This document shows, piece by piece, positions 1 to 64,000 of a stretch of 64,000 nucleotides of DNA. The position numbers and the translations under genes were made by a program. The notes beneath the pieces were generated by a model. It saw nothing but the letters and a program-made list of their open reading frames with translations, searched no databases and was not told the DNA's origin. Position 1 is the first letter of the stretch, and each line of letters begins with the position of its first letter. The stretch covers positions 46,721-110,720 of the forward strand of contig CAZCQP010000001.1 in NCBI GenBank assembly GCA_964500895.1, given 5' to 3'. The stretch comes from an uncultured Eubacteriales bacterium. Its GTDB lineage: Bacteria > Bacillota > Clostridia > Lachnospirales > JAISER01.

Positions 1-386
1 TTCAAGCCTTCAATCACCAGGCCGTTTTTCTGGGCATAATCCCACAATGCGGCATGAAGGGCTTCTTCAGCCAAACAGGAGCAGTGCACTTTCACCGGTG
101 GCAAACCGTCCAAGGCTTCCATCACCACTTTATTGGTAATGGTCAGGGCTTCCTGCACCGTCTTGCCAATGACCAGTTCGGTGGCCATGCTGCTGGTGGC
201 CACAGCAGCACCGCAGCCAAAGGTTTTAAATTTAGCATCTTTAATAACGCCATCTTCAATGTTTAAATACACTTTCATAATGTCGCCGCACTTGGCATTG
301 CCAACGGTGCCTACGCCGCTTGCATCGGCAATTTCGCCCACATTTCTGGGGTTGGTGAAATGATCCATAACTTTATCGCTATACAT
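1..386 (-). CDS. iscU: Fe-S cluster assembly scaffold NifU/IscU (C-terminus cut by window edge)
   Basis: Absent from the ORF track because it runs off the edge. Own minus-strand translation from ATG at comp(384..386): MYSDKVMDHFTNPRNVGEIADASGVGTVGNAKCGDIMKVYL..FKTFGCGAAVATSS..VKVHCS. The scaffold Cys residues are in canonical positions. It lies directly downstream of nifS. Confidence 0.9.
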   Translation of the reverse strand, partial: MYSDKVMDHFTNPRNVGEIADASGVGTVGNAKCGDIMKVYLNIEDGVIKDAKFKTFGCGAAVATSSMATELVIGKTVQEALTITNKVVMEALDGLPPVKVHCSCLAEEALHAALWDYAQKNGLVIEGL

Positions 387-427
387 AGTGATGCACTCCT
401 TTGCCATCCGTTTGTAAACTTGTATTT

Positions 428-1612
428 TTATTTGTTTTTGTTTTGTAAGTATGCCTCATATAAGGGGGACATATCCCGCAAACGTTGCACAATGGGTGGC
501 AACGCCTGAATGATGGTATCAATGTCTTCCTGGGTGTTAAACTTACCCATGGTTAACCGCAGAGAGCCGTGGGCTTTTTCGTGAGGCAGCCCAATGGCCA
601 GCAGCACATGGGAAGGGTCCAGCGAACCGGAGGTGCAGGCAGAACCACTGGAAGCGCAAATGCCCTGGGCATCCAGCAACAGCAGCAACGATTCCCCTTC
701 AATAAATTCAAAGCTGAAATTCACGTTGCCTGGCAAGCGGTTTACTGGGTGGCCGTTTAACCGCACATGGTCGATGCTACCCATCACGCCGTCTATGAGG
801 CGCTGGCTTAATGCCCGCAACCGTGGCCCTTCCTGGGGTAATTCCTGTGTTTTAAGGGCAATGGCTTGCCCCAATCCTACAATACCCGGCACGTTTTCTG
901 TTCCAGCCCGGCGGTTTCTTTCCTGCCCTCCGCCGTGGATGAACGGCGCAAGCTTCACACCTTTGCGAATAACCAGTGCGCCAACCCCTTTGGGCCCGTT
1001 CAGCTTGTGTGCGGATAAGGTGAGCAAATCAATGTTTTGTTCCACCATATCAATGGGCACTGCCCCTACCGCTTGAACGGCATCGGTGTGAAAAAGAATG
1101 CCTTTTTCACGGGCCAGAGCCCCAATTTCAGCTATCGGCTGAATGGTGCCAATTTCATTGTTGGCATACATAATGGTAATTAAAATGGTCTCCGGGCGAA
1201 TGGCTTGCTTTAAATCCTCCATGCGGATAGAACCATTTTCATCTACAGGCAAATAAGTGACTTCAAAACCGTTCTTCTCCAAATACTGGCACGTATGCAA
1301 CACTGCATGGTGCTCGATACAGCTGGTGATGATGTGGCGGCCCTTTTCCTTGTGGGCTTCCGCCACCCCTTTAATGGCCCAGTTGTCCGCTTCTGTTCCG
1401 CCCCCGGTAAAGTATACCTCTTGAGGCTGGGCGCCCAAAGCGGCAGCCACTTGCTCACGTGCCGTTTCAATACCGCTTTTAGCTTGTCTGGCCAAAGCGT
1501 AAACGCTGGAGGGGTTGCCGTAGGCATCTTCCAAATAAGGACGCATAGCGGCAAAAACCTCTGGGCGAACGCCGGTGGTTGCGCCGTTGTCCACATATAT
1601 GCATGGTCTCAT
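428..1612 (-). CDS. nifS: cysteine desulfurase (NifS/IscS class)
   Basis: 394-aa ORF. PLP-lysine context [10 protein letters not shown] and active-site loop SSGSACTSG. It sits between the Rrf2 regulator and the scaffold gene. Confidence 0.93.
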
Positions 1613-1618
1613 TTTGCT

Positions 1619-2080
1619 TCACTCCTCAATCTCAATAGGGTTGTTTTTGGCATAATCTTGAACCAATTGTTCCAAAGTTACGCCATCTAAAATATCATTT
1701 AAACTTTCGTACATTTTCTCCCACAGTGGTTTGGCCGCACATGTATGGCAGCTGGCGTTGCCACAGGCTGTTTTGTCGTCGTTGGCCAGACAGTCCACCG
1801 GGAACAAGGAACCCTCCAATACACGAAGAATGTCCCCCACCGATGTTTCCGAGGGCTGGCAATTGAGGTGATAGCCCCCTTGCGCCCCCCGTATGCTTTT
1901 CACAAACCCGGCTTTTTTTAAAGCGGCCATCAGCTGCTCTAAATAATGCTCGGAAAGGCCTTGCCTTTCGGCCACGCTTTTTAAAGTGACACACCCCTGG
2001 CTTTGATGGGCTGCAATGTCAATCAGCGCCCTCAAACCGTAGCGGCCTCTTGTGGAAATTTTCAATATGAACACCCCCAA
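1619..2080 (-). CDS. Rrf2-family transcriptional regulator (IscR/CymR-like)
   Basis: 153 aa. N-terminal winged HTH (STRGRYGLRALIDIA) and a C-terminal Cys cluster (CLANDDKTACGNASCHTC). 6-nt gap to nifS. Confidence 0.85.
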   Translation of the reverse strand: MGVFILKISTRGRYGLRALIDIAAHQSQGCVTLKSVAERQGLSEHYLEQLMAALKKAGFVKSIRGAQGGYHLNCQPSETSVGDILRVLEGSLFPVDCLANDDKTACGNASCHTCAAKPLWEKMYESLNDILDGVTLEQLVQDYAKNNPIEIEE

Positions 2081-2166
2081 ATGTTAACGGGTTAATCTAT
2101 ACTAATTAACTTGGTTTTATTTCGTTCCTACTTTATCACTTAATATTTAATTTGTCAAGCATTTGA

Positions 2167-2195
2167 TTGCAATGATTTTACAGTTTTGCTATAAT
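2167..2195 (+). promoter_or_regulatory. sigma-A type promoter of the Spo0A-like gene
   Basis: TTGCAA (2167..2172), 17 nt spacer, TATAAT (2190..2195), with TGc immediately upstream (extended -10). Confidence 0.55.
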
Positions 2196-2220
2196 GGAAA
2201 TATTGGGAAAACAAATGCAT

Positions 2221-2273
2221 TAGGCAGTGTTTGAAAATTCATTAATCGTGAGTTTTAACCAAACACGCCCTAG
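2221..2273. repeat. palindromic element, copy 1 (arms TAGGCAGTGTTT / CAAACACGCCCTAG around a 27-nt loop)
   Basis: Both arms recur contiguously and in reverse complement at 57055..57080. Here the element ends at the RBS of the Spo0A-like gene. Confidence 0.7.
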
Positions 2274-2278
2274 GAGAG

Positions 2279-3055
2279 GTGCTTTTGAGCGGATTGATTA
2301 AGCTGGCCATTATTGAAGATGACCGAAAGTTATGCGCCGCCATTTGGGAATGTTTATCAACCTTGGGGTTGTTTCAGCTGGCTGGCATTGCACGGGACGG
2401 AGAAGAAGGGCTGAAACTTTTGCTGGAGCATGAAGTAGATGTCATGATTATAGAAGCATCCTTGCCTGTCAAGGATGGCGGTTATGTTTTAGAAGAACTG
2501 TCTAGAAGAAAAAATGTCTTGCCAGCGTGTATTGTGCTGTCCAACGTGGAAGCCCGGCAACTTCCTTTTGCCCAAGGCCAAACGCCATATCTTGGCACGG
2601 AAAATATCTTGGTTAAGCCCTTTAGTATAGAGGTTTTGGTTAACCGGCTTGTTTCGGTGTGCAAAGAACGGGGTTGGCTATTGTCTCCAACCCAAATGCT
2701 TTGGCCAAAATCTAACGTAGACCCAGAAGCTTTTGTGATTAATGTTTTACACTTTATGAACATTAAAAACAATTTAAAAGGTTATGATTATTTAAAAACT
2801 GCCATTCTCATGTGCATTGAAGACCGCAATGCCCTGGAATCCATTACCAAAGTGCTGTACCCTGCCATTGCCAAACAGCACCAAACCACCGGGGCTGGAG
2901 TGGAACGGGCCATACGCCACGCCATAGACGACGCCCTGGAAACCGGTGATGTGGAACAATATTTAAAGCAACAAGGGGTTCAGCTTCACAAAATAACCAA
3001 CAGCAAGCTGATTAAGCTCATATTGGAGCACTACGACGCAGAACATTTATATTAG
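2279..3055 (+). CDS. Spo0A-family response regulator, atypical receiver (Glu at phospho-acceptor position)
   Basis: The C-terminal half matches the Spo0A DNA-binding domain (KGYDYLKTAI.., SITKVLYPAIAKQHQTTGAGVERAIRHAI, ITNSKLI). The receiver keeps EDD, S and K, but DVMIIEASLPVKDG aligns to the DVLVLDIIMPHLDG that I recall for B. subtilis Spo0A. The true start may be TTG at 2285, 6 nt after GGAGAGG. Confidence 0.8.
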   Translation: MLLSGLIKLAIIEDDRKLCAAIWECLSTLGLFQLAGIARDGEEGLKLLLEHEVDVMIIEASLPVKDGGYVLEELSRRKNVLPACIVLSNVEARQLPFAQGQTPYLGTENILVKPFSIEVLVNRLVSVCKERGWLLSPTQMLWPKSNVDPEAFVINVLHFMNIKNNLKGYDYLKTAILMCIEDRNALESITKVLYPAIAKQHQTTGAGVERAIRHAIDDALETGDVEQYLKQQGVQLHKITNSKLIKLILEHYDAEHLY

Positions 3056-3058
3056 CAT

Positions 3059-3106
3059 AAGGGGTTGCAACAAAAGTGAAACAACGCACTTTTGTTACAA
3101 CCCCTT
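3059..3106. terminator. bidirectional hairpin between convergent genes
   Basis: 20-bp perfect stem AAGGGGTTGCAACAAAAGTG / CACTTTTGTTACAACCCCTT with an 8-nt loop. Confidence 0.65.
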
Positions 3107-3170
3107 TAATGTGGACACTTCTTATTTTTATGCGCTTGCAAAGGCCTTTGCTATGCGCAAATCGCTGTAA

Positions 3171-4649
3171 TTACCGCAGCAGTTGCAGAATGTTTTGAGG
3201 TGCTTGGTTGGCTTGTGCCAGCATAGAAGTAGCTGCTTGCTGAAGCACGTTGGATTTGGTTAAATCCATCATTTCCTTAGCCATATCAGCGTCACGTATC
3301 CGGGATTCGGAAGCGGACAGGTTTTCGGCGGAAATGTTCAAGCTCCTGATGGTGTATTCCAGTCTGTTTTGAGCAGCACCAAGCTTGGAACGTTCTGTGG
3401 TTACATAAGACAGCGCTGTATCCAGAACGTCTAAGATACCGGTGGTATCGGCACCTGTGTTCTTTAACAGGTCTATGGTGGTGTTGCCCATGCCGTCACC
3501 AATACCTAAAGTGTTGGACTTAATGGAACCAATGTTAATTTCCAGACCCTGGTTAGCGTTTGCACCCACCTGGAAGTAGAGAGACTGGCTGTTGCCGCCT
3601 GCATTAATCACTGCATTGGCAGCTTGAATTTGCAGGTCGTTGGCCATGTCGTAGCGGGTTTGTGCTAAATCTGCCAATTTGTCGGCAGACTTTTTGGTTT
3701 GGGTAGCTGTTGCAGCAGACAATTGTAAATCACGCAATTGTTTTTGGCCGGCAGTATTTAAATTCCAAGTGTCGGTTGCAGCACTTAAAGCATTGGCGTC
3801 TGCAATACGTGTATCACCTAATGCAATATAGGCAGTAGCCAGCGCAGCATTGGCCACGATGGAAGCGCTGTTTGCCTTCACAAAGTCGTACAGCGAAGAA
3901 GCTGTATTGCCTGTGTAAGCTGTACCGGTAGCAGCGGTTACTTCAGCCAGCATGGCAGAATAGTTCGGGTCTGCCGTTAAGTTGTTGTAGCCGAGTAAGA
4001 AGTTTGCTTCACTGGCTTGGTAGGCAGTTTTTGCTGCTTCGTAAGTGGCATAGTCGAGGTTTGTTGCAGCAAAAGTGGCAATTGCCGCATTAGCGGAATC
4101 TAAAGCCAGAGCAGCCTGAGCGGCTTTCATAGCGGTGGCAGCCTGTTCGTTTGTGGCGGCATCTAACTGCTTGTTCCGTTGATCCAGCACATCTTGCAGG
4201 TTTGCATATTCGCCGTTAATGACTTTCTTTTTATTAAACTCAACCCGTTCGGCCATGGAATCAATTTCCTGTACCAGCTGGTTAACTTCGTCTTGCATTT
4301 TTTGACGGTCGCCTGTACCCAATTCGTTATGTTCATTGGTGTCATTGGAGGCCTGAACCGTTAATTCTCTAATTCTTTGAAGCATATCGTTAATTTCTTG
4401 CATACCGCCTTCTGCGGTTTGTATTAAAGAGATGGCATCTTGAGAGTTTTTGGCAGCTTGGTTTAAGCCACGAACTTGGGCCCGCATTTTTTCAGAAATA
4501 GCCAGCCCGGCAGCATCATCGGCAGCGGTATTAATGCGCAAGCCGGAAGAAAGGCGTTGAGATGCTTTATACTGCATTTCGCCCACTTTCCTCATGTATC
4601 GGTGGGCATTTAAAGCCAGAACATTCGTATTGATTACCATGTTACTCAT
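3171..4649 (-). CDS. fliC: flagellin (492 aa)
   Basis: N-terminus MSNMVINTNVLALNAHR.., D0/D1 motifs LSSGLRINTAADDAAGLAISEKMRAQVRGL and C-terminus QANQAPQNILQLLR. Start trimmed to the ATG at comp(4647..4649), which sits behind AAGGAGGA. The ORF track extends it 30 codons further upstream. Confidence 0.95.
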   Translation of the reverse strand: MSNMVINTNVLALNAHRYMRKVGEMQYKASQRLSSGLRINTAADDAAGLAISEKMRAQVRGLNQAAKNSQDAISLIQTAEGGMQEINDMLQRIRELTVQASNDTNEHNELGTGDRQKMQDEVNQLVQEIDSMAERVEFNKKKVINGEYANLQDVLDQRNKQLDAATNEQAATAMKAAQAALALDSANAAIATFAATNLDYATYEAAKTAYQASEANFLLGYNNLTADPNYSAMLAEVTAATGTAYTGNTASSLYDFVKANSASIVANAALATAYIALGDTRIADANALSAATDTWNLNTAGQKQLRDLQLSAATATQTKKSADKLADLAQTRYDMANDLQIQAANAVINAGGNSQSLYFQVGANANQGLEINIGSIKSNTLGIGDGMGNTTIDLLKNTGADTTGILDVLDTALSYVTTERSKLGAAQNRLEYTIRSLNISAENLSASESRIRDADMAKEMMDLTKSNVLQQAATSMLAQANQAPQNILQLLR

Positions 4650-4656
4650 CGTAAAT

Positions 4657-4691
4657 TCCTCCTTGATTAATTGGTTGCAAGACATCCTTGC
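4657..4691 (-). promoter_or_regulatory. candidate CsrA binding pair in the flagellin 5' leader
   Basis: mRNA sense: the hairpin GCAAG-GAUGU-CUUGC presents CAAGGAUGU, which matches the SELEX core CARGGAUGU. A second CAAGGAGG is the SD, about 25 nt downstream. Confidence 0.45.
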
Positions 4692-4736
4692 CTCGCATCT
4701 ATTATGACCAGAGAGGAAAAAACTATTCTCACAATA

Positions 4737-4771
4737 CAAAAAGCCCGGCGCACTTTAGCAACCGGGCTTTT
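4737..4771 (-). terminator. intrinsic terminator after the TSCPD gene
   Basis: Minus-strand read: AAAAGCCCGG-loop-CCGGGCTTTTT. Confidence 0.75.
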
Positions 4772-4779
4772 AGACCTAT

Positions 4780-5025
4780 TTAAGCTTTACAATATTGTTC
4801 CAACGCTGCTGCCAATTGGGCCGGGCAAGACGTTCTTTTGTCACCGCATTTCACATTTTTTAGGCGGTTAATGACTTCATCCACAGCCATACCTTCCACC
4901 AGCCGGCCAATTCCATTGCCATTGCCATTGCATCCCCTTGTAAAAGCTACATTAAATACTTTTCCGTCTTTTACCTCAAAATCAATTTTTGTTGCACAAA
5001 CTCCAGCTGGTGTAAATTGAGCCAA
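4780..5025 (-). CDS. TSCPD-domain small protein (TIGR03905-like)
   Basis: 81 aa containing KRTSCPAQLA plus additional Cys residues. TTG start behind GGGGGA. Confidence 0.65.
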   Translation of the reverse strand: MAQFTPAGVCATKIDFEVKDGKVFNVAFTRGCNGNGNGIGRLVEGMAVDEVINRLKNVKCGDKRTSCPAQLAAALEQYCKA

Positions 5026-5120
5026 TGTTCATTTCCCCCTTGAATCTAAAAATATTTTTGTTTGTTTTAAACAGGAACATCCACAGCAAGGGGAAACAGA
5101 ACCCCTTGCACAAGTAAACT

Positions 5121-7367
5121 TTAATATTTCCCAAAATCGGATTTATTATATTCGGCTTCACCACTTGGCACAGACATTTTATGCTCGATGGCTGGCTTTT
5201 CATGGAACGCTGCCAGTTCTTTAACAGGAGCCATGGTTTTTTTGCTTTCCATAGGTTTTGCTTTGGGTGGCTGTGCTGTTTTAGGCATTTCTTTAATAGG
5301 TGCTTCCTTTACCGGTGGCCTGGCTTTAGGCTTAGGGGCCACATGGGGTTTTTCATTAAACTTTTCCATTAATTGTTCTGCCGGCTGGCGAGAAGTTTTT
5401 GCTTTCCCGCTTATGCTTGGCGCCACCGACTGAAAAGTTGCCCCCGTTGTTTTGGGTGCCAGCTTAAACTGTGCCACCATGTTGTTGGACAATTCTGCCT
5501 GGCTGGTCAGCTGTTGGGCCGCAGCGGCTTCTTCTTCCGACGTGGCGGTATTGGTTTGGGTAACAGCTGCAATTTTGTCAATGCCATCGTTAATCATGGC
5601 AATTTCAGCTTCCTGAGCACTGGAGGCTTCTGCTACGCCGCCAACCAGCTGGGAAATTTCAGAAATTTGGCCCACAATGGCATTCAATGTATCTGCGGTT
5701 TGGTTGGCAATTTTTGCCCCTTCATTCACCTTTTCCACAGACCCTTGAATGAGCGCCGTGGTTTCCTGGGCGGCGTTCTTGCTTCTTGCCGCCAAACTGC
5801 GCACTTCTTCCGCCACAACCGCAAAACCTTTGCCGTGTTGCCCGGCTCTTGCGGCTTCTACCGCTGCGTTAAGGGCCAGCAAATTGGTTTGGAATGCAAT
5901 ATCATCAATCACCTTAATGATTTTAGAAATGTTAACGGAAGCTGCATTAATTTCTTCCATAGCCACCAACATGCCGTGCATTTCCTCGTTACCCACCGCT
6001 GCATTTTCTTTTGTTTGCAGCGCCAGGTCATTGGCAGCCTTGGCATCTTCAGCGTTTTGCTTTGTTTGTGCCGTAATGCCCCCTAATGTGGCCAACAGCT
6101 GGTCAACAGCCATGGCCTGCTCTGCTGCACCGCTGGCCAGTGTCATGCTGGACTCTGAAATTTGTCTGGCACCGGCGGCCACTTGTTCCGATGAAATGTG
6201 AATGTCGTGCAAAATGCCATTAAATGCATCAATAATATAAGCCATGGCTTGCTTAATGGGCGCAAAATCCCCTGCGTAGTCCATGGATACAGACACATTT
6301 AAGTTCTTTTGGCCCATCTGTTGCAGGGTGTTGGAAATATCCCCCACATAAGACGACAAGGTGTTTAGCGTTTTATTCAGCTCTTGTTTTAATTTATCAT
6401 AGGCACCTTTGTAATTGCCTTTCATGTGGTTGGATAAATCACCTTTGGACATGGCTTCTACCACAGCAATGGTTTCAGAAATGGGCCCCACTATGCCTTC
6501 CAGCAAATTGTTTAACCCATGGGCAATGTCTGCCCAGCTATTGGCATACTTGGTGGCATCAATGCGGCTATTCAGCTTGCCTTCCGCAGCTGCATCTGCC
6601 AGCTGTTGAATGTCTGCTGCCACAACCATCAAGTTTTGTTGTAGCTGGTCAAAAGCTTCCGTTAAAATGGCCTTTTTGCCAATGTGCCGCTTAACGGTAA
6701 CTGTAAAATCTCCTGCTGCGTATGCTTGTACAGCGTTTAAGGCATCCACCGTATCGCTAATTAAGCCATTCAACAGTTTGTTAAAGCTGGTGGCCACTTG
6801 CCCGTAAGCCCCTACATATTCGCGGGCGTCCAGCCTGGCCTCGAAATTGCCGATGTCTTCAACCTGCACAGAAACCGCGTTCATATCTTCTAATAAATCG
6901 TTGATGGTGTTGGCCACCTGAGCAATGGCATTAGAAATTTGCGCAATTTCATCGCTGCCGTTACTGCCGGTTACCGCATCCAGCCGCCCCTGCACAATAT
7001 GGTCTGTATTCTGCAAAAGGGTGCGCATGGGTTTTGTAATGATTTCCTTTAACAGAAAACGAACCGCCAATAAAATGACAAAACCTAAAACAGCCAAAAC
7101 GATGGATATTACAGCATCTTTTTTAGATTGTGCCGACAGCGCCTTAGACACTTGCTGCATGTTTTGAATGGCTTCCTTGCCTTGGTCTTGGGTCTGCCCT
7201 TGTAGTGTGGTTAGCGCATCATCCAATGTTTTGGTATACTTAGCATCAATGGTGTAAATTTGATAGGCACTAAAGCCACCTATGAAAGCAGTGAACACAA
7301 AAATAATGCCAAACACAACCAATATTTTTGTTCTTACTTTCAACCTGTTAAATGCATTCATCCTCAT
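5121..7367 (-). CDS. methyl-accepting chemotaxis protein with long Pro/Lys-rich C-terminal tail
   Basis: Two N-terminal TM segments and a long helical HAMP-like region. Highly conserved signalling hairpin ([37 protein letters not shown]). The start may be the second Met, at comp(7361). Confidence 0.92.
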
Positions 7368-7478
7368 TCCACCTTTTCAATTGGTTTGGTAAGAATTGGC
7401 GGCTTCATTTATGATTATCCCGGCAGTTGCCGAATCGCTGGCTCATGCCGCCCTAAAACTGCTGTCATTTACAGCCAT

Positions 7479-7507
7479 ATTATACCCCCCCTTGATTATT
7501 CTGGCAA
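7479..7507 (-). promoter_or_regulatory. sigma-A type promoter for the MCP gene
   Basis: Minus-strand read: TTGCCA, 17 nt spacer, TATAAT. This leaves a leader of about 110 nt. Confidence 0.5.
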
Positions 7508-7539
7508 CATATTTTTAACTTTATTTTTTTTAGAAAGCT

Positions 7540-7547
7540 GCCGATAA
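7540..7547 (+). promoter_or_regulatory. sigma-D/sigma-28 type -10 element upstream of the second flagellin
   Basis: GCCGATAA matches the sigma-D -10 consensus GCCGATAT. No clean TAAA -35 at 15-nt spacing. Confidence 0.45.
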
Positions 7548-7604
7548 ATAAGTATAACAGACTTCAAACATAATGGAATGAATATAAGATAAGGGGTATT
7601 TTGC

Positions 7605-8987
7605 ATGAGAATCGGAGAAAACATTCAGGCACTTCAAGCCTATAACAGCATGAGCCAGGCGTCTCGCCAGATTAATCTTGCTTCTTTAAGGTTGTCCAGC
7701 GGGCTTAAAATAAATTCTGCCGCAGACGATGCCGCCGGTTTGGCCATTGCCAATAAATTGCGCCTGCAAGTACACGGCATTGAAAAAGCCAGCCAAAACT
7801 CTTCCCAGGGTGTTTCAATGATTCAAACAGCGGAAGGTGCCATGACAGAAATTCACAACATGCTGCAACGCATTCGTGAACTGGCAGTAAAAGCGGCCAA
7901 CGACACCAACGAAGAGCCAGACCGTAAAAAAATGCAGGATGAGATTGACCAGCTTATTGAAGAAATCAACGATATTCCACAAAAAACAGAGTACAATAAA
8001 ATTAAACTGTTAAACGGCGAATGTGACAGAATCATCCGCCCATCTGCCAATGTTTCGGTGCTGCGCATGAGCGACACCACACCTTATGGACTTCTGGAAT
8101 TTACCGTGAACACTCTGGGTTCCCCCGCAACCGTTGTGGCCGGGCCTTCCCTACCCCTCCCGAACCCTGCTTTGGAAGGCAAAACCCTGCAAATTAACGG
8201 CCGTAACATTGAAGTTTCCGGCACAGACACCGCCGCAATCATATACAACAGAATTAATACGGCTTTAAATGCAGAGCCTTCGTTACAGGTTAGCGTCACC
8301 CCCGGTTCCGGCACCAATGTGTTGGGCACGTTAGCCTCTATGGAATCCGGGTCTTCGCAAAGCCTGACCATTACCGGGGACCCGGCTTTATTGGCTCACC
8401 TGGGCTTGTCCCCTGTTACAACTTACGGCACAGACGCAACAGTGTCCATTAATTCCGGCTTCGACCCTTTAACCGCCACCTATACCACACAGGGCAACCG
8501 CATCACCATTACAGACCGGAACAATGTGGAGGTTTGCCTAGATATAAACCCTAATACCACGGCGGGCAGCAGACAGGGCATTTTTACCCAAACCGGGCCA
8601 TTAAACCTGCAAGTTGGTGCCAATAAAAACACCAATATGTACATCACCATTCCAAAGCTGAACGCCGAAACCATTGAAGTGAGCAAAGCCAACGTGAACT
8701 CCCGGGAAACTGCATCCAACACCATTGGCCTGGTGGATAAATCCATTGCCATTGTTTCCTCCGTTCGCTCCAAGCTGGGGGCATACCAAAACCGGCTGGA
8801 ACATACCATCTCCAACTTAGACAATGCCTTCATTGATTCTTCCCAATCCCTGTCCCGGGTGGAGGATACAGACATGGCAATGGAAATGGCAAACTACTCC
8901 AAGAACAATGTGGTTTATCAGGCGGGTGTAGCCATTTTGGCACAAGCCAACGCCAGACCGCAATCCATTCTGCAACTGTTGCAATAA
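7605..8987 (+). CDS. flagellin paralogue (460 aa)
   Basis: LSSGLKINSAADDAAGLAIANKLRLQVHGI, LQRIRELAVKAANDTN and C-terminus QANARPQSILQLLQ. The central domain is unrelated to that of the 492-aa flagellin. Confidence 0.93.
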   Translation: MRIGENIQALQAYNSMSQASRQINLASLRLSSGLKINSAADDAAGLAIANKLRLQVHGIEKASQNSSQGVSMIQTAEGAMTEIHNMLQRIRELAVKAANDTNEEPDRKKMQDEIDQLIEEINDIPQKTEYNKIKLLNGECDRIIRPSANVSVLRMSDTTPYGLLEFTVNTLGSPATVVAGPSLPLPNPALEGKTLQINGRNIEVSGTDTAAIIYNRINTALNAEPSLQVSVTPGSGTNVLGTLASMESGSSQSLTITGDPALLAHLGLSPVTTYGTDATVSINSGFDPLTATYTTQGNRITITDRNNVEVCLDINPNTTAGSRQGIFTQTGPLNLQVGANKNTNMYITIPKLNAETIEVSKANVNSRETASNTIGLVDKSIAIVSSVRSKLGAYQNRLEHTISNLDNAFIDSSQSLSRVEDTDMAMEMANYSKNNVVYQAGVAILAQANARPQSILQLLQ

Positions 8988-9039
8988 AAGTGGTTTGGAT
9001 CAAAGTCTAGCGAAAAGTGGTCAGTGAGAAGGGATTTCT

Positions 9040-12000
9040 ATGGCATATAACAACACCATTTTACAAAACAATAACAACACTTTTATCGCCCCTGTCGGCG
9101 CTCAAAACCGGCAGGGGGGAACACCTGTTTTGGCCCCCGGCCTTACTTTTTGGGCCAACATCACCGCCCAGAATGCCAACAAAGTCACCCTTGAAGCGGA
9201 CGGTGGCTTTGTTTTTACTGCCGAAAAGGACAAAATTGTAGGCGATGTGGGCGAGCGCATTCAGTTTAAAGTGCTGGAGTCTGGCAAAGAGGGCAAAGGC
9301 GGCTTTGTGGTGCGCCAAATGAACGTGAGCAGCCAAAAGCAAGCCATGTTCATGGAGAAACAAGTGGATGCCCAAAACATTAAGGATTTGTTTAAACAAA
9401 GCAACCTTATTACCGATGAAAAAGATTTTTTCAAAGACAACATGGAGGAACAAATGCGCACATGGCGTGCTGTAGCTGCCATTAAGCAAAAGCTGGCAAG
9501 CGGTGCTGCCAATTTAAGCCAAAGTGCGGTGCAACAGCTGTTGTCCAAAGGCATTTCATTAGAAAAGATTAGTTTCAGCACGTTAACAGAAGTGATGACG
9601 GACATTTCCGTGGCTGAAAAAAAAGCGGTTTCTCCCCAAGAACTGGCAGACGCCGGTGCCCGGTTGGACATGGTGAAGCAGTTAAGCCCCGGAGCCATGG
9701 TGATGCTGATTAAGAATAACGACCCGCTAACCTTTAACAATTTATACATGGCCAATTTCTCTGCTGCCAAAGAGCACGCCGCCCCCCAAACCCCCATGAC
9801 AGAGGAACTAGACGGGGAACTTGAAAAGCTGTTTACCAGAGAAGGCATTGAACCCTCGGAACAAAACAAAGATATTGCCAAGTTTTTATTGGCCAATGAT
9901 TGTGACATTTCAAAGGAAAACATAGATAAAGTGGCTTTCTTCCGGGAATTGAATCAAGGGCAATACGATAAGCCTTTGTCCGAAGCCATTGCCGTTTGCT
10001 TGCAAAAAGGACAGAACTTAGGGAAAATGAAACTTTTTGAGTTGGCCTTACCCCACAGCCAGCAAGCCATGGAACTGGCAGCCCGATATGAAGAACTGAT
10101 TAAAGCCTTACCGGACTTTAACCCCGATGCCATTGACGACTTATTAGAGCAGCAAATTCCCGTTACTCTGCAAAACCTGTACAACGCCCACCAACAGCAA
10201 GGTGGGCAACAGACGGCAGCCCCCGTAAACCGGGCGGCCAGTTTAGGTGCAGACTTTGCCATTGCTTCTGTCATTGCCAAAAGGCAACTGGCGGAAATTA
10301 CATTGAAGCTGACGTTAGAAGCCGCACAACGGCTGGCGGGAAAGAACATCAACATCAACACCATGCCTTTGCAGCAGGCCTTGAACCATTTGCGGGCCAT
10401 TGAAGCGGAATGCTACACCCAAAACTTCCAGTTTGCCGGTGCGGAAGCCACACCAGAACGGCTTTCCCATATGCGGCTTTTGTATGCCAACATGGCCGAG
10501 ATGAACCCCTTGACCATCAACGTGTTTGGCAACATCTTAAACCGTGTAACACCCTTTAACCTGGCAGGCATTCATAAAGACGTGTCTCATGCCAAGTTGC
10601 AGGAAAACTACGAACAATTTGCCACCGTGCCCAACCCTAAATACGGGGACTCTTTTGCCAAAATTCGACAGAATATTCAAGGCTTTTTGGCCAAGGCTGG
10701 CATTGACACTTCCGACCAAAACGTAAAAGCCGCTGCCATTTTGTCTAAAAATAATATGGACATCACCCAGGACAGCGTAGATAAAGTGAAGCTCATCGAC
10801 TTAAAAATAGACTATGTGCAAAACCGGCTGCACCCCAACATTGCAGCGTCTATCATTCGGGACGGCTTAAACCCCCTGGACATGCACATTGACGAGCTGA
10901 TTAGCTACATTGACCGTTTCGACAACGCCTATGGTGAAAATTTAAAAGACAAAATGTCTGCCCATATGGTGGAGCTGTTTAAACAAGAAAACATCCAGAA
11001 ACAGGAGCGTAACGCCATCATTGCCATTTACCGTATGCTGAATGCCATTGAAAACGACGGTGCTGTGGCGGTGGGGGTGACGGTGAAAAACGGCGTTAAC
11101 CTGACCATGGGCAACATGCTGGAAGCCGCCAAGTATTACAACCGCACCAAAGGCAAGGAAAACATGCTGTCCTTTGATGTGGACGACAATTTTGGCTCTT
11201 TAAACAAGCTGAAAGTGCCGGAGGGGCATATTTCCTCCATTTTCTCTTCCCTGGAAAACGGAACAGACGAAAAACCTTCCGCCCATGTTCAGCTGCACGA
11301 CTTTGCTTTTAAACGCTTTGTGGAACATGCAGACCCCCGGGTGCTGGCGGCATTTTTGGCTAAAAACCCCCACCTAGCGGACAAAACACTGGAAGAAGCC
11401 GCCGCCGAACTGCAAGATTTAAAAGAAAGCCAAAATACGGCCTCAGAAGGAAAGCTTAGCCAACGGCTGGAACAATTGGCCCAGCTTTTCCAAAGCGACC
11501 CTACCACCATCCGATGGATGGAACAAAACCATATTCCTGCCACCATGACCAACATCAACGCCTTAAACCAACTTCGGAAAAACCCGTTCTTTATCGGACA
11601 GGCGCTGGAAAAACTGATGGAGGATATGGATGCAGAAAGCCGGGCAGAATTAGAAGAAATTTTGCCGGATGCTTCTTTAAAAACTGTGGACAGCACCGCC
11701 CCGGAGAGCTTGTGGCAAAACCTGCAACACCGGCTGGATGATTTAAAAGAAAATGGCCACTCCCCCACTTTGTCTTTCCTCCAGCAGTTTCAGGTGGTGC
11801 AAAACGCCATTAAGGTGCAAAACAACTTGCAAGCCACCAGCCAAAGTGCCGGTATTAAAATACCGGTGAAACTTAAGAACAAAGTGACCGATTTAAACAT
11901 TTACATGGTGAATAAGTCTCCCCAGCAGCCCAACCAAGACAACCGGGTGCTGATGGCGCTGGATACAGGCCACCTGGGCACGGTGCAGTTTGATGTGAGC

Positions 12001-12225
12001 TTGTCCGGCAACCGGTTGAGCCTGGCCGTCCATAACCCCAACGACCGGGTTTTGGCCTATTTAGAGAAGGACAAAGCCAAGCTTTCCAATATGTTGCAGT
12101 CCTTAGGCTTTGAGGTGTCTGAATTGACCTTTGCCAGGAAAGAGCCGGAAAACCCCTTGGACGGCCAAATGGCCATTAAAACGGACTTTGCAGACCTTTC
12201 TTCTAAATACGAGGCTATGGTCTAA
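9040..12225 (+). CDS. 1061-aa flagellar-locus protein with FliK-like C-terminal domain
   Basis: No terminator after the flagellin, and an RBS GAGAAGGGA. The last ~110 aa (LDTGHLGTVQFDVSLSGNRLSLAVHNPNDRVLAYLEKDKAKLSNMLQSLGFEV) follow the Flg_hook/FliK C-terminal pattern. I could not assign the rest. Confidence 0.6.
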   Translation: MAYNNTILQNNNNTFIAPVGAQNRQGGTPVLAPGLTFWANITAQNANKVTLEADGGFVFTAEKDKIVGDVGERIQFKVLESGKEGKGGFVVRQMNVSSQKQAMFMEKQVDAQNIKDLFKQSNLITDEKDFFKDNMEEQMRTWRAVAAIKQKLASGAANLSQSAVQQLLSKGISLEKISFSTLTEVMTDISVAEKKAVSPQELADAGARLDMVKQLSPGAMVMLIKNNDPLTFNNLYMANFSAAKEHAAPQTPMTEELDGELEKLFTREGIEPSEQNKDIAKFLLANDCDISKENIDKVAFFRELNQGQYDKPLSEAIAVCLQKGQNLGKMKLFELALPHSQQAMELAARYEELIKALPDFNPDAIDDLLEQQIPVTLQNLYNAHQQQGGQQTAAPVNRAASLGADFAIASVIAKRQLAEITLKLTLEAAQRLAGKNININTMPLQQALNHLRAIEAECYTQNFQFAGAEATPERLSHMRLLYANMAEMNPLTINVFGNILNRVTPFNLAGIHKDVSHAKLQENYEQFATVPNPKYGDSFAKIRQNIQGFLAKAGIDTSDQNVKAAAILSKNNMDITQDSVDKVKLIDLKIDYVQNRLHPNIAASIIRDGLNPLDMHIDELISYIDRFDNAYGENLKDKMSAHMVELFKQENIQKQERNAIIAIYRMLNAIENDGAVAVGVTVKNGVNLTMGNMLEAAKYYNRTKGKENMLSFDVDDNFGSLNKLKVPEGHISSIFSSLENGTDEKPSAHVQLHDFAFKRFVEHADPRVLAAFLAKNPHLADKTLEEAAAELQDLKESQNTASEGKLSQRLEQLAQLFQSDPTTIRWMEQNHIPATMTNINALNQLRKNPFFIGQALEKLMEDMDAESRAELEEILPDASLKTVDSTAPESLWQNLQHRLDDLKENGHSPTLSFLQQFQVVQNAIKVQNNLQATSQSAGIKIPVKLKNKVTDLNIYMVNKSPQQPNQDNRVLMALDTGHLGTVQFDVSLSGNRLSLAVHNPNDRVLAYLEKDKAKLSNMLQSLGFEVSELTFARKEPENPLDGQMAIKTDFADLSSKYEAMV

Positions 12226-12244
12226 ACATTATCTGGAGGTTCAC

Positions 12245-12388
12245 ATGGACAATCAACACACCGCAGCCACCCCAAAAAGCACCTTAAAAGCCAGCCCGAA
12301 CCCCAACGCCCTGCCCCCCAGGCTTTTAGACCTGGCGGCGGCATTGGCGGCTTTTATAGACGAAGCAGATAAACCCATCAAGGAGTGA
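12245..12388 (+). CDS. 47-aa hypothetical protein (flagellar operon)
   Basis: ATG at 12245 behind GGAGG. Its stop overlaps the fliS RBS. MDNQHTAATPKSTLKASPNPNALPPRLLDLAAALAAFIDEADKPIKE. Confidence 0.45.
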   Translation: MDNQHTAATPKSTLKASPNPNALPPRLLDLAAALAAFIDEADKPIKE

Positions 12389-12393
12389 GCGCC

Positions 12394-12870
12394 ATGGCCC
12401 TTTGCAAAGAAGATTATGTGGCCCGTATTGCACAAGCCAGCGGGGTTCAGCTGACCATCATCACCTATGAGCTGGCCATCCATTATATTGAAGAAGCTAA
12501 AGCGCTGGCCAGTCATCCAGGTGAAAAGGAAGCCTATGGGCAGGCCGTGAACAAAGCCCGTGCCGCCGTTGAAAGCTTGATGGATACGTTAGACATGGCC
12601 GTAACATTCAGCCGTGAACTGATGCCCCTGTACATTTACATCAACAAACGGCTGGCAGAAGTTTATTTTAATCAGAACATGGCCTTGCTGGACGAAGCCC
12701 AAACACTGCTGCAAACCCTTTTAGAAGGCTGGCAGGAAGTGGAAAAAAGCCAGGCAGATGCGGCCCCCCTCATGGATAGTGCCCAGCAACTGTATGCCGG
12801 GCTTACTTACAAAAACGGCCGCTTGCAGGAGTATATTCAGGAAGACGACAGCAGAGGATTTCAAGCATAA
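12394..12870 (+). CDS. fliS: flagellar export chaperone FliS
   Basis: Four-helix FliS pattern (LTIITYELAIHYIEEA.., A..ESLMDTLD.., LMPLYIYINKRLAEVYF, LLEGWQE). ATG at 12394 behind AAGGAG. Confidence 0.75.
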   Translation: MALCKEDYVARIAQASGVQLTIITYELAIHYIEEAKALASHPGEKEAYGQAVNKARAAVESLMDTLDMAVTFSRELMPLYIYINKRLAEVYFNQNMALLDEAQTLLQTLLEGWQEVEKSQADAAPLMDSAQQLYAGLTYKNGRLQEYIQEDDSRGFQA

Positions 12871-12889
12871 TTTCTACCAACATAACAAC

Positions 12890-12935
12890 AAAAGCCATAA
12901 TCACCAGCAAGTGGGCGTGATTATGGCTTTTTTAT
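12890..12935 (+). terminator. intrinsic terminator after fliS
   Basis: AAAAGCCATAATCAC-loop-GTGATTATGGCTTTTTT. Confidence 0.85.
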
Positions 12936-12938
12936 TGC

Positions 12939-13024
12939 TTTACAATTTTTTTACATTTGCGCCCTGTATATTTTACATGCATTTTACATAAACCCACCCT
13001 TATATTTTACATTGGCCCTTTACA
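12939..13024 (+). promoter_or_regulatory. Pho-box array (six TTTACA direct repeats, about 11-bp phasing)
   Basis: TTTACA at 12939, 12950, 12972, 12983, 13006 and 13019, giving spacings of 11, 22, 11, 23 and 13. This matches the Bacillus PhoP TT(A/T/C)ACA direct-repeat logic. It lies immediately upstream of pstS, and phoPR is in the same cluster. Confidence 0.75.
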
Positions 13025-13069
13025 ATAACTTTGTATTAAACATTGTTTTAAATTTAAGGAGAGATAATC

Positions 13070-13993
13070 ATGAAAAAAATGTTAAGGTTGTTACTTGCAA
13101 CTGCTTGCCTGGCCGGGCTTTTTGCCGGATGCCAAGGTAAAACCGATACCCCTGCACAACCCAGCGCTAGCCCAGATGCACAAGAACAACCCACCGAGGC
13201 CCCTGCTGCAAAAGACACCATCATTTCTGTGGTTTCCCGTGAAGACGGCAGCGGCACAAGAGGCGCTTTCATTGAACTGTTTGGCGTTGAAGTGAAAAAC
13301 GAAGACGGCACCAAAAAAGACATGACCACCAAAGAAGCCATCATTGCCAAAGCCACAGACGTGATGATGACCAACGTAGCAAGCGATGAAGATGCCATTG
13401 GCTACATTTCTTTAGGTTCTGTAAACGACACCATCAAACCGTTAAACATCGATGGCGTGGCTGCTACCCCTGAAAACGTAAAAAGCGGTACATACAAAGT
13501 GTCCCGTCCTTTCGTTATCGCAACCAAAGGTGAAGCCGATGGCTTAACCAAAGACTTTATCGACTTTATCCTTTCCGAAGAAGGCCAGGCGGTTGTGTCT
13601 AAAAGCTACATTGCTGTTGTAGAAGGCGCACCTGCTTACAACGGCACCAAACCTAGCGGCAAAATTGTTGTGGCCGGTTCTTCCTCTGTTACACCCATTA
13701 TGGAAAAATTGAAAGAAGCTTATGAAGCAGTAAACACCAATGCCTCCATTGAAATTCAACAATCCGACAGCTCCACCGGTATGACCGCTGCCATCGACGG
13801 CACCTGCGACATCGGCATGTCCTCCAGAGCGCTGAAAGACAGCGAAAAAGAACAACTTTTAGACACCCAAATTGCCCTGGACGGCATTGCAGTGATTGTT
13901 AACAACAACAACCCTATTAGTAACTTAACCAGTGAACAAGTGAAAAATATTTATACAGGAGAGGTAACCAGATGGAACGAAGTGCAAGAATAA
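13070..13993 (+). CDS. pstS: phosphate ABC transporter substrate-binding lipoprotein PstS
   Basis: Lipobox LFAGC. Contains SREDGSGTRGAF and GSSSV motifs. First gene of pstSCAB. Confidence 0.92.
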   Translation: MKKMLRLLLATACLAGLFAGCQGKTDTPAQPSASPDAQEQPTEAPAAKDTIISVVSREDGSGTRGAFIELFGVEVKNEDGTKKDMTTKEAIIAKATDVMMTNVASDEDAIGYISLGSVNDTIKPLNIDGVAATPENVKSGTYKVSRPFVIATKGEADGLTKDFIDFILSEEGQAVVSKSYIAVVEGAPAYNGTKPSGKIVVAGSSSVTPIMEKLKEAYEAVNTNASIEIQQSDSSTGMTAAIDGTCDIGMSSRALKDSEKEQLLDTQIALDGIAVIVNNNNPISNLTSEQVKNIYTGEVTRWNEVQE

Positions 13994-14835
13994 TCTTCTT
14001 GATTTCTGCACTGACCTCCGTTGTGGCAGTGGCGCTCATTTGCATATTCTTATTCGCAAATGGGCTCCCTGCCGTTTTCAAGATTGGTGCAGGAAAGTTT
14101 CTTTTCGGTACAGAATGGTCGCCCCAGGACATTCCGCCCCTCTTTGGTATTTTGCCCATGATTTTAGGCAGCATTTATGTAACGGTGGGGGCCATCATTG
14201 TGGGGGTGCCTGTGGGCATTTTAACCTCTGTTTTCATGGCCAAGTTTTGCCCAAAATCTATTGAAAAAGTGTTAAAGCCTGCCCTTTCTCTTTTGGCTGG
14301 CATTCCTTCTGTGGTTTACGGCTTTTTCGGCATGGTGGTGTTGGTGCCCCTGGTGAAAAGCCTGTTCGGCAAAACTTTTGGGGGCAACGGCAACAGCATT
14401 TTCACAGCCTCTATCCTGCTGGGCATTATGATTTTGCCCACCATCATTGAAATAAGCACCAGCGCCATTAAGGCCGTGCCTTCTTCTTATTACGAAGGTG
14501 CCCTGGCTTTAGGGGCCACCCATGAAAAAGCCGTGTTTTTCGTTACGTTACCAGCAGCTGCTTCCGGCATTATGGCGGCCATCACGTTAGGCATCGGCCG
14601 GGCCATTGGTGAAACCATGGCCGTGGTGATGGTGTGCGGCAATCAAGCGGTCATTCGCCTGCCCCATCAAATGTTTAAAGGGGTGCGTACTCTTACCGCC
14701 AACATCATTACGGAAATGGGCTACTCCGAAGGCTTGCACCGTGAAGCCCTCATTGCCACCGGCGTGGTTTTGTTCATCTTCATTTTAATGATTAATTTAA
14801 CCTTTTCCTTGCTCAAAAGGAGGGCGCAGCATTGA
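13972..14835 (+). CDS. pstC: phosphate ABC transporter permease PstC
   Basis: 287-aa polytopic protein with an EAA-type loop (ALGATHEKAVFFVTLP). Overlaps pstS and pstA. Confidence 0.92.
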   Translation: MERSARIIFLISALTSVVAVALICIFLFANGLPAVFKIGAGKFLFGTEWSPQDIPPLFGILPMILGSIYVTVGAIIVGVPVGILTSVFMAKFCPKSIEKVLKPALSLLAGIPSVVYGFFGMVVLVPLVKSLFGKTFGGNGNSIFTASILLGIMILPTIIEISTSAIKAVPSSYYEGALALGATHEKAVFFVTLPAAASGIMAAITLGIGRAIGETMAVVMVCGNQAVIRLPHQMFKGVRTLTANIITEMGYSEGLHREALIATGVVLFIFILMINLTFSLLKRRAQH

Positions 14836-15671
14836 TTTCCAGAATATTAAAAGGGCTTGTTTGGGGTGCGGCAGCCATCACCTTTAGCGTACTTATTTTT
14901 ATCATTGCCTATATCTTGTATAAAGGCGTTCCTTACTTGTCCCCCCAGCTTTTTGCCCTGAAATACACCAGCGAAAACGCTTCCCTGCTCCCCGCATTGG
15001 TGACCACGGTGATGATGACGGGGCTGGCGTTGCTCTTTGCCGTGCCTTTAGGGGTGTTTTCCGCCATTTACCTGGTGGAATATGCCAGCAAAAACAACCA
15101 GCTGGTAAAGGTCATTCGCATCACTACAGAAACTTTATCTGGCATTCCTTCCATTGTGTACGGCTTGTTCGGCATGTTGTTTTTCGTAACATACCTGGGC
15201 TTTGGGTTTTCATTAATTGCCGGCGCACTTACCCTAGCCATTATGATTTTGCCCCTGATTATGCGTTCCAGTGAAGAAGCGTTGCTCTCTGTGTCCGACA
15301 GCTTCCGGGAAGGCAGTTTCGGCTTGGGTGCCGGTCGGCTACGCACCACTTTAAAAATTGTGCTGCCCTCTGCCGCCAACGGCATTTTGGCTGGGGCCAT
15401 TCTGGCCATTGGCCGTATTGTGGGTGAAACAGCGGCCCTTATTTACACAGCCGGAACTGTAGCTCAGATTCCCGGCACAACCAAAAACGGAAGTGTGCTT
15501 TTTGACAGCGGCAGAACATTGTCTGTGCACATGAACGCTTTGTCCAGCGAAGGGCTAAAGGTGGGGCAAGCTTATGCCACCGCCGTGGTTTTGCTGGGCA
15601 CCGTCATACTAATCAATGCTTTAGCCGCCTACACGGCTAAAAAGTTATCCGCAGGAGGGCCCCATGCATAA
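14832..15671 (+). CDS. pstA: phosphate ABC transporter permease PstA
   Basis: 279 aa. TTG start overlaps the pstC stop. Contains [16 protein letters not shown]. Confidence 0.92.
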
Positions 15672-16410
15672 AATCTATGTCAATAACCTTGATTTATGGT
15701 ATAATCAATTCAAGGCATTAAAAAATATAAATTTACCCATTGAACAAAATGTGATAACCGCCTTTATCGGTCCTTCCGGCTGCGGCAAGTCTACCCTGCT
15801 TAAATCCATCAACCGGATGAACGATTTAATCGAAGGTTGCCGGGTAGAAGGGGAAATTTTGTTAGACGGGGAAAACATTCAGCGTTTGAACGTGAACAGC
15901 CTGCGGAAGCGGGTGGGCATGGTGTTTCAAAAGCCCAATCCCTTCCCCATGAGCATTTACGACAACATTGCTTACGGCCCCCGCACCCACGGTATTAAAG
16001 CCAAGCATAAGCTGGACGGCATTGTGGAAAAAGCTTTGCGGGATGCGGCTGTTTGGGAAGAAACCAAAGACCGGCTGAATAAATCGGCGTTAGGCATGTC
16101 TGGCGGCCAGCAACAACGGCTGTGCATTGCCCGGGCGTTGGCGGTACAACCGGAAGTGCTTTTAATGGACGAACCCACCAGCGCCCTAGACCCTATTTCT
16201 ACCAGTAAGATTGAAGACTTGGTGCTGGAGCTGAAAAAAGACTACACCGTCATCATCGTGACCCACAACATGCAACAGGCAACCAGAATTAGCGACAAAA
16301 CCGCTTTTTTCCTTTTGGGGGAAGTTATTGAATACGGCAACACGGACGATATTTTCTCCATGCCCAAGGATAAACGGACAGAGGATTATATCACCGGGAG
16401 GTTTGGATAA
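15664..16410 (+). CDS. pstB: phosphate ABC transporter ATP-binding protein PstB
   Basis: Walker [10 protein letters not shown], signature LSGGQQQR and Walker [12 protein letters not shown]. Confidence 0.95.
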
Positions 16411-17057
16411 TGCGTAGTAAATTTGATGAACAACTAACCACACTAAACAACATGCTCATTGAAATGGGCGCACTCATTGAAACAGCCATCCATTTGGGTA
16501 TGGAAGGCCTTGTGAAACAAGATGTGGCCACCGCCAAAAAGGCCATTGATTTGGATGCGGAAATTGACCAGAAGGAAAAAGACATTGAGTCTTTATGCCT
16601 GAAGCTACTTTTGCAGCAGCAACCGGTGGCCAAGGACTTGCGTTTAATTTCGGCAGCCCTTAAAATGATTACAGACATGGAGCGCATTGGCGACCAAGCG
16701 GCAGACATTGCGGAAATAAGCCTATACCTTGCAGAAGCGCCTTACTTAAAAAAGCTGGAGCATATTCCGCAAATGGCCGCCGCAACCACCAAAATGGTGA
16801 CGGACAGCATTGACGCCTTCGTAAAGAAAGACTTGCAGCTGGCTAAAGCAGCCATTAAAGAAGATGACGAAGTGGACGCCCTTTTCATCACCGTTAAAAA
16901 TGATTTAATTCAAATGATTAAGCATAATACAGATTCAGGGGAACAAGCCATGGATTTAATGATGGTGGCCAAATATTTGGAACGCATCGGCGACCATGCG
17001 CAAAACATTGCTGAATGGGTGGTTTTTTCCATCACCGGCAAGCACGAAAACCCGTGA
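16410..17057 (+). CDS. phoU: phosphate signalling modulator PhoU
   Basis: 215 aa with duplicated E(R/I)IGD motifs (MERIGDQAADIA and LERIGDHAQNIA). Confidence 0.92.
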   Translation: MRSKFDEQLTTLNNMLIEMGALIETAIHLGMEGLVKQDVATAKKAIDLDAEIDQKEKDIESLCLKLLLQQQPVAKDLRLISAALKMITDMERIGDQAADIAEISLYLAEAPYLKKLEHIPQMAAATTKMVTDSIDAFVKKDLQLAKAAIKEDDEVDALFITVKNDLIQMIKHNTDSGEQAMDLMMVAKYLERIGDHAQNIAEWVVFSITGKHENP

Positions 17058-17064
17058 GGTGTGT

Positions 17065-17748
17065 ATGTTAAGCATTTATATTGTGGAAGATGATGAAAAC
17101 ATCCGAGACTTGGTGACCTATGCCCTCACCGGCGCAAACTTCACCGCTCTGGCCTTTGAAAACAGCACAGGGCTTTTTGCCCAGTTGCAGCACACCACCC
17201 CGGACTGCATCTTGCTGGACATTATGCTGCCCGGTGAGGACGGGCTTTCCATCCTTAAAAAGCTGCGGCAATCCGGCAAATGGCAGGATGTGCCGGTGAT
17301 GATGCTCACAGCCAAGGGCAGCGAGGTAGACAAAGTGAAAGGGCTGGACCTAGGCGCCGATGACTACATCACCAAGCCCTTTTCCGTGATGGAGCTTATT
17401 TCCCGCATTCACGCCGTTTTGCGCCGCTCAGGCAAAAAACAGCACAAAAAACTGGCTTTTGAAGGCATTGAAATTGATGATGAAAAGCATGTGGTCACCG
17501 CCAACGGAGTCACCGTGAGCCTTACATTGAAAGAGTACCACCTGCTTTGTTATTTGGTGAATCACCCGGAAATGGTGCTCTCCCGGGACAAAATCATTGA
17601 AAATGTGTGGGGGTACGACTTTGAAGGCGAAAGCCGCACCATAGACATGCACATTAAAACTTTGCGGCAAAAGCTGGGTACCTGTGGGCAGTGCATTCAA
17701 ACCGTCCGTGGCATTGGCTACAAAATTGGGAAGGAGCAAACACGTTGA
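17065..17748 (+). CDS. phoP: OmpR-family response regulator (PhoP/PhoB-like)
   Basis: Receiver (IVEDDENI, LLDIMLPGEDG, TAKG, KPF) plus a winged-helix output domain (RTIDMHIKTLRQKL, VRGIGYK). Start trimmed to the ATG at 17065. Confidence 0.9.
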   Translation: MLSIYIVEDDENIRDLVTYALTGANFTALAFENSTGLFAQLQHTTPDCILLDIMLPGEDGLSILKKLRQSGKWQDVPVMMLTAKGSEVDKVKGLDLGADDYITKPFSVMELISRIHAVLRRSGKKQHKKLAFEGIEIDDEKHVVTANGVTVSLTLKEYHLLCYLVNHPEMVLSRDKIIENVWGYDFEGESRTIDMHIKTLRQKLGTCGQCIQTVRGIGYKIGKEQTR

Positions 17749-19313
17749 AAAAACGCATTTTTGTAGACATGGCGGTGGTGATTTTCCTCACCGCTTTTTT
17801 GTTCACTGCCTTGTCTGGTATATTTTTTCATAATCAATTCGGCGTTCAAATGAAGGAAGGGCTTAAAACTTTACGGGTCACCATCATTGATGAAACAGGG
17901 GCTGTGGGCTTTGACAACTACCGGACAGACCTGGAAAACCACAACAACCGGCCGGAAGTGATTGCGGCCCGTGAACATGGGGTTGGGGAAAGCCAGCGTT
18001 ATTCAGACACATTAGGCGAAAACACCACCTACTATGCCATGAAAATGCCCAATGATTCCATTTTGCGGCTGGCATTCACCACCAGCAGCATAACAGGCTG
18101 GTTGTATGGCTTTTTGCCCTATGTGGTGTTAAGCCTGGCGCTGGTGCTTACCATTTCCTTGTTGCTGGCCAAACGGCTGGCCCACCAACTGCTTGCACCC
18201 ATCAACGCCATTGACCTAGACCGCATTGAACTGGCCTATGACGAACTGGCCCCTTTCGCCAGAAAAATAGAAACCCAGCAGCAGGAAATTTCCACCCAAA
18301 TTGCAGCGCTGGAAGACAAAGCCCACACCATTGCCGCCATTACAGACAACATGAAGGAAGGGCTATTGTTTGTAGACAAAGACGGCATCATTCTTTCTTT
18401 TAACAAGCGCATTGAAGAAATTTTTAATGAAAAAGATTTAAGCGGCAAAAACATATTGCATTTAAGCCGGCAAATGGATTTTCTAGACCACGCCAAATTC
18501 GCTTTGTCCGGCACCCATACGGAAATGGTATATAGCCATCTGGCAAAAACTTATGCGGTTTATTTCAGCCCTGCAACGCTGGAAAACGCTGTGAACGGAG
18601 CCATCATTTTGTTTTTAGACATCAGTGATAAACTTATGGCTGAAAAACAGCGGAAGGAGTTTTCCGCCAATGTGTCCCATGAGTTAAAAACCCCATTAAC
18701 CGTTATTTCCGCTTTGTCGGAAATGATTGCCCAGAACATGGCCAAACCGGAAGATGTGCAAAACTTTGCGGAAAAAATCCACGCACAATCCGGCGGGTTG
18801 CTGGCTTTGATAGACGACATCATCCGGCTGTCTGAATTTGATGAAGGCCGGTTGGAAAAATCTTTTGAAGCTTTCGACGTGGCCGCCCTTGCACGGACGG
18901 TAGCCGAAAACCTGACCCCCCTTGCAGCATCTAAAAACGTGGCCGTTTTTGCACCGGAAGGCAACCTGTCTATCAACGCCAACCAACGGATGATCGAGGA
19001 ACTGCTTTTTAACCTGATAGACAACGGCATTAAGTATAATCAAGAAGGGGGCCGGGTGACTGTTTCTATTGAGAAATCCCAAAGCACAGTGACCATAAGG
19101 GTGTCCGATACAGGCATCGGCATAGACCCCAAGCACCACAGCCGTATTTTCGAGCGGTTTTACCGGGTAGACAAATCACGCTCCAAACAAACCGGAGGCA
19201 CGGGGCTGGGCTTGTCCATCGTGAAGCACATTGCAGAATACCACGGGGGGCATGTTGCTATGGAAAGCGAACCAGGCAAAGGCACCGTCATTGCTTGCAC
19301 ATTTCCCGGGTAA
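17745..19313 (+). CDS. phoR: sensor histidine kinase (PhoR-like)
   Basis: TTG start overlaps the phoP stop and sits behind GGAAGGAG. TM segments, a PAS-like region, H-box SHELKTPLT and G-boxes DTGIGI / GTGLGLSIVKH. Confidence 0.88.
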   Translation: MKKRIFVDMAVVIFLTAFLFTALSGIFFHNQFGVQMKEGLKTLRVTIIDETGAVGFDNYRTDLENHNNRPEVIAAREHGVGESQRYSDTLGENTTYYAMKMPNDSILRLAFTTSSITGWLYGFLPYVVLSLALVLTISLLLAKRLAHQLLAPINAIDLDRIELAYDELAPFARKIETQQQEISTQIAALEDKAHTIAAITDNMKEGLLFVDKDGIILSFNKRIEEIFNEKDLSGKNILHLSRQMDFLDHAKFALSGTHTEMVYSHLAKTYAVYFSPATLENAVNGAIILFLDISDKLMAEKQRKEFSANVSHELKTPLTVISALSEMIAQNMAKPEDVQNFAEKIHAQSGGLLALIDDIIRLSEFDEGRLEKSFEAFDVAALARTVAENLTPLAASKNVAVFAPEGNLSINANQRMIEELLFNLIDNGIKYNQEGGRVTVSIEKSQSTVTIRVSDTGIGIDPKHHSRIFERFYRVDKSRSKQTGGTGLGLSIVKHIAEYHGGHVAMESEPGKGTVIACTFPG

Positions 19314-19334
19314 TAAGATAAGGGGGAATACCAC

Positions 19335-19913
19335 ATGACAGAAATGATGAAAATGCTGGCAGGAGAACTTTACGACTGCGGGGATGCAGAACTGATGGCC
19401 ATTTGGAACAAGGCCAAAAACTTGATGCGCCAGTACAACCAGCTGGACTATTCAGACGTTCAAGGCCAGGCGGCCATTTTGGCAGAGCTTCTAGGTGAAA
19501 AAGGGGCAAACACCCAAATCACCGCCCCGTTTTTTGTGGATTACGGGAAGTTTATCCGCCTGGGCAACAACTGTGAAGTGAACATGAACTGCGTATTTTT
19601 AGACTGTAACTGGATTACCATTGGGGACAACGCCCTCATTGCCCCCGGGGTGCATATTTACACGGTGTTTCACCCTGTAAGTGCCAAAGATCGGATGAAC
19701 CCCAACCCCAAAGGCAACTTTCCCTTTGCCGTGTCTAAAACCGCCCCTGTGACCATTGGAGACAACGTATGGATTGGGGGCGGCAGCATCATTATGCCGG
19801 GGGTAACCATCGGCAACAACGTCACCATTGGGGCAGGCAGTGTGGTCACCAAGTCTTTGCCGGACAATGTGCTGGCTTATGGTAACCCCTGCCGGGTGAT
19901 TAAAAGCATTTAA
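19335..19913 (+). CDS. maa: maltose/galactoside O-acetyltransferase (left-handed beta-helix)
   Basis: N-terminal Mac domain (MLAGELYD...) followed by hexapeptide repeats (IGDNVWIGGGSIIMPGVTIGNNVTIGAGSVV). Confidence 0.85.
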   Translation: MTEMMKMLAGELYDCGDAELMAIWNKAKNLMRQYNQLDYSDVQGQAAILAELLGEKGANTQITAPFFVDYGKFIRLGNNCEVNMNCVFLDCNWITIGDNALIAPGVHIYTVFHPVSAKDRMNPNPKGNFPFAVSKTAPVTIGDNVWIGGGSIIMPGVTIGNNVTIGAGSVVTKSLPDNVLAYGNPCRVIKSI

Positions 19914-21328
19914 ATCCTGTTTTGCGCCGAAGCATAAATGGCTTCCAGTTCCTTGAACTTCTCAGGCGCTAAGGCATATACCGGGGGCGCTTCATACAGC
20001 CTCCGGGCTTCCTTTTTGGCCTCCTCCAGCATGAAATCTTGCCCGGAGGGGCTTTTTTTGTTGCCCCGGTTGAAATAAGGGGAATAGTCCAGATATGCAC
20101 GGTAATTGTCTAGTGTGTTTTCAGACAGCAGAAAGCCGGAATCCAAGCACTGGGCCGCTTCCTCTGCAAAACCTTCCAAAAATTCCAGCACCGGCGCTTC
20201 CAAAAGCCCTTCCACTTGCTTCAAACGCAAGCAGTCTAAGATTAATTCCACCGGGGAAAACACCTCGTCTACAGACAATGTACCGATGCAGTAAAACAAA
20301 GTGGCCCCGGTGAAAGCCCCGGCCGTCATGATGCTCACTTTTTCCAACGCAGACTGGGCATCGCTTGCCCCCGCCGCCGTATGGATGTTGATGCTATGTA
20401 TGTTGGGTGGCGTGCCTAGAAGCTGGGCGGTGAAATCCTCTGCCAGCCGCTCGTACACAAACTTTTGGGGCGTTCCAAAGGCATACTGCATGGCCTGCAA
20501 ATCAAAGGGGTTTATGTTGGGTTTTAGGTAGCAAGGCAGCCCGGTAAGCTTATGCATCAAAAGCCCCGCCCCCAGCACTTCTGCCAAGCACAAAGCCAAA
20601 CTGCCAGACACAGACAAAGGTGCTGTGCTGCCTAAAGCAGGCATGGCAAAGACATAAAAGTCCTCCAGCTTGTCTTTAAAACGCCAGACCATTTCTGCTG
20701 ATTCCCCAGCCAGGCACAAAGGGGTGATGGTATACACCGGCAGCCGCTTGATGGGCTGGTTCATGACTTGTGCCATTTCAAACATGTACTGGGCAGAAAG
20801 CAGAGAGGTTGGCTCTATGGGAATGGTACCCGGGGCGTGCTGGGCGCTTATTTTATATTTAAGCAGAGAATCCAGCGCCGGGTCTACATCTGCCGGGGTG
20901 CCAGGGGCAAAAGGGGCAAAACGGCTAGAGAAGGCTTCCGCTACCTTTGCACAAAACTGGGTGTCCTGGATAAGGGCATCCGTATCAAAGGGAGACACTT
21001 CTTCTGTGAAAGGGTCTAACCGCCGCAATGCATAGGAACACTGCACCCCACGCAGCTTTTGAGCAGACAGCTTAGCTTCCGTTTCTTTTATAAGCAACCC
21101 ATTATTCTGCCGCAAAACTTCCAAAAAGCTGTGGCTTTCCCCTTTAGGAATAACCGCCCTACCCTTGGCGGAAAAAGAGACCCCGGCTTTTTTTAATGCA
21201 TCGGCCATGTCCGGGTTGGGCACTGCAATGCCCACCGTTTCAAGCAAGTCAAAGGCCGCCAGTGTGATTTCTTCCACTTTTGCTTTAGAGATATAGTCTG
21301 TGGTTTGAAGCTTTCTGATGGGTGCCAT
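19910..21328 (-). CDS. MttB-superfamily (trimethylamine methyltransferase-like) protein, no in-frame amber codon
   Basis: 472 aa. The N-terminal pattern KVEEITLAAFDLLETVGIAVPNPDMADALKKAGVSF.. resembles the second MttB-like gene at 34616..36052. The size fits the family. Last gene of the frl-like operon. Confidence 0.65.
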   Translation of the reverse strand: MAPIRKLQTTDYISKAKVEEITLAAFDLLETVGIAVPNPDMADALKKAGVSFSAKGRAVIPKGESHSFLEVLRQNNGLLIKETEAKLSAQKLRGVQCSYALRRLDPFTEEVSPFDTDALIQDTQFCAKVAEAFSSRFAPFAPGTPADVDPALDSLLKYKISAQHAPGTIPIEPTSLLSAQYMFEMAQVMNQPIKRLPVYTITPLCLAGESAEMVWRFKDKLEDFYVFAMPALGSTAPLSVSGSLALCLAEVLGAGLLMHKLTGLPCYLKPNINPFDLQAMQYAFGTPQKFVYERLAEDFTAQLLGTPPNIHSINIHTAAGASDAQSALEKVSIMTAGAFTGATLFYCIGTLSVDEVFSPVELILDCLRLKQVEGLLEAPVLEFLEGFAEEAAQCLDSGFLLSENTLDNYRAYLDYSPYFNRGNKKSPSGQDFMLEEAKKEARRLYEAPPVYALAPEKFKELEAIYASAQNRI

Positions 21329-21348
21329 GGAAGCTGTCCTTTCTGTTA

Positions 21349-22380
21349 TTAATAATTGCCCACAATTTTGGTTAAATAACGGAAGTTATCCACATCCAGC
21401 CCTTGCATCCGTGCCAGCCGTTCTGTTAAAAGCTGAGAGGGCAAAATGGCCGAAATATGGGTAAACACATCTTCACCAGGGGTAAATACAGGCAGAAAAC
21501 GTTCTTCAGCAATGGTTGCAGGCTTATCCGTGGAAACAAAAGTGATGTCGCAACCTGTTTTTTGCAGGAAATCAATGTGTTTAAGGGTTTCGCCCCTGTT
21601 TTGGTCGCAGGGGGCATGGTACAGCACTTGAAGCCCCTTTTCAATAACCTCCACCGCCCCGTGCCGAAATTCGGAGGCCGTCATGCCTTCCGCCATAATC
21701 AGGTTTTTCTCTTTCAGCAAAAGGGCGCTGGCTCTGGCGCTGGCCCCGTTAATGTTATCTGCCAGCACAACCATGGCTTTTTCTTTCAACAAAATGTTGG
21801 CCACCGCTTCAATTTTACTTTGGCAGGCCAAAAGGGTTTGCTCCACACAAGCGGGAATGCGGGCCAGATGAGTCATGGCGGCTTCGGAATCTGCGGCGGC
21901 CACTAAATACAGCAGCATCACGGTAGCCGTATAGGTTTTGGTGGCAGAGCTTACTTCCTTCCCTGCCCCCATCAACAAGGTTTTGGTGGCCATGGTGGCC
22001 AGAGTGGAGCCTTCTTCATTGGTAAGGCCCCAGAAAGGCAAGCCACGTTCGGCCATTAAATGGCACATTTGCTTGGTTTCAAAGCTTTCCCCGGATTGGG
22101 AAATGAGCACCACGGCACTTTTTTCATTAAACAAATGGGTGTAGTAGCCAATTTCACTGGCAGGCAAAACCACAGGCACACGCCCGGCATATTTGGCAAA
22201 AGCCGTCACACAAGCCAGCGCACCGTTTAAGGAGCCGCCTGTGCCTACAATGAAAATGTTTTCTTTAGACAACACATCTTTTTTAAAACCACTGTAGTCC
22301 TGGGCGTTTTGCACCAGCCCCGCCAATACGTCCGGTTGTTCCCAGATATTTTGAAGCATTCCGCTTTTCATTTGAATCAT
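21349..22380 (-). CDS. tandem-SIS domain protein (FrlB/GlmS-isomerase/AgaS-like deglycase or isomerase)
   Basis: 343 aa with two SIS modules (IFIVGTGGSLNGAL..LISQSGES and VVLADNINGASARASALLLKE). 4-nt overlap with the upstream permease gene. Confidence 0.8.
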   Translation of the reverse strand: MIQMKSGMLQNIWEQPDVLAGLVQNAQDYSGFKKDVLSKENIFIVGTGGSLNGALACVTAFAKYAGRVPVVLPASEIGYYTHLFNEKSAVVLISQSGESFETKQMCHLMAERGLPFWGLTNEEGSTLATMATKTLLMGAGKEVSSATKTYTATVMLLYLVAAADSEAAMTHLARIPACVEQTLLACQSKIEAVANILLKEKAMVVLADNINGASARASALLLKEKNLIMAEGMTASEFRHGAVEVIEKGLQVLYHAPCDQNRGETLKHIDFLQKTGCDITFVSTDKPATIAEERFLPVFTPGEDVFTHISAILPSQLLTERLARMQGLDVDNFRYLTKIVGNY

Positions 22381-23225
22381 CCTTTCACGGCTCCGGCCAC
22401 CAGGCCTTCGGCCAATCTTCTTTGGAAAATAATATACAAAATGATGGAAGGTATCATCACCATGTTCAGCCCGGCGAACAACGTTACCCAGTCCGCTTTT
22501 AATTTAAAGGTGGCCATCAGGCCAATAAGCCCCACCGGCAACGTCCGTTTGGCTGGCTCGTTCACAAAGGTAAGGGCAAAAATGTAGTCGTTCCATATCC
22601 AGATTAAGTTAAAAATAACGGTGGTCATCACCCCGTTTCTAGACAGGGGGAACACAATTTGCCAAAACTTGCGGTTGAAGGAACAGCCGTCGATGGTGGC
22701 GGCTTCTTCAATTTCCTTGGGTAACGCCCGGTAAAAGCCGTTCAGCACCAAGATGGAGTATGGCAGGCTGAAAACGGTGTACAAAAGGACCAGCGTTACC
22801 CGGCTGTTTAACAGGTTCAGGCTATTGAGCAGCAAAAATTCCGATGGCAAAATAAGCGCTGTGGGCACATACAGCCCGGAGAGAAAGATGAATAGAATCA
22901 GCCCGTTTACCCGCAAGTTAATGCGCACCAAAATGTAGGAAACAGTAGAGGCCAGCACCGTGGCTAACCCCACAGCAGACAATGTAACCAATACGCTGTT
23001 CATCATGTATGTACTGAATTTCACCTTTTGCCAGGCGTTTACAAAGTTTTGGAACGCCAGCCCTTGCCCCAGCGCCCAAGGGTCTGCCACAAATTCGGCG
23101 TTGGTTTTAAAGGAGGTCATTACAATCCAAAAAATGGGCAAGATGATGAGCAAGGCATACACATACAGCAGCCCTTTGATGCAAAAATCCATGGGTTTTA
23201 GCCCGTTTAAGCTTGATTTTCCCAT
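22377..23225 (-). CDS. carbohydrate ABC transporter permease (MalG-like)
   Basis: 282-aa polytopic protein with EAA loop EAATIDGCSFNRKFWQIVFP. Confidence 0.88.
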   Translation of the reverse strand: MGKSSLNGLKPMDFCIKGLLYVYALLIILPIFWIVMTSFKTNAEFVADPWALGQGLAFQNFVNAWQKVKFSTYMMNSVLVTLSAVGLATVLASTVSYILVRINLRVNGLILFIFLSGLYVPTALILPSEFLLLNSLNLLNSRVTLVLLYTVFSLPYSILVLNGFYRALPKEIEEAATIDGCSFNRKFWQIVFPLSRNGVMTTVIFNLIWIWNDYIFALTFVNEPAKRTLPVGLIGLMATFKLKADWVTLFAGLNMVMIPSIILYIIFQRRLAEGLVAGAVKG

Positions 23226-24136
23226 TATGCATCCCCCTTTGGCTTGGTCAGGTTCAACACTAGAAACACGGTGACGGCGGTTAAAGCAAATAGCACAATG
23301 CCAATGGCAGAGGAATAACCGTAGTCATAGTCCACAAAAGCCGTTTTGTACAGGTATGTGGTTAAAAGTTCGCTGGCCCGGTCTGGGCCGCCTTTGGTCA
23401 TCACATATACCAGCTCGAAAGAGTAATTAAAAGCCGTGATAACGAAAAAGGCCAGTGCCGTGCGGATGTTTTCCCATATGGAAGGAATGGTAATGAAAAA
23501 AAACTTTTGGTAGCCGTTGGCCCCGTCTACATCTGAAGACTCGTAAATGTCCCCGGAAATGTTGGACATGGCGGCTAAAAATAAAATCATGTAAAAGCCA
23601 ATGTTTATCCACACCATGGGCACCGTAATGGCCCCCATAATCACATTTTTATCCCCCAGCCATATTCGGGTTAAATGGTGCAAGTTCAAGCTTTCTAAAA
23701 TGGTGTTAAACACCCCGAAGGACGGATTGTACAAGAAGTTCCATAAAATAGCAACAATGGTAACCGATAGCACATGGGGTACAAAAAATAATATTCTAAA
23801 AAAAGTGTTTTCCTTGTATTTTTTCTGCACAAAAATGTTGGCAAATATAATAGAGAGGGTGAATGTAATGAGGGTACACCAGAACAGCAAAAACAAATTA
23901 TTTTTAAGCGCCGCCCAAACAATAGGGTCTGCAAAAAGCCGCTTGAAATTATCCAGCTTGATAAACGTGCCCGAGTTGGTATAAATGGACCACTCAAAAA
24001 AACTCATGTAAAAGGATTTTAAATAGGGGTACACGCAAAACAGCAAAAACAAGCCCAGCGTGGGCACCAGATACACCAAAGCAAACAGCTTTTCCTGTAT
24101 GTCATGCTTTTTAAGCTGTGCAGACAGTCTCTCCAT
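23225..24136 (-). CDS. carbohydrate ABC transporter permease (MalF-like)
   Basis: Start trimmed to MERLSAQL.. behind AAAGGAGGAAAAC. Contains the loop ESSDVDGANGYQKFFFITIP. Confidence 0.88.
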   Translation of the reverse strand: MERLSAQLKKHDIQEKLFALVYLVPTLGLFLLFCVYPYLKSFYMSFFEWSIYTNSGTFIKLDNFKRLFADPIVWAALKNNLFLLFWCTLITFTLSIIFANIFVQKKYKENTFFRILFFVPHVLSVTIVAILWNFLYNPSFGVFNTILESLNLHHLTRIWLGDKNVIMGAITVPMVWINIGFYMILFLAAMSNISGDIYESSDVDGANGYQKFFFITIPSIWENIRTALAFFVITAFNYSFELVYVMTKGGPDRASELLTTYLYKTAFVDYDYGYSSAIGIVLFALTAVTVFLVLNLTKPKGDA

Positions 24137-25238
24137 GTTTTCCTCCTTTTGCCGCCAAATAGCTGCAAAGCTGCTCCCGGGTGGGGCTATGGCCCTTCTC
24201 CACATAAAAACTGCCCACGGCCCCGGCCACTGCCAACACTTCCGTCATGTTCAAGCCCCCACGCAGCCCCAGCAAAAGCCCGGCGTTGTAGTTGTCGCCA
24301 CCGCCTGTTGAAATGACTGGGTGTTCTACAAAAAAACCTTCATGGGTGTACGTATTGCCTTCCACCCATGCCACAGAGCCAGACACCGGATGGATAACCA
24401 CCCCTTGCACACCCAGTTTCTGGGCAATGGCTTCCGCCAACCGGGGCAAGTCTTCTTCCTCGGTGGCAATGTTCAGAAATTGCCGCAAAAGAACGGCTTC
24501 GTTTTGGTTTAAGCTTACCACCACTCGGCGGTACAGGGCGTAGTCTTTTAAAATATCCCCCATCGCCTGCACGTGTTCGGCATTGTGCCGGGAACAGTCT
24601 GTAATGTCTACCAATACCAGCTTGTTAAAATCCGAGCCGGCTGGTTTCACCGCCAGTTCCAAAACTCCTTGCCAAATGTTGTTGGAATAGGTCATTTCGC
24701 TCCAGTTCACCAGCCCCACCGTAGCAGCTTGTCCAAACAAGGCTTGTAGTTTTACTTCGCCCAAGGCTTGCACCACAGCTTCAAATTCCAAATCTGCCGC
24801 ATCGCCCATCTGGGCCAACATCACTTTGCCGTCCATAAACTCTAGCGCCGTGCATTTGCCATGGTCCGCCACGGAATGGAGACGGCAGTTTTCCATTCCG
24901 CTAAAGACGGGAGACACCTCCGGGTAGCCCATGGTGCCCACACAATCCACCACCATGCCTAAGCGGCCAAGGGCGGCAGACAAGTTCACCATGTTGCCCC
25001 CCGGCTTGGCCATGATGTTGGCCAGCTCTACCAAGCAACTTAAATGGCTTTTCCCGGCCACAAAGCGGCCGAACTCTCCGATGGTTTTAAAATAATCTTT
25101 TTCCATGTCCGGGCCCACGGCTTCAACTGGGCGAACCAGTTCGTCCACCACTGCGTCAAAGCCGATGCAGGCCCCGTCTTCTATCAATTCCGGTAAGGAC
25201 TGTATTTTCTGAATAATCACATCAATATCCGGCTTCAT
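24111..25238 (-). CDS. PfkB/ribokinase-family sugar kinase
   Basis: 375 aa. KPGGNMVNLSAALGRLG (sugar lid) and the C-terminal anion-hole motif STGGGDNYNAGLLLG. Confidence 0.75.
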   Translation of the reverse strand: MKPDIDVIIQKIQSLPELIEDGACIGFDAVVDELVRPVEAVGPDMEKDYFKTIGEFGRFVAGKSHLSCLVELANIMAKPGGNMVNLSAALGRLGMVVDCVGTMGYPEVSPVFSGMENCRLHSVADHGKCTALEFMDGKVMLAQMGDAADLEFEAVVQALGEVKLQALFGQAATVGLVNWSEMTYSNNIWQGVLELAVKPAGSDFNKLVLVDITDCSRHNAEHVQAMGDILKDYALYRRVVVSLNQNEAVLLRQFLNIATEEEDLPRLAEAIAQKLGVQGVVIHPVSGSVAWVEGNTYTHEGFFVEHPVISTGGGDNYNAGLLLGLRGGLNMTEVLAVAGAVGSFYVEKGHSPTREQLCSYLAAKGGKHGETVCTA

Positions 25239-26427
25239 ATTCTATTCCTTTATCCATATTTTGCGGCTTCCATAATAAATAGGCCATTTCCGCCGCACCC
25301 AGAAGCACGGTGCTTTGGCTGTCCTCGTCGTAGCATATGTCCACCGGACTTGCACCCCGCACCACCCGCCGGGCTTCGTTCACTTCCTGCACCACCGGCA
25401 GCATGTGTTCAAAAAGCACTTGGGGAATGCCCCCAACAACGATGGTTTCAGGGTCAAACAAGTTCACCAGCAAAGACACGAGCTCACCCAATACGGCGCC
25501 ATTGTCTTTGGCCACCGCCACTGCTTTTTCATCGTTGGCTGCCAATTTTTCCATGAACATTTCCCATCCGGCCATATCGCCCGCAGGAAATGCCCGCCCA
25601 ATAAATTTTTCTGAGAAGCCGTATAAAGATAAATCTGTTTGCACGCACCGGGGGCAACCACAAATGCGGCAATTTTTGCTTAGCTTACCCAAGGGAATGT
25701 GGCATATTTCAGAACCGTAACCGTTTCGGCCCAGCACTTGCCGGCCGCCGGACAAAATGCCCACGCCAACCCCTTCGCTTAAATAAATGTAAATTATATC
25801 TTTTTTGTGGCTTACATTGGTTGTAGCCATGACGCACAAGTTGGATTCATTTTCTATATGCACAGGCACGTTCAGCGCCTGGCTGAGCATGGTTTTAATG
25901 GGCTGGCATTCAAACAAATCCAGTTCCGATGCCACAATGGTTTCTGTGTGGATGTCGTAAATGCCGGAAACAGCCACGCTCATGCCCACCACTTTTTGCC
26001 GCATGCGCTCTGCAAAACCATACTCATACTGGTTTTTGGTGCATTGGATAAGCTGCTCCAATGTCATTTGGGGGCCATAGGTAAAATCTATTTGGTGCAC
26101 TTGCTCTAAAAATAGGTTATACAGCGCCAGCCGTACCTTTCCAATGCGGTGGAAATCTGCCACAGCCAAATACCGGGCCTGTTTGTTCAGAGACAACACT
26201 TTCGGCAGCCGCCCCACAGCCACGGCATGGGTTTCCTCCAGCCCCGTCTCCAGCACAATGCCCTTTTCCAACAGCTGGTTACACATGGTAGACACCGTGG
26301 CGAAACTAAGCCCCAAATGGCTGGCAATGTCTTTCTTGGTGGCAGGGCTGTTGGTGCGTAAATACCCTACAATACGTTTTAAATTATAATTTTTAATTTC
26401 AACAACACTTTGAATAGCTGGGGACAT
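25222..26427 (-). CDS. ROK-family transcriptional regulator
   Basis: N-terminal wHTH (NLKRIVGYLRTNSPATKKDIASHLGLSFATVSTMCNQLLEKG) plus a ROK sugar-kinase-like body with a Cys motif (CRICGCPRC). Start trimmed to MSPAIQ. Confidence 0.85.
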   Translation of the reverse strand: MSPAIQSVVEIKNYNLKRIVGYLRTNSPATKKDIASHLGLSFATVSTMCNQLLEKGIVLETGLEETHAVAVGRLPKVLSLNKQARYLAVADFHRIGKVRLALYNLFLEQVHQIDFTYGPQMTLEQLIQCTKNQYEYGFAERMRQKVVGMSVAVSGIYDIHTETIVASELDLFECQPIKTMLSQALNVPVHIENESNLCVMATTNVSHKKDIIYIYLSEGVGVGILSGGRQVLGRNGYGSEICHIPLGKLSKNCRICGCPRCVQTDLSLYGFSEKFIGRAFPAGDMAGWEMFMEKLAANDEKAVAVAKDNGAVLGELVSLLVNLFDPETIVVGGIPQVLFEHMLPVVQEVNEARRVVRGASPVDICYDEDSQSTVLLGAAEMAYLLWKPQNMDKGIEYEAGY

Positions 26428-26540
26428 AAGACACCTTACTTTCTTTTTGGTTAATGATTCAAAAAGTGTGTGTTTAGAGAAATGCCGAAGATATGGCATT
26501 TCTCTAAACTTTATCCGTCTTATCGGCAGCCCATGATGTA

Positions 26541-27860
26541 TTATTCTACTACTGCTAATGCATCTAACCGTTCACAAAAGGCTTTTGCATCAATTTCCCC
26601 TACAGAAAGGGCATTCACCGCATTGGTGATTTCTGCAAACAGCTTTTTGTTGGTCAGCCGGTAGCTGGCCACAGATGATACAGCGTTTTGCTGAAGCGCC
26701 AGTGTGGCCTGCACACTGCCCGGAAGCATGGCCTTCATTTCCTCACTCACATTTTGGAAAGCCATCAGCGCCCCAGTTTCCTCCAGGCATTTTGCTGCAT
26801 TTTCCTGTGAATAGAAGTATTGTAGCAGTTCTGCCACATAAGGCAAGTTTGCATCGGTTGCCTGTTTAGGTAAAATCATCACTTCAATAATGGGCGTGAA
26901 CACTGGCTTGCCGTCTTCGGTGGGCACGGCAAAAGGCATCAGTTCAAAACCTTCGGGCCATTGGTCGCCCATTTCACCTTCCAGCCAGGTTCCAACAGGA
27001 ATGAACGCCGCTTTATGGTTGATAAATTCAATTTGAGACTGAATGTGGTCCATAGCGATAGAGTTAGGGGTTACATACCCAGCGTCCACCAGCTTTTGCC
27101 ATTCTTCAACAGCCGCAACCACAGAAGGGTTCATCCATGCGCCTTTTTCCCCTTTGTTCAAAGCTTCTGCCGCAGCCGGGTCTTTGGACACAATCAGCGG
27201 GTAAATGAAGCTGTCATGCACCATAAAGGCATAGGCGCCGCCATAGACCATGGGGGTAACCCCTTCACTATGTAATTGGGCACAGGCTGCTTTGAAGCCA
27301 TCCATGGTAGCCAATGCGGCAGGATCTATGCCTTGTGCGGCTAGAAAGGCGTTGTCGTAAAAATTGGCGGCCACATATTGGGTTAAGGGCAGCAGGTAGT
27401 GGCTGCCTTCCCAGTTGCCTAAATCCAGACCGGCTTGCAGCAGCCTGTCTTTTAAGGTTTCGTCTCCCTCGGCGGTGTTCATGGCCAGCACGTCATCCAC
27501 CGGGTTTAACATGCCGTCTTTATACATGCCGTAAAGGTCTACATCGGAAGCCCAGGAAAAGAAAATATCCGGCGCATTTTTTGAAGCCATCAGGTTGTTG
27601 ATTTCACTGTATGCTTCCGGTGAAATGTTTAAATTGATGGTAATGTCCGGGTATTTTTCTTGCATCTTCGCCACAGCATAATCCATAAACGGCTCGGTCA
27701 CTTCTTGTTGCCACAAAATATCAATGACAATATCTTTGCCTGTGCCTGCTCCTTCACCGCTGCTGTTTGCGGGGGCAGCTGGTTCGGCTGCGCTTTTTCC
27801 ACAAGCAGCCAATGTAAGGGTGAGTGCGCCGACCAAAATCAAGCTTATCCATTTTTTCAT
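26541..27860 (-). CDS. ABC transporter extracellular sugar-binding lipoprotein
   Basis: Lipobox LTLAACG. 439-aa family-1 SBP-like protein. First gene of the operon. Confidence 0.85.
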   Translation of the reverse strand: MKKWISLILVGALTLTLAACGKSAAEPAAPANSSGEGAGTGKDIVIDILWQQEVTEPFMDYAVAKMQEKYPDITINLNISPEAYSEINNLMASKNAPDIFFSWASDVDLYGMYKDGMLNPVDDVLAMNTAEGDETLKDRLLQAGLDLGNWEGSHYLLPLTQYVAANFYDNAFLAAQGIDPAALATMDGFKAACAQLHSEGVTPMVYGGAYAFMVHDSFIYPLIVSKDPAAAEALNKGEKGAWMNPSVVAAVEEWQKLVDAGYVTPNSIAMDHIQSQIEFINHKAAFIPVGTWLEGEMGDQWPEGFELMPFAVPTEDGKPVFTPIIEVMILPKQATDANLPYVAELLQYFYSQENAAKCLEETGALMAFQNVSEEMKAMLPGSVQATLALQQNAVSSVASYRLTNKKLFAEITNAVNALSVGEIDAKAFCERLDALAVVE

Positions 27861-27905
27861 TGCATGACCTCTCTTCTGTAAATAGTTTAAGTAATTTTAA
27901 CCATT

Positions 27906-27934
27906 ATTATAATACTTAAAATAATATATAACAA
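27906..27934 (-). promoter_or_regulatory. sigma-A type promoter of the frl-like operon, with overlapping inverted repeat
   Basis: Minus-strand read: TTGTTA, 17 nt spacer, TATAAT. The 8-bp inverted repeat TTTAAGTA (27886..27893) / TACTTAAA (27913..27920) brackets the -10 and is a candidate operator. Confidence 0.45.
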
Positions 27935-27997
27935 TATACAAAAGCTTAAAAAAACATATTGGAATCTTGTGTATCTTGTATATTTATCTACTAATCC

Positions 27998-28678
27998 TTA
28001 GCTTTTCTTTGTAATAAAGGGATCCAGCCTACCAGCCAGAGACATGGCCGTCATGGTTTGCAAATACACTTTCCCCGGGCCTGTTAATGTGGTAAGAAAC
28101 AGCCCTTCCCCTCCGAAAATCATATTGGTGAAACCTTTCACCATTTCAGCGGAATAACTGACCGAAGCTTCATAAATAGCCACATGAGCTGTATCCACTT
28201 TCAACTTTTGGCCCGGTGCTAAATCCATTTCCATAATGCTGCCGTCCAGCTCCAAAAACACCAACCCGCTACCTTTCACCCTTTGCAGTAAGAAACCTTC
28301 CCCGCCGAACAAACCGCCTTTTAAACCCTTCACCACTTCTATGGAAAGCTCCACCGTAGGTTGGGCACATAAAAACGCACTCTTTTGGCATATGTATTGT
28401 TTGCCGTCGGATAAGTCTAAGGGAATGATGTGCCCGGGAAAGGAAGAAGCAAACGTGATGTATTGGCCATTGGCTTCAGCGGTGTAGGTGGCCATAAACA
28501 AAGAGTCGCCAGTTAGCATACGCCCCAGCCCTTTTGCCAGGCCCCCTTTCATATTGGTGGACATTTGAATGCCTTCTGTCATCCAGCTCATGCCGCCGGA
28601 CTGGGTATAGATGCTTTCCCCCTGGTTCAGTTCTATGGTTACTGCGGGTAAATTGTTGCCAAATACCTTGTACTGCAT
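27998..28678 (-). CDS. TIGR00266/AIM24-family protein
   Basis: 226 aa. MQYKVFGNNLPAVTIELNQGESIYTQSGGMSWM.. and repeated GGEGF(L)LQ/GGEGLFLT motifs. Confidence 0.75.
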   Translation of the reverse strand: MQYKVFGNNLPAVTIELNQGESIYTQSGGMSWMTEGIQMSTNMKGGLAKGLGRMLTGDSLFMATYTAEANGQYITFASSFPGHIIPLDLSDGKQYICQKSAFLCAQPTVELSIEVVKGLKGGLFGGEGFLLQRVKGSGLVFLELDGSIMEMDLAPGQKLKVDTAHVAIYEASVSYSAEMVKGFTNMIFGGEGLFLTTLTGPGKVYLQTMTAMSLAGRLDPFITKKS

Positions 28679-28772
28679 GAACTTACCTCCTTTTTGAAAT
28701 AATAATATATTATTTATATTTTAGTCATTATATCATATTAATGCAACATATGGCAAAATTACATTTTTTGTG

Positions 28773-28801
28773 TTGCATGTTTTTAAAAGTTGTGATACAA
28801 T
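28773..28801 (+). promoter_or_regulatory. sigma-A type promoter for secG-rnr
   Basis: TTGCAT, 17 nt spacer, TACAAT, with TGa (extended -10). Confidence 0.55.
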
Positions 28802-28827
28802 GCTTGCTGAATAAAGGAGGTGGCGTA

Positions 28828-29073
28828 TTGAGCGCTTTATATATCGTTTTATCTGTGCTATACGGTTTAAGCTGTGTGGCGCTTATCACTGTTATTTTGT
28901 TACAAAAGAAGCGTAGTGCCGGGTTGGGTAACACCATGTCTGGTATGGGCAGTTCTCAAACATACTGGGACAAAAACAAAGGCCGCTCTTTAGAAGGCAC
29001 TCTGGAAAAATACACAAAATTACTTGGTTTCGTTTTCTTTGCATTATCTTTTATATTATGTTTAGTAAAGTAA
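28828..29073 (+). CDS. secG: preprotein translocase subunit SecG
   Basis: 81 aa. TTG start behind AAGGAGG. Two TM helices flank a Gly-rich loop (GLGNTMSGMGSS). Confidence 0.8.
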   Translation: MSALYIVLSVLYGLSCVALITVILLQKKRSAGLGNTMSGMGSSQTYWDKNKGRSLEGTLEKYTKLLGFVFFALSFILCLVK

Positions 29074-29085
29074 TGAATGGGGATT

Positions 29086-29124
29086 AAAAAGAGGGGATAA
29101 TATACATTATCTTCTCTTTTTTTC
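29086..29124 (+). terminator. hairpin plus T-run after secG
   Basis: AAGAGGGGATAA-loop-TTATCTTCTCTT (with G-U pairs), followed by TTTTT. Confidence 0.5.
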
Positions 29125-29143
29125 TTTTTGGAGGAATTGGTTT

Positions 29144-31264
29144 ATGAGCATACAAGAACAAGCACAAAAAATATTGTCCCTTTTAAACGACCCCCTATAT
29201 AAACCCATGAAGCCCAAAGAATTGGCCCATTTGATGCAGGTGCCCGAAGATGCCAAGCAGGATTTTAAACAATTGCTGGACCAATTGGAAGCCGAAGGCA
29301 AAATGACCATTACGGCCAAAGGCCGGGTGGTGCTTCCTCAAGGCGCCGGGCTGATTAAGGGCACCTTCATAGGCAACGTCAGGGGCTTTGGTTTTGTGGT
29401 GCCGGAGGAAGGCCAAGGGGACGATGTGTATATCCCCGCAGAAGATACGGGTAAAGCCCGGCATAAAGATGTGGTGCTTTGCCGCCTAACCCGGAACGAA
29501 GAAGGAAACAGACGCAGCCAGGGTGTGGTTGTGAAGATACTGTCCCGGGGCTTTGAGCAGCTGGTGGGCACCTTTTATAAGGAAAAAACCTTTGGGGTAG
29601 TGGTGCCGGACGACCCTAAACTGCCCATAGAAATTCTAGTGGATTTTAAAGACAGCCAAGATGCGGTTACTGGGCATAAGGTAACGGTGAAAATCATTGA
29701 AAAGGAAAACCAAAGCGGGCAGCACCCCCAAGGTGTGATTACCGGCATTTTGGGCCACAGAAACGACCCTGGGGTGGACATTTTAAGCATCATTTACCGC
29801 CACAACCTGCCCATAGAATTTGACGGCCCGGCGCTGGAGCAACTGGACACCATCACCGGCCACATTACGCCAGAGGAAATAAGCAACCGCCGGGACTTAC
29901 GCCATCTGCAAACCATCACCATTGACGGGGCAGACACTAAAGACGTAGATGATGCCGTCACCCTGGATGTGCTGCCGGATGGGGGCTACCGGCTTGGGGT
30001 GCACATTGCCGACGTAAGCCATTATGTGAAAGCCAAAACCCCTTTGGACAAAGCGGCCTATCAGCGGGGCACCAGTGTGTACTTGGCAGACCGGGTGATT
30101 CCCATGCTGCCCCCTAAGCTGTCCAACGACATTTGCTCCCTGAACCCAGAAGTGGACCGGTTGGCTTTAAGCTGCATCATGACCATTAACCCCCAGGGTA
30201 AGGTGATTGACCACGAAATCGTCAATGCCATCATTCAAGTGGATGCCCCCATCAACTACGACAAGGTGGCAGAAATACTTACCAACGACCAGTCCCCCCT
30301 GCGGGAAGCTTATGCCGCCTATATGCCACTGCTGGAAGGTTTGGCCAGGTTAAGCGAACAGCTGCGGGAAAACCGGGTGAAACGGGGGGCCATTGAATTT
30401 GATTTTCCTGAACCCAAGCTCATATTAGATGAAAAGGGCCATCCCACAGACATTGTGCTGCGCCGCCGCAACATTGCCACAGGCATCATTGAAGAATGCA
30501 TGATTTTATGCAACGAAACCATTGCATCCGCTTATGCCTGGCTTACGGTGCCTTTTGTGTACCGCTGCCATGAGAAACCGGAGGAGGACAAACTGCGCAC
30601 CCTTTGGGCCTTTGCTGGCCATTTCGGCTATAAGCGCAAAGGCCGGGGCAACCATGCCATGGCGTTGCAAGGGTTGCTTTCCAAAATTGAAAGCGCCCCA
30701 GAAGAAGCCATGATTAGCCGTGTGATGTTGCGCAGCTTAAAGCAGGCCCGGTATACCCATGAAAACATTGGGCATTTTGGCCTGGCTTCCGATGCCTACT
30801 GTCATTTTACCTCCCCCATTCGCCGTTACCCAGACTTGCTCATTCACCGCATCATCAAAGCCCATTTGGCTGGAGGGTATACCAAAATGCTGGAAACCCT
30901 GAACGAGCATATTGAAGACTTGTGTCGGCATTGCTCCACAACGGAACGCCGGGCAGAAATGTGCGAACGGGATGTGATGGACATGAAGAAAGTGGCTTAC
31001 ATGGCAGACAAGGTAGGCCAGATTTTCACCGGGGTTATCAGCGGGGTTACAGGCTGGGGCATGTTTGTGGAACTGCCCAACACGGTGGAAGGCATGGTGC
31101 CCATGTCCGACATTCCCGGGGATTATTACATTTACGACAAAGAGCGGCTTTGTTTAACCGGGGAACGCACCGGCAAAACTTATGCTTTAGGGGATATGGT
31201 GACAGTGCAGCTGGTGATGGCAGACGAAGAAGCGTGCAGACTGACTTTTACACTTTCTTTTTAA
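29144..31264 (+). CDS. rnr: ribonuclease R
   Basis: 706 aa. Cold-shock-like N-terminus, RNB catalytic motifs (TIDGADTKDVDDAV, HFTSPIRRYPDL) and a C-terminal S1 domain. Confidence 0.95.
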   Translation: MSIQEQAQKILSLLNDPLYKPMKPKELAHLMQVPEDAKQDFKQLLDQLEAEGKMTITAKGRVVLPQGAGLIKGTFIGNVRGFGFVVPEEGQGDDVYIPAEDTGKARHKDVVLCRLTRNEEGNRRSQGVVVKILSRGFEQLVGTFYKEKTFGVVVPDDPKLPIEILVDFKDSQDAVTGHKVTVKIIEKENQSGQHPQGVITGILGHRNDPGVDILSIIYRHNLPIEFDGPALEQLDTITGHITPEEISNRRDLRHLQTITIDGADTKDVDDAVTLDVLPDGGYRLGVHIADVSHYVKAKTPLDKAAYQRGTSVYLADRVIPMLPPKLSNDICSLNPEVDRLALSCIMTINPQGKVIDHEIVNAIIQVDAPINYDKVAEILTNDQSPLREAYAAYMPLLEGLARLSEQLRENRVKRGAIEFDFPEPKLILDEKGHPTDIVLRRRNIATGIIEECMILCNETIASAYAWLTVPFVYRCHEKPEEDKLRTLWAFAGHFGYKRKGRGNHAMALQGLLSKIESAPEEAMISRVMLRSLKQARYTHENIGHFGLASDAYCHFTSPIRRYPDLLIHRIIKAHLAGGYTKMLETLNEHIEDLCRHCSTTERRAEMCERDVMDMKKVAYMADKVGQIFTGVISGVTGWGMFVELPNTVEGMVPMSDIPGDYYIYDKERLCLTGERTGKTYALGDMVTVQLVMADEEACRLTFTLSF

Positions 31265-31363
31265 TAAAAATAAGATAATAAAGAAGGATTTTTATTCTAC
31301 AGCCAGAATATATAATCATGTAATCATTTCTGCCTGTGGGCAGTATGAAAGGAGCTGTTTTTT

Positions 31364-31903
31364 ATGCGGTTTACATTTACCGGCAAAAATATCACCCTCT
31401 CCGATGCCACCAAAGATAAGGTGTCCCAAAAAATTGGGCGGCTGAACCGGCTGTTCCCCAAAGAAGTGGACGTGCATGTCACTGTGGGCGTGGTTAAAAA
31501 CGACTGCACTGTAGAAATAACCATTCCTTTGCAAAAACGCATTTTGCGGGGCGAAGCCACTGCCGAGGACATGAACGTTGCTGTAGACGCCGTTGTGGAT
31601 ATTTTGGAAAAGCAAATGGTTAAATACAAAGGGCAGCTGCATCACCGTTCCGGGAAAGACAGCCGGTTTAAGGAAGAACTGAATTTCTATGCCCCAGACG
31701 AACAAGAATTTGAAGACGGCGGCATCGTCATTGAGCGGATGAAAAAATTTGCCTTAAAACCCATGGACGCCGAAGAAGCCGTCATTGAAATGGACATGCT
31801 GAACCACAACTTTTATGTGTTCAGAAACGGCCAGACCGACGAGGTGAACGTGGTATATCGGCGCAAGGACGGCACCTACGGCCTGATTGAACCGGAATAT
31901 TGA
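31364..31903 (+). CDS. hpf: ribosome hibernation promoting factor (long form)
   Basis: 179 aa. N-terminal S30AE/YfiA fold (MRFTFTGKNITLSDATKDKV..) and a C-terminal dimerisation domain (FYVFRNGQTDEVNVVYRRKDGTYGLIEP). Confidence 0.92.
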   Translation: MRFTFTGKNITLSDATKDKVSQKIGRLNRLFPKEVDVHVTVGVVKNDCTVEITIPLQKRILRGEATAEDMNVAVDAVVDILEKQMVKYKGQLHHRSGKDSRFKEELNFYAPDEQEFEDGGIVIERMKKFALKPMDAEEAVIEMDMLNHNFYVFRNGQTDEVNVVYRRKDGTYGLIEPEY

Positions 31904-31928
31904 TTTTAAAAATTATAATTGTTTTCTG

Positions 31929-31957
31929 CCGGCAAGGGTAACACCTTGCCGGTTTTT
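31929..31957 (+). terminator. intrinsic terminator after hpf
   Basis: CCGGCAAGG-GTAACA-CCTTGCCGG, then TTTTT. Confidence 0.9.
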
Positions 31958-32048
31958 AAATGTATATTTAGTTTGACAAGGTTTGTAAATTATTGCATAA
32001 TAACAGGGTGTACGATGAGCATATTATACGAATAAGAGAGGATAAGTT

Positions 32049-32927
32049 ATGAAAAAACGAATGAAAATGGCTGCTGTGGTGTTAAGCGTGGTTTGTGCCG
32101 CTTCCCTTTGGGGCTGCCAGGCCAAACAGGAAGCAACAACACCTTCCCCTTCCCCTACGGCATCTCCCACTGAAACTGAAGAAGCCCCAGAAGGCGCCGA
32201 AGCAGAAAAGGAACTGCCCTTAACGGCACCTTTAGCCTACGGCGAAATTGATTTACCCCAGCTTACCGAACCGGTTGCCGGGGAAACCATTGCCAAACTG
32301 CACACCAATTTTGGGGTAATCACGTTGCGTTTCTTCCCGGAAGATGCCCCCAAAGCTGTGGAAAACTTTTTAACCCACGCCAAAGACGGCTACTATGACG
32401 GGGTGTTGTTCCACCGTGTGGCCAAGGATTTTGTCATTCAAGGTGGCGACCCGAACGGCGATGGCACAGGCGGGGAAAGCATTTTTGGTGCGGTGTTTGA
32501 AAATGAAACCACACCCAAGTTGCACCATTTAAGAGGGGCGCTAGCCATGGCCAACAGCGGCCCCAACACAAACGGAAGCCAATTCTACATTGTGCAAAAC
32601 AATGATGTTGGTGAAACCATGCGCATTGATTTGGAAGAAATGCAGAAAACCATAGACCAGGTGATTGCAGAAGACGAAGAAGGCAAATTTGTAACTGTGG
32701 GGGATGTTTACCCTGAAAAAATTATAAAAAGTTTTCTGGATAACGGGGGAACCCCTGCCCTGGATTACAGATACACCGTATTTGGCCAGGTGATTGACGG
32801 TATGGACGTGGTGGATGCCATTGCCGCCGTGGAAATAACGCCCTCCAACCCAGATGCACCCAACGATGGGAAACCTGTGCAAGATGTTGTCATTGAAAAG
32901 GTGGAAGTGACTACCTTTGAAAAATAA
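32049..32927 (+). CDS. secreted cyclophilin-type peptidyl-prolyl isomerase (lipoprotein)
   Basis: Lipobox LWGC. FHRVAKDFVIQGGDP and ALAMANSGPNTNGSQFYIV. Confidence 0.92.
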   Translation: MKKRMKMAAVVLSVVCAASLWGCQAKQEATTPSPSPTASPTETEEAPEGAEAEKELPLTAPLAYGEIDLPQLTEPVAGETIAKLHTNFGVITLRFFPEDAPKAVENFLTHAKDGYYDGVLFHRVAKDFVIQGGDPNGDGTGGESIFGAVFENETTPKLHHLRGALAMANSGPNTNGSQFYIVQNNDVGETMRIDLEEMQKTIDQVIAEDEEGKFVTVGDVYPEKIIKSFLDNGGTPALDYRYTVFGQVIDGMDVVDAIAAVEITPSNPDAPNDGKPVQDVVIEKVEVTTFEK

Positions 32928-32943
32928 GCATCATTGATGAAAC

Positions 32944-32979
32944 AAAAAATCTCTCTTCTTAAATGTTGAGAGATTTTTT
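32944..32979 (+). terminator. intrinsic terminator after the PPIase gene
   Basis: AATCTCTC-loop-GAGAGATT, then TTTT. Confidence 0.85.
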
Positions 32980-32994
32980 GTAAGGAGGTAAGGT

Positions 32995-34407
32995 GTGAAG
33001 AAGAAGATGCTTTGGGTCATGCTCATCCTCGTAGGGTTACCCATTTTGGTGTCTATTTGGTGCCATTTCACTGTTTCCCCCAAAGGCGTATCTTTTGAAA
33101 GCAGCGCCTTTCATCCCGCTTCCGTTGCGTTTGTGTATGACTTAACATACACAAAAGATGGTGAGACGGTTTATGAACAAAACATATTCAATGCGGCGCT
33201 TCAACTCATTGATGAAGCCCAGGAGTTTGTGCTGTTGGATTTATTTTTGTTTAATGACGATTACACAAAAAAAGATGCCCCTGCATTTGAAAATGTATGC
33301 GAACAGCTCACACAAGCCCTTATTGCAAAAAAGCAGGCCAACCCAGAGATGGATGTTACCGTCATTACTGATGAAATTAACACCTTTTACGGCGCATACG
33401 ATTCACCCTGGCTCACCCAATTGGAAGAAGCGGGGGTGCAAGTCATCATCACCAACCCCTTGAAAATACGGGACTCCAACCCTGCTTATGCCGGTGTTTG
33501 GCGCACCTATCTGCGCTGGCTGGGCAACAGCCAAAAAGGATGGCTGCCCAATGCGTTCAGTGCGGATGCGCCAAAAGTAACGGTGCGCAGCTATTTACGG
33601 CTACTGAACTTTAAAGCCAACCATCGTAAAGTGTTAATGAACGAAAAGACCGGGCTGGTTACCTCTTCCAACATTGGCCACGATGCCAGCTCCCTCCATT
33701 CTAATGTAGGTTTTCTTGTTCAAGGCAGTGTTTTGGCAGATTTGTACAACACAGAGCAAGTGGTTGCAACAGCCTCTGGTTCGCCTTTGCCCCAACGGCA
33801 ATTTCAAGAGGGCAAAGAGGATGTGCAGGCCAAAGTCATCACTGAAAAAGCCATCCAGCACAATCTGGTGCAATTGTTAAATGATGCCGGGCCAACGGAA
33901 CAGATTCAAATGGCGGTGTTTTATTTGGCAGACCGAAAGGTGGTCACTGCACTTAAAAACGCTGCCCAGCGGGGTGCAAAAGTTTCGATTATTCTGGATG
34001 CCAACAAAGATGCCTTTGGGTTAGAGAAAAACGGGGTACCCAATCGCCCGGTGGCTAAAGAGCTTGTAGAAGCTTCGGAAAATATCGAATTGCGCTGGTA
34101 CCATACACAAGGGGAACAATTCCACACAAAGTTCATGAAAATAACCGGCCCGGAGGAAAGCACCATCATTGGGGGTTCTGCCAACTACACCCGGCGCAAC
34201 ATTGGGGGATATAATTTTGAATCGAACCTGATGCTGGTAGCCCCTAACAGCCACCCCTTAGCCACAGAAGTAGACGGCTATTTTAACAGGCTTTGGCTGA
34301 ATGAAACCGGCAGCTACACCCTGGACTATGATGCTTTTGAAGATTTAACCCGTTATAAAACACTGATGTACCGCTTTCAAGAAATGACGGGGTTATGCAC
34401 ATTTTAA
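32995..34407 (+). CDS. phospholipase D-family protein (two HKD-like motifs), membrane anchored
   Basis: N-terminal TM segment. ANHRKVLMNE..SSNIG and QFHTKFMKI..GGSANYTRRN. Confidence 0.8.
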   Translation: MKKKMLWVMLILVGLPILVSIWCHFTVSPKGVSFESSAFHPASVAFVYDLTYTKDGETVYEQNIFNAALQLIDEAQEFVLLDLFLFNDDYTKKDAPAFENVCEQLTQALIAKKQANPEMDVTVITDEINTFYGAYDSPWLTQLEEAGVQVIITNPLKIRDSNPAYAGVWRTYLRWLGNSQKGWLPNAFSADAPKVTVRSYLRLLNFKANHRKVLMNEKTGLVTSSNIGHDASSLHSNVGFLVQGSVLADLYNTEQVVATASGSPLPQRQFQEGKEDVQAKVITEKAIQHNLVQLLNDAGPTEQIQMAVFYLADRKVVTALKNAAQRGAKVSIILDANKDAFGLEKNGVPNRPVAKELVEASENIELRWYHTQGEQFHTKFMKITGPEESTIIGGSANYTRRNIGGYNFESNLMLVAPNSHPLATEVDGYFNRLWLNETGSYTLDYDAFEDLTRYKTLMYRFQEMTGLCTF

Positions 34408-34415
34408 TTACGAAA

Positions 34416-34555
34416 AACCTCGGGGCTTTGCCCCGAACCCTAACCGCTTTTTGAAAAAAGCGGTGCAAAAACTTCATGAAAATGCCGCTTAGCGGCATTT
34501 TAGGCAAAAGCTTTTTGAAAGGTTTGGGAAACTTTTTCTCGAAAAAGTTTCCCAA
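34416..34555. repeat. four-hairpin intergenic repeat element, copy 1
   Basis: Its reverse complement recurs at 59341..59485. The first 25 nt and the last hairpin (28 nt, GGGAAACTTTTTCTCGAAAAAGTTTCCC) are identical. The inner hairpins are conserved in structure. Confidence 0.85.
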
Positions 34556-34615
34556 GGTCTTTTGTCAACAAATTGAAGCGCCGGGTTGTGTTTAACACTC
34601 CGGCGCTTTCCAACT

Positions 34616-36052
34616 TTATTCCATTTCCTGTTTGGCTTGTTCAATTAACTGTTGCACAGCTTTTGCAACAGCCGGGTCTTCTTCCGCAACCTGGTCCTTT
34701 TCAATCAGGCGCAATGCTTCTGCATTGGCTTTTTCCTCCAAAGATTTTTCACCGGAAGCCACCCAGTCTGCCCAAACACTGTCAAAGCCCACTTGGGTTG
34801 TAAAAATTTCTCCAGCTTGCAAATATTCCACCGTGTGGGGCTGTTCCAAAAAGCTTTCGTGCCCTTCAACCACGGCTTCTATGGCTTCAAAACCAAGCAC
34901 ATCGTCGGTGACCTCAATGGCCCGTTGCGCTTTTTTAATCATGTTTAGCATTTCGTTGTCGATAACCAGCTGCCCCAAGGAAGCGCACATCACACTGCCC
35001 AAGCTGCCGTAGCCGGTAATCATGGTGGCCCCGGCCAAAGCGGGCAACAAAGCATTAAGCATTTTCTCATAGCCGGTTTGTTCGTCCATGGTGCAGCTGG
35101 TGCAAGCCAGGCCGTATACGTCGGACATAAACCCGCAGTGGGTGGCCAGTTGGACGGCAATGGCGCTGGAAATGCCCGTTTCCGGCAAGCCTAAAATACT
35201 TTGGCCTGTTTTCATGTTGGCAAAGAAGGTACGTGCCCCGTAAAAAAGCACTGTTTTAGGGTTAATGAGGTACGCCAGCACTGCGAAAGATAAAATTTCT
35301 GCATGGGCCTGGGCCACACAGCCCGCCACAGTAACCGGGGCAGTTAATCCCCCCATAGGCGCAGACAGTATGCTCACTGGAATGCCAGCTTGAACAATGA
35401 TTTGCAGTGTGTCTGTAATTTCTTTGGGCAAAAACAAAGGAGATTCTGGAGAAATGCCCACTAAACCGATGGGATTTTCCGCCAGTTGAGGGCCGCCGTA
35501 AATTTGAAACAATTCTGCTATGTATTTGGCGTTGATGGCGGTGGATATGCCGGGGCCATAGATGGGTTTCTTGGAATAACGCAACATGGTAACAGCCTGC
35601 ATAAACTGGCTAATTGGGGAGGCTACATCACTGGGATACACCAATGCGCAGGGCAGATTCAGTGCATCTAAATGGTTCATCACACGCACGCTGTCTACTA
35701 AGTCCGACAACAAACCATTTCGGCGTTGGCCGGTTTTAGGGTCTAAAACCCATGGCGCACCCCCGGTGCTGTGAGACATGGCTTGCCCGGCTTCCATAGA
35801 CAGGGTGAGTTTTGCCCCTGTAGGAGAAGCCATGGTGACGGTTTTTTTGGCGTTCTTTACCGCTGCCTCAATAAGCTGGGGGCAATATTTCACCCGTTCA
35901 CCTGTAACCACACACCCGTTCTTTTCAAGCAATGTACGCATTTCCGGGTCTTCAATACGCACACCAAACGTGGTAAGCATTTTCACACCGGCTTGGTGAA
36001 GTTTCTCCAGTTTTTGCACTTCCATAGGTATTAACGATGCACTTGCTGCCAT
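34616..36052 (-). CDS. MttB-superfamily methyltransferase (non-pyrrolysine type)
   Basis: 478 aa. EKLHQAGVKMLTTFGVRIEDPEMRTLLEKNGCVVTGERVKY.. and the overall length are typical of the trimethylamine/glycine-betaine methyltransferase family. The ORF is uninterrupted. Confidence 0.8.
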   Translation of the reverse strand: MAASASLIPMEVQKLEKLHQAGVKMLTTFGVRIEDPEMRTLLEKNGCVVTGERVKYCPQLIEAAVKNAKKTVTMASPTGAKLTLSMEAGQAMSHSTGGAPWVLDPKTGQRRNGLLSDLVDSVRVMNHLDALNLPCALVYPSDVASPISQFMQAVTMLRYSKKPIYGPGISTAINAKYIAELFQIYGGPQLAENPIGLVGISPESPLFLPKEITDTLQIIVQAGIPVSILSAPMGGLTAPVTVAGCVAQAHAEILSFAVLAYLINPKTVLFYGARTFFANMKTGQSILGLPETGISSAIAVQLATHCGFMSDVYGLACTSCTMDEQTGYEKMLNALLPALAGATMITGYGSLGSVMCASLGQLVIDNEMLNMIKKAQRAIEVTDDVLGFEAIEAVVEGHESFLEQPHTVEYLQAGEIFTTQVGFDSVWADWVASGEKSLEEKANAEALRLIEKDQVAEEDPAVAKAVQQLIEQAKQEME

Positions 36053-36117
36053 CTTTCGTTCACTCCCCTGAAGTTTTTAAACATTATACTACAACGGTGT
36101 AGCGGTTTCAATGCGAC

Positions 36118-36154
36118 AAAAAAGCCGAAAATGATTGGTCATTTTCGGCTTTTT
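36118..36154 (-). terminator. intrinsic terminator after the GH18 gene
   Basis: AAAAAGCCGAAAATGA-TTGG-TCATTTTCGGCTTTTT. Confidence 0.85.
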
Positions 36155-36168
36155 GTTAGGCTCAAATA

Positions 36169-38424
36169 TTAATTCGGCATCATCGGCGGATCATTTTCAA
36201 TAATCAGCGGTCTGTCTGGATTCATGTCGTATTCACATGTGTCTATAATATCCAGAATAAGCGCCATATCTGCCAATGTTACATGGCCGCCAGGGTTAAA
36301 GGTTTTTCCCCGGCCCTCTACAATGCCAAAGTAGTACAGCTTGGATATGCAGTAATAAGCGGAATCCTTTTTAGAAATGTCTGTATAAGGCATGGTGTGG
36401 AAATCTATGGTTTCGGGAAGCACCAGCACTTTATCCAGCATTTCGCATAATTCTGCCCGTGTAATTGGGGCGTTGGGGTTAAACTTGCCGTTTTTGCCGC
36501 TAACAACCTTGCGCTTGTGCAGGGCGTTAATATGCCCTTTGCCAGGATGTTGGCCAATGTCGGAAAGGCTAATGCCATCGGTTTCCGGCTGTAAATTGGT
36601 CACTTCAGACAGAATAATGGCGGCATCTCCACGGGTAAGCACAGTGTTATCATTCATCTTATCGTTGCCTGTTTTGCCCATAATATCTTTGAGCTTTAAT
36701 TTCTTTTCTTTAGAAGCATTGCCCGGTTTTGGTTTGCCGTTTGGCAAAGACCCTGTGCTTGGTGTTGGTGCGGGTGTTGGAGTTGGTGCCAGGGTCGGTG
36801 CAGGGGTTGGTTCCGGTGCTGGTGTCGGGGTTGGTGCCGACGTTGGTGCAGGGGTCGGGGTTGGTGCTGATGTTGGGGTTGGTGTTGGTGCGGGTGTTGG
36901 AGCTGGTGTTGGTGTTGGTGTTGGTGTTGGTGTTGGTGTTGGTGTTGGTGTCGGTGCGGGTGTTGGTGCACCGTTCACCACAGTGGTGTAAAACTCCCAA
37001 ACAGCTTTATCTTCTTGCCCCAGTGCCCAGCTGCCCACGCCCTGTAAGCCGTATTTGTTAATAATCTCTAGCTTATGGCGCACAGCCGCTAAGTTGTCAT
37101 ACCAAATGTTGTAGTTGCCTTCCGATAAGATTCTGCCACCCCAGATTTTGGGTTTGGGATCTTCCGGCCTAATGGTCACAAACGCATTTGCAGATTGAGA
37201 AGCTTCATCATAGCGGGCGCTGGATGGATAGTTGGCCAGCAAATATTCTACGTCCTGTGCTGTAATGCCAATGCCCCCTACGGCGTCTCCTTCTTTCCAG
37301 TAACGGCCGAAGAAAGGAATGCCCACCACCAGTTTGCTGGCAGGAACACCTTGGTTCAAGGCATATTTAATGGAATTTTCAAAGAAGGTGCTGCTGGATA
37401 CTGGTCCTGCTGGGCCGCCCATATAGGATTCGTCATAGGCCATAATCATTAAATAGTCACTGTGTTTGGCCAGTGCGTTATAATCATAAGAGCCATGCCA
37501 GCCTAAAGTCCAGCCTTTTGGATTGGCAGCCACTGCCACAGATACAATTTTGTTTGCAGGTAATTTTTCACGCAGCAACCGTGTAAAGTCTGTGTAAGCC
37601 GCTCTGTACGTTTCATTCACATTCTCAATGTCGATGTTAATGCCATCCAGATTGTGCTTTGCAATCATGTCGGCCACCTGGGTTGATAATGCTTCACGGT
37701 TATTTAGGGCAGTGTTGCCTAATGTTCTGTCCCAGTGGTTGCTGATAAAGGGAACCACTGCAATGCCTCTGGCGTGCATTTCGTTCACAAACGCCGGATC
37801 AATTTTATTGGACGTGGTTATAAGCAGAGAACCGTCCGGGTTGATGTCGAAATAATCCGGGTTAACTGTTTTTAAAGAATTTTTAGATGTATCCAAAATT
37901 TTCAAATAGGACATGGTGGTGCCGCCGTATAAATAGGTCAAACTTTCTTTGCTTCCGGTTGCAGACATTGGTTGTGCACCGGTCACGTTGTTCCGCATGG
38001 TAGCAGGCTTTGTGGCCGGATTGTGTGTGTTGGCCGGTGCCTGTTTTTGGGTTGGCACCTGTGTGTTGGTCGGTGCTTGTGTGTTGGCTGGCGTTTTTGT
38101 GTTGGTCGGTGCTTGTGTGTTGGCTGGTGTTTTTGTGTTGGTCGGTGCCTGTGTGTTGGCTGGCGTTTTTGTGTTGGCCGCGTTTGTACCCTCTGGTGCT
38201 GCTTTGGTTTCGGGAATGTTAACGGTCTGGCCTACAAATAATTTACCTGCCTTCACCACCAGGGGGTTGGCCACTGCCAGTTCTTTTGGTGTTAATTCAT
38301 GTTTTTCTGCAATGCCAAAGAAAGTATCCCCTGGCTGTACCACGTAATCCATGGCCAATGCATGAACACCAAAGGTACTGATAGAGAGCCACAGGCTTAA
38401 GGCCGTAGCAACAAGTTTCTTCAT
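36169..38424 (-). CDS. secreted LysM - GH18 (chitinase/peptidoglycan hydrolase-like) - Thr/Pro linker - SLH-like domain protein
   Basis: Signal peptide, then LysM ([23 protein letters not shown]). GH18 catalytic strand [10 protein letters not shown] and MAYDE. A (TP)n linker. C-terminal SLH-like repeats ([32 protein letters not shown]). Start trimmed to MKKLVATAL. Confidence 0.85.
36759..36972. repeat. coding microsatellite-like Thr/Pro (GGTGTT/GGTGCG) repeat tract
   Basis: Includes a perfect (GGTGTT)n run around 36905..36948. Encodes [12 protein letters not shown] in the GH18 protein. Confidence 0.9.
38065..38172. repeat. three tandem 36-bp coding repeats
   Basis: The unit GTTGGTCGGTGCTTGTGTGTTGGCTGGCGTTTTTGT occurs three times with 1-2 substitutions. 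Encodes [12 protein letters not shown] x3. Confidence 0.9.
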
Positions 38425-38555
38425 TTTATCACCCTTTGTCATAATATTGGTGTTTATGCAATTTATTGTAGACATCCGACCAAGGATTATGCAGGAAACC
38501 AAACGGTAAATGTTGGTGGATGGTTTTAAATGCTTATAGCATGAATGCCTTTATT

Positions 38556-38593
38556 AAAGAAGAAAACCCCCAATGACAATTTTGCCTTGGAGG
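38556..38593 (-). terminator. terminator after the 141-aa secreted protein gene
   Basis: Minus-strand read: CCTCCAA-loop-TTGGGGG, followed by TTTTCTTCTTT. Confidence 0.65.
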
Positions 38594-38616
38594 TTCCCTT
38601 CTGTATAAACGATGCT

Positions 38617-39042
38617 TTAATTATTCAGATAATAGCAAGAGCCGCCCTGCCAACCCATGCCACGGCCGCCACAACCGCCGCCCATGCCACGGCCTGTGCC
38701 GTCACATAGTGCTTGATTGTCTTCAATGGCCTGAAGTATGGCGTCTGCTCTTTCCTGGGTGATGGTTCCTGCTTCTACCAATGCATTCAAGTTATCTTTT
38801 TTAATGGCAAGCATTTCCGCCTGGAATGCCTCCAGCTGCCCGGCTTCTGCTGCCATTGTGCCATAGGTTTTCCCGGTGGATGACCTTTCGGCTATAACGC
38901 TTTCAACGGTTCTGCCGGTAATGCCGGCCACTGCTTCTGCCGGCGTTTTGTAATCTGCTGCAAAAACCGTCAATGTGGTGACACCGATAGCCAGCACCAT
39001 TGCGCCTGCTGTCATTACCTTTTTGAAACTTGTCATTGTCAA
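38617..39042 (-). CDS. secreted 141-aa protein: helical DUF2680/YckD-like middle and Gly/Cys/Met-rich C-terminus
   Basis: Sec signal peptide ..LTVFA/AD. The middle has EAFQAEMLAIKKDNLNALVEAGTITQERADAILQAI. The tail is CDGTGRGMGGGCGGRGMGWQGGSCYYLNN. Confidence 0.75.
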   Translation of the reverse strand: MTMTSFKKVMTAGAMVLAIGVTTLTVFAADYKTPAEAVAGITGRTVESVIAERSSTGKTYGTMAAEAGQLEAFQAEMLAIKKDNLNALVEAGTITQERADAILQAIEDNQALCDGTGRGMGGGCGGRGMGWQGGSCYYLNN

Positions 39043-39082
39043 AACCTCCTTATAATTTATGAAGCGGTTTGTTTGTTTCTAT

Positions 39083-39130
39083 AGCATACCCTACCCCTAT
39101 GGCAAAACTGTGTTTTTATTTTTCTATTTT
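39083..39130 (-). promoter_or_regulatory. conserved activator-type promoter block (copy A)
   Basis: Minus-strand read: AAAATAGAAAAATAAAAACACAGTTTTGCCA, N11, TATGCT. TTTGCCA is at comp(39100..39106). Confidence 0.65.
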
Positions 39131-39170
39131 CGTGATGGTTTTGTGTAAAGTTCGTGCCCTTGTCACCTAT

Positions 39171-39205
39171 AAAAAAAGACTGCCAATCCTTTTGGGACCG
39201 GCAGT
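39171..39205 (-). terminator. intrinsic terminator after the 94-aa gene
   Basis: Minus-strand read: ACTGCC..loop..GGCAGT, then CTTTTTTT. Confidence 0.75.
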
Positions 39206-39224
39206 GTAAACGGGTGAGTTTTTT

Positions 39225-39509
39225 TTAGTTTGCTTGCGTTATATAGCAGGAACCGTCTCGGAGCATCATCCCACCCAAACCTCTGCCACCGCCGTTGCAA
39301 GCACCTGCACCTGTTCCTGTTCCGTTACAAACACCGTTGTTGGGGCAAACACCATCATTCACACACACACCGTTGTTTACACAAGCCCCCGGGTTAGTGC
39401 CCCAGCCCGCATTCGCTGGTCTGGCCACAGCGGCAAAAACCGTAAGTGACGTTGCACCTAAAACAAGCGCCATAGCCCCTACCGCAACAATCTTTTTCAT
39501 ACTGTTCAT
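39225..39509 (-). CDS. secreted 94-aa Cys/Asn/Gly-repeat protein
   Basis: Sec signal peptide ..LTVFA/AV. Core GACVNNGVCVNDGVCPNNGVCNGTGTGAGACNGGGRGLGG. Tail ..DGSCYITQAN, shared with the 141-aa protein. Confidence 0.75.
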   Translation of the reverse strand: MNSMKKIVAVGAMALVLGATSLTVFAAVARPANAGWGTNPGACVNNGVCVNDGVCPNNGVCNGTGTGAGACNGGGRGLGGMMLRDGSCYITQAN

Positions 39510-39549
39510 GAGATAAACCTCCTACTTCATTTATTTTTCAGTTGGCTGT

Positions 39550-39598
39550 AGTATACTTTTAAAATATGGCAAAAGTGTGTTTTTCTTTTTCTAATTTT
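39550..39598 (-). promoter_or_regulatory. conserved activator-type promoter block (copy B)
   Basis: Minus-strand read: AAAATTAGAAAAAGAAAAACACACTTTTGCCA, N11, TATACT. TTTGCCA is at comp(39567..39573). Overlaps the HK stop codon. Confidence 0.65.
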
Positions 39599-40910
39599 AT
39601 GGCAGTTCAAAGTGAAAGGTTGCGCCTTGCCCACCTAAACTTTGGGCAGTTAGGCGTATGCCATGCCTTTCGGCAATTTGTTTTGCAATGGCAAGCCCTA
39701 AACCTGTGCCCACCTTGTTGTCCTCTGTGCGGGATTTATAAAAACGGTCGAAAATGAACGGCAAGTGTTCTGGTGCAATGCCTGGGCCCTCGTCCTTCAC
39801 TGAAAGGCGGCTGCCAGAAAACGTAACAGAAACCACGCCCTTTTCCGGCGAAAACTTTATGGCATTGTCCAGCACAATTAAAAGCATTTGCCGAAGCCTG
39901 CCATAATCCCCGTACAACTGGCACCTGGGTTCATGTTTGCTCACTTGCAGGGCAACACCCTTCTTATTGGCAAGCTGCTCGGCGCTTCTCATAACATCTT
40001 CCAGCACGTCGCACATTGAAATGGCACTTTTTTCAATGACAAAATCCATGTTTTGCAAGCGGGATAAATCCAGCAAATCCCCCACCAACCGCTCCAAAAA
40101 CTTTGCCTCTCCCAGCATTTGCATGTGGTAGTGGGCCACCTTTTCCGGGTCTGTCACCACCTTGTCTGTAAGGGCTTCCAAAGAGCCACGCAGCACCGTT
40201 ACAGGTGTTTTAAGCTCGTGGGAAACATTGGCCACAAAATCCCGGCGTATTTTTTCAAGGCGCAGGGCATCGGCGGCTTCTTTCGCTGAAATGGGGTCTG
40301 TAAAACGCTTAGACAGCCAGATTGAAAGCAGAAACGAAACCACCAGGGCTAAGGTCATGCTAAGTAGCAGAATCATAATCCCCTGCCCCCACGCTGCGTT
40401 AATGCCGTGAACGGGAGAGTGCAGCAACACAACACCCAGCATGTTTCCCCCACTGTCCTTGATGGGAACACCTACCGTCAGCGTTAGTTCGGACAATAAT
40501 TTGCTGAAATCTTCGCTAAACACCGTTTTGTCTGAAAGCACCTGGTTAATGATTTGCTCTGCATTCTCCGGCAAGTCTCCAGAGCTATAACTTCTGCTCA
40601 TGGTGCTGTGCCCTCTGCACATGGTCATCACCCGGTTTTGTGCATCCACAATCCAAACATCTGCACCGGCAATGTCACCAATGAAACGCACATAGGCCCC
40701 ATAGCCCCCGTTCATATGGCCGTTTCCTACAGCATACTGGGAAAGTGTGCCTGCAATGGCGTTGGCACGGTCTTCCAACTGGGTTTTATGCAGGTTAACC
40801 GTGTGGCTCCTGAACAGCAGCACAAAAGCACAGCCAATGATAAGCGCAAAAATAAGCAGCGCCACAGCAAAGTAAAGGCTTAGCTTCCGGGCGATTTTGC
40901 TTTTAAGCAT
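39597..40910 (-). CDS. sensor histidine kinase
   Basis: 437 aa. Two TM segments flank an extracytoplasmic domain of about 150 aa. H-box SHELKTPVT, N-box and G-box GTGLGLAIAKQIAERHG. 8-nt overlap with the RR gene. Confidence 0.9.
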   Translation of the reverse strand: MLKSKIARKLSLYFAVALLIFALIIGCAFVLLFRSHTVNLHKTQLEDRANAIAGTLSQYAVGNGHMNGGYGAYVRFIGDIAGADVWIVDAQNRVMTMCRGHSTMSRSYSSGDLPENAEQIINQVLSDKTVFSEDFSKLLSELTLTVGVPIKDSGGNMLGVVLLHSPVHGINAAWGQGIMILLLSMTLALVVSFLLSIWLSKRFTDPISAKEAADALRLEKIRRDFVANVSHELKTPVTVLRGSLEALTDKVVTDPEKVAHYHMQMLGEAKFLERLVGDLLDLSRLQNMDFVIEKSAISMCDVLEDVMRSAEQLANKKGVALQVSKHEPRCQLYGDYGRLRQMLLIVLDNAIKFSPEKGVVSVTFSGSRLSVKDEGPGIAPEHLPFIFDRFYKSRTEDNKVGTGLGLAIAKQIAERHGIRLTAQSLGGQGATFHFELP

Positions 40911-41592
40911 TTTTCACCACCTCAAATTTATAGCCCACGCCCCAAATGGTTTTAATTTCCCAGGCCGGATGGCTGTATTCATCCAACTTGGCCCGTAAAC
41001 GCTTTATGTGGCTGTCCACCGTGCGGTTGTCTCCAAAATAATCGTAGCCCCACAGGCTGTTTAGCAGGTTGTCCCTTGAAAACACCTTGTTTGTGCTGGT
41101 GGCCAGTGTCCATAAAATTTCGATTTCCTTTTTGGTTAGGGAAACCCCTTTACCCTCAATAGTTACTGTATAATCGTCCAGGTTAATCACCAAATTGTCC
41201 AATACAAACCGCTGAGCCGCCTTTTCCTCACGGGTAATCCGGCGCATGATGGCTTTCACCCGGGCCATCACTTCCCCGGGGGAAAAAGGTTTGACAATGT
41301 AGTCGTCCGCCCCAATTTCCAGCCCCATAATTTTTTCAAAGTCCTCACCCCGGGCTGTAACCATGATGATGGGCACGTTGGATGTTTTACGAATATCCCG
41401 GCACACTTCAAAGCCGTCTTTTTTGGGCATCATCACGTCCAGCAGCAAAATGTCTGGCTTTTCTGCTTCAAACTTTTGAATGGCATCCACACCATCCAGG
41501 GCGGTGATGGTTGCGTAACCTTCTTTCTTGGCGTATTCCTCCAAAATAGAGGTGATTTGTTTATGGTCATCCACAATTAAAATTTTCAACAT
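40903..41592 (-). CDS. OmpR-family response regulator
   Basis: Receiver (IVDDHKQ, LLDVMMPKKDG, TARG, KPF) plus a winged-helix domain (RTVDSHIKRLRAKL, IWGVGYKF). Confidence 0.92.
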   Translation of the reverse strand: MLKILIVDDHKQITSILEEYAKKEGYATITALDGVDAIQKFEAEKPDILLLDVMMPKKDGFEVCRDIRKTSNVPIIMVTARGEDFEKIMGLEIGADDYIVKPFSPGEVMARVKAIMRRITREEKAAQRFVLDNLVINLDDYTVTIEGKGVSLTKKEIEILWTLATSTNKVFSRDNLLNSLWGYDYFGDNRTVDSHIKRLRAKLDEYSHPAWEIKTIWGVGYKFEVVKNA

Positions 41593-41615
41593 AAAGGCCC
41601 CCCTTTATAAAAACC

Positions 41616-41655
41616 ATTTTACCACACATTTGTGGCAAATTTATGTTTTTTATGA
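41616..41655 (-). promoter_or_regulatory. promoter of the TCS operon carrying the same block (copy C)
   Basis: Minus-strand read: AAAAAACATAAATTTGCCA, N11, TAAAAT (TGg extended -10). TTTGCCA is at comp(41633..41639). Confidence 0.6.
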
Positions 41656-41665
41656 TACGGGCAAC

Positions 41666-41698
41666 AAAAAACCCCACCATGCTTATGGCATAGCGGGG
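41666..41698 (-). terminator. intrinsic terminator after the lipoprotein gene
   Basis: Minus-strand read: CCCCGCTATGC-loop-GCATGGTGGGG, then TTTTTT. Confidence 0.8.
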
Positions 41699-41719
41699 TG
41701 TGTCTGTAGGCATTAAAGA

Positions 41720-42385
41720 TTATTCTGCGTAAGGTTTAAAGGTTTGCAGCAGCGTTTCAGCTTCTGCTTTGGTGTCGTCCATATACGTGCTGATGATGCA
41801 TTGGGCACGCTTATCTTGAACAAGAATCATGTAATCTTGGTAAATTTTGAGGCCTTCCATTTCAAGCACTGCCGGCAAAATTGTGTAGTTTTGGCCTAAA
41901 AATTCTTTGGTGTAGGCCTCTTCAAATGTGTAAGGCATACCTAAGGATTCCAGAACGCCTTTAAGGCTTTCTATGTATTGTTCTTCTTTAATGTTGGATA
42001 ACATCAGTTTTTCTGTCATAACAGAAATGTTTGGAACGCCTTGCATGTTGGAAACCATCATTTCGTACACGGTGTTGGCCTTGGAAAAGTCAATGACAGC
42101 TTGAGAGCCATCCAGTTGTTCAGCACCCAAGTCTGATAATTCAATTAAGTCTTCTTCAGTAGCCATCACGTAACCTTCTGGCATTTCAAAAGACATATTT
42201 AAGTATTCACTTTTAAAGGAGTTTTCGGTCAATGTCCCTCTGACATATTCCACTTTTTTTGCGCCGCCCGCTGCCTCGCCATCTGTTTTTTCTTTTGAAC
42301 ATGCAGAAGTCGCCAATGTTACCCCCACCATCAACATGCACAGTAAAGCTTTTTGTAACTTTTTCAATCCATTCATTCCTTTCAA
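41720..42385 (-). CDS. hypothetical lipoprotein
   Basis: 221 aa with lipobox LATSAC. No motif that I recognise. Confidence 0.6.
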   Translation of the reverse strand: MKGMNGLKKLQKALLCMLMVGVTLATSACSKEKTDGEAAGGAKKVEYVRGTLTENSFKSEYLNMSFEMPEGYVMATEEDLIELSDLGAEQLDGSQAVIDFSKANTVYEMMVSNMQGVPNISVMTEKLMLSNIKEEQYIESLKGVLESLGMPYTFEEAYTKEFLGQNYTILPAVLEMEGLKIYQDYMILVQDKRAQCIISTYMDDTKAEAETLLQTFKPYAE

Positions 42386-42480
42386 ATTTTAATCCTAGCT
42401 ATCATAACATACTCTTTATAGGAATGCAAACCCATGTGCCATATTTTTCCTAAGCCATCCTCAACAAACGCTACATTTAC

Positions 42481-42930
42481 TTATTTACCGAAATTTATGG
42501 GAATGCAGCCAGCATCTTGCATATTCAGCTTTGCTATAATCATATCTATCTTTTCTAGAGCACAATCTAACCCTTGCCTGGCAGCCTTAGCATACCAATA
42601 ATAGGCCGCCTTAAAATCTTGTGATTTTTCATGTAAAAGGCCTAAATTAAATTGTGCTTGTGGATGGCCCTTTTCTGCCGCTATTGCATATAGTTTGGCA
42701 GCAGTGGCATAATTTTGTTCCGTCCCATAACCAAGCTCACTGAGATAGCCTAAACTGTAAATGGCATCCATATGCCCTTGGTCAGCTGCTTTTTTAAACC
42801 ATTTAACAGCTTCTGCATAATTTTTTTCTACGCCTTGCCCTGAAAAATAAAGTTTTGCTAAATTACTCTGTGCAACAGCTTCTCCATTTGTAGCCCGCTT
42901 GATTATTTCTTGTATCATTTCAGCTGTCAT
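42481..42930 (-). CDS. Sel1-repeat (TPR-like) protein
   Basis: Three to four Sel1 units (AQSNLAKLYFSGQGVEKNYAEAVKWFKKAADQG; AIYSLGYL..NYATAAKLYAIAAEKG; AQFNLGLL..AAYYWYAKAARQG). Start trimmed to the ATG at comp(42928..42930), behind AAGGGGGAAAG. Confidence 0.8.
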   Translation of the reverse strand: MTAEMIQEIIKRATNGEAVAQSNLAKLYFSGQGVEKNYAEAVKWFKKAADQGHMDAIYSLGYLSELGYGTEQNYATAAKLYAIAAEKGHPQAQFNLGLLHEKSQDFKAAYYWYAKAARQGLDCALEKIDMIIAKLNMQDAGCIPINFGK

Positions 42931-42972
42931 GAACTTTCCCCCTTTTGATTTATAAAGCATATGGACGGACAT

Positions 42973-44355
42973 TTAGAATTTGTATTCATGGCGTTGTGAT
43001 AAACCTTTTTCAATTTCACTTTTAAGCATTTTGGAAAACGCATTTGATGGCGGTGACAAGCCTATCCATACACGCGGATATTTCACAAGCTTTTGAACTT
43101 TTAGAAGAACATCATCATTGTAATGTTCAAGGCTATTCAGTCTGGATAATTCATGCTCCAACTGAACCAGATAATTGGCATCATCATTCGTAAAGAGTCT
43201 TGAAAACAAATGAGCATGCATACAACTTATGACATCGTCCAAAAAACTTGAAACATTGTTTGCAGACCTAAGCCAGACCCACGCCTGTAACGAATGCATG
43301 AAGCACCCGTAAAGCTGTTGGTTAGATAAAATGTTGTACATGGTTTTTGCATACATCAATCTGTCCCAATGCAACGTTACTTTTCTATTTACAGGCTCCG
43401 AGTAATCACTAAGCAAATCTTGGGGCGCCAATATCTTTTCGTACAATCCTATGTAGCTTTCAGACAGCAGCTTATGAATGTCTGGAATGTCCAAAACACG
43501 CCCCCACGCATTGTCTGGCTCTAGTTGTATTGCCTGTGGTAATAACGGCGGCCACCCGTACTGCACCAACCGGTAGACATCAAACGTATAGCCCATTGTA
43601 TATTTTAAGTATGCCAAGAGCAAACACGCAAATTGACTATAATGTTCATCAATAGCGGCAGCGTTAGATGGTTTATCAAATGGAATTTTTAAAACAGTTG
43701 TTTGTTCACGCCCCGTTTCTCCTAGCCCCCATGTGGTTAGGGACACACAAGCCGTATGCATCACCATATTGGCATCAATGATAACCACCGGCAGACCCTT
43801 AAGCGCAAAGTAGAGGTTTTCGTTAATGCCACCTCCGCTTATGTCACCCATAAACGCATTGTGGTAAAAGATGATATGCTTTGCATTCAGCTGGTTCTGA
43901 TAAATTTCTGCAAATTCACGCAAGCCCTGTTCTACTAACGGGTAGACATATTTTTTGAAATCCTGGTTGTCGCTATGTGTAAAAAAAACACGCAAACATA
44001 CCGTTCCGTCAGACAATAACTGATTTTTACGAATGACATCAGGCGGTGTAATTAAAGGCCATTGGCTCATAAATTTTTGCCATTCGGCAGTTTTGCACAT
44101 ATTTTCAAAATTCAATTCCTGTTCCTTCACCCGATACTGATGTCTTTCTAGCTCCAGGTCATGTTGTAAAGCCACGTTTTTTTCATGCATTTCCTTTTGA
44201 AAATTTTGCCGGTTACTTTCAATATAAAACGTAAGCTGTCTGTTTTCTTCTGCTTGTTCTTTTGAATGTTTTCTTTGTGCATAGTCTCTAAAACAGTTTA
44301 CAACATTATTAAGACCGGCTGAAATCAGCACTGCTGTTGCCATTATCTCCGACAT
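42973..44355 (-). CDS. 460-aa hypothetical protein (N-terminal hydrophobic segment plus charged coiled-coil-like region)
   Basis: Start at MSEIMATAV.. behind GGGAGG. I could not assign any family. AT-rich codon usage. Confidence 0.65.
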   Translation of the reverse strand: MSEIMATAVLISAGLNNVVNCFRDYAQRKHSKEQAEENRQLTFYIESNRQNFQKEMHEKNVALQHDLELERHQYRVKEQELNFENMCKTAEWQKFMSQWPLITPPDVIRKNQLLSDGTVCLRVFFTHSDNQDFKKYVYPLVEQGLREFAEIYQNQLNAKHIIFYHNAFMGDISGGGINENLYFALKGLPVVIIDANMVMHTACVSLTTWGLGETGREQTTVLKIPFDKPSNAAAIDEHYSQFACLLLAYLKYTMGYTFDVYRLVQYGWPPLLPQAIQLEPDNAWGRVLDIPDIHKLLSESYIGLYEKILAPQDLLSDYSEPVNRKVTLHWDRLMYAKTMYNILSNQQLYGCFMHSLQAWVWLRSANNVSSFLDDVISCMHAHLFSRLFTNDDANYLVQLEHELSRLNSLEHYNDDVLLKVQKLVKYPRVWIGLSPPSNAFSKMLKSEIEKGLSQRHEYKF

Positions 44356-44396
44356 TGCACACCTCCCATCAATCAAGTGTGTCGTCCGTGTAATGA

Positions 44397-44687
44397 TTAC
44401 ATATCGCTACATATCGCATCTATGACTTCACTCACACCGTGTTCAACAACGGACAAAAACCCATCTTCTACAATATTTGGGGGTACATCTTCCGCAGCAA
44501 TAGGTTGGTCATGCACCGAAACGTGCCCGTTTTGATTACCAAAAGTAATAACGTCACTTAAAGGGTAGTCTTTTTGCATTGACATCGCATTGTGCACATC
44601 TTCATTGAATGGATTTGTAGCATTCCATTTCATTGTTTCCATGCATATCTGTTGATTGCTTAGCCGTACCGACAGTTTCAAAGGCAT
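44397..44687 (-). CDS. small acidic hypothetical protein (start uncertain)
   Basis: 96-aa ORF with no convincing RBS at any in-frame Met. A competing 35-aa ORF in another frame (44602..44709) has a better RBS. Confidence 0.35.
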   Translation of the reverse strand: MPLKLSVRLSNQQICMETMKWNATNPFNEDVHNAMSMQKDYPLSDVITFGNQNGHVSVHDQPIAAEDVPPNIVEDGFLSVVEHGVSEVIDAICSDM

Positions 44688-44735
44688 TTTTTAGTACATC
44701 AAACATCATACCACGCCCCTTTTTTATTTACAGCT

Positions 44736-44764
44736 AGCATACCATACGTGCCGTAAGATTTCAA
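44736..44764 (-). promoter_or_regulatory. sigma-A type promoter for the AT-rich island operon
   Basis: Minus-strand read: TTGAAA, 17 nt spacer, TATGCT, with TGg (extended -10). Confidence 0.5.
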
Positions 44765-44854
44765 CCGACATATTGTTAATTTAATTAATTTTCAAGCATT
44801 TTTAATGAACAATACGTATCATTTTACCGCTATCTGTTTCCTCGTTCATAAACA

Positions 44855-44883
44855 TTGACAGCCATTTTTAATGGTGCTATAAT
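44855..44883 (+). promoter_or_regulatory. near-consensus sigma-A promoter
   Basis: TTGACA (44855..44860), 17 nt spacer, TATAAT (44878..44883), preceded by TGc. Confidence 0.7.
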
Positions 44884-44900
44884 ATAATGAATTAATCGGG

Positions 44901-44951
44901 CCATGAAGGTCTCTGCTGTTGCGAACAACGGCGTGTCCTTGTGGTTTTTTT
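44901..44951 (+). terminator. terminator-like hairpin plus T7 run inside the 5' leader
   Basis: CCATGAAGG..GCTGTTG-CGAA-CAACGGC..CCTTGTGG, followed by TTTTTTT (44945..44951). It starts about 10 nt after the predicted TSS and ends about 55 nt before the ATG. Confidence 0.55.
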
Positions 44952-45006
44952 ATATTTATACATAATATTACGTTTAATCCATATTAAAAACTTAGGAGGA
45001 ATTACA

Positions 45007-45267
45007 ATGTGTGACACCAATCATTCAAACGCAACATTATCCAATGCCCAACGGGCCCACGATTTGGCTATGCAATGCGTTTCTGGTATGACAAAGAGTG
45101 CTGAAACACCGGACTTACAAGGCATTGCCGATGCCTATTTAAAAGCGTACATCTTTTTTTGGGATGCTTTAAATGACTATGTGCGCAAGCAAAGTGATGA
45201 AATTGCAAAGGAACATGCCCATGCCCACGGCCACGGCCATCATCATCACCACCATCACCACGAATAG
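45007..45267 (+). CDS. 86-aa protein with Cys2 and a C-terminal HAHAHGHGHHHHHHHH tail (putative metal-binding)
   Basis: RBS AGGAGGA. Sequence MCDTNHS...KEHAHAHGHGHHHHHHHHE. The His tract is encoded at 45214..45264. Confidence 0.7.
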   Translation: MCDTNHSNATLSNAQRAHDLAMQCVSGMTKSAETPDLQGIADAYLKAYIFFWDALNDYVRKQSDEIAKEHAHAHGHGHHHHHHHHE

Positions 45268-45308
45268 GATGGTTGGATAGGCAGGCATAAAAGCAACAAA
45301 AGAAAAGG

Positions 45309-45740
45309 GTGGTTGTGCTGAACATTCTGGTCATAGACGGCCAAGGGGGCGGCATTGGAAAAGCTGTCATCGAAAGGCTTAAAAACACTTTTGGAGAAAC
45401 CATTCACCTTACCGCAGTGGGAACAAACGCTTTGGCAACGGCTCAGATGTTGAAAGCAGGGGCCAATGACGGTGCTTCCGGCGAAAGTGCCGTCATTTAT
45501 AATTGCAAAAAAGCCGACATTATTATTGGTTCTGTGTCAATCCTTGTAACCGATGCTTTTTTGGGGGAACTCACCTGCAAAATGGCGGAAGCCATTTCGC
45601 AAAGCAACGCCACCAAGCTTTTAATCCCCCTTAACCGCAACAAAATTGAGATAGCGGGCAATGCTTTAAAGCCTTTGCCCCACTATATTGATGACGTTTT
45701 AGAATTTATTCAATGTAAAACAGGTGAAAAACATGTGTGA
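45309..45740 (+). CDS. DUF3842-like protein
   Basis: 143 aa. ILVIDGQGGGIGKAVIERLK.. matches my recollection of DUF3842. The start could be the GTG at 45315. Confidence 0.6.
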   Translation: MVVLNILVIDGQGGGIGKAVIERLKNTFGETIHLTAVGTNALATAQMLKAGANDGASGESAVIYNCKKADIIIGSVSILVTDAFLGELTCKMAEAISQSNATKLLIPLNRNKIEIAGNALKPLPHYIDDVLEFIQCKTGEKHV

Positions 45741-45921
45741 AGCCAATGCATATATTATAAACAAAAACGGGGAAGAATGCCTTTTTCTGGAAGCGGTGGA
45801 TTCGATTACAGAAACGGAAGGCGGCCTGCTTTTGGAAAACATTTTTTGTGAGCGCAAAGTCTTTAACGGGCGCATTAAAGCGCTGGCGTTGGTGTCTCAT
45901 AAAATTATTTTGGAAGAATGA
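45733..45921 (+). CDS. cooT: CooT-family nickel-binding protein
   Basis: 62 aa starting MCEANAYI... The size and N-terminal Cys2 are typical of CooT. 8-nt overlap with the preceding gene. RBS AGGTGA. Confidence 0.7.
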   Translation: MCEANAYIINKNGEECLFLEAVDSITETEGGLLLENIFCERKVFNGRIKALALVSHKIILEE

Positions 45922-45958
45922 TGCCCAGATGCTACCGGCCGCAGAAGGAGGTATCATT

Positions 45959-46330
45959 GTGCCTTATGGGAAATGGATATACCCTGTTCTATCTGTAGCA
46001 TTTAATTTGGCTTGTATTCAAACCTTCAAAGCCGGCACTTCTTTTCCGTGGCTTATGCCAACCATATGGGCAGCGGCCTGCATCTTGCCCATATGGGGCA
46101 TCACCAGCGTAATTCTGGGCGGAATACAGTTGCACCCCATACATAGCGGGGTTTTAATTGGTGTGAACCTTTTATTAATGATTCCCCCAGTCTTTTGGAG
46201 CTGCCTAATCCTTATAGGGCTGGCTTTTGGTGGGTTACATGCAGCAAGCGCAATGGATAAGTTTACGGCCACAGCCGGCATGGCCATCCTTTGCTATATC
46301 CTGTACATGATTGTTCACTTTGCAAGCTAA
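45959..46330 (+). CDS. small integral membrane protein (about 4 TM segments)
   Basis: GTG at 45959 behind GAAGGAGG. 123-aa hydrophobic protein. Confidence 0.55.
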   Translation: MPYGKWIYPVLSVAFNLACIQTFKAGTSFPWLMPTIWAAACILPIWGITSVILGGIQLHPIHSGVLIGVNLLLMIPPVFWSCLILIGLAFGGLHAASAMDKFTATAGMAILCYILYMIVHFAS

Positions 46331-46348
46331 AACGAAGCAAGCCTAACT

Positions 46349-46383
46349 AAACGCCTTATTGGCCATGGCCGATGGGCGTTTTT
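46349..46383 (+). terminator. intrinsic terminator after the metal-cluster operon
   Basis: AACGCC..TTGGCCATGGCCGA..GGCGTT, then TTT. Confidence 0.7.
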
Positions 46384-46432
46384 GTCATACCATTTGCACA
46401 AGCACTTGTGGCATTTCACACGGGTACATTCC

Positions 46433-46461
46433 TTGACACCCAACAATTTTTGTGCTATACT
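46433..46461 (+). promoter_or_regulatory. sigma-A type promoter for gltS
   Basis: TTGACA, 17 nt spacer, TATACT, with TGc (extended -10). Confidence 0.6.
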
Positions 46462-46555
46462 TACAAAAATTGTCTGTTGCGTACATAAAATTTTGTCATA
46501 ACATAAACACCTACAGAACAGCAACAGATTGAATACATATTACCTGGAGGAAAAT

Positions 46556-47752
46556 ATGACCATTAAACTTGATCTTTACCAATCCGTTGCAATGGCTGTT
46601 ATTGTATTCTTTATTGGTTCTGTTGCCAAGCGGAAAGTGAAATTTTTTGAAAGATATTGCATTCCCGCTCCTGTTATCGGCGGTATTGCTTTTGCACTTG
46701 TCACCCTTACCCTAAACCTTACCAATGTCATGACCATCGAAACAGACGACACCATGCAAAAGGTTTTTATGACCTTGTTTTTTACAAGCATCGGTTTTAC
46801 CGCCAGCTTCAAACTGCTTAAAAAAGGCGGGCTTCAAGTGCTTATCTTTATTGGCATTTGCTCGCTGCTTGTTTTGTTTCAAAATCTTTTAGGCGTTTCC
46901 TTGGCCACCTTATTCGGGCTTGACCCGCTTCTGGGGCTTTGTACCGGCTCTATTTCCATGATCGGGGGCCATGGCACAGCAAGCTCTTTTGGTTCACTGT
47001 TCGATTCAATGGGTGTTACGGGGGCATCCACCGTTGCCGTTGCATCTGCCACCTTTGGGTTGGTTGTAGGCGGGATGTTAGGCGGCCCCATTGCCCACCG
47101 GTTAATTAGCAAGAACAAACTTGAAACGCCACTGCACACCACAGAAGACGGCGGCGATAAGCCCACCATTGCAGACTTTATCAGCCACATTTCCACCGAG
47201 AAAACGCTGAAAGCTTTTTCAATGCTTTTTCTTGCGGCGGGCTTGGGCAGCATCATTTCATCGCTGATTCAAATGACGAACATAACCTTTCCATCTTACA
47301 TAGGCGCCATGCTTGCTGCGGCTCTTATCCGAAATATAGCGGACGTAAGCGGGCAATTTGAAATTATGACGGACATTGTTGAAATGCTTGGTAATGTTTG
47401 TTTGTCGCTGTTTTTGTCCATGGCGTTAATGAGCCTAAAACTTTGGCAGCTTGCAGACTTGGCGCTGCCCCTTGTAATTATGCTTGCGGGTCAAGCCGTT
47501 TTAATGGCATTTTTCGCATACTTTGTAACCTATAACACCATGGGCAGAAACTATGAGTCGGCTGTTATCTCCTCGGCCAACTGCGGCTTCGGCATGGGGG
47601 CAACACCAAATGCCATTGCCAACATGCAAGCCATTACCTCTGTGTTTGGCCCTGCCCCACAAGCTTTCTTTATTGTTCCCCTTGTAGGCAGCCTATTTAT
47701 TGACTTTGCAAACGCCAGCATCTTGACCATATTTGTGAATGTGATTCAGTAG
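46556..47752 (+). CDS. gltS: sodium/glutamate symporter GltS family
   Basis: 398-aa polytopic protein. The N-terminus MTIKLDLYQSVAMAVIVFFIGSVAKRKVKFFERYCIPAPVIGG is typical of GltS. ATG behind GGAGGA. Confidence 0.88.
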   Translation: MTIKLDLYQSVAMAVIVFFIGSVAKRKVKFFERYCIPAPVIGGIAFALVTLTLNLTNVMTIETDDTMQKVFMTLFFTSIGFTASFKLLKKGGLQVLIFIGICSLLVLFQNLLGVSLATLFGLDPLLGLCTGSISMIGGHGTASSFGSLFDSMGVTGASTVAVASATFGLVVGGMLGGPIAHRLISKNKLETPLHTTEDGGDKPTIADFISHISTEKTLKAFSMLFLAAGLGSIISSLIQMTNITFPSYIGAMLAAALIRNIADVSGQFEIMTDIVEMLGNVCLSLFLSMALMSLKLWQLADLALPLVIMLAGQAVLMAFFAYFVTYNTMGRNYESAVISSANCGFGMGATPNAIANMQAITSVFGPAPQAFFIVPLVGSLFIDFANASILTIFVNVIQ

Positions 47753-47787
47753 GTTTACCTAAAGTTTTCAAAAAGGTGAAGTTTATC

Positions 47788-48201
47788 ATGAAAATGCCAC
47801 AAGAACCAATAGAAACGATTATGTTTGCCCCTTGTGGAATGAATTGCATGGTTTGCTATAAGCATTGCTATTCCAAAAAGCCATGTGCAGGTTGCCTCAG
47901 TAGCGATATGGGAAAACCAGAACACTGTCGCAAGTGCAAAATTAAAGACTGTGTTCGTAAAAAAGGTGTTTCTCATTGCTATGCATGTAGTGAGAACCCG
48001 TGCAAACAAATAAAAAGTCTTGAAAAAAGCTATAATTCCAGATATGGGGTAAGTCTTGTAAATAATAGTTTGTTTGTCAAAGAAAATGGATTGAATGCAT
48101 TTATGAAGCAGCAAAAAGAAAGATATACTTGTCCTAATTGTAGTGGAATAATTTCAATCCACGATTCAGCATGTAGTGAATGCCAACGGCGAACAAAATG
48201 A
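47788..48201 (+). CDS. Cys-rich DUF3795-like protein
   Basis: CGMNCMVCYKHC..CAGC..C..C..C and a C-terminal CPNC..CSEC. AT-rich. Confidence 0.55.
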   Translation: MKMPQEPIETIMFAPCGMNCMVCYKHCYSKKPCAGCLSSDMGKPEHCRKCKIKDCVRKKGVSHCYACSENPCKQIKSLEKSYNSRYGVSLVNNSLFVKENGLNAFMKQQKERYTCPNCSGIISIHDSACSECQRRTK

Positions 48202-48452
48202 TATTTAGCGTTGTTAACTTTTTTGACTTACAAGTACAAAGTTTTTTATTTCTGCTACGTTAGGGCTTCTTATAGCTACTGCTATCGTTGCCATGGTGTT
48301 CTATAAACGCAATACAAAATGAGTCTAACCCCCTGTTAGCTTTTTAGGCTCACAAGCACATAGCGCCAAAAGATTTTTTTCATCTTCTAAATGTTAATAT
48401 TTCACCATTTTTTGCCCTTTGCAAAAAATTACAAAAAATTTTAAAAAATCTA

Positions 48453-48481
48453 TTGACATATTCCAAAAGATAATCTATAAT
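48453..48481 (+). promoter_or_regulatory. consensus sigma-A promoter upstream of tRNA-Asp
   Basis: TTGACA (48453..48458), 17 nt spacer, TATAAT (48476..48481). Confidence 0.65.
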
Positions 48482-48553
48482 ACGTCATGTTGGCAACGCA
48501 AACGAAACAAAAACAAAAGCTTGAAAATAAGCGGTTGCCAAAAAGTTAAACGT

Positions 48554-48627
48554 GGTCCAATAGCTCAGTTGGTTAGAGCGCTGGCCTGTCACGCCAGAGG
48601 TCGAGGGTTCGAGCCCCTTTTGGATCG
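48554..48627 (+). tRNA. tRNA-Asp (anticodon GUC)
   Basis: Hand-folded cloverleaf. Acceptor GGTCCAA/TTGGATC, D arm GCTC..GAGC, anticodon arm CTGGC-CTGTCAC-GCCAG and T arm GAGGG-TTCGAGC-CCCTT. No encoded CCA. Confidence 0.9.
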
Positions 48628-48633
48628 GATGGT

Positions 48634-48666
48634 AAAAGCCTTATCCTATATCGGGGTAAGGCTTTT
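48634..48666 (+). terminator. intrinsic terminator after the tRNA
   Basis: AAAGCCTTATCC-loop-GGGGTAAGGCTTTTT. Confidence 0.8.
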
Positions 48667-48737
48667 TCTTTACCTATGATGCTTTTAAACTTTACCAATA
48701 TGGACTATACTTTATACATACACAACAGAGGTGTGCA

Positions 48738-49394
48738 GTGCGCAAAACACGCAATGAAGCAGAAGAAATTAAACGGCTGGAAGCCATGAGTATTTATGAA
48801 CAGGCCTGCTATGCAGAAGGGTTTCATTTAGCAGCCGGCATTGACGAGGCAGGCCGGGGGCCACTGGCCGGGCCAGTGGTGGCTTGTGCCCTTGTGTTGC
48901 CTTATGAGCGCCTGACCGATTGCTTTCTATATGAAGTGAATGACTCTAAAAAACTTTCCCCCAAAAAGCGGGAAATGTTGTGCCAGCAGATTTTAGAACA
49001 CGCCCTGTCTGTTTCTGTGGCAGAGGTGGATTGGGCCACCATAGACCACATCAACATTTTAAAGGCCACCCACCTGGCCATGGAAAAAGCGTTGCTTGGC
49101 CTGGACGTTACCCCAGGCGTTGCACTGGTAGATGGCTATGCCGTGCCCACATTACCCTTGCCCCAGAAAGCCATCGTGCAGGGGGACGCCAAAAGCGTCA
49201 CCATTGCCGCAGCCAGCATTGTAGCCAAAGTGAAGCGGGATGCCATGATGCAGCATTTTCATGAACAATACCCTCAATACGGCTTTAACCAGCACAAAGG
49301 CTACTGCACAAAAGCCCATGTTGCGGCCATTAAAGCTTATGGCCCCTGTCCTATACATAGGAAAACGTTTCTGAAGCGCATTTTGGCGGAGTGA
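48738..49394 (+). CDS. rnhB: ribonuclease HII
   Basis: GIDEAGRGPLAGPV, DSKKLS and the overall RNase HII pattern. Confidence 0.93.
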   Translation: MRKTRNEAEEIKRLEAMSIYEQACYAEGFHLAAGIDEAGRGPLAGPVVACALVLPYERLTDCFLYEVNDSKKLSPKKREMLCQQILEHALSVSVAEVDWATIDHINILKATHLAMEKALLGLDVTPGVALVDGYAVPTLPLPQKAIVQGDAKSVTIAAASIVAKVKRDAMMQHFHEQYPQYGFNQHKGYCTKAHVAAIKAYGPCPIHRKTFLKRILAE

Positions 49395-49398
49395 TGAT

Positions 49399-50508
49399 AT
49401 GGTGCAGAAAAAAAACATTGGTACCCTAGCAGCCGGGGAACGGTTCAATGCCCAGATTATGGATATTCATCAGAACCAGGTGACCTTAAAGCTTGCCGGT
49501 TCAGGCCATATATTCAACGCCCGGTCTTTGGTGCTGCCGGATGCACGCATTGGGGATATGAGCACTTTTCTGGTGAAGGAAAACAACCGGGGGCAAATTA
49601 TGCTGGAAATGGTCAAGCCTTTCGGGGACAGCCGCCAGCAAGCCGCAGCAGAGGCTTTAAGCCATACCGGGCTTATGGCCACAGAAGAAAACGTGAAAAA
49701 AGTGCTGTTTCTGCTTGAAGAAAACTTTCCCATAAACGAAAGCCAGGTGGCCGCTTTAAACCGGTTTTTAAGCCGAACATGCCCCATCCACCAGTGCTTT
49801 GAAAAGCTATTGTCAGCCATTGAGGGAATGCCGGATGAAACACAGCAAACTTTATTGCTGAACTGTTTATCCGACGGCCAACAACAAACAACCCAAGCCA
49901 TTAGGGAATCCTTTTATGTGAATTTACTGCAAAAGGGCGATAACCGTCCAGCCATGCACCGTTTCTTGTTTGGGCATTACAAAAGCTGGTTGGTAAAATT
50001 GGAGAGTTTGTTAAAAGCTTTAGAAACCCTCCCCTCCCCCCCTGCCATTGCGGAACATGCTTTGTTGATGAAGGAACAAATGCTGTTTATGGCACACATC
50101 AGCCGATACAGGCGTGTGGCACATATTCCTTTTCAGGTGGAAGGGAACAAAACTTTAGGAGAACTGGTGGTGTTCAAAAACCCAGAAGTACCCCACCGCC
50201 AAAAAGATTGCAGCCTGATGATTGGGGTAGACACCCTTCAGTTAGGCCGGATGGAAGCCTTTATCACCCGGCAAGCACAGCTTTTGACCATACAGTTTAA
50301 AATGGCCGAAACAAAACATCTGGCTTTTATAGAAGCACAGTGCCAACACCTGGCCGAACTATTAAGGCCCCTGGGGTTCCAGACACACATTTTGCCCCCT
50401 GTGCCCATAGAGACACCTTTTTCTTTAATAGACCGAAACATTCCGACTATAAATGGGGAAAAAAGTAAAAAATCCCAAAAAAGGTATTCCTTTGATATGA
50501 GGGTGTGA
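49399..50508 (+). CDS. YlqG-like hypothetical protein with FliK-C-like domain
   Basis: 369 aa. The C-terminal VDTLQLGRMEAFITRQAQLLTIQFKMAETKHLAFIEAQCQHLAELLRPLGFQ follows the Flg_hook pattern. Its position after rnhB and before a FlhB-C-like gene mirrors B. subtilis ylqG-ylqH. Confidence 0.55.
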   Translation: MVQKKNIGTLAAGERFNAQIMDIHQNQVTLKLAGSGHIFNARSLVLPDARIGDMSTFLVKENNRGQIMLEMVKPFGDSRQQAAAEALSHTGLMATEENVKKVLFLLEENFPINESQVAALNRFLSRTCPIHQCFEKLLSAIEGMPDETQQTLLLNCLSDGQQQTTQAIRESFYVNLLQKGDNRPAMHRFLFGHYKSWLVKLESLLKALETLPSPPAIAEHALLMKEQMLFMAHISRYRRVAHIPFQVEGNKTLGELVVFKNPEVPHRQKDCSLMIGVDTLQLGRMEAFITRQAQLLTIQFKMAETKHLAFIEAQCQHLAELLRPLGFQTHILPPVPIETPFSLIDRNIPTINGEKSKKSQKRYSFDMRV

Positions 50509-50512
50509 TATA

Positions 50513-50821
50513 ATGAAGGAACATAAACGGATTGACCCTAACCAAAAGGCGGTGGCCATTCAATATAACCCAGACGTTGTGGCCCCGCAAGTGGTGGCCA
50601 AGGGCAAAGGGTACGTGGCGGAAAAGCTTTTGGAAAAAGGAGCTAAACACCACATACCCACCTATCAAGATGCCAAGCTGGCAGAGGAACTTTTGGCCGT
50701 AGACTTGGGGAATTTTATTCCGCCGGAACTTTACGAGGTGGTGGCGCAGGTGCTTGTGTTCATCAATGATTTGGATAAACTGGAGGTGTACCGCCAACAT
50801 GGCCAAAAAAAAGAGCGCTAA
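50513..50821 (+). CDS. FlhB C-terminal domain-like protein (YlqH/EscU-YscU-HrcU family fragment)
   Basis: 102 aa. AVAIQYNPDVVAPQVVAKGKGYVAEKLLEKGAKHHIPTYQDAKLAEEL is the conserved FlhB cytoplasmic-domain core. Confidence 0.8.
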   Translation: MKEHKRIDPNQKAVAIQYNPDVVAPQVVAKGKGYVAEKLLEKGAKHHIPTYQDAKLAEELLAVDLGNFIPPELYEVVAQVLVFINDLDKLEVYRQHGQKKER

Positions 50822-51170
50822 AGGATATTGGGGTGACGTAGGCGAAACCGTGGTTTCATCCTATTTAGATGGGAAAAACATGTCTATCCAGTGCACCAAC
50901 TACCGCTGCCCTGCTGGAGAAATTGACTTGGTGGCTAAAGACGGCACATACACCGTATTTGTTGAAGTTAAATATAGAAAAAATTTGTCTTTTGGTTTGC
51001 CCAGAGAAGCTGTTGGCTATAAAAAGCAACAAAAGATAAAACAATCCGTCTTATATTACATGGCAGAGCACCAGTTAGCAGACCAAGACATGCGTTTTGA
51101 TGTGGTGGAAGTATACGGCAACGACAGTATGCGCATTAACCACATTGAAAACGCCTTTGCGTATGCGTAA
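50799..51170 (+). CDS. yraN: YraN-family (UPF0102) endonuclease-like protein
   Basis: GEIDLVAKDGTYTVFVEVKYR and RFDVVEV. ATG behind GGAGGTG. Confidence 0.85.
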   Translation: MAKKKSAKGYWGDVGETVVSSYLDGKNMSIQCTNYRCPAGEIDLVAKDGTYTVFVEVKYRKNLSFGLPREAVGYKKQQKIKQSVLYYMAEHQLADQDMRFDVVEVYGNDSMRINHIENAFAYA

Positions 51171-52023
51171 GGGAAATGACCATGCCGCAACGGCTTTGGT
51201 TCGGCATGATACAAACAATGGCGTATCTTTTTTTGGTTTTGACCACTTTGAACAAACCGGGATAGTTGCCCATGGGTTTTCCACCCGACTGGGGGGCACA
51301 TCCACTGGCGTATGCAGCACCATGAACTTAAGTTTTGGGCGGGAAGACAATAGAGAAAATGTGGCCGCTAATTTCAGACTAATGGGCCAAGCCATCGGCT
51401 TCAACCCGGATAGCTTGACTTTTTCATGGCAAACGCATGAAACACAGGTTTGCCATGTTACCGCTGAACACAAAGGCAACGGCTTTTTAAGAAAGAACAG
51501 CCTGGAAGGCTACGATGCATTAACCACCAACACTCGGGGGGTTACGTTAACCACCTTTCACGCCGATTGCGTGCCCTTGTTTTTTGTAGACCCCCAGGCC
51601 AAAGCCATCGGCTTGGCCCATGCCGGGTGGCGGGGCACACTGGGGGCCATTGGCCCGGCCGTTGTGGAAAAGATGACGGCCATGTTCGGTTGCCAGCCGC
51701 AGCATATTTTGGCGGGCATTGGCCCTTCCATTGGGCCGTGCTGTTTTGAGGTGGACAGACCAGTGGCAGCGCTGTTTTTGGAGCAACACCCTTGGAGCAA
51801 AGATTTTGTGATTGCACACCCCCAAGACGGTAAGTTTCACATTGACTTATGGGCCATTAATCGGCGCTTGCTTATAGACAAAGGGCTGCTGCCAGCGCAT
51901 GTGAAAGGGCAAGAAAAGGGCCACGAAATATGTACCCAATGCCACCCAGACTTGTTTTTCTCCCACCGTTTCCATGGTGAAAACCGAGGAAGCATGGCGG
52001 CGTTTCTGGAACTAAAACCATAG
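51163..52023 (+). CDS. pgeF: peptidoglycan editing factor PgeF / YfiH (laccase-domain) family
   Basis: HGFSTRLGGTS, DALTTN..HADCVPLFF and HAGWRGT. Its start overlaps the yraN stop (ATGCGTAA). Confidence 0.88.
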   Translation: MRKGNDHAATALVRHDTNNGVSFFGFDHFEQTGIVAHGFSTRLGGTSTGVCSTMNLSFGREDNRENVAANFRLMGQAIGFNPDSLTFSWQTHETQVCHVTAEHKGNGFLRKNSLEGYDALTTNTRGVTLTTFHADCVPLFFVDPQAKAIGLAHAGWRGTLGAIGPAVVEKMTAMFGCQPQHILAGIGPSIGPCCFEVDRPVAALFLEQHPWSKDFVIAHPQDGKFHIDLWAINRRLLIDKGLLPAHVKGQEKGHEICTQCHPDLFFSHRFHGENRGSMAAFLELKP

Positions 52024-52065
52024 ATTTACGTCAAGTATAAATATGTATAAGATATAGGAGCAACG

Positions 52066-53367
52066 ATGAAAAATAAAGTGATACACATAGAAGAAGACAG
52101 CATCGCCCAAGAACTGGGCATAGAACCCGGGGATTACCTGGTGTCCATCAACGGCCGGCCTGTGCAGGACGTGTTCGACTACCGCTATTTGTTGCAGGAC
52201 GAATTTGTGGAGGTGCTGATGGAAACCCCAGACGGGGAACAGGTGCTGCTTGAAATTGATAAGGAACCTTATGAAGATTTAGGCCTTGTTTTTGATTCTG
52301 GGCTGATGGACAAAAGCAAAGGCTGCGCCAACAAGTGCATTTTTTGCTTCATTGACCAGCTGCCCAAAAACATGCGCAAAACCCTGTATTTTAAAGATGA
52401 TGACCCCCGCCTTTCATTCCTACAAGGCAATTACGTCACCTTAACCAACTTAACCCCGGAGGCACTGGAACGGGTGCTTTACTACCATTTGTCACCCATC
52501 AACATTTCTGTGCACACCACAGACCCCACATTGCGGGTGGACATGCTGGGTAACCCTAAAGCGGCACAGCTTCCCGAACTGTTGGACAAGCTGCAACAGG
52601 CGGGCATCCAAATGAATTACCAGGTGGTGTTGTGCAAAGGGGTTAACGATGGGGCGCAACTAGACAAAACCATTGAAGATTTAAGCCGGTACTACCCCCA
52701 AGGTGGCAGCTTATCTGTGGTTCCTGTAGGGCTTACCCGCTTCCGGGAAGGCTTAACGGACTTACCTCCTTTTACAAAGGAAGACAGCCAGGCCGTGCTT
52801 CGCCAGTTAAAGGCGTGGCAGAAAAAACTTAAAAAAGAACTGGGCACCTCCTTTGTATATGCCGCCGATGAATTTTATTTAAAAGCAGAGGAAAAACTGC
52901 CCACCTATGCCCATTACGAAGACTTTCCCCAAATAGAAAACGGTGTGGGCATGTTGGCGCTGTTTGAACGAGAACTTCAAAAGGCACTGAAAAAGCCCCC
53001 TGCCCTGAAAGAAAGTGTGCAGGTTTCTGTGGTTACTGGTTTGGCAGCCAAGTGTTTCATGGATGAGCAAGCCGCCAAAATTACAGAGAAACTGCCGGAA
53101 GCCCATATTCAAGTATTTGCGGTAGAAAATCACTTTTTTGGGGAACATATTACTGTAGCCGGGCTTTTAACCGGCCAGGATATTTTGGCACAATTAAAGT
53201 GCAAACCCCTGGGGGATGTTGTGCTTATTCCCCAAAACGCCTTAAAAGCAGAAGAAACTGTGTTTTTAGATGACATGACGGTGGAACAACTGGAAGAAGC
53301 GCTGGGGATAACGGTACGCATTGTGCCGGTAACCGGCGAGGATTTTCTGGCCCACATTTGCCAATAA
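52066..53367 (+). CDS. PDZ plus radical-SAM-like DUF512 protein
   Basis: N-terminal PDZ (GIEPGDYLVSINGRPV), a CxxxCxxC cluster (CANKCIFC) and a DUF512-type C-terminus. Conserved position upstream of der. Confidence 0.8.
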   Translation: MKNKVIHIEEDSIAQELGIEPGDYLVSINGRPVQDVFDYRYLLQDEFVEVLMETPDGEQVLLEIDKEPYEDLGLVFDSGLMDKSKGCANKCIFCFIDQLPKNMRKTLYFKDDDPRLSFLQGNYVTLTNLTPEALERVLYYHLSPINISVHTTDPTLRVDMLGNPKAAQLPELLDKLQQAGIQMNYQVVLCKGVNDGAQLDKTIEDLSRYYPQGGSLSVVPVGLTRFREGLTDLPPFTKEDSQAVLRQLKAWQKKLKKELGTSFVYAADEFYLKAEEKLPTYAHYEDFPQIENGVGMLALFERELQKALKKPPALKESVQVSVVTGLAAKCFMDEQAAKITEKLPEAHIQVFAVENHFFGEHITVAGLLTGQDILAQLKCKPLGDVVLIPQNALKAEETVFLDDMTVEQLEEALGITVRIVPVTGEDFLAHICQ

Positions 53368-53423
53368 ATAAATGCTATTATTATCAATGATATTATAAGG
53401 AATAGAACATAAGGAGAACAACC

Positions 53424-54743
53424 ATGCCAAGACCCATTGTGGCCATTGTAGGCCGCCCAAATGTAGGCAAATCTACATTATTTAATAAACTGGCCGGAGA
53501 GCGCATTGCAATTGTGGAAGATACCCCAGGGGTAACCCGGGACCGTATTTATGCCGATGCAGAATGGCTCTCCCACGACTTCACCCTCATTGACACCGGC
53601 GGGCTAGAGCCGGAAACAGACGACATCATCATGCGGCAAATGTTTAACCAGGCGGAAATCGCCATGGAAACCGCCCATGTTATTTTGTTTGTGGTAGACA
53701 TTAAAACCGGCGTTACAGACGCAGACTTGCAAGTAGCCAACAGGCTGCGGCGCACCAAAAAGCCTATTGTGCTTACGGTGAACAAAGTGGACGACATGCG
53801 CCGTGAAAACCTGGACGTGTACGAGTTTTATTCTCTTGGTCTGGGCAACCCCGTTCCCATTTCCGCCGGACAGGCGCTGGGGCTGGGAGACTTGCTGGAC
53901 GAAGTGGTATCCCATTTTCCGGAAAAAGATGGGTCAGAGGAAGAAGAAGACATCATTAAAGTAGCGGTGGTGGGAAAACCCAATGCCGGCAAATCTTCCT
54001 TAATTAATCAGATTCTTGGAGAAGAGCGGCTTATTGTGAGCAACATTCCCGGCACCACCCGGGATGCCATTGATACGCTGACTGAACGCAATGGCCAAAA
54101 GTTTATGTTTATAGACACCGCTGGCATTCGCCGGAAAAGCAAGATTAAGGAAAACATTGAACGGTACAGCATTGTACGGGCTGTGGCAGCTGTGGAGCGG
54201 GCAGACGTGTGCATCATGCTTATTGATGCCACAGAAAACGTCACAGAGCAAGACACCAAGATTGCGGGCATTGCCCATGAACGGGGCAAAGCCGCTATTA
54301 TTGTTGTGAATAAATGGGACTTGGTGGAAAAAGACCATAAAACTATGGATAACTATTCCAAAGAGCTGGACAAAGCCCTGGGTTACATGCCTTATGCCCC
54401 AAAACTGTTTATTTCTGCATTAACCGGGCAACGGGTGCATAAGCTGTTTGACATGGTGTATTCTGTGTTCCAAAACTCTTCCATGCGGGTGGCCACCGGT
54501 GTTTTAAATGACGTGCTCATTGAAGCCATGGCCATGAATCAGCCGCCAGCCCACCGGGGCAGACCGCTACGCATTTACTACATGACCCAAGTGTCTGTGA
54601 AACCGCCTACATTTGTGCTGTTTGTGAATGATAGAGAACTGTTGCATTATTCCTATAAACGTTATATCGAAAACCAATTGCGGGATGCCTTTGGTTTTAA
54701 AGGTACGCCCATACACTTCATTGTGCGCAACAAAAACGACTAG
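53424..54743 (+). CDS. der: ribosome biogenesis GTPase Der (EngA)
   Basis: Two G domains ([13 protein letters not shown] and [17 protein letters not shown]) plus a KH-like C-terminus. Confidence 0.96.
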
Positions 54744-54752
54744 AAGGCAGGG

Positions 54753-55403
54753 GTGGATGAAAGAAACATGTTCAGAGTATGGTGCATTTTAATTGGCTAC
54801 GCCATTGGCTGTGTGCAAACCGCCTACCTTATTGGCAGGTTTGTGAAGAAAATAGACATTCGGGAGCATGGCAGTGGAAATGCAGGTACCACCAATACCT
54901 TTCGTGTCATGGGCAAACGGCTGGGTGCCCTGGTATTTTTATGCGATGTATTAAAAGGCGCAGTGGGTTACGTCCTTTGCAGCCTGCTTTTTGACGGCAG
55001 CGGCATTTGCTTTACCGGTGCATTGGGGTTACTTCCTGGGTTATACGCCGGGCTTGGTGTGGTGCTGGGGCACGATTTTCCATTTTACATGGGCTTTAAA
55101 GGCGGGAAAGGCATTGCCTCCACATTAGGGGTAATTGCCTGTATTCAATGGCAAGTGGCCGCTATAGACTTTCTCACCGGCATCGGCATGGTGGTAACCA
55201 CCCGCATTGTGTCCATTACATCGTTATGGATGCTGGGCCTTTTCCCTATTTTACTGCTGGTTTACGGGCATTCTAAAGAAGCTGTGGGCATTGGTTTTGT
55301 TCTGGCTATTATTGCTTATGTCCAGCACAGAGGGAACATTGTTCGGCTGGTACAGGGCAATGAACGAAAAATTGTTTTGAAGAAAAAGGAGAGGCAAAAC
55401 TAA
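54753..55403 (+). CDS. plsY: glycerol-3-phosphate acyltransferase PlsY
   Basis: HGSGNAGTTN, GKGIA and a polytopic membrane profile. The start is either the GTG at 54753 or the ATG at 54768. Confidence 0.9.
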   Translation: MDERNMFRVWCILIGYAIGCVQTAYLIGRFVKKIDIREHGSGNAGTTNTFRVMGKRLGALVFLCDVLKGAVGYVLCSLLFDGSGICFTGALGLLPGLYAGLGVVLGHDFPFYMGFKGGKGIASTLGVIACIQWQVAAIDFLTGIGMVVTTRIVSITSLWMLGLFPILLLVYGHSKEAVGIGFVLAIIAYVQHRGNIVRLVQGNERKIVLKKKERQN

Positions 55404-55424
55404 AGTGTGAAGGGAGTATGGCAC

Positions 55425-55931
55425 ATGACACCTATCAACACGCCCCAACCCGGTTTTACAATACGGTTTGCAGAAAAGCAGGACGCCGAATTGATTACCG
55501 ACTACATACGGGCACTGGCTGCATTTGAAGATGAGCTTAAATTTGTGTCCGTGACACCAGAGCTGCTTGAACACAATGTGTTTGAAGCAAAACATGCCGA
55601 AGTGCTCATTGGTGAGTTTGAAGGAAAGCCGGTGGGTTTTGCGTTGTTCCATGCCACCTTTTCCACCTTTTTAGGAAAGCCCGGCATTGGGCTGGTGGAC
55701 TTGTATATAGAGCCCCATGTACGTGGCAGAGGTTTCGGGAAAGCGATGCTGGCCTATTTGGCCAAGCTGACCGTCGAAAGAAATTGCGGCAGGCTGGAAT
55801 GGTGGTGCCACGACTGGAACGCCCATGCCATCAAGCTATATAAGGGCTGGGGGGCGTACCCCATTGACAACATTCGTGTGTACCGGCTGTGCGACCAAGC
55901 ACTTTTAGATTTTGCTAAAACTATTGAATGA
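55425..55931 (+). CDS. GNAT-family N-acetyltransferase
   Basis: Acetyl-CoA binding core LYIEPHVRGRGFGKAMLAYL. ATG behind AAGGGAG. Confidence 0.8.
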   Translation: MTPINTPQPGFTIRFAEKQDAELITDYIRALAAFEDELKFVSVTPELLEHNVFEAKHAEVLIGEFEGKPVGFALFHATFSTFLGKPGIGLVDLYIEPHVRGRGFGKAMLAYLAKLTVERNCGRLEWWCHDWNAHAIKLYKGWGAYPIDNIRVYRLCDQALLDFAKTIE

Positions 55932-55965
55932 ATATCCATTAACGAAAGATGAAAGGAATGGAAAA

Positions 55966-56979
55966 ATGAAGCATGTGACGGTTATCGGCTCTGGCAGCTG
56001 GGGTACGGCACTAAGCCTTTTGCTGCACAATAACGGCCACAAGGTATGTATATGGTCTTTTAGCCCAGAGGAAGCAGCGCAAATTAATGAAACCCATGAA
56101 AACAAAGCCTTTTTACCCGGTGTGCACATTCCTGGGGAAATTGTGGTCACCACAGATAAGGCCAAGGCTATGGCGGAAGCAGAAGCAGTGGTTTGTGCTG
56201 TACCTTCCGCTTTCATGCGGCAGACCATGACAGAGTTTGCACCTTTTTTTACGGACAAGCACACGCTCATTAGCGTGTCCAAAGGCTTTGACAAGACAAA
56301 GCGGGTGCGTCTGTCTGAAGTGCTGACAGAACTGGCACCCCAAAGCCGGGTGGCGGTTTTATCTGGCCCAAGCCATGCGGAAGAAGTGTCTAAAGGCATT
56401 CCCACCACTTGTGTGGCCGCCGCAGTCTGCCCAGAAACCGCCCGGTATGTGCAGGACTTATTCATGAGCGATGTGTTCCGGGTGTATACCAACAAGGACA
56501 TCATTGGTGTTGAACTGGGTGGCGCATTAAAGAACGTGATTGCATTGGTGGCTGGCATTTCCGACGGCCTGGGCTTTGGCGACAACACCAAAGCCGCCCT
56601 TATGACCCGTGGCATGGCGGAAATGGCACGGCTGGGGGTTGCCATGGGTGCGGACCCCTTTACCTTTAGCGGCTTATCCGGCATTGGGGATTTAATTGTA
56701 ACCTGTACCAGTATGCACAGCCGCAACCGCCGGGCCGGTATGCTCATTGGGGAGGGCCATAGCCTGGAGGAAACGCTGAAAGAAGTGCGCATGGTGGTGG
56801 AAGGGGTTAACATGGCCACCATTGCTTACGAACTGTCTCAAGCTTATCATGTGTCTATGCCCATTGCCACAGAGGTGTACAAGGTGCTCTTTGAAGGCAA
56901 ACCTTTAAAGGAAGGCGTGCAAGACCTTATGACCAGAGATAAAACCACCGAAAACGTCACGGAATATGCTTTTGAATAA
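55966..56979 (+). CDS. gpsA: NAD(P)H-dependent glycerol-3-phosphate dehydrogenase
   Basis: Rossmann motif VIGSGSWGTAL, plus GALKNVIA and GDLIVTCTS. Start trimmed to MKHVTV. Confidence 0.95.
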   Translation: MKHVTVIGSGSWGTALSLLLHNNGHKVCIWSFSPEEAAQINETHENKAFLPGVHIPGEIVVTTDKAKAMAEAEAVVCAVPSAFMRQTMTEFAPFFTDKHTLISVSKGFDKTKRVRLSEVLTELAPQSRVAVLSGPSHAEEVSKGIPTTCVAAAVCPETARYVQDLFMSDVFRVYTNKDIIGVELGGALKNVIALVAGISDGLGFGDNTKAALMTRGMAEMARLGVAMGADPFTFSGLSGIGDLIVTCTSMHSRNRRAGMLIGEGHSLEETLKEVRMVVEGVNMATIAYELSQAYHVSMPIATEVYKVLFEGKPLKEGVQDLMTRDKTTENVTEYAFE

Positions 56980-57014
56980 AATGGCGGTATTTCCAATGTA
57001 TGGGCGAAAAAAGA

Positions 57015-57043
57015 TTGACGAAAATATAAAATATTTATATAAT
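57015..57043 (+). promoter_or_regulatory. sigma-A type promoter for secDF
   Basis: TTGACG, 17 nt spacer, TATAAT. Leaves a leader of about 135 nt. Confidence 0.6.
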
Positions 57044-57054
57044 AACGGGGTTCG

Positions 57055-57080
57055 CTAGGGCGTGTTTGAAACACTGCCTA
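57055..57080. repeat. palindromic element, copy 2 (contiguous form)
   Basis: CTAGGGCGTGTTTGAAACACTGCCTA is the reverse complement of the two arms at 2221..2232 and 2260..2273. Confidence 0.7.
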
Positions 57081-57185
57081 AGACATGGCGTTCACGTGTG
57101 AAACATGGGAAGCGCTTGGGACTGTGCCTGAAAAACAGCCGGCAGCCAAAGTGCTTCAAGCATTCGGAAGGAGGAATTTAGCGCA

Positions 57186-59327
57186 ATGAAATCTCCAAAA
57201 AGCGCACTGACACTGGCTGTGTTTGTGGCCATTGCTGCCCTGCTGTGCTATGCAGCTTACGCCGGTGTGGGCGAGAAAAAACAATTAGGTGTAGAAAACA
57301 TCAAGCTGGGCCTGGACTTAAAGGGTGGTGTGAACATTGTTTTCGAGGCAGATAAGGAAGACCCCTCTTCTGCCGAAATGAAAACTGCCATTTCGTTGCT
57401 CCGTGGACGTTTGGACAGAAAAGGCGAAACAGAGTCTGAAGTGACCATTCAAGGAAACAACCGCATCCGTGTGGACATTCCTGGTTACCAGGACGCAGAA
57501 GAAGCAGTGAACACCATCGGCCAAACGGCACAGCTTTTTTTTGCGGATGAACAAGGCAATGTGATCTTGGACGGCACCATGGTGAAAAATGCCGTTGCAG
57601 GCACTCAAAAAAATCAGGTTGGCCTAACCGTCAATGCGGTAAACCTGGAGTTTACCGACGAGGGTGCGGTATTGTTTGAAGAAGCCACCGGCAACAATGT
57701 GGGCAAACCCATTTACATTTTGCTGGATAATGATATTTTAAGCGCACCCGTGGTTAACCAAAAGATTAGCGGCGGTAAATGCTACATTGAAAGCAATAAC
57801 ATGGATGCCAAAGAAGCAAACGAACTGGCAGAGCTTATTAAAGCTGGTTCCTTGCCCTTCGACCTTAAAGTGTTAAGCATGACCAACGTAGGCGCACGGT
57901 TGGGTGCAAATGCGCTGGAAACAAGCATCAAAGCCGGACTTATCGGCTTTGCCCTTATTCTGCTTTTAATGCTTTTTGTGTACAAGCTGTCCGGTTTGGC
58001 AGCAGACTTGGCCCTGTTCATTTATTTAGGGCTGGATTTAGTGATTTTAAGCCTTTTTGGCATTACATTAACACTGCCCGGTATTGCTGGTATTGTATTG
58101 TCCGTGGGTATGGCAGTGGATGCTAACATTATTATTTTCGAGCGTATGAAAGACGAACTGGCTTCCGGCAAAACATTACGGGCCAGCTGTGAAGCCGGGT
58201 TTAAACGGGCATTACCGGCCATCATCGACAGCAACATCACCACCATCATTGCTGCCATTATTTTATTCTGGTTAGGCACAGGCCCGGTTAAAGGCTTTGC
58301 GCAAACATTGGGTATTGGTATTGTCATTTCCATGTTCACAGCCATTATTGTTACCAGAACCATTTTAAAAAGCATCATCGGCATGGGCGTAACCAATGTG
58401 GGCTTGTTCGGCGGAAAGCTGGAAAGCGCAGAAGTGAAAGAGCCCAAGATTAAAATTGCATCAAAGAGAAAACTGTACTTTATGATTTCCGGAATTGCCA
58501 TTGCTGCTGGTTGTGTGTTCATGTTTATAAACATGTCCTCCGGCAAAGGCGCCTTTGACTACGATGTGGAATTTACCGGTGGCACGGAAATGACCGTGGA
58601 CATTGGCCAAGCATTTGAAAACAGTGACATTACAACGTTAATTACAGAAGCTGTTAGTGATGCAGCACCCCAGGTGCAAAAAGTGGTGGGCACCAACCAA
58701 GTGTCTATTAAAATGAAGTCTTTGGATTCTGAAGGCCGCACAGCGGTGATGGATGCCTTAAAAGCAAAATATGGCATAGACGAATCTGTGATCTCTGTGG
58801 CAGACATTAGTGCCGCCATCAGTTCCGAAATGAAAACCACTGCGGTCCTAGCTGTGGTTGTGGCCTGCATTGCCATGCTGATTTATATTTCTCTGCGGTT
58901 TAAAGACATCCGCACAGGGGGCAGTGCCATTATCGCCCTAGTACATGACTCTTTGCTGGTTATATTGGCTTATGCGGTATTCCGCATTCCGCTTAGCTAC
59001 TCCTTCATTGCGGTTATGCTTACCATTTTGGGTTACTCCATTAACGCCACCATTGTTATCTTCGACCGTGTGCGGGAAAACAGAAAGCGTATTTCCCAGC
59101 GCAATCTGGAAGCACTGGTGGACACCAGCATTAACCAAACCTTTAAGCGGTGTATTTATACGTCCCTGGCTGTGCTAATTATGGCTGGTTGCTTGTATGC
59201 CTTTGGGGTTACGTCCATTAAAGACTTTACCCTTCCCATCATTGTTGGGGTTGTTTGGGGCACTTATTCCTCCATCTTCATTTCCGGCTCGGTTTATTAC
59301 GTGCTGTCTAAACCTAAAACAAAATAA
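57186..59327 (+). CDS. secDF: fused protein-export membrane protein SecDF
   Basis: 713 aa. SecD half (periplasmic domain plus six TM segments, GMAVDANIIIFER) and SecF half (GYSINATIVIFDRVREN). Confidence 0.93.
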   Translation: MKSPKSALTLAVFVAIAALLCYAAYAGVGEKKQLGVENIKLGLDLKGGVNIVFEADKEDPSSAEMKTAISLLRGRLDRKGETESEVTIQGNNRIRVDIPGYQDAEEAVNTIGQTAQLFFADEQGNVILDGTMVKNAVAGTQKNQVGLTVNAVNLEFTDEGAVLFEEATGNNVGKPIYILLDNDILSAPVVNQKISGGKCYIESNNMDAKEANELAELIKAGSLPFDLKVLSMTNVGARLGANALETSIKAGLIGFALILLLMLFVYKLSGLAADLALFIYLGLDLVILSLFGITLTLPGIAGIVLSVGMAVDANIIIFERMKDELASGKTLRASCEAGFKRALPAIIDSNITTIIAAIILFWLGTGPVKGFAQTLGIGIVISMFTAIIVTRTILKSIIGMGVTNVGLFGGKLESAEVKEPKIKIASKRKLYFMISGIAIAAGCVFMFINMSSGKGAFDYDVEFTGGTEMTVDIGQAFENSDITTLITEAVSDAAPQVQKVVGTNQVSIKMKSLDSEGRTAVMDALKAKYGIDESVISVADISAAISSEMKTTAVLAVVVACIAMLIYISLRFKDIRTGGSAIIALVHDSLLVILAYAVFRIPLSYSFIAVMLTILGYSINATIVIFDRVRENRKRISQRNLEALVDTSINQTFKRCIYTSLAVLIMAGCLYAFGVTSIKDFTLPIIVGVVWGTYSSIFISGSVYYVLSKPKTK

Positions 59328-59340
59328 GCACGACAAAGGA

Positions 59341-59485
59341 CCATGGGAAACTTTTTCGAGAAAAAGTTTCCCAAACCCTTCAAAAAGCTTTCTTTTAGAA
59401 ATGCCGCAAGTGCGGCATTTCTGTGAAATTCTTTGCTTCTTTCTTATAAGAAAGAAGTGGGGTTCGGGGCAAAGCCCCGAGGTTT
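59341..59485. repeat. four-hairpin intergenic repeat element, copy 2 (inverted relative to copy 1)
   Basis: See 34416..34555. Hairpins: GGGAAACTTTTTCGAGAAAAAGTTTCCC, AATGCCGCAAGTGCGGCATT, CTTCTTTCTTATAAGAAAGAAG and CGGGGCAAAGCCCCG. Confidence 0.85.
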
Positions 59486-59505
59486 TCCTTCATTATCGAC
59501 AGCCT

Positions 59506-59544
59506 AAAAGGGCCTTAACCAACTGTGTTGGTTAAGGCCCTTTT
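59506..59544. terminator. bidirectional intrinsic terminator
   Basis: AAAAGGGCCTTAACCAAC-TGTG-TTGGTTAAGGCCCTTTT, between convergent genes. Confidence 0.85.
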
Positions 59545-59562
59545 AGTTTGCATGAGTAATTA

Positions 59563-60321
59563 TTATAAAGTAATGTGCATGTCTGCACCAAGCCCTTCAT
59601 GGGTTGTACCTTCATGCTCCTCCGAAATGCCAGCGCTAACCACTTCTACCTGGTCTATGCGGCCATGGTCTAAGCGGTGTACAACCAAATGCAGCCCGTC
59701 AATTTCCAGCATGTCGCCTTCGGAAATGGTGCTCTTTTGGTTTTTAATGCAGCTTTCCATCAACGAACTGAGTGTATCTGTTAAGCGGGCAGATATATGA
59801 AAGCCCACCATTTCCGACAATTTAGAAACCAGTGTCTCGCCCGATAATATTTTGCCCGCTACCGCTGATACTGGGCTGTTCTTATCAGGCTTCTTAATGT
59901 TCTTTCGGTCGGCTACCAATAAGTTACGGTCCATTTTATGCGCCCATTTTCTAATGCCGAAAAGAACGGCTATGGCTACAATGCCAAACAATAAGTCGGA
60001 CATGGGGGTGCCATGGCTGGTGATGATGCTTCTAGCAATTGCAAATATCAACACTTCAATGGTGCTGCCCGGAGTGTTGTTGGCAATCATTTTCACCAAC
60101 TCTAGGGCAATAACCAGTTCCAGCGAACGGCTTAAAAAGGTTTGCATAAAAAACGGGTCTTCTTCTGTGAAAAATGCTTGAAAAATTTTTAAAATGTCAA
60201 AAACAATGTTCACTGAAAATACGGCAATGGCAATAATAATCAAAATGGATATGTAAACCTCTAGCCCGCCGCTCAAGTTAATTATTTTTCTTCTCATTTT
60301 ACCCACATTCATTTTTAGCAT
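59563..60321 (-). CDS. PsiE-like membrane domain fused to a CorC_HlyC (transporter-associated) domain
   Basis: The N-terminal half resembles PsiE (ALELVKMI..EVLIFAIARSIITSHGTPMSDLL). The C-terminal 80 aa fit CorC_HlyC (ILSGETLVSKLSEMVGF..ISEGDMLEIDGLHLVVHRLDHGRIDQVEV). Start trimmed to MLKMNVG behind AAAGGAG. Confidence 0.65.
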   Translation of the reverse strand: MLKMNVGKMRRKIINLSGGLEVYISILIIIAIAVFSVNIVFDILKIFQAFFTEEDPFFMQTFLSRSLELVIALELVKMIANNTPGSTIEVLIFAIARSIITSHGTPMSDLLFGIVAIAVLFGIRKWAHKMDRNLLVADRKNIKKPDKNSPVSAVAGKILSGETLVSKLSEMVGFHISARLTDTLSSLMESCIKNQKSTISEGDMLEIDGLHLVVHRLDHGRIDQVEVVSAGISEEHEGTTHEGLGADMHITL

Positions 60322-60346
60322 AGTATACGCTCCTTTAACCATTTGT

Positions 60347-61282
60347 TTACGTAGTATTTCTTGGGTTTAAGCCTGTGCCGATAAGGGTGAATACCCCGTC
60401 CATGGTGTATGCATATGGCGTTATATCAACAGTGTTTGCCACGATGTTCACTAAAAAAGTACCTTCGGGTAAATTGGCAAAACCTTTCCCCCGAATCACG
60501 TCCCCGTAGCTGCCGCCTACAATTTCACCGACAAAAGCTTGTAATACATCCATGTCTTCAAAAGGAGCCACTTCCATGCTTAACGTTTCATAAGCCGTGT
60601 GGATGTTTTTTTTGGCCGTGTAAGCTTTACCCACGCACGAGCCCAAGCGCCGACGGCCGGACAGGGTCAATTCGGCGGGCTGGTAAGGGGTCACGTCTAA
60701 AATATCATCCAAGACCTGGGTTGAAAATGCATCCCAAGGCATATTCACAATGCCAATTTGGGGGTTGATGTTTTTAATGTCGCACAAGGTTTCTTCAACA
60801 GCTGCCCCAGGCATTTGAACTTTGCTTAAAATAACAAGCCCGGCATTGCGGATTTGGTTTTCCATAAAATATGAAGCCCCCCTGTAAAGCTTGGGAAACG
60901 TCACAGCATCTACAATGCAAATGCAATGGTCCACCTTGCAACGGTCTTTAAACGCATCGCCTTTTAAAAAAGCAAAAAAATCTGAAAACACAAAAACACC
61001 CGACGGCTCAAAAACGATTCTGTCAGGCTTCACTTTTTCAATAATGTCTTTCAAAACCTCAACAAATTCTGTACGGAGCGAACAACAAATGCAGCCGTTT
61101 GTTAGTTCGTAAACGGCGCATTGTTCATTTTCCATTAACAAACCGTCTATCCCTTGCTGTCCAAATTCATTCACCACATAAACGGTGCGTTGTCCTTTGT
61201 CCATATAATGCTTCAACATGGTTTGAATAAAGGTGGTTTTACCGGCCCCTAAAAACCCGGAAACAATGTCTATGTTTACCAT
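60347..61282 (-). CDS. COG0523-family G3E GTPase (CobW/ZigA/YeiR-like metallochaperone)
   Basis: P-loop GFLGAGKTT, metal motif GCICCS and a CobW-C-like end. ATG behind AAGGAGG. Confidence 0.88.
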   Translation of the reverse strand: MVNIDIVSGFLGAGKTTFIQTMLKHYMDKGQRTVYVVNEFGQQGIDGLLMENEQCAVYELTNGCICCSLRTEFVEVLKDIIEKVKPDRIVFEPSGVFVFSDFFAFLKGDAFKDRCKVDHCICIVDAVTFPKLYRGASYFMENQIRNAGLVILSKVQMPGAAVEETLCDIKNINPQIGIVNMPWDAFSTQVLDDILDVTPYQPAELTLSGRRRLGSCVGKAYTAKKNIHTAYETLSMEVAPFEDMDVLQAFVGEIVGGSYGDVIRGKGFANLPEGTFLVNIVANTVDITPYAYTMDGVFTLIGTGLNPRNTT

Positions 61283-61340
61283 AACTACCTCCTTAAAGCA
61301 CACCCCAAAATATACACACCATTTTGTAGTATTTTATTAC

Positions 61341-61369
61341 ATTATAATATATAACCCTAAAAATTTCAA
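61341..61369 (-). promoter_or_regulatory. sigma-A type promoter for the COG0523 operon
   Basis: Minus-strand read: TTGAAA, 17 nt spacer, TATAAT. Confidence 0.55.
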
Positions 61370-61388
61370 TATGCATATTCCCCCTTCA

Positions 61389-61416
61389 TTGACAAAACAA
61401 AAAACCATGGTATGCT
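61389..61416 (+). promoter_or_regulatory. sigma-A type promoter for the aminotransferase gene
   Basis: TTGACA, 16 nt spacer, TATGCT. Confidence 0.45.
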
Positions 61417-61436
61417 TTAAGCAAGGAGGGATTTTC

Positions 61437-62558
61437 GTGAAAATTAAAAATTTTGGCGTTGAAATGTATATGAACGCCTATGAAGATGGGTGTACCTATA
61501 ACTTGGCAGAAACTTGCGTCTGTCCGTTAACCGTGGAAGAACTGCTGGAACTGGCTGGGGAAAAGGAAACAGCGCTGGGTGAACTGCTCAAAACACGCTT
61601 AACCTATGGTTATATTGAAGGCAGACCGGCTTTGCGGCAGGCCATTGCTTCTTTATACCAAAACATGTGTGAAAAAAACATCACCACCACCCACGGAGGT
61701 ATCGGTGCCAATGCCTTGGTGCTGCAAACGCTGGTTGAACCCGGTGACGTGGTTGTTTCTGTTATTCCCACCTACCAGCAGCTCTATTCTATCCCGGAAA
61801 GTTATGGTGCCACCGTCAAACTGCTACCGTTAAACATGGAAAACCGTTTTTTGCCGGATGAACAATTGCTTGAAAGCTACATGAGCAAAGACGTCAAATT
61901 GGTGTGCCTGAACAACCCCAACAACCCATCAGGGGCTGTAATGGATGAAGCCAAACTTCGGCGCATTGTAGACATTGTAAAACCTTACGGCGCTTACATT
62001 TTATGTGACGAGGCGTATAGAGGGTTGACCCATGAAGGCAACCACTTAACCCCGTCTATTGTAGATGTTTATGAAAAAGGTATAGCCACAGCCACCATGT
62101 CTAAAACTTTTTCACTGGCTGGGCTTCGGTTGGGCTGGATTGCCGCACAGGAACACATGATTGAACGCATCAGCAAGCAACGGGACTATTCCACCATCAG
62201 CTGCGGCATCATTGATGAATTTTTCGCCGCCATCGCTTTAAAAAACAAAGCCAAAATTTTTGAAAGAAACCTTCAAATTGTGCGCAGGAACAAAGCCATT
62301 TTAGACGATTGGGTCAACCATGAGCCTGCTTTTTCCTATATTCCGCCACAGGGTGGCACCACAGCTTTTCTGAAGATGCATGTGGATATGCCTTCGGAAG
62401 CCTTTTGTTTAAAGCTTTTGCAGGAAACAGGGGTATTGCTTTTGCCCGGCAGTGCCATGGACATGGAAGGCTTTGTGCGCATTGGATATGCCTTTGAAAC
62501 AGAAGTGTTAAGCACAGGTTTGGAGAAAGTGTCCCAATTTGCAGCAAAGCTTTTATAA
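61437..62558 (+). CDS. class I/II PLP-dependent aminotransferase
   Basis: GTG start behind AAGGAGGG. NNPNNPSG and PLP-lysine context TMSKTFSLAGLRLGW. Confidence 0.85.
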   Translation: MKIKNFGVEMYMNAYEDGCTYNLAETCVCPLTVEELLELAGEKETALGELLKTRLTYGYIEGRPALRQAIASLYQNMCEKNITTTHGGIGANALVLQTLVEPGDVVVSVIPTYQQLYSIPESYGATVKLLPLNMENRFLPDEQLLESYMSKDVKLVCLNNPNNPSGAVMDEAKLRRIVDIVKPYGAYILCDEAYRGLTHEGNHLTPSIVDVYEKGIATATMSKTFSLAGLRLGWIAAQEHMIERISKQRDYSTISCGIIDEFFAAIALKNKAKIFERNLQIVRRNKAILDDWVNHEPAFSYIPPQGGTTAFLKMHVDMPSEAFCLKLLQETGVLLLPGSAMDMEGFVRIGYAFETEVLSTGLEKVSQFAAKLL

Positions 62559-62687
62559 CACTATGTACAAATATAATTATTAGTGAAAATAACACTTGAA
62601 TATTTTCAGTCTTTCATATAGTATGATTTACAGCTTTACCTTTAAAAAGTGCAAATACAACAATTTTTGTCAGGGGTGATGTAAATT

Positions 62688-63785
62688 GTGAGTGCGTTAC
62701 GGGAACGCAACAAAAAGCTGTGCGCTTTACTTCGGAAGGCGGGGTTCCACAAAGCCGTTATAGGCGACCCAATGGCCATTTTGTACTTAACTGGCCATCA
62801 TGTAATTCCTTACGAGCGGTTCTATGGCTTGGTTGTAGATGCAGAGGAAGAAACGCTGGTCATGGTTAACCCCAGTGTGGACACCGGCTGTATGTGCGGC
62901 GATGTGCCGGAAAGAACTTATCTGGACGACGACGGCCCTTTTGCCCAGCTAAAGGAAGCCGTGGGCAACTGCCATAAGCTGGCCGTTGAAACACGGTACT
63001 TTACCATGGCCACCGGGCAAATGTTTGATCTTCTGGGCTGCCCCTATGCAGACATTGGCCATTGTGTGGCCCAATTGCGCATGTATAAGGACGAAGCCGA
63101 AGTAGCCTACATAGCATTTGCAGCACAAATTGTAGATGAAGCACTGGCGTATGTATCCGACAAAATTGTAGTGGGTATGACAGAAAAAGAGCTGAATATG
63201 ATGCTTTTTTCTTTTATGTCTAAATACCCAGGCTTTATTAGCAACGAATTTATTATTTTAGTGCTGGCCGGGCCAAATTCGGCCAATCCCCATGGGTCTT
63301 CGGGAGACTACGCCTTCAAGCGGGGAGATATCATCCTATTAGATTTCTGCGCTTATTACAACTACTACTGGTCGGACATTACCCGCTGCCTGTTTGTGGG
63401 GGAAGTGGGCAACCCCGTGCTGGAGGACATTTACAACATTGTGCTAAAAGCCAATTTAGCCGCCATTAACGCTGTGAAGCCTGGTGTAGCCGCCAAAGAT
63501 GTGGACCATGCCGCTAGAAGCGTGATTGAGCAGGCAGGCTATGGCAAACATTTTATCCACCGCACAGGCCACGGGCTGGGGTTAAGCGTCCATGAAGAGC
63601 CTTATATCACGGGTAATAACGGTTTAATTTTGGAAGAAGGCATGACCTTTACCATTGAGCCGGGCATTTATCTGGAAGGCATTGGCGGCGTGCGCATCGA
63701 AGATGATATTTTAGTCACCAATGATGGCTGCCGCATCTTAACCAAAACCACCAAAGATTTAGCACGGCATATTCTTACACTCTAA
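62688..63785 (+). CDS. M24-family Xaa-Pro aminopeptidase/dipeptidase
   Basis: Metal ligands in DFCAYYNYYWSDITR, HRTGHGLGLSVHE, TIEPGIY and VRIEDD. Confidence 0.9.
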   Translation: MSALRERNKKLCALLRKAGFHKAVIGDPMAILYLTGHHVIPYERFYGLVVDAEEETLVMVNPSVDTGCMCGDVPERTYLDDDGPFAQLKEAVGNCHKLAVETRYFTMATGQMFDLLGCPYADIGHCVAQLRMYKDEAEVAYIAFAAQIVDEALAYVSDKIVVGMTEKELNMMLFSFMSKYPGFISNEFIILVLAGPNSANPHGSSGDYAFKRGDIILLDFCAYYNYYWSDITRCLFVGEVGNPVLEDIYNIVLKANLAAINAVKPGVAAKDVDHAARSVIEQAGYGKHFIHRTGHGLGLSVHEEPYITGNNGLILEEGMTFTIEPGIYLEGIGGVRIEDDILVTNDGCRILTKTTKDLARHILTL

Positions 63786-63803
63786 TTAAAGGAGATTTCG
63801 CAT

Positions 63804-64000
63804 ATGACTGAAACGCATAACAATCAAGTAAGCATTTGGAAAAATCTTGGACCTTTAGTGGTATTGTTTATCGGTGGAGCATTTGTGTACACCTTGCCTT
63901 ATTTCCGCTACTATTACTATGATGCATTTGTGCTGCACTTTAATTTAAACAACACCCAAATGGGTATGTTGGGCAGTGCTTACGGCTTTTTAGCGATGAT
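63804..64000 (+). CDS. membrane transporter, probably MFS (N-terminal fragment, runs off window)
   Basis: ATG behind AAAGGAG. Own translation: MTETHNNQVSIWKNLGPLVVLFIGGAFVYTLPYFRYYYYDAFVLHFNLNNTQMGMLGSAYGFLAM. Confidence 0.5.
   Translation, partial: MTETHNNQVSIWKNLGPLVVLFIGGAFVYTLPYFRYYYYDAFVLHFNLNNTQMGMLGSAYGFLAM

Follow-up and report, generated by a model that had tools for sequence, protein, structure and literature searches.

The conserved MttB-like gene that closes a seven-gene sugar operon points to an undescribed step in sugar catabolism, probably one that acts on a methylated amino sugar. Its product falls within a large branch of the MttB superfamily that is unstudied and located in carbohydrate gene clusters of many bacterial phyla, and it is the founding member here of this sugar-operon-linked clade. 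The operon lies in a 64-kb window, the term used here for the whole stretch of DNA that was analysed.

Operon anatomy and conserved linkage

ORF coordinates and Pfam/NCBIfam scans place seven packed genes on the minus strand between 19910 and 27860, in the order given by the original prediction (binding protein, ROK regulator, kinase, two permeases, SIS protein and MttB-like protein):

27906 to 27934, minus strand: promoter-like site, TTGTTA-17 nt-TATAAT, matching 10 of 12 consensus positions, upstream of the binding-protein gene
26541 to 27860, minus strand: lipoprotein-type solute-binding protein of a CUT1 sugar ABC importer, NgcE-like (Pfam SBP_bac_8, SBP_bac_1)
25222 to 26499, minus strand: ROK-family transcription regulator with an N-terminal winged HTH, NagC/Mlc-like (PF00480, 103.5 bits; HTH_24)
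24111 to 25238, minus strand: Khk-family sugar kinase of the PfkB superfamily (PF25270, 155 bits)
23225 to 24136, minus strand: ABC permease 1, MalF/UgpA-like (PF00528; corrected start at 24136)
22377 to 23225, minus strand: ABC permease 2, MalG/UgpE-like (PF00528, 60.9 bits)
21349 to 22380, minus strand: tandem-SIS protein of GlmS-isomerase/NagB-II type (GlmS and NagB-II models, PDB matches)
19910 to 21328, minus strand: divergent non-pyrrolysine MttB-superfamily protein of 472 aa (PF06253, 67.6 bits; AlphaFold model)

The four overlaps described at the outset were recovered, measuring 17 nt between the ROK and kinase genes, 26 nt between the kinase and permease genes, 1 nt between the two permeases and 4 nt between the permease and SIS genes. 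For permease 1, the longest ORF extends to 24205, while the start is placed at Met24 of that ORF, at 24136, based on alignment with homologues at 68-75% identity and an AGGAGG site. The spacing of the SIS and MttB-like genes is likewise as predicted, a 20-nt gap in which the stop codon TAA is followed by TAACAGAAAGGACAGCTTCC and then ATG, with AAAGGA as the ribosome-binding site. A consensus scan of this gap, which the original prediction had named as a place where the MttB-like gene might be split from the SIS gene, found no promoter or terminator match. Upstream of the binding-protein gene, the best promoter-like site is that at 27934-27906, a call made by consensus match alone and the second-best match of the scan over 19200-28800. 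Pfam/NCBIfam scans found no ABC ATPase in the seven-gene operon, in agreement with the earlier description of an importer without a dedicated ATPase.

The SIS protein, whose tandem-SIS architecture is homologous to the C-terminal domain of GlmS, matches the GlmS subfamily model NF001484 with 163.6 bits over residues 8-340 and the NagB-II model with 82.8 bits, both below the equivalog cut-offs. Among PDB structures, it scores 88.7 bits against the GlmS isomerase domain, 57.7 against NagB-II, and 26-29 against the FrlB-type structures 3eua, 2a3n, and 8glr. The kinase matches PF25270, a family which we take to be based on haloarchaeal ketohexokinases, over its full length with 155 bits against a cut-off of 35, while the fructoselysine 6-kinase (FrlD) model NF007321 gives 25 bits against a cut-off of 247. 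With the SIS protein nearer to GlmS and NagB-II than to FrlB and the kinase far below the FrlD cut-off, a fructosamine or FrlB-type operon is not supported. The binding protein scores 156.8 bits against TIGR03851 (chitin_NgcE), below the cut-off of 399, and its PDB matches include the chitin-oligosaccharide binding protein NagB2, while the ROK regulator reaches 81.9 bits with the NagC model and 69.9 bits with the Mlc model, both below cut-off.

The kinase, an aminosugar-phosphate deaminase and the MttB-like gene are kept together in loci whose MttB-like proteins are 39-48% identical. Three of these (L002, L003, L074) share the order ROK, binding protein, Khk, permease, permease, SIS, MttB, which recurs in L087 with a more divergent MttB-like gene. 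In two others (L075, L077), Khk and MttB are kept, and a NagB-I deaminase (PF01182) stands where the SIS protein was. With its place taken by a non-orthologous enzyme of this kind, the SIS step can be identified as deamination of an aminosugar phosphate, and the SIS protein would accordingly be classed as a putative aminosugar-6-phosphate deaminase/isomerase. In L076, the MttB-like gene accompanies a PfkB kinase and a transporter with a TOBE_2 ATPase and an SBP_bac_1/11/8/6 binding protein. Of 80 metagenomic loci with relatives of the kinase, 34 have a NagB-I-type deaminase next to it, a pairing that argues for a substrate other than a ketohexose phosphorylated at C1; judged from these neighbours, the kinase substrate is probably not free fructose.

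The amino-sugar reading draws on the NgcE-like binding protein, the NagC-like regulator, the pairing of kinase and NagB-I, the NagK-like kinases of a sister clade, and the transporter and kinase of L076. Given the non-Frl character of the SIS protein and kinase and the replacement by NagB-I, the pathway therefore looks amino-sugar (Nag-like) rather than an frl orthologue. The label of a fructosamine-type operon with a SIS deglycase, which the original prediction had attached, is likewise not supported, in view of the same scores, the NagB-I replacement in two close operons, and the NagB-I neighbours of the kinase relatives.

The recurrence of the linkage in independent loci and in L087 marks the MttB-like gene as a conserved operon part, and the juxtaposition is therefore not fortuitous. 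That an unrelated MttB-family gene came by chance to occupy the last position of a sugar operon is extremely improbable and is already contradicted by the neighbourhood survey. Chance would suit the missing URO-D partner in the window operon and the rarity of the MttB-like gene among Khk-NagB modules, most of which lack it (present in 3/80), but it fits neither the conserved linkage, nor the approximately 25 more distant members directly adjoining GH4 in sugar clusters, nor the short gap to the SIS gene with its ribosome-binding site and no terminator match.

The MttB-like protein and its clade

In the Pfam scan, the MttB-like protein scores 67.6 bits against PF06253 (cut-off 25), and the clade profile matches MttB of M. 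barkeri (7xcm) over its full length with 131.6 bits and an E value of 2.5e-37. An AlphaFold2 model (pLDDT 88, pTM 0.87) has the MttB-type TIM-barrel fold, and its best Foldseek matches in the PDB are MtgB (2qne and 9yce), 4yyc, and MttB (7xcl), with TM scores of 0.70-0.72 and E values of ~1e-17. By sequence profile and predicted structure, the 472-residue protein is thus an MttB-superfamily member, as first proposed, but an outlier at the family edge. It shares 21% identity with MtgB (37 bits), and against TIGR02369, the equivalog model of the true TMA methyltransferase (cut-off 525), it reaches 75 bits, compared with ~300 bits for ordinary members. Its ORF is uninterrupted, with no in-frame UAG, and is not of the pyrrolysine type; His316, present in 43 of 52 clade members, aligns with Pyl334 of MttB.

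The glycine-betaine site of MtgB consists of Y97, R312, H348, and F356 (PMC13080624). In the alignment, three of these four residues are replaced, R312 by P, H348 by Y346, and F356 by the invariant D354, which is followed by E355. The sole residue retained is the invariant Y99, at or one column off MtgB Y97, and the clade signature comprises Y99, D276, D354, E355, F357, and S358. A pocket lined by Y99, the D354-E355 pair, and His316 would be compatible with a cationic, hydroxyl-rich ligand.

More distant clade members, in Chloroflexota, Armatimonadota, and other phyla, adjoin GH4 glycosidases, NagK-like kinases, and URO-D-like genes, with GH4 directly beside ~25 of them within sugar clusters; the NagK-like kinases are carried by the sister clade. 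The clade is widespread in polysaccharide-degrading phyla, beside GH4, sugar ABC importers, and kinases, and many of its hosts come from phyla with aerobic members. The library searched yielded no paper that describes a sugar-linked MttB. Separately, Pfam detects a second, canonical MttB-family gene in the window at 34616-36052, which the original prediction had overlooked.

Candidate chemistry and methyl-transfer partners

The best explanation, a tentative one at well under even confidence, is a single catabolic operon of seven genes that is under ROK control and serves an imported, modified amino sugar, and in which a methylated amino-sugar phosphate would be demethylated with the help of a corrinoid carrier encoded elsewhere. 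The compound would be imported by the NgcE-like binding protein and the two permeases, with an ATPase supplied in trans, and phosphorylated by the Khk-family kinase. The MttB-like TIM-barrel enzyme would then demethylate the amino group, most plausibly quaternary or tertiary, on the sugar phosphate, thereby taking the place that NagA, which removes the N-substituent, holds in the GlcNAc pathway. The methyl group may pass to the corrinoid carrier and onward through an MtaA-like URO-D enzyme, such as that adjacent in the closest homologous operons, while the GlmS/NagB-II-type SIS enzyme would carry out aldose-ketose deamination to yield a glycolytic ketose-6-phosphate and the residual amine. Gene functions in this scheme follow homology, and we infer the order of the steps, the chemistry of methyl transfer, which substrate is used, and a corrinoid partner in trans.

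URO-D-like genes occur in ~23 clade loci and match MtaA/MtbA/CmuA models, not HemE. In L003 and L074, an MtaA-like URO-D gene lies immediately downstream of the MttB-like gene, and its product carries an HxC motif that aligns with the HxC of the MtaA structure 4ay7, as well as a Cys further along. The L083 locus has a corrinoid protein, a DUF1638 protein, and a URO-D gene on the flanks of its Khk-GH4-NagB-ROK cluster. The MttB fold, the URO-D-like neighbours, the HxC motifs of L003 and L074, and the flank of L083 are all indicators of methyl-transfer machinery.

Counted against demethylation are several absences. A B12-domain HMM, which detects the L083 corrinoid protein at 136 bits, found no B12-binding domain either in the six frames of the 64-kb window or up to 10 kb away from any of the ~70 non-redundant clade loci, and a search for a cobalamin riboswitch found none. 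No URO-D gene was found in the window by Pfam scans of most genes, those in 1-17.7 kb having been identified by eye from translations. The original prediction had likewise placed neither a corrinoid protein nor a second methyltransferase in the window, a part of the earlier interpretation that stands together with MttB membership and the status of a conserved operon gene, whereas its fructosamine/deglycase part does not. The loss of three MtgB site residues, the HxC motif missing from many URO-D-likes of the GH4-linked clade, the few Khk-NagB modules with an MttB-like gene, and the rarity, to our knowledge, of natural N-methylated or quaternary amino sugars also weigh against it. Partners encoded elsewhere do have precedent, since the MttB-family genes, mtqC, and mtqA/ramQ of E. 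limosum lie in separate clusters (PMC8604678) and R. pomeroyi uses a common MtgC/MtgD core (PMC12478193).

Much of the same evidence would suit an MttB fold recruited for chemistry other than methyl transfer, a rather unlikely alternative that was one of the options named in the original prediction. The protein would then be a corrinoid-independent TIM-barrel enzyme acting on a phosphorylated sugar, such as an isomerase, epimerase, lyase, or NagA-like remover of a substituent, and its URO-D-like neighbours would likewise be non-methyltransferase barrels. In its favour are the lack of a corrinoid protein near clade members and of a B12 riboswitch, the remodelled quaternary-amine pocket with D276 and the invariant acidic pair, the position of the clade at the family edge, the many hosts from phyla with aerobic members, and the loss of HxC in the GH4-linked clade. 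It is opposed by the repeated co-occurrence of two families best known for corrinoid methyl transfer (although URO-D includes the haem enzyme HemE), by the HxC...C kept in the URO-D-likes closest to the window operon, and by the corrinoid and DUF1638 proteins beside the same kind of sugar cluster in L083. Moreover, all MttB-superfamily members characterised to date are methyl-ammonium:corrinoid methyltransferases (PMC13080624, PMC8604678).

Two further substrates are each considered improbable. The first, suggested in the original prediction, is a glycated (Amadori/Heyns) or glycosylated methylated amine. The free methylated amine would be released by the SIS deglycase (by GH4 in the case of the sister clade) and then demethylated by the MttB-like protein. 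An enzyme that detaches C1- or C2-substituents from sugars (SIS, NagB-I, or GH4) does stand beside the MttB-like gene in every context, and the architecture of kinase, SIS protein, and importer without its own ATPase is frl-like; yet neither the SIS protein nor the kinase is an Frl orthologue, the NagB-I that stands in for the SIS protein has no deglycase activity known to us, and the residues with which MtgB binds the free amine are not conserved. On standard chemical grounds, furthermore, quaternary amines cannot form Amadori or Heyns adducts, and we know of no non-pyrrolysine MttB that uses the primary or secondary amines that can.

The second is an O-methylated sugar, a methyl ether of the sort found in plant, algal, and bacterial glycans, with the acidic/His pocket serving, in analogy to MtaB, as an acid or Lewis-acid site and the URO-D-like partners assisting. 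URO-D-family methyltransferases perform O-demethylation in anaerobes, D354, E355, and H316 are conserved and could bind a metal, and the clade has the polysaccharide-degrading hosts and neighbours noted above; the library searched yielded no paper in which a corrinoid methyltransferase demethylates a sugar. Against ether cleavage, no MttB-family member is known to us to perform it, the subclade of the window gene is associated specifically with aminosugar deaminases, and no corrinoid protein is nearby.

Beyond the methylated amino-sugar phosphate proposed for this operon, it is possible, if doubtful, that the many-phyla clade and its MtaA-like partners form the first MttB-superfamily lineage to act on carbohydrates, stripping methyl groups from methylated (amino) sugars, with a corrinoid carrier that is shared or not a dedicated corrinoid protein at all. 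If true, natural methylated sugars would include a class of substrates not recognised so far, and sugar-bound methyl groups would have a new route into one-carbon metabolism.

Comparison with known systems

The frl operon of B. subtilis and E. coli shares with the window operon its general architecture, in which a PfkB-superfamily kinase and a tandem-SIS enzyme accompany an importer of one binding protein and two permeases, with no ATPase. It differs in lacking an MttB-like gene and in its regulator, FrlR being of the GntR type, whereas the regulator here is of the ROK family. The GlcNAc/GlcN pathway is matched by the NgcE-like binding protein, the ROK/NagC-like regulator, a sugar kinase, and an aminosugar-6-phosphate deaminase (NagB-II-like SIS here, NagB-I in L075 and L077), although all matches here fall below equivalog cut-offs. 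The kinase here belongs with the PfkB enzymes of PF25270 rather than with the ROK or BadF kinases, and no NagA deacetylase is present, the MttB-like protein occupying that position.

Haloarchaeal ketohexokinases, the biochemically studied prokaryotic enzymes known to us that convert fructose to fructose-1-phosphate (PMC11519228), resemble the kinase here in its full-length PF25270 match. In contrast, this kinase, like its relatives in 34 of 80 loci, is paired with an aminosugar-phosphate deaminase, not with 1-PFK and aldolase.

MtgB, MtpB, MtcB, and MtyB share with the MttB-like protein the Pfam family, the TIM-barrel fold, the absence of an in-frame UAG, and a Tyr near MtgB Y97, and their genes can lie apart from the corrinoid partner, as in E. 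limosum (PMC8604678). The protein described here differs from these MtgB-type enzymes in its low identity, its replaced pocket, and the lack of a corrinoid protein near any clade member, and its gene lies in a carbohydrate operon rather than in a betaine, carnitine, or one-carbon context.

The operon and its terminal MttB-like protein

The analysis shows a catabolic operon of the amino-sugar type, with a remodelled MttB-family barrel as one of its fixed parts. According to ORF coordinates and Pfam and NCBIfam assignments, seven tightly packed genes lie on the minus strand at 19910-27860, which confirms the packing and junctions of the original prediction, a fructosamine-type operon ending in an MttB-like gene; no ABC ATPase is encoded in it.

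Genes of the operon (19910-27860, minus strand)
Solute-binding protein, minus: lipoprotein, SBP_bac_1/8; top specific model NgcE (GlcNAc/chitobiose binder), 157 bits, under cut-off
ROK regulator, minus: winged HTH at the N-terminus, NagC/Mlc-like
Kinase, minus: PfkB superfamily; PF25270 "prokaryotic ketohexokinase", full-length, 155 bits
Two permeases, minus: BPD_transp_1; start of the first corrected to 24136
Tandem-SIS protein, minus: 343 aa
MttB-like protein, 19910-21328, minus: 472 aa; PF06253 (MTTB), 67.6 bits against a cut-off of 25

Genes in the operon overlap by 17 nt, 26 nt (with the permease start moved to 24136), 1 nt and 4 nt, and a 20-nt spacer carrying an AAAGGA RBS leads from the SIS gene to the MttB-like gene. 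A promoter or terminator in this spacer would split the two genes; a consensus scan matched neither there, and placed its top promoter-like site at 27934-27906, upstream of the binding-protein gene. On the plus strand, a maltose/galactoside O-acetyltransferase-like hexapeptide protein (19335-19913) converges on the operon and overlaps the MttB-like stop codon by 4 nt, and no intrinsic terminator was matched between these two genes.

The 472-aa protein is a genuine yet extreme member of the MttB superfamily. The family identity proposed from the sequence is upheld by the PF06253 match and by the MttB fold of an AlphaFold2 model (pLDDT 88, pTM 0.87), whose convincing structural matches are confined to the MttB family (TM 0.70-0.72, 15-18% identity). 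Among 5.8 billion proteins searched, only 13 homologues were found at 29-48% identity, followed by a sharp fall to ordinary MttB proteins at 22-27%. The profile of these 13 aligns from end to end with the MttB of M. barkeri, at 131.6 bits (E 2.5e-37), and reaches 88 bits with the glycine-betaine methyltransferase MtgB. The divergence is evident in the true-MttB equivalog model, which gives 75 bits against about 280-300 for ordinary non-pyrrolysine members, and in pairwise comparison with MtgB (21%, 37 bits, against 26%, 126 bits, for a second MttB protein of the window).

The glycine-betaine site of MtgB has been defined experimentally as Y97, R312, H348 and F356 (PMC13080624), and was transferred to the MttB-like protein through the profile alignment. 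Tyr alone is kept, as Y99, which is invariant in 52 clade members and lies one alignment column off, while R312 is replaced by Pro and H348 by Tyr. The cation-pi residue F356 corresponds to an invariant Asp, D354, which opens the clade signature D354-E355-x-F357-S358, and the pyrrolysine position of MttB to His316 (His in 43 of the 52 members). These replacements indicate a substrate pocket unlike that of every characterised member. A cationic ligand rich in hydroxyl groups would, judged from sequence, fit the invariant Tyr, the His and the new Asp-Glu pair.

Conserved linkage with a kinase and a deaminase

The linkage of the MttB-like gene to the sugar operon is real. Neighbourhood look-ups of homologue loci recovered the order ROK, SBP, Khk (the PF25270 kinase), permease, permease, SIS, MttB in three independent lineages, L002 (44% identity), L003 and L074, and a metagenome scan added L087 as a fourth instance, more divergent than these. 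Directly after the MttB-like gene, L003 and L074 carry a URO-D-family gene, which overlaps it by 4 nt in L074; in the same slot, L002 has a 68-aa ORF without a family match (8449-8655, plus strand). The kinase and MttB-like gene are also kept in L075 (48%) and L077 (39%), where SIS is replaced by a PF01182 protein that matches NagB models at 147-165 bits, galactosamine-6-phosphate isomerase at 133-144 and 6-phosphogluconolactonase at 48-59. The neighbourhood survey suggested with the original prediction thus retains the kinase/deaminase linkage in L002, L003, L074, L075, L077 and L087, and a chance juxtaposition of the MttB-like gene and the sugar operon is extremely improbable. In L076 (312-5026), a 44%-identical homologue is accompanied by an SBP_bac_1/11/8/6 binding protein and a TOBE_2-domain ATPase instead of the CUT1 sugar importer, with an IolC/ribokinase-like PfkB kinase next in order.

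Aminosugar-6-phosphate deaminases are known in two kinds, and the SIS/PF01182 swap is a non-orthologous displacement of one by the other; it gives the strongest clue to the role of the SIS protein. The window protein matches GlmS isomerase domains at 88.7 bits and NagB-II at 57.7. Orthology of the SIS protein to FrlB and of the kinase to FrlD was considered and rejected, at 26-29 bits to FrlB-type deglycase structures and 25 bits to the FrlD model. Of the original interpretation, family membership, operon linkage and novelty of context stand, all of them broader than first seen; its fructosamine deglycase framing does not, as the SIS protein is nearer to GlmS/NagB-II and NagB-I substitutes for it in L075 and L077, and "aminosugar-phosphate deaminase" should replace that label. 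The accompanying model, with the amine released first and then demethylated, is a doubtful one.

The kinase profile retrieved 80 metagenomic loci, many on short contigs: a NagB-I-type gene adjoins the kinase in 34 and a SIS gene in 6, and no more than 3 have an MttB-like gene. By these counts, kinase plus aminosugar-phosphate deaminase is a widespread core, to which the MttB-like gene is a conserved addition in one sub-lineage. The PF25270 "ketohexokinase" relatives at these loci (L078-L157) share 28-45% identity, and the frequency of the kinase/NagB-I two-gene module suggests that many PF25270 members phosphorylate hexosamines (or ketosamines) and not fructose.

The wider clade and candidate methyl-transfer partners

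An HMM search run exhaustively over 1.84 billion representatives returned 468 proteins at E <= 1e-30, the top 150 of which fall off gradually in score, from 678 to 206 bits, so the clade is a large one. At 50% identity it makes up at least 150 clusters, and its members are found in more than 50 species-level genomes, from Chloroflexota, Armatimonadota, Poribacteria, Latescibacterota, Planctomycetota and Bacillota. When each GTDB species was represented by one genome, the clade profile picked out 63 loci, mostly from Anaerolineae/Chloroflexia, Armatimonadota, Hebobacteria, Latescibacterota, Poribacteria, Omnitrophota and Planctomycetota, with few in Clostridia. Neighbouring genes were identified by running HMMs built from the loci against all six-frame ORFs. 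A GH4 glycosidase, MelA-like (PRK15076, 229-327 bits, under cut-off), directly adjoins the MttB-like gene in about 25 non-redundant loci, usually with a CUT1 sugar importer and a BadF/BcrA-type kinase (top model N-acetylglucosamine kinase), and often with a second, more canonical MttB paralogue. L012, L065 and L069 likewise have a SIS gene after the MttB-like gene.

Anaerolineae clusters such as L007 (5208-14597; also L008, L009, L010, L016 and L028) run NagK-like kinase, GH4, clade MttB-like gene, MttB2, GH4, URO-D, URO-D, where MttB2 is canonical-like (280 bits to TIGR02369); the arrangement looks like a duplicated GH4/MttB/URO-D triad behind a sugar ABC importer. In L072, an Oscillospiraceae MAG, an 852-aa ORF (420-2978, plus strand) joins an MttB-like domain lacking about 30 C-terminal residues to a GH4 domain that starts at profile position 49, so that its N-terminal NAD-binding segment is missing; the fusion may be genuine, or two neighbouring genes may have been joined by a deletion or an assembly artefact.

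URO-D-family genes, which are MtaA-like, occur in about 23 clade loci and match MtaA/MtbA/CmuA methyltransferase models weakly (26-61 bits), with no HemE match. The L003 and L074 proteins align an HxC (ILHSCG) with the HxC (VLHICG) of the MtaA structure 4ay7 and have a downstream Cys, giving HxC...C, the zinc-ligand motif of this family; in loci of the GH4 type, most URO-D-like proteins show HSD in its place or lack the motif. O-demethylation of methyl-ether sugars is a further reading of the MttB-like enzyme's role, and an improbable one.

For the corrinoid partner, a B12-binding-domain HMM was built from five PDB corrinoid domains. It matched nothing among six-frame ORFs of the window or of 73 clade loci with 10-kb flanks (best E 0.93), and it detects a real corrinoid protein, in L083, at 136 bits. 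A regex match in L012 was rejected as a corrinoid protein, as it sits inside a URO-D-like protein. No cobalamin riboswitch was picked up when the window and six loci were scanned with Rfam, a tRNA being the sole match. Neither a B12-binding domain (six-frame HMM) nor a URO-D match (Pfam for most genes, translations read by eye for the first 17.7 kb) was found in the window, in line with the earlier statement that it holds no corrinoid protein or second methyltransferase. Corrinoid-independent, non-methyl chemistry on a sugar phosphate is possible but unlikely. In E. limosum, separate clusters hold the substrate-specific genes of the MttB family, mtqC, and mtqA/ramQ (PMC8604678), and R. pomeroyi uses a shared MtgC/MtgD core (PMC12478193), so a missing adjacent corrinoid gene is not decisive.

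L083, retrieved by the kinase search and without an MttB-like gene, is the only locus with a B12-binding protein among about 150. On one side of its Khk-GH4/NagB-I/ROK cluster (259-13188) lie a 215-aa corrinoid protein (Pfam PF02310 and PF02607), a DUF1638 protein and an AraC regulator, and on the other a URO-D gene (195 bits). As a single locus, this is no more than suggestive of an association between corrinoid protein and sugar cluster. DUF1638 has been tied genetically to a B12-dependent split methionine synthase (PMC5764234); the mlp-cluster paper mentions neither sugars nor DUF1638.

The second MttB gene of the window (34616-36052, minus strand) is far more canonical (PF06253 240 bits, TIGR02369 298 bits, 26% to MtgB) and, having no in-frame stop, is a non-pyrrolysine member. 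It stands alone beside a GH18-LysM-SLH wall protein (36169-38502), with no corrinoid or MT2 gene near, and the presence of at least two such "orphan" MttB genes suggests that shared partners are encoded elsewhere in the genome.

Additionally, at 44941-45740 (plus) and 60347-61303 (minus), a small protein with a long His-rich tract (HAHAHGHGHHHHHHHH) at its end lies beside a DUF3842 protein, with a CobW/COG0523-type G3E GTPase further on; these genes may serve metal handling. Read by eye, the first 17.7 kb encodes Isc proteins, a Spo0A-like regulator (2279-3055; 153 bits, below the equivalog cut-off of 200), flagellins, an MCP and Pst/Pho genes, and it is only the regulator and SLH proteins that suggest a spore-forming member of the Bacillota. 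Eight window proteins, including the housekeeping proteins Der GTPase, RNase R and SecDF, are singleton 90%-identity clusters in a collection of 15 billion proteins, and the genome is absent from the GTDB representatives matched by the clade profile. The source appears to be a poorly sampled Bacillota-like lineage.

Proposed mechanism and comparison with known systems

The mechanism we tentatively prefer, as a possible rather than a probable one, is that the MttB-like enzyme would demethylate a methylated amino group on a phosphorylated sugar. Demethylation would precede the deaminase, as a quaternary ammonium sugar would be barred from GlmS/NagB enamine/imine chemistry until one methyl is gone, and this would provide a chemical rationale for coupling MttB to a deaminase. 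The proposed role also fits the known reaction of non-pyrrolysine MttB enzymes, which is just this removal of one methyl from a quaternary amine. A search for literature on sugar-linked MttB proteins, including fructoselysine, GH4 and methylated-sugar demethylation, found nothing relevant.

Characterised non-pyrrolysine MttB enzymes matter for gut trimethylamine balance and methylotrophy. The interest here is a large, cross-phylum, mis-annotated clade: the substrate range of the family possibly reaches carbohydrates, or alternatively its fold has gained new corrinoid-independent chemistry. Either outcome would point to a step not yet described in how modified sugars are broken down and change the reading of thousands of metagenome genes annotated "trimethylamine methyltransferase", which at present often serve as evidence of methylamine use. 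The conserved core, made up of binding protein, kinase, MttB-like enzyme and deaminase, plus the MtaA-like partner in some loci, is compact and open to direct testing.

Characterised non-pyrrolysine MttB enzymes in the cited papers take as substrates small quaternary amines in free form (betaines, carnitine, gamma-butyrobetaine and choline), and the present proteins are a distinct clade, firmly built into clusters of sugar importer, kinase, deaminase and GH4 genes. The likeness of the window operon to the frl operon is one of architecture only, the two not being orthologous, and, set against the GlcNAc pathway, the MttB-like protein is placed where NagA sits.
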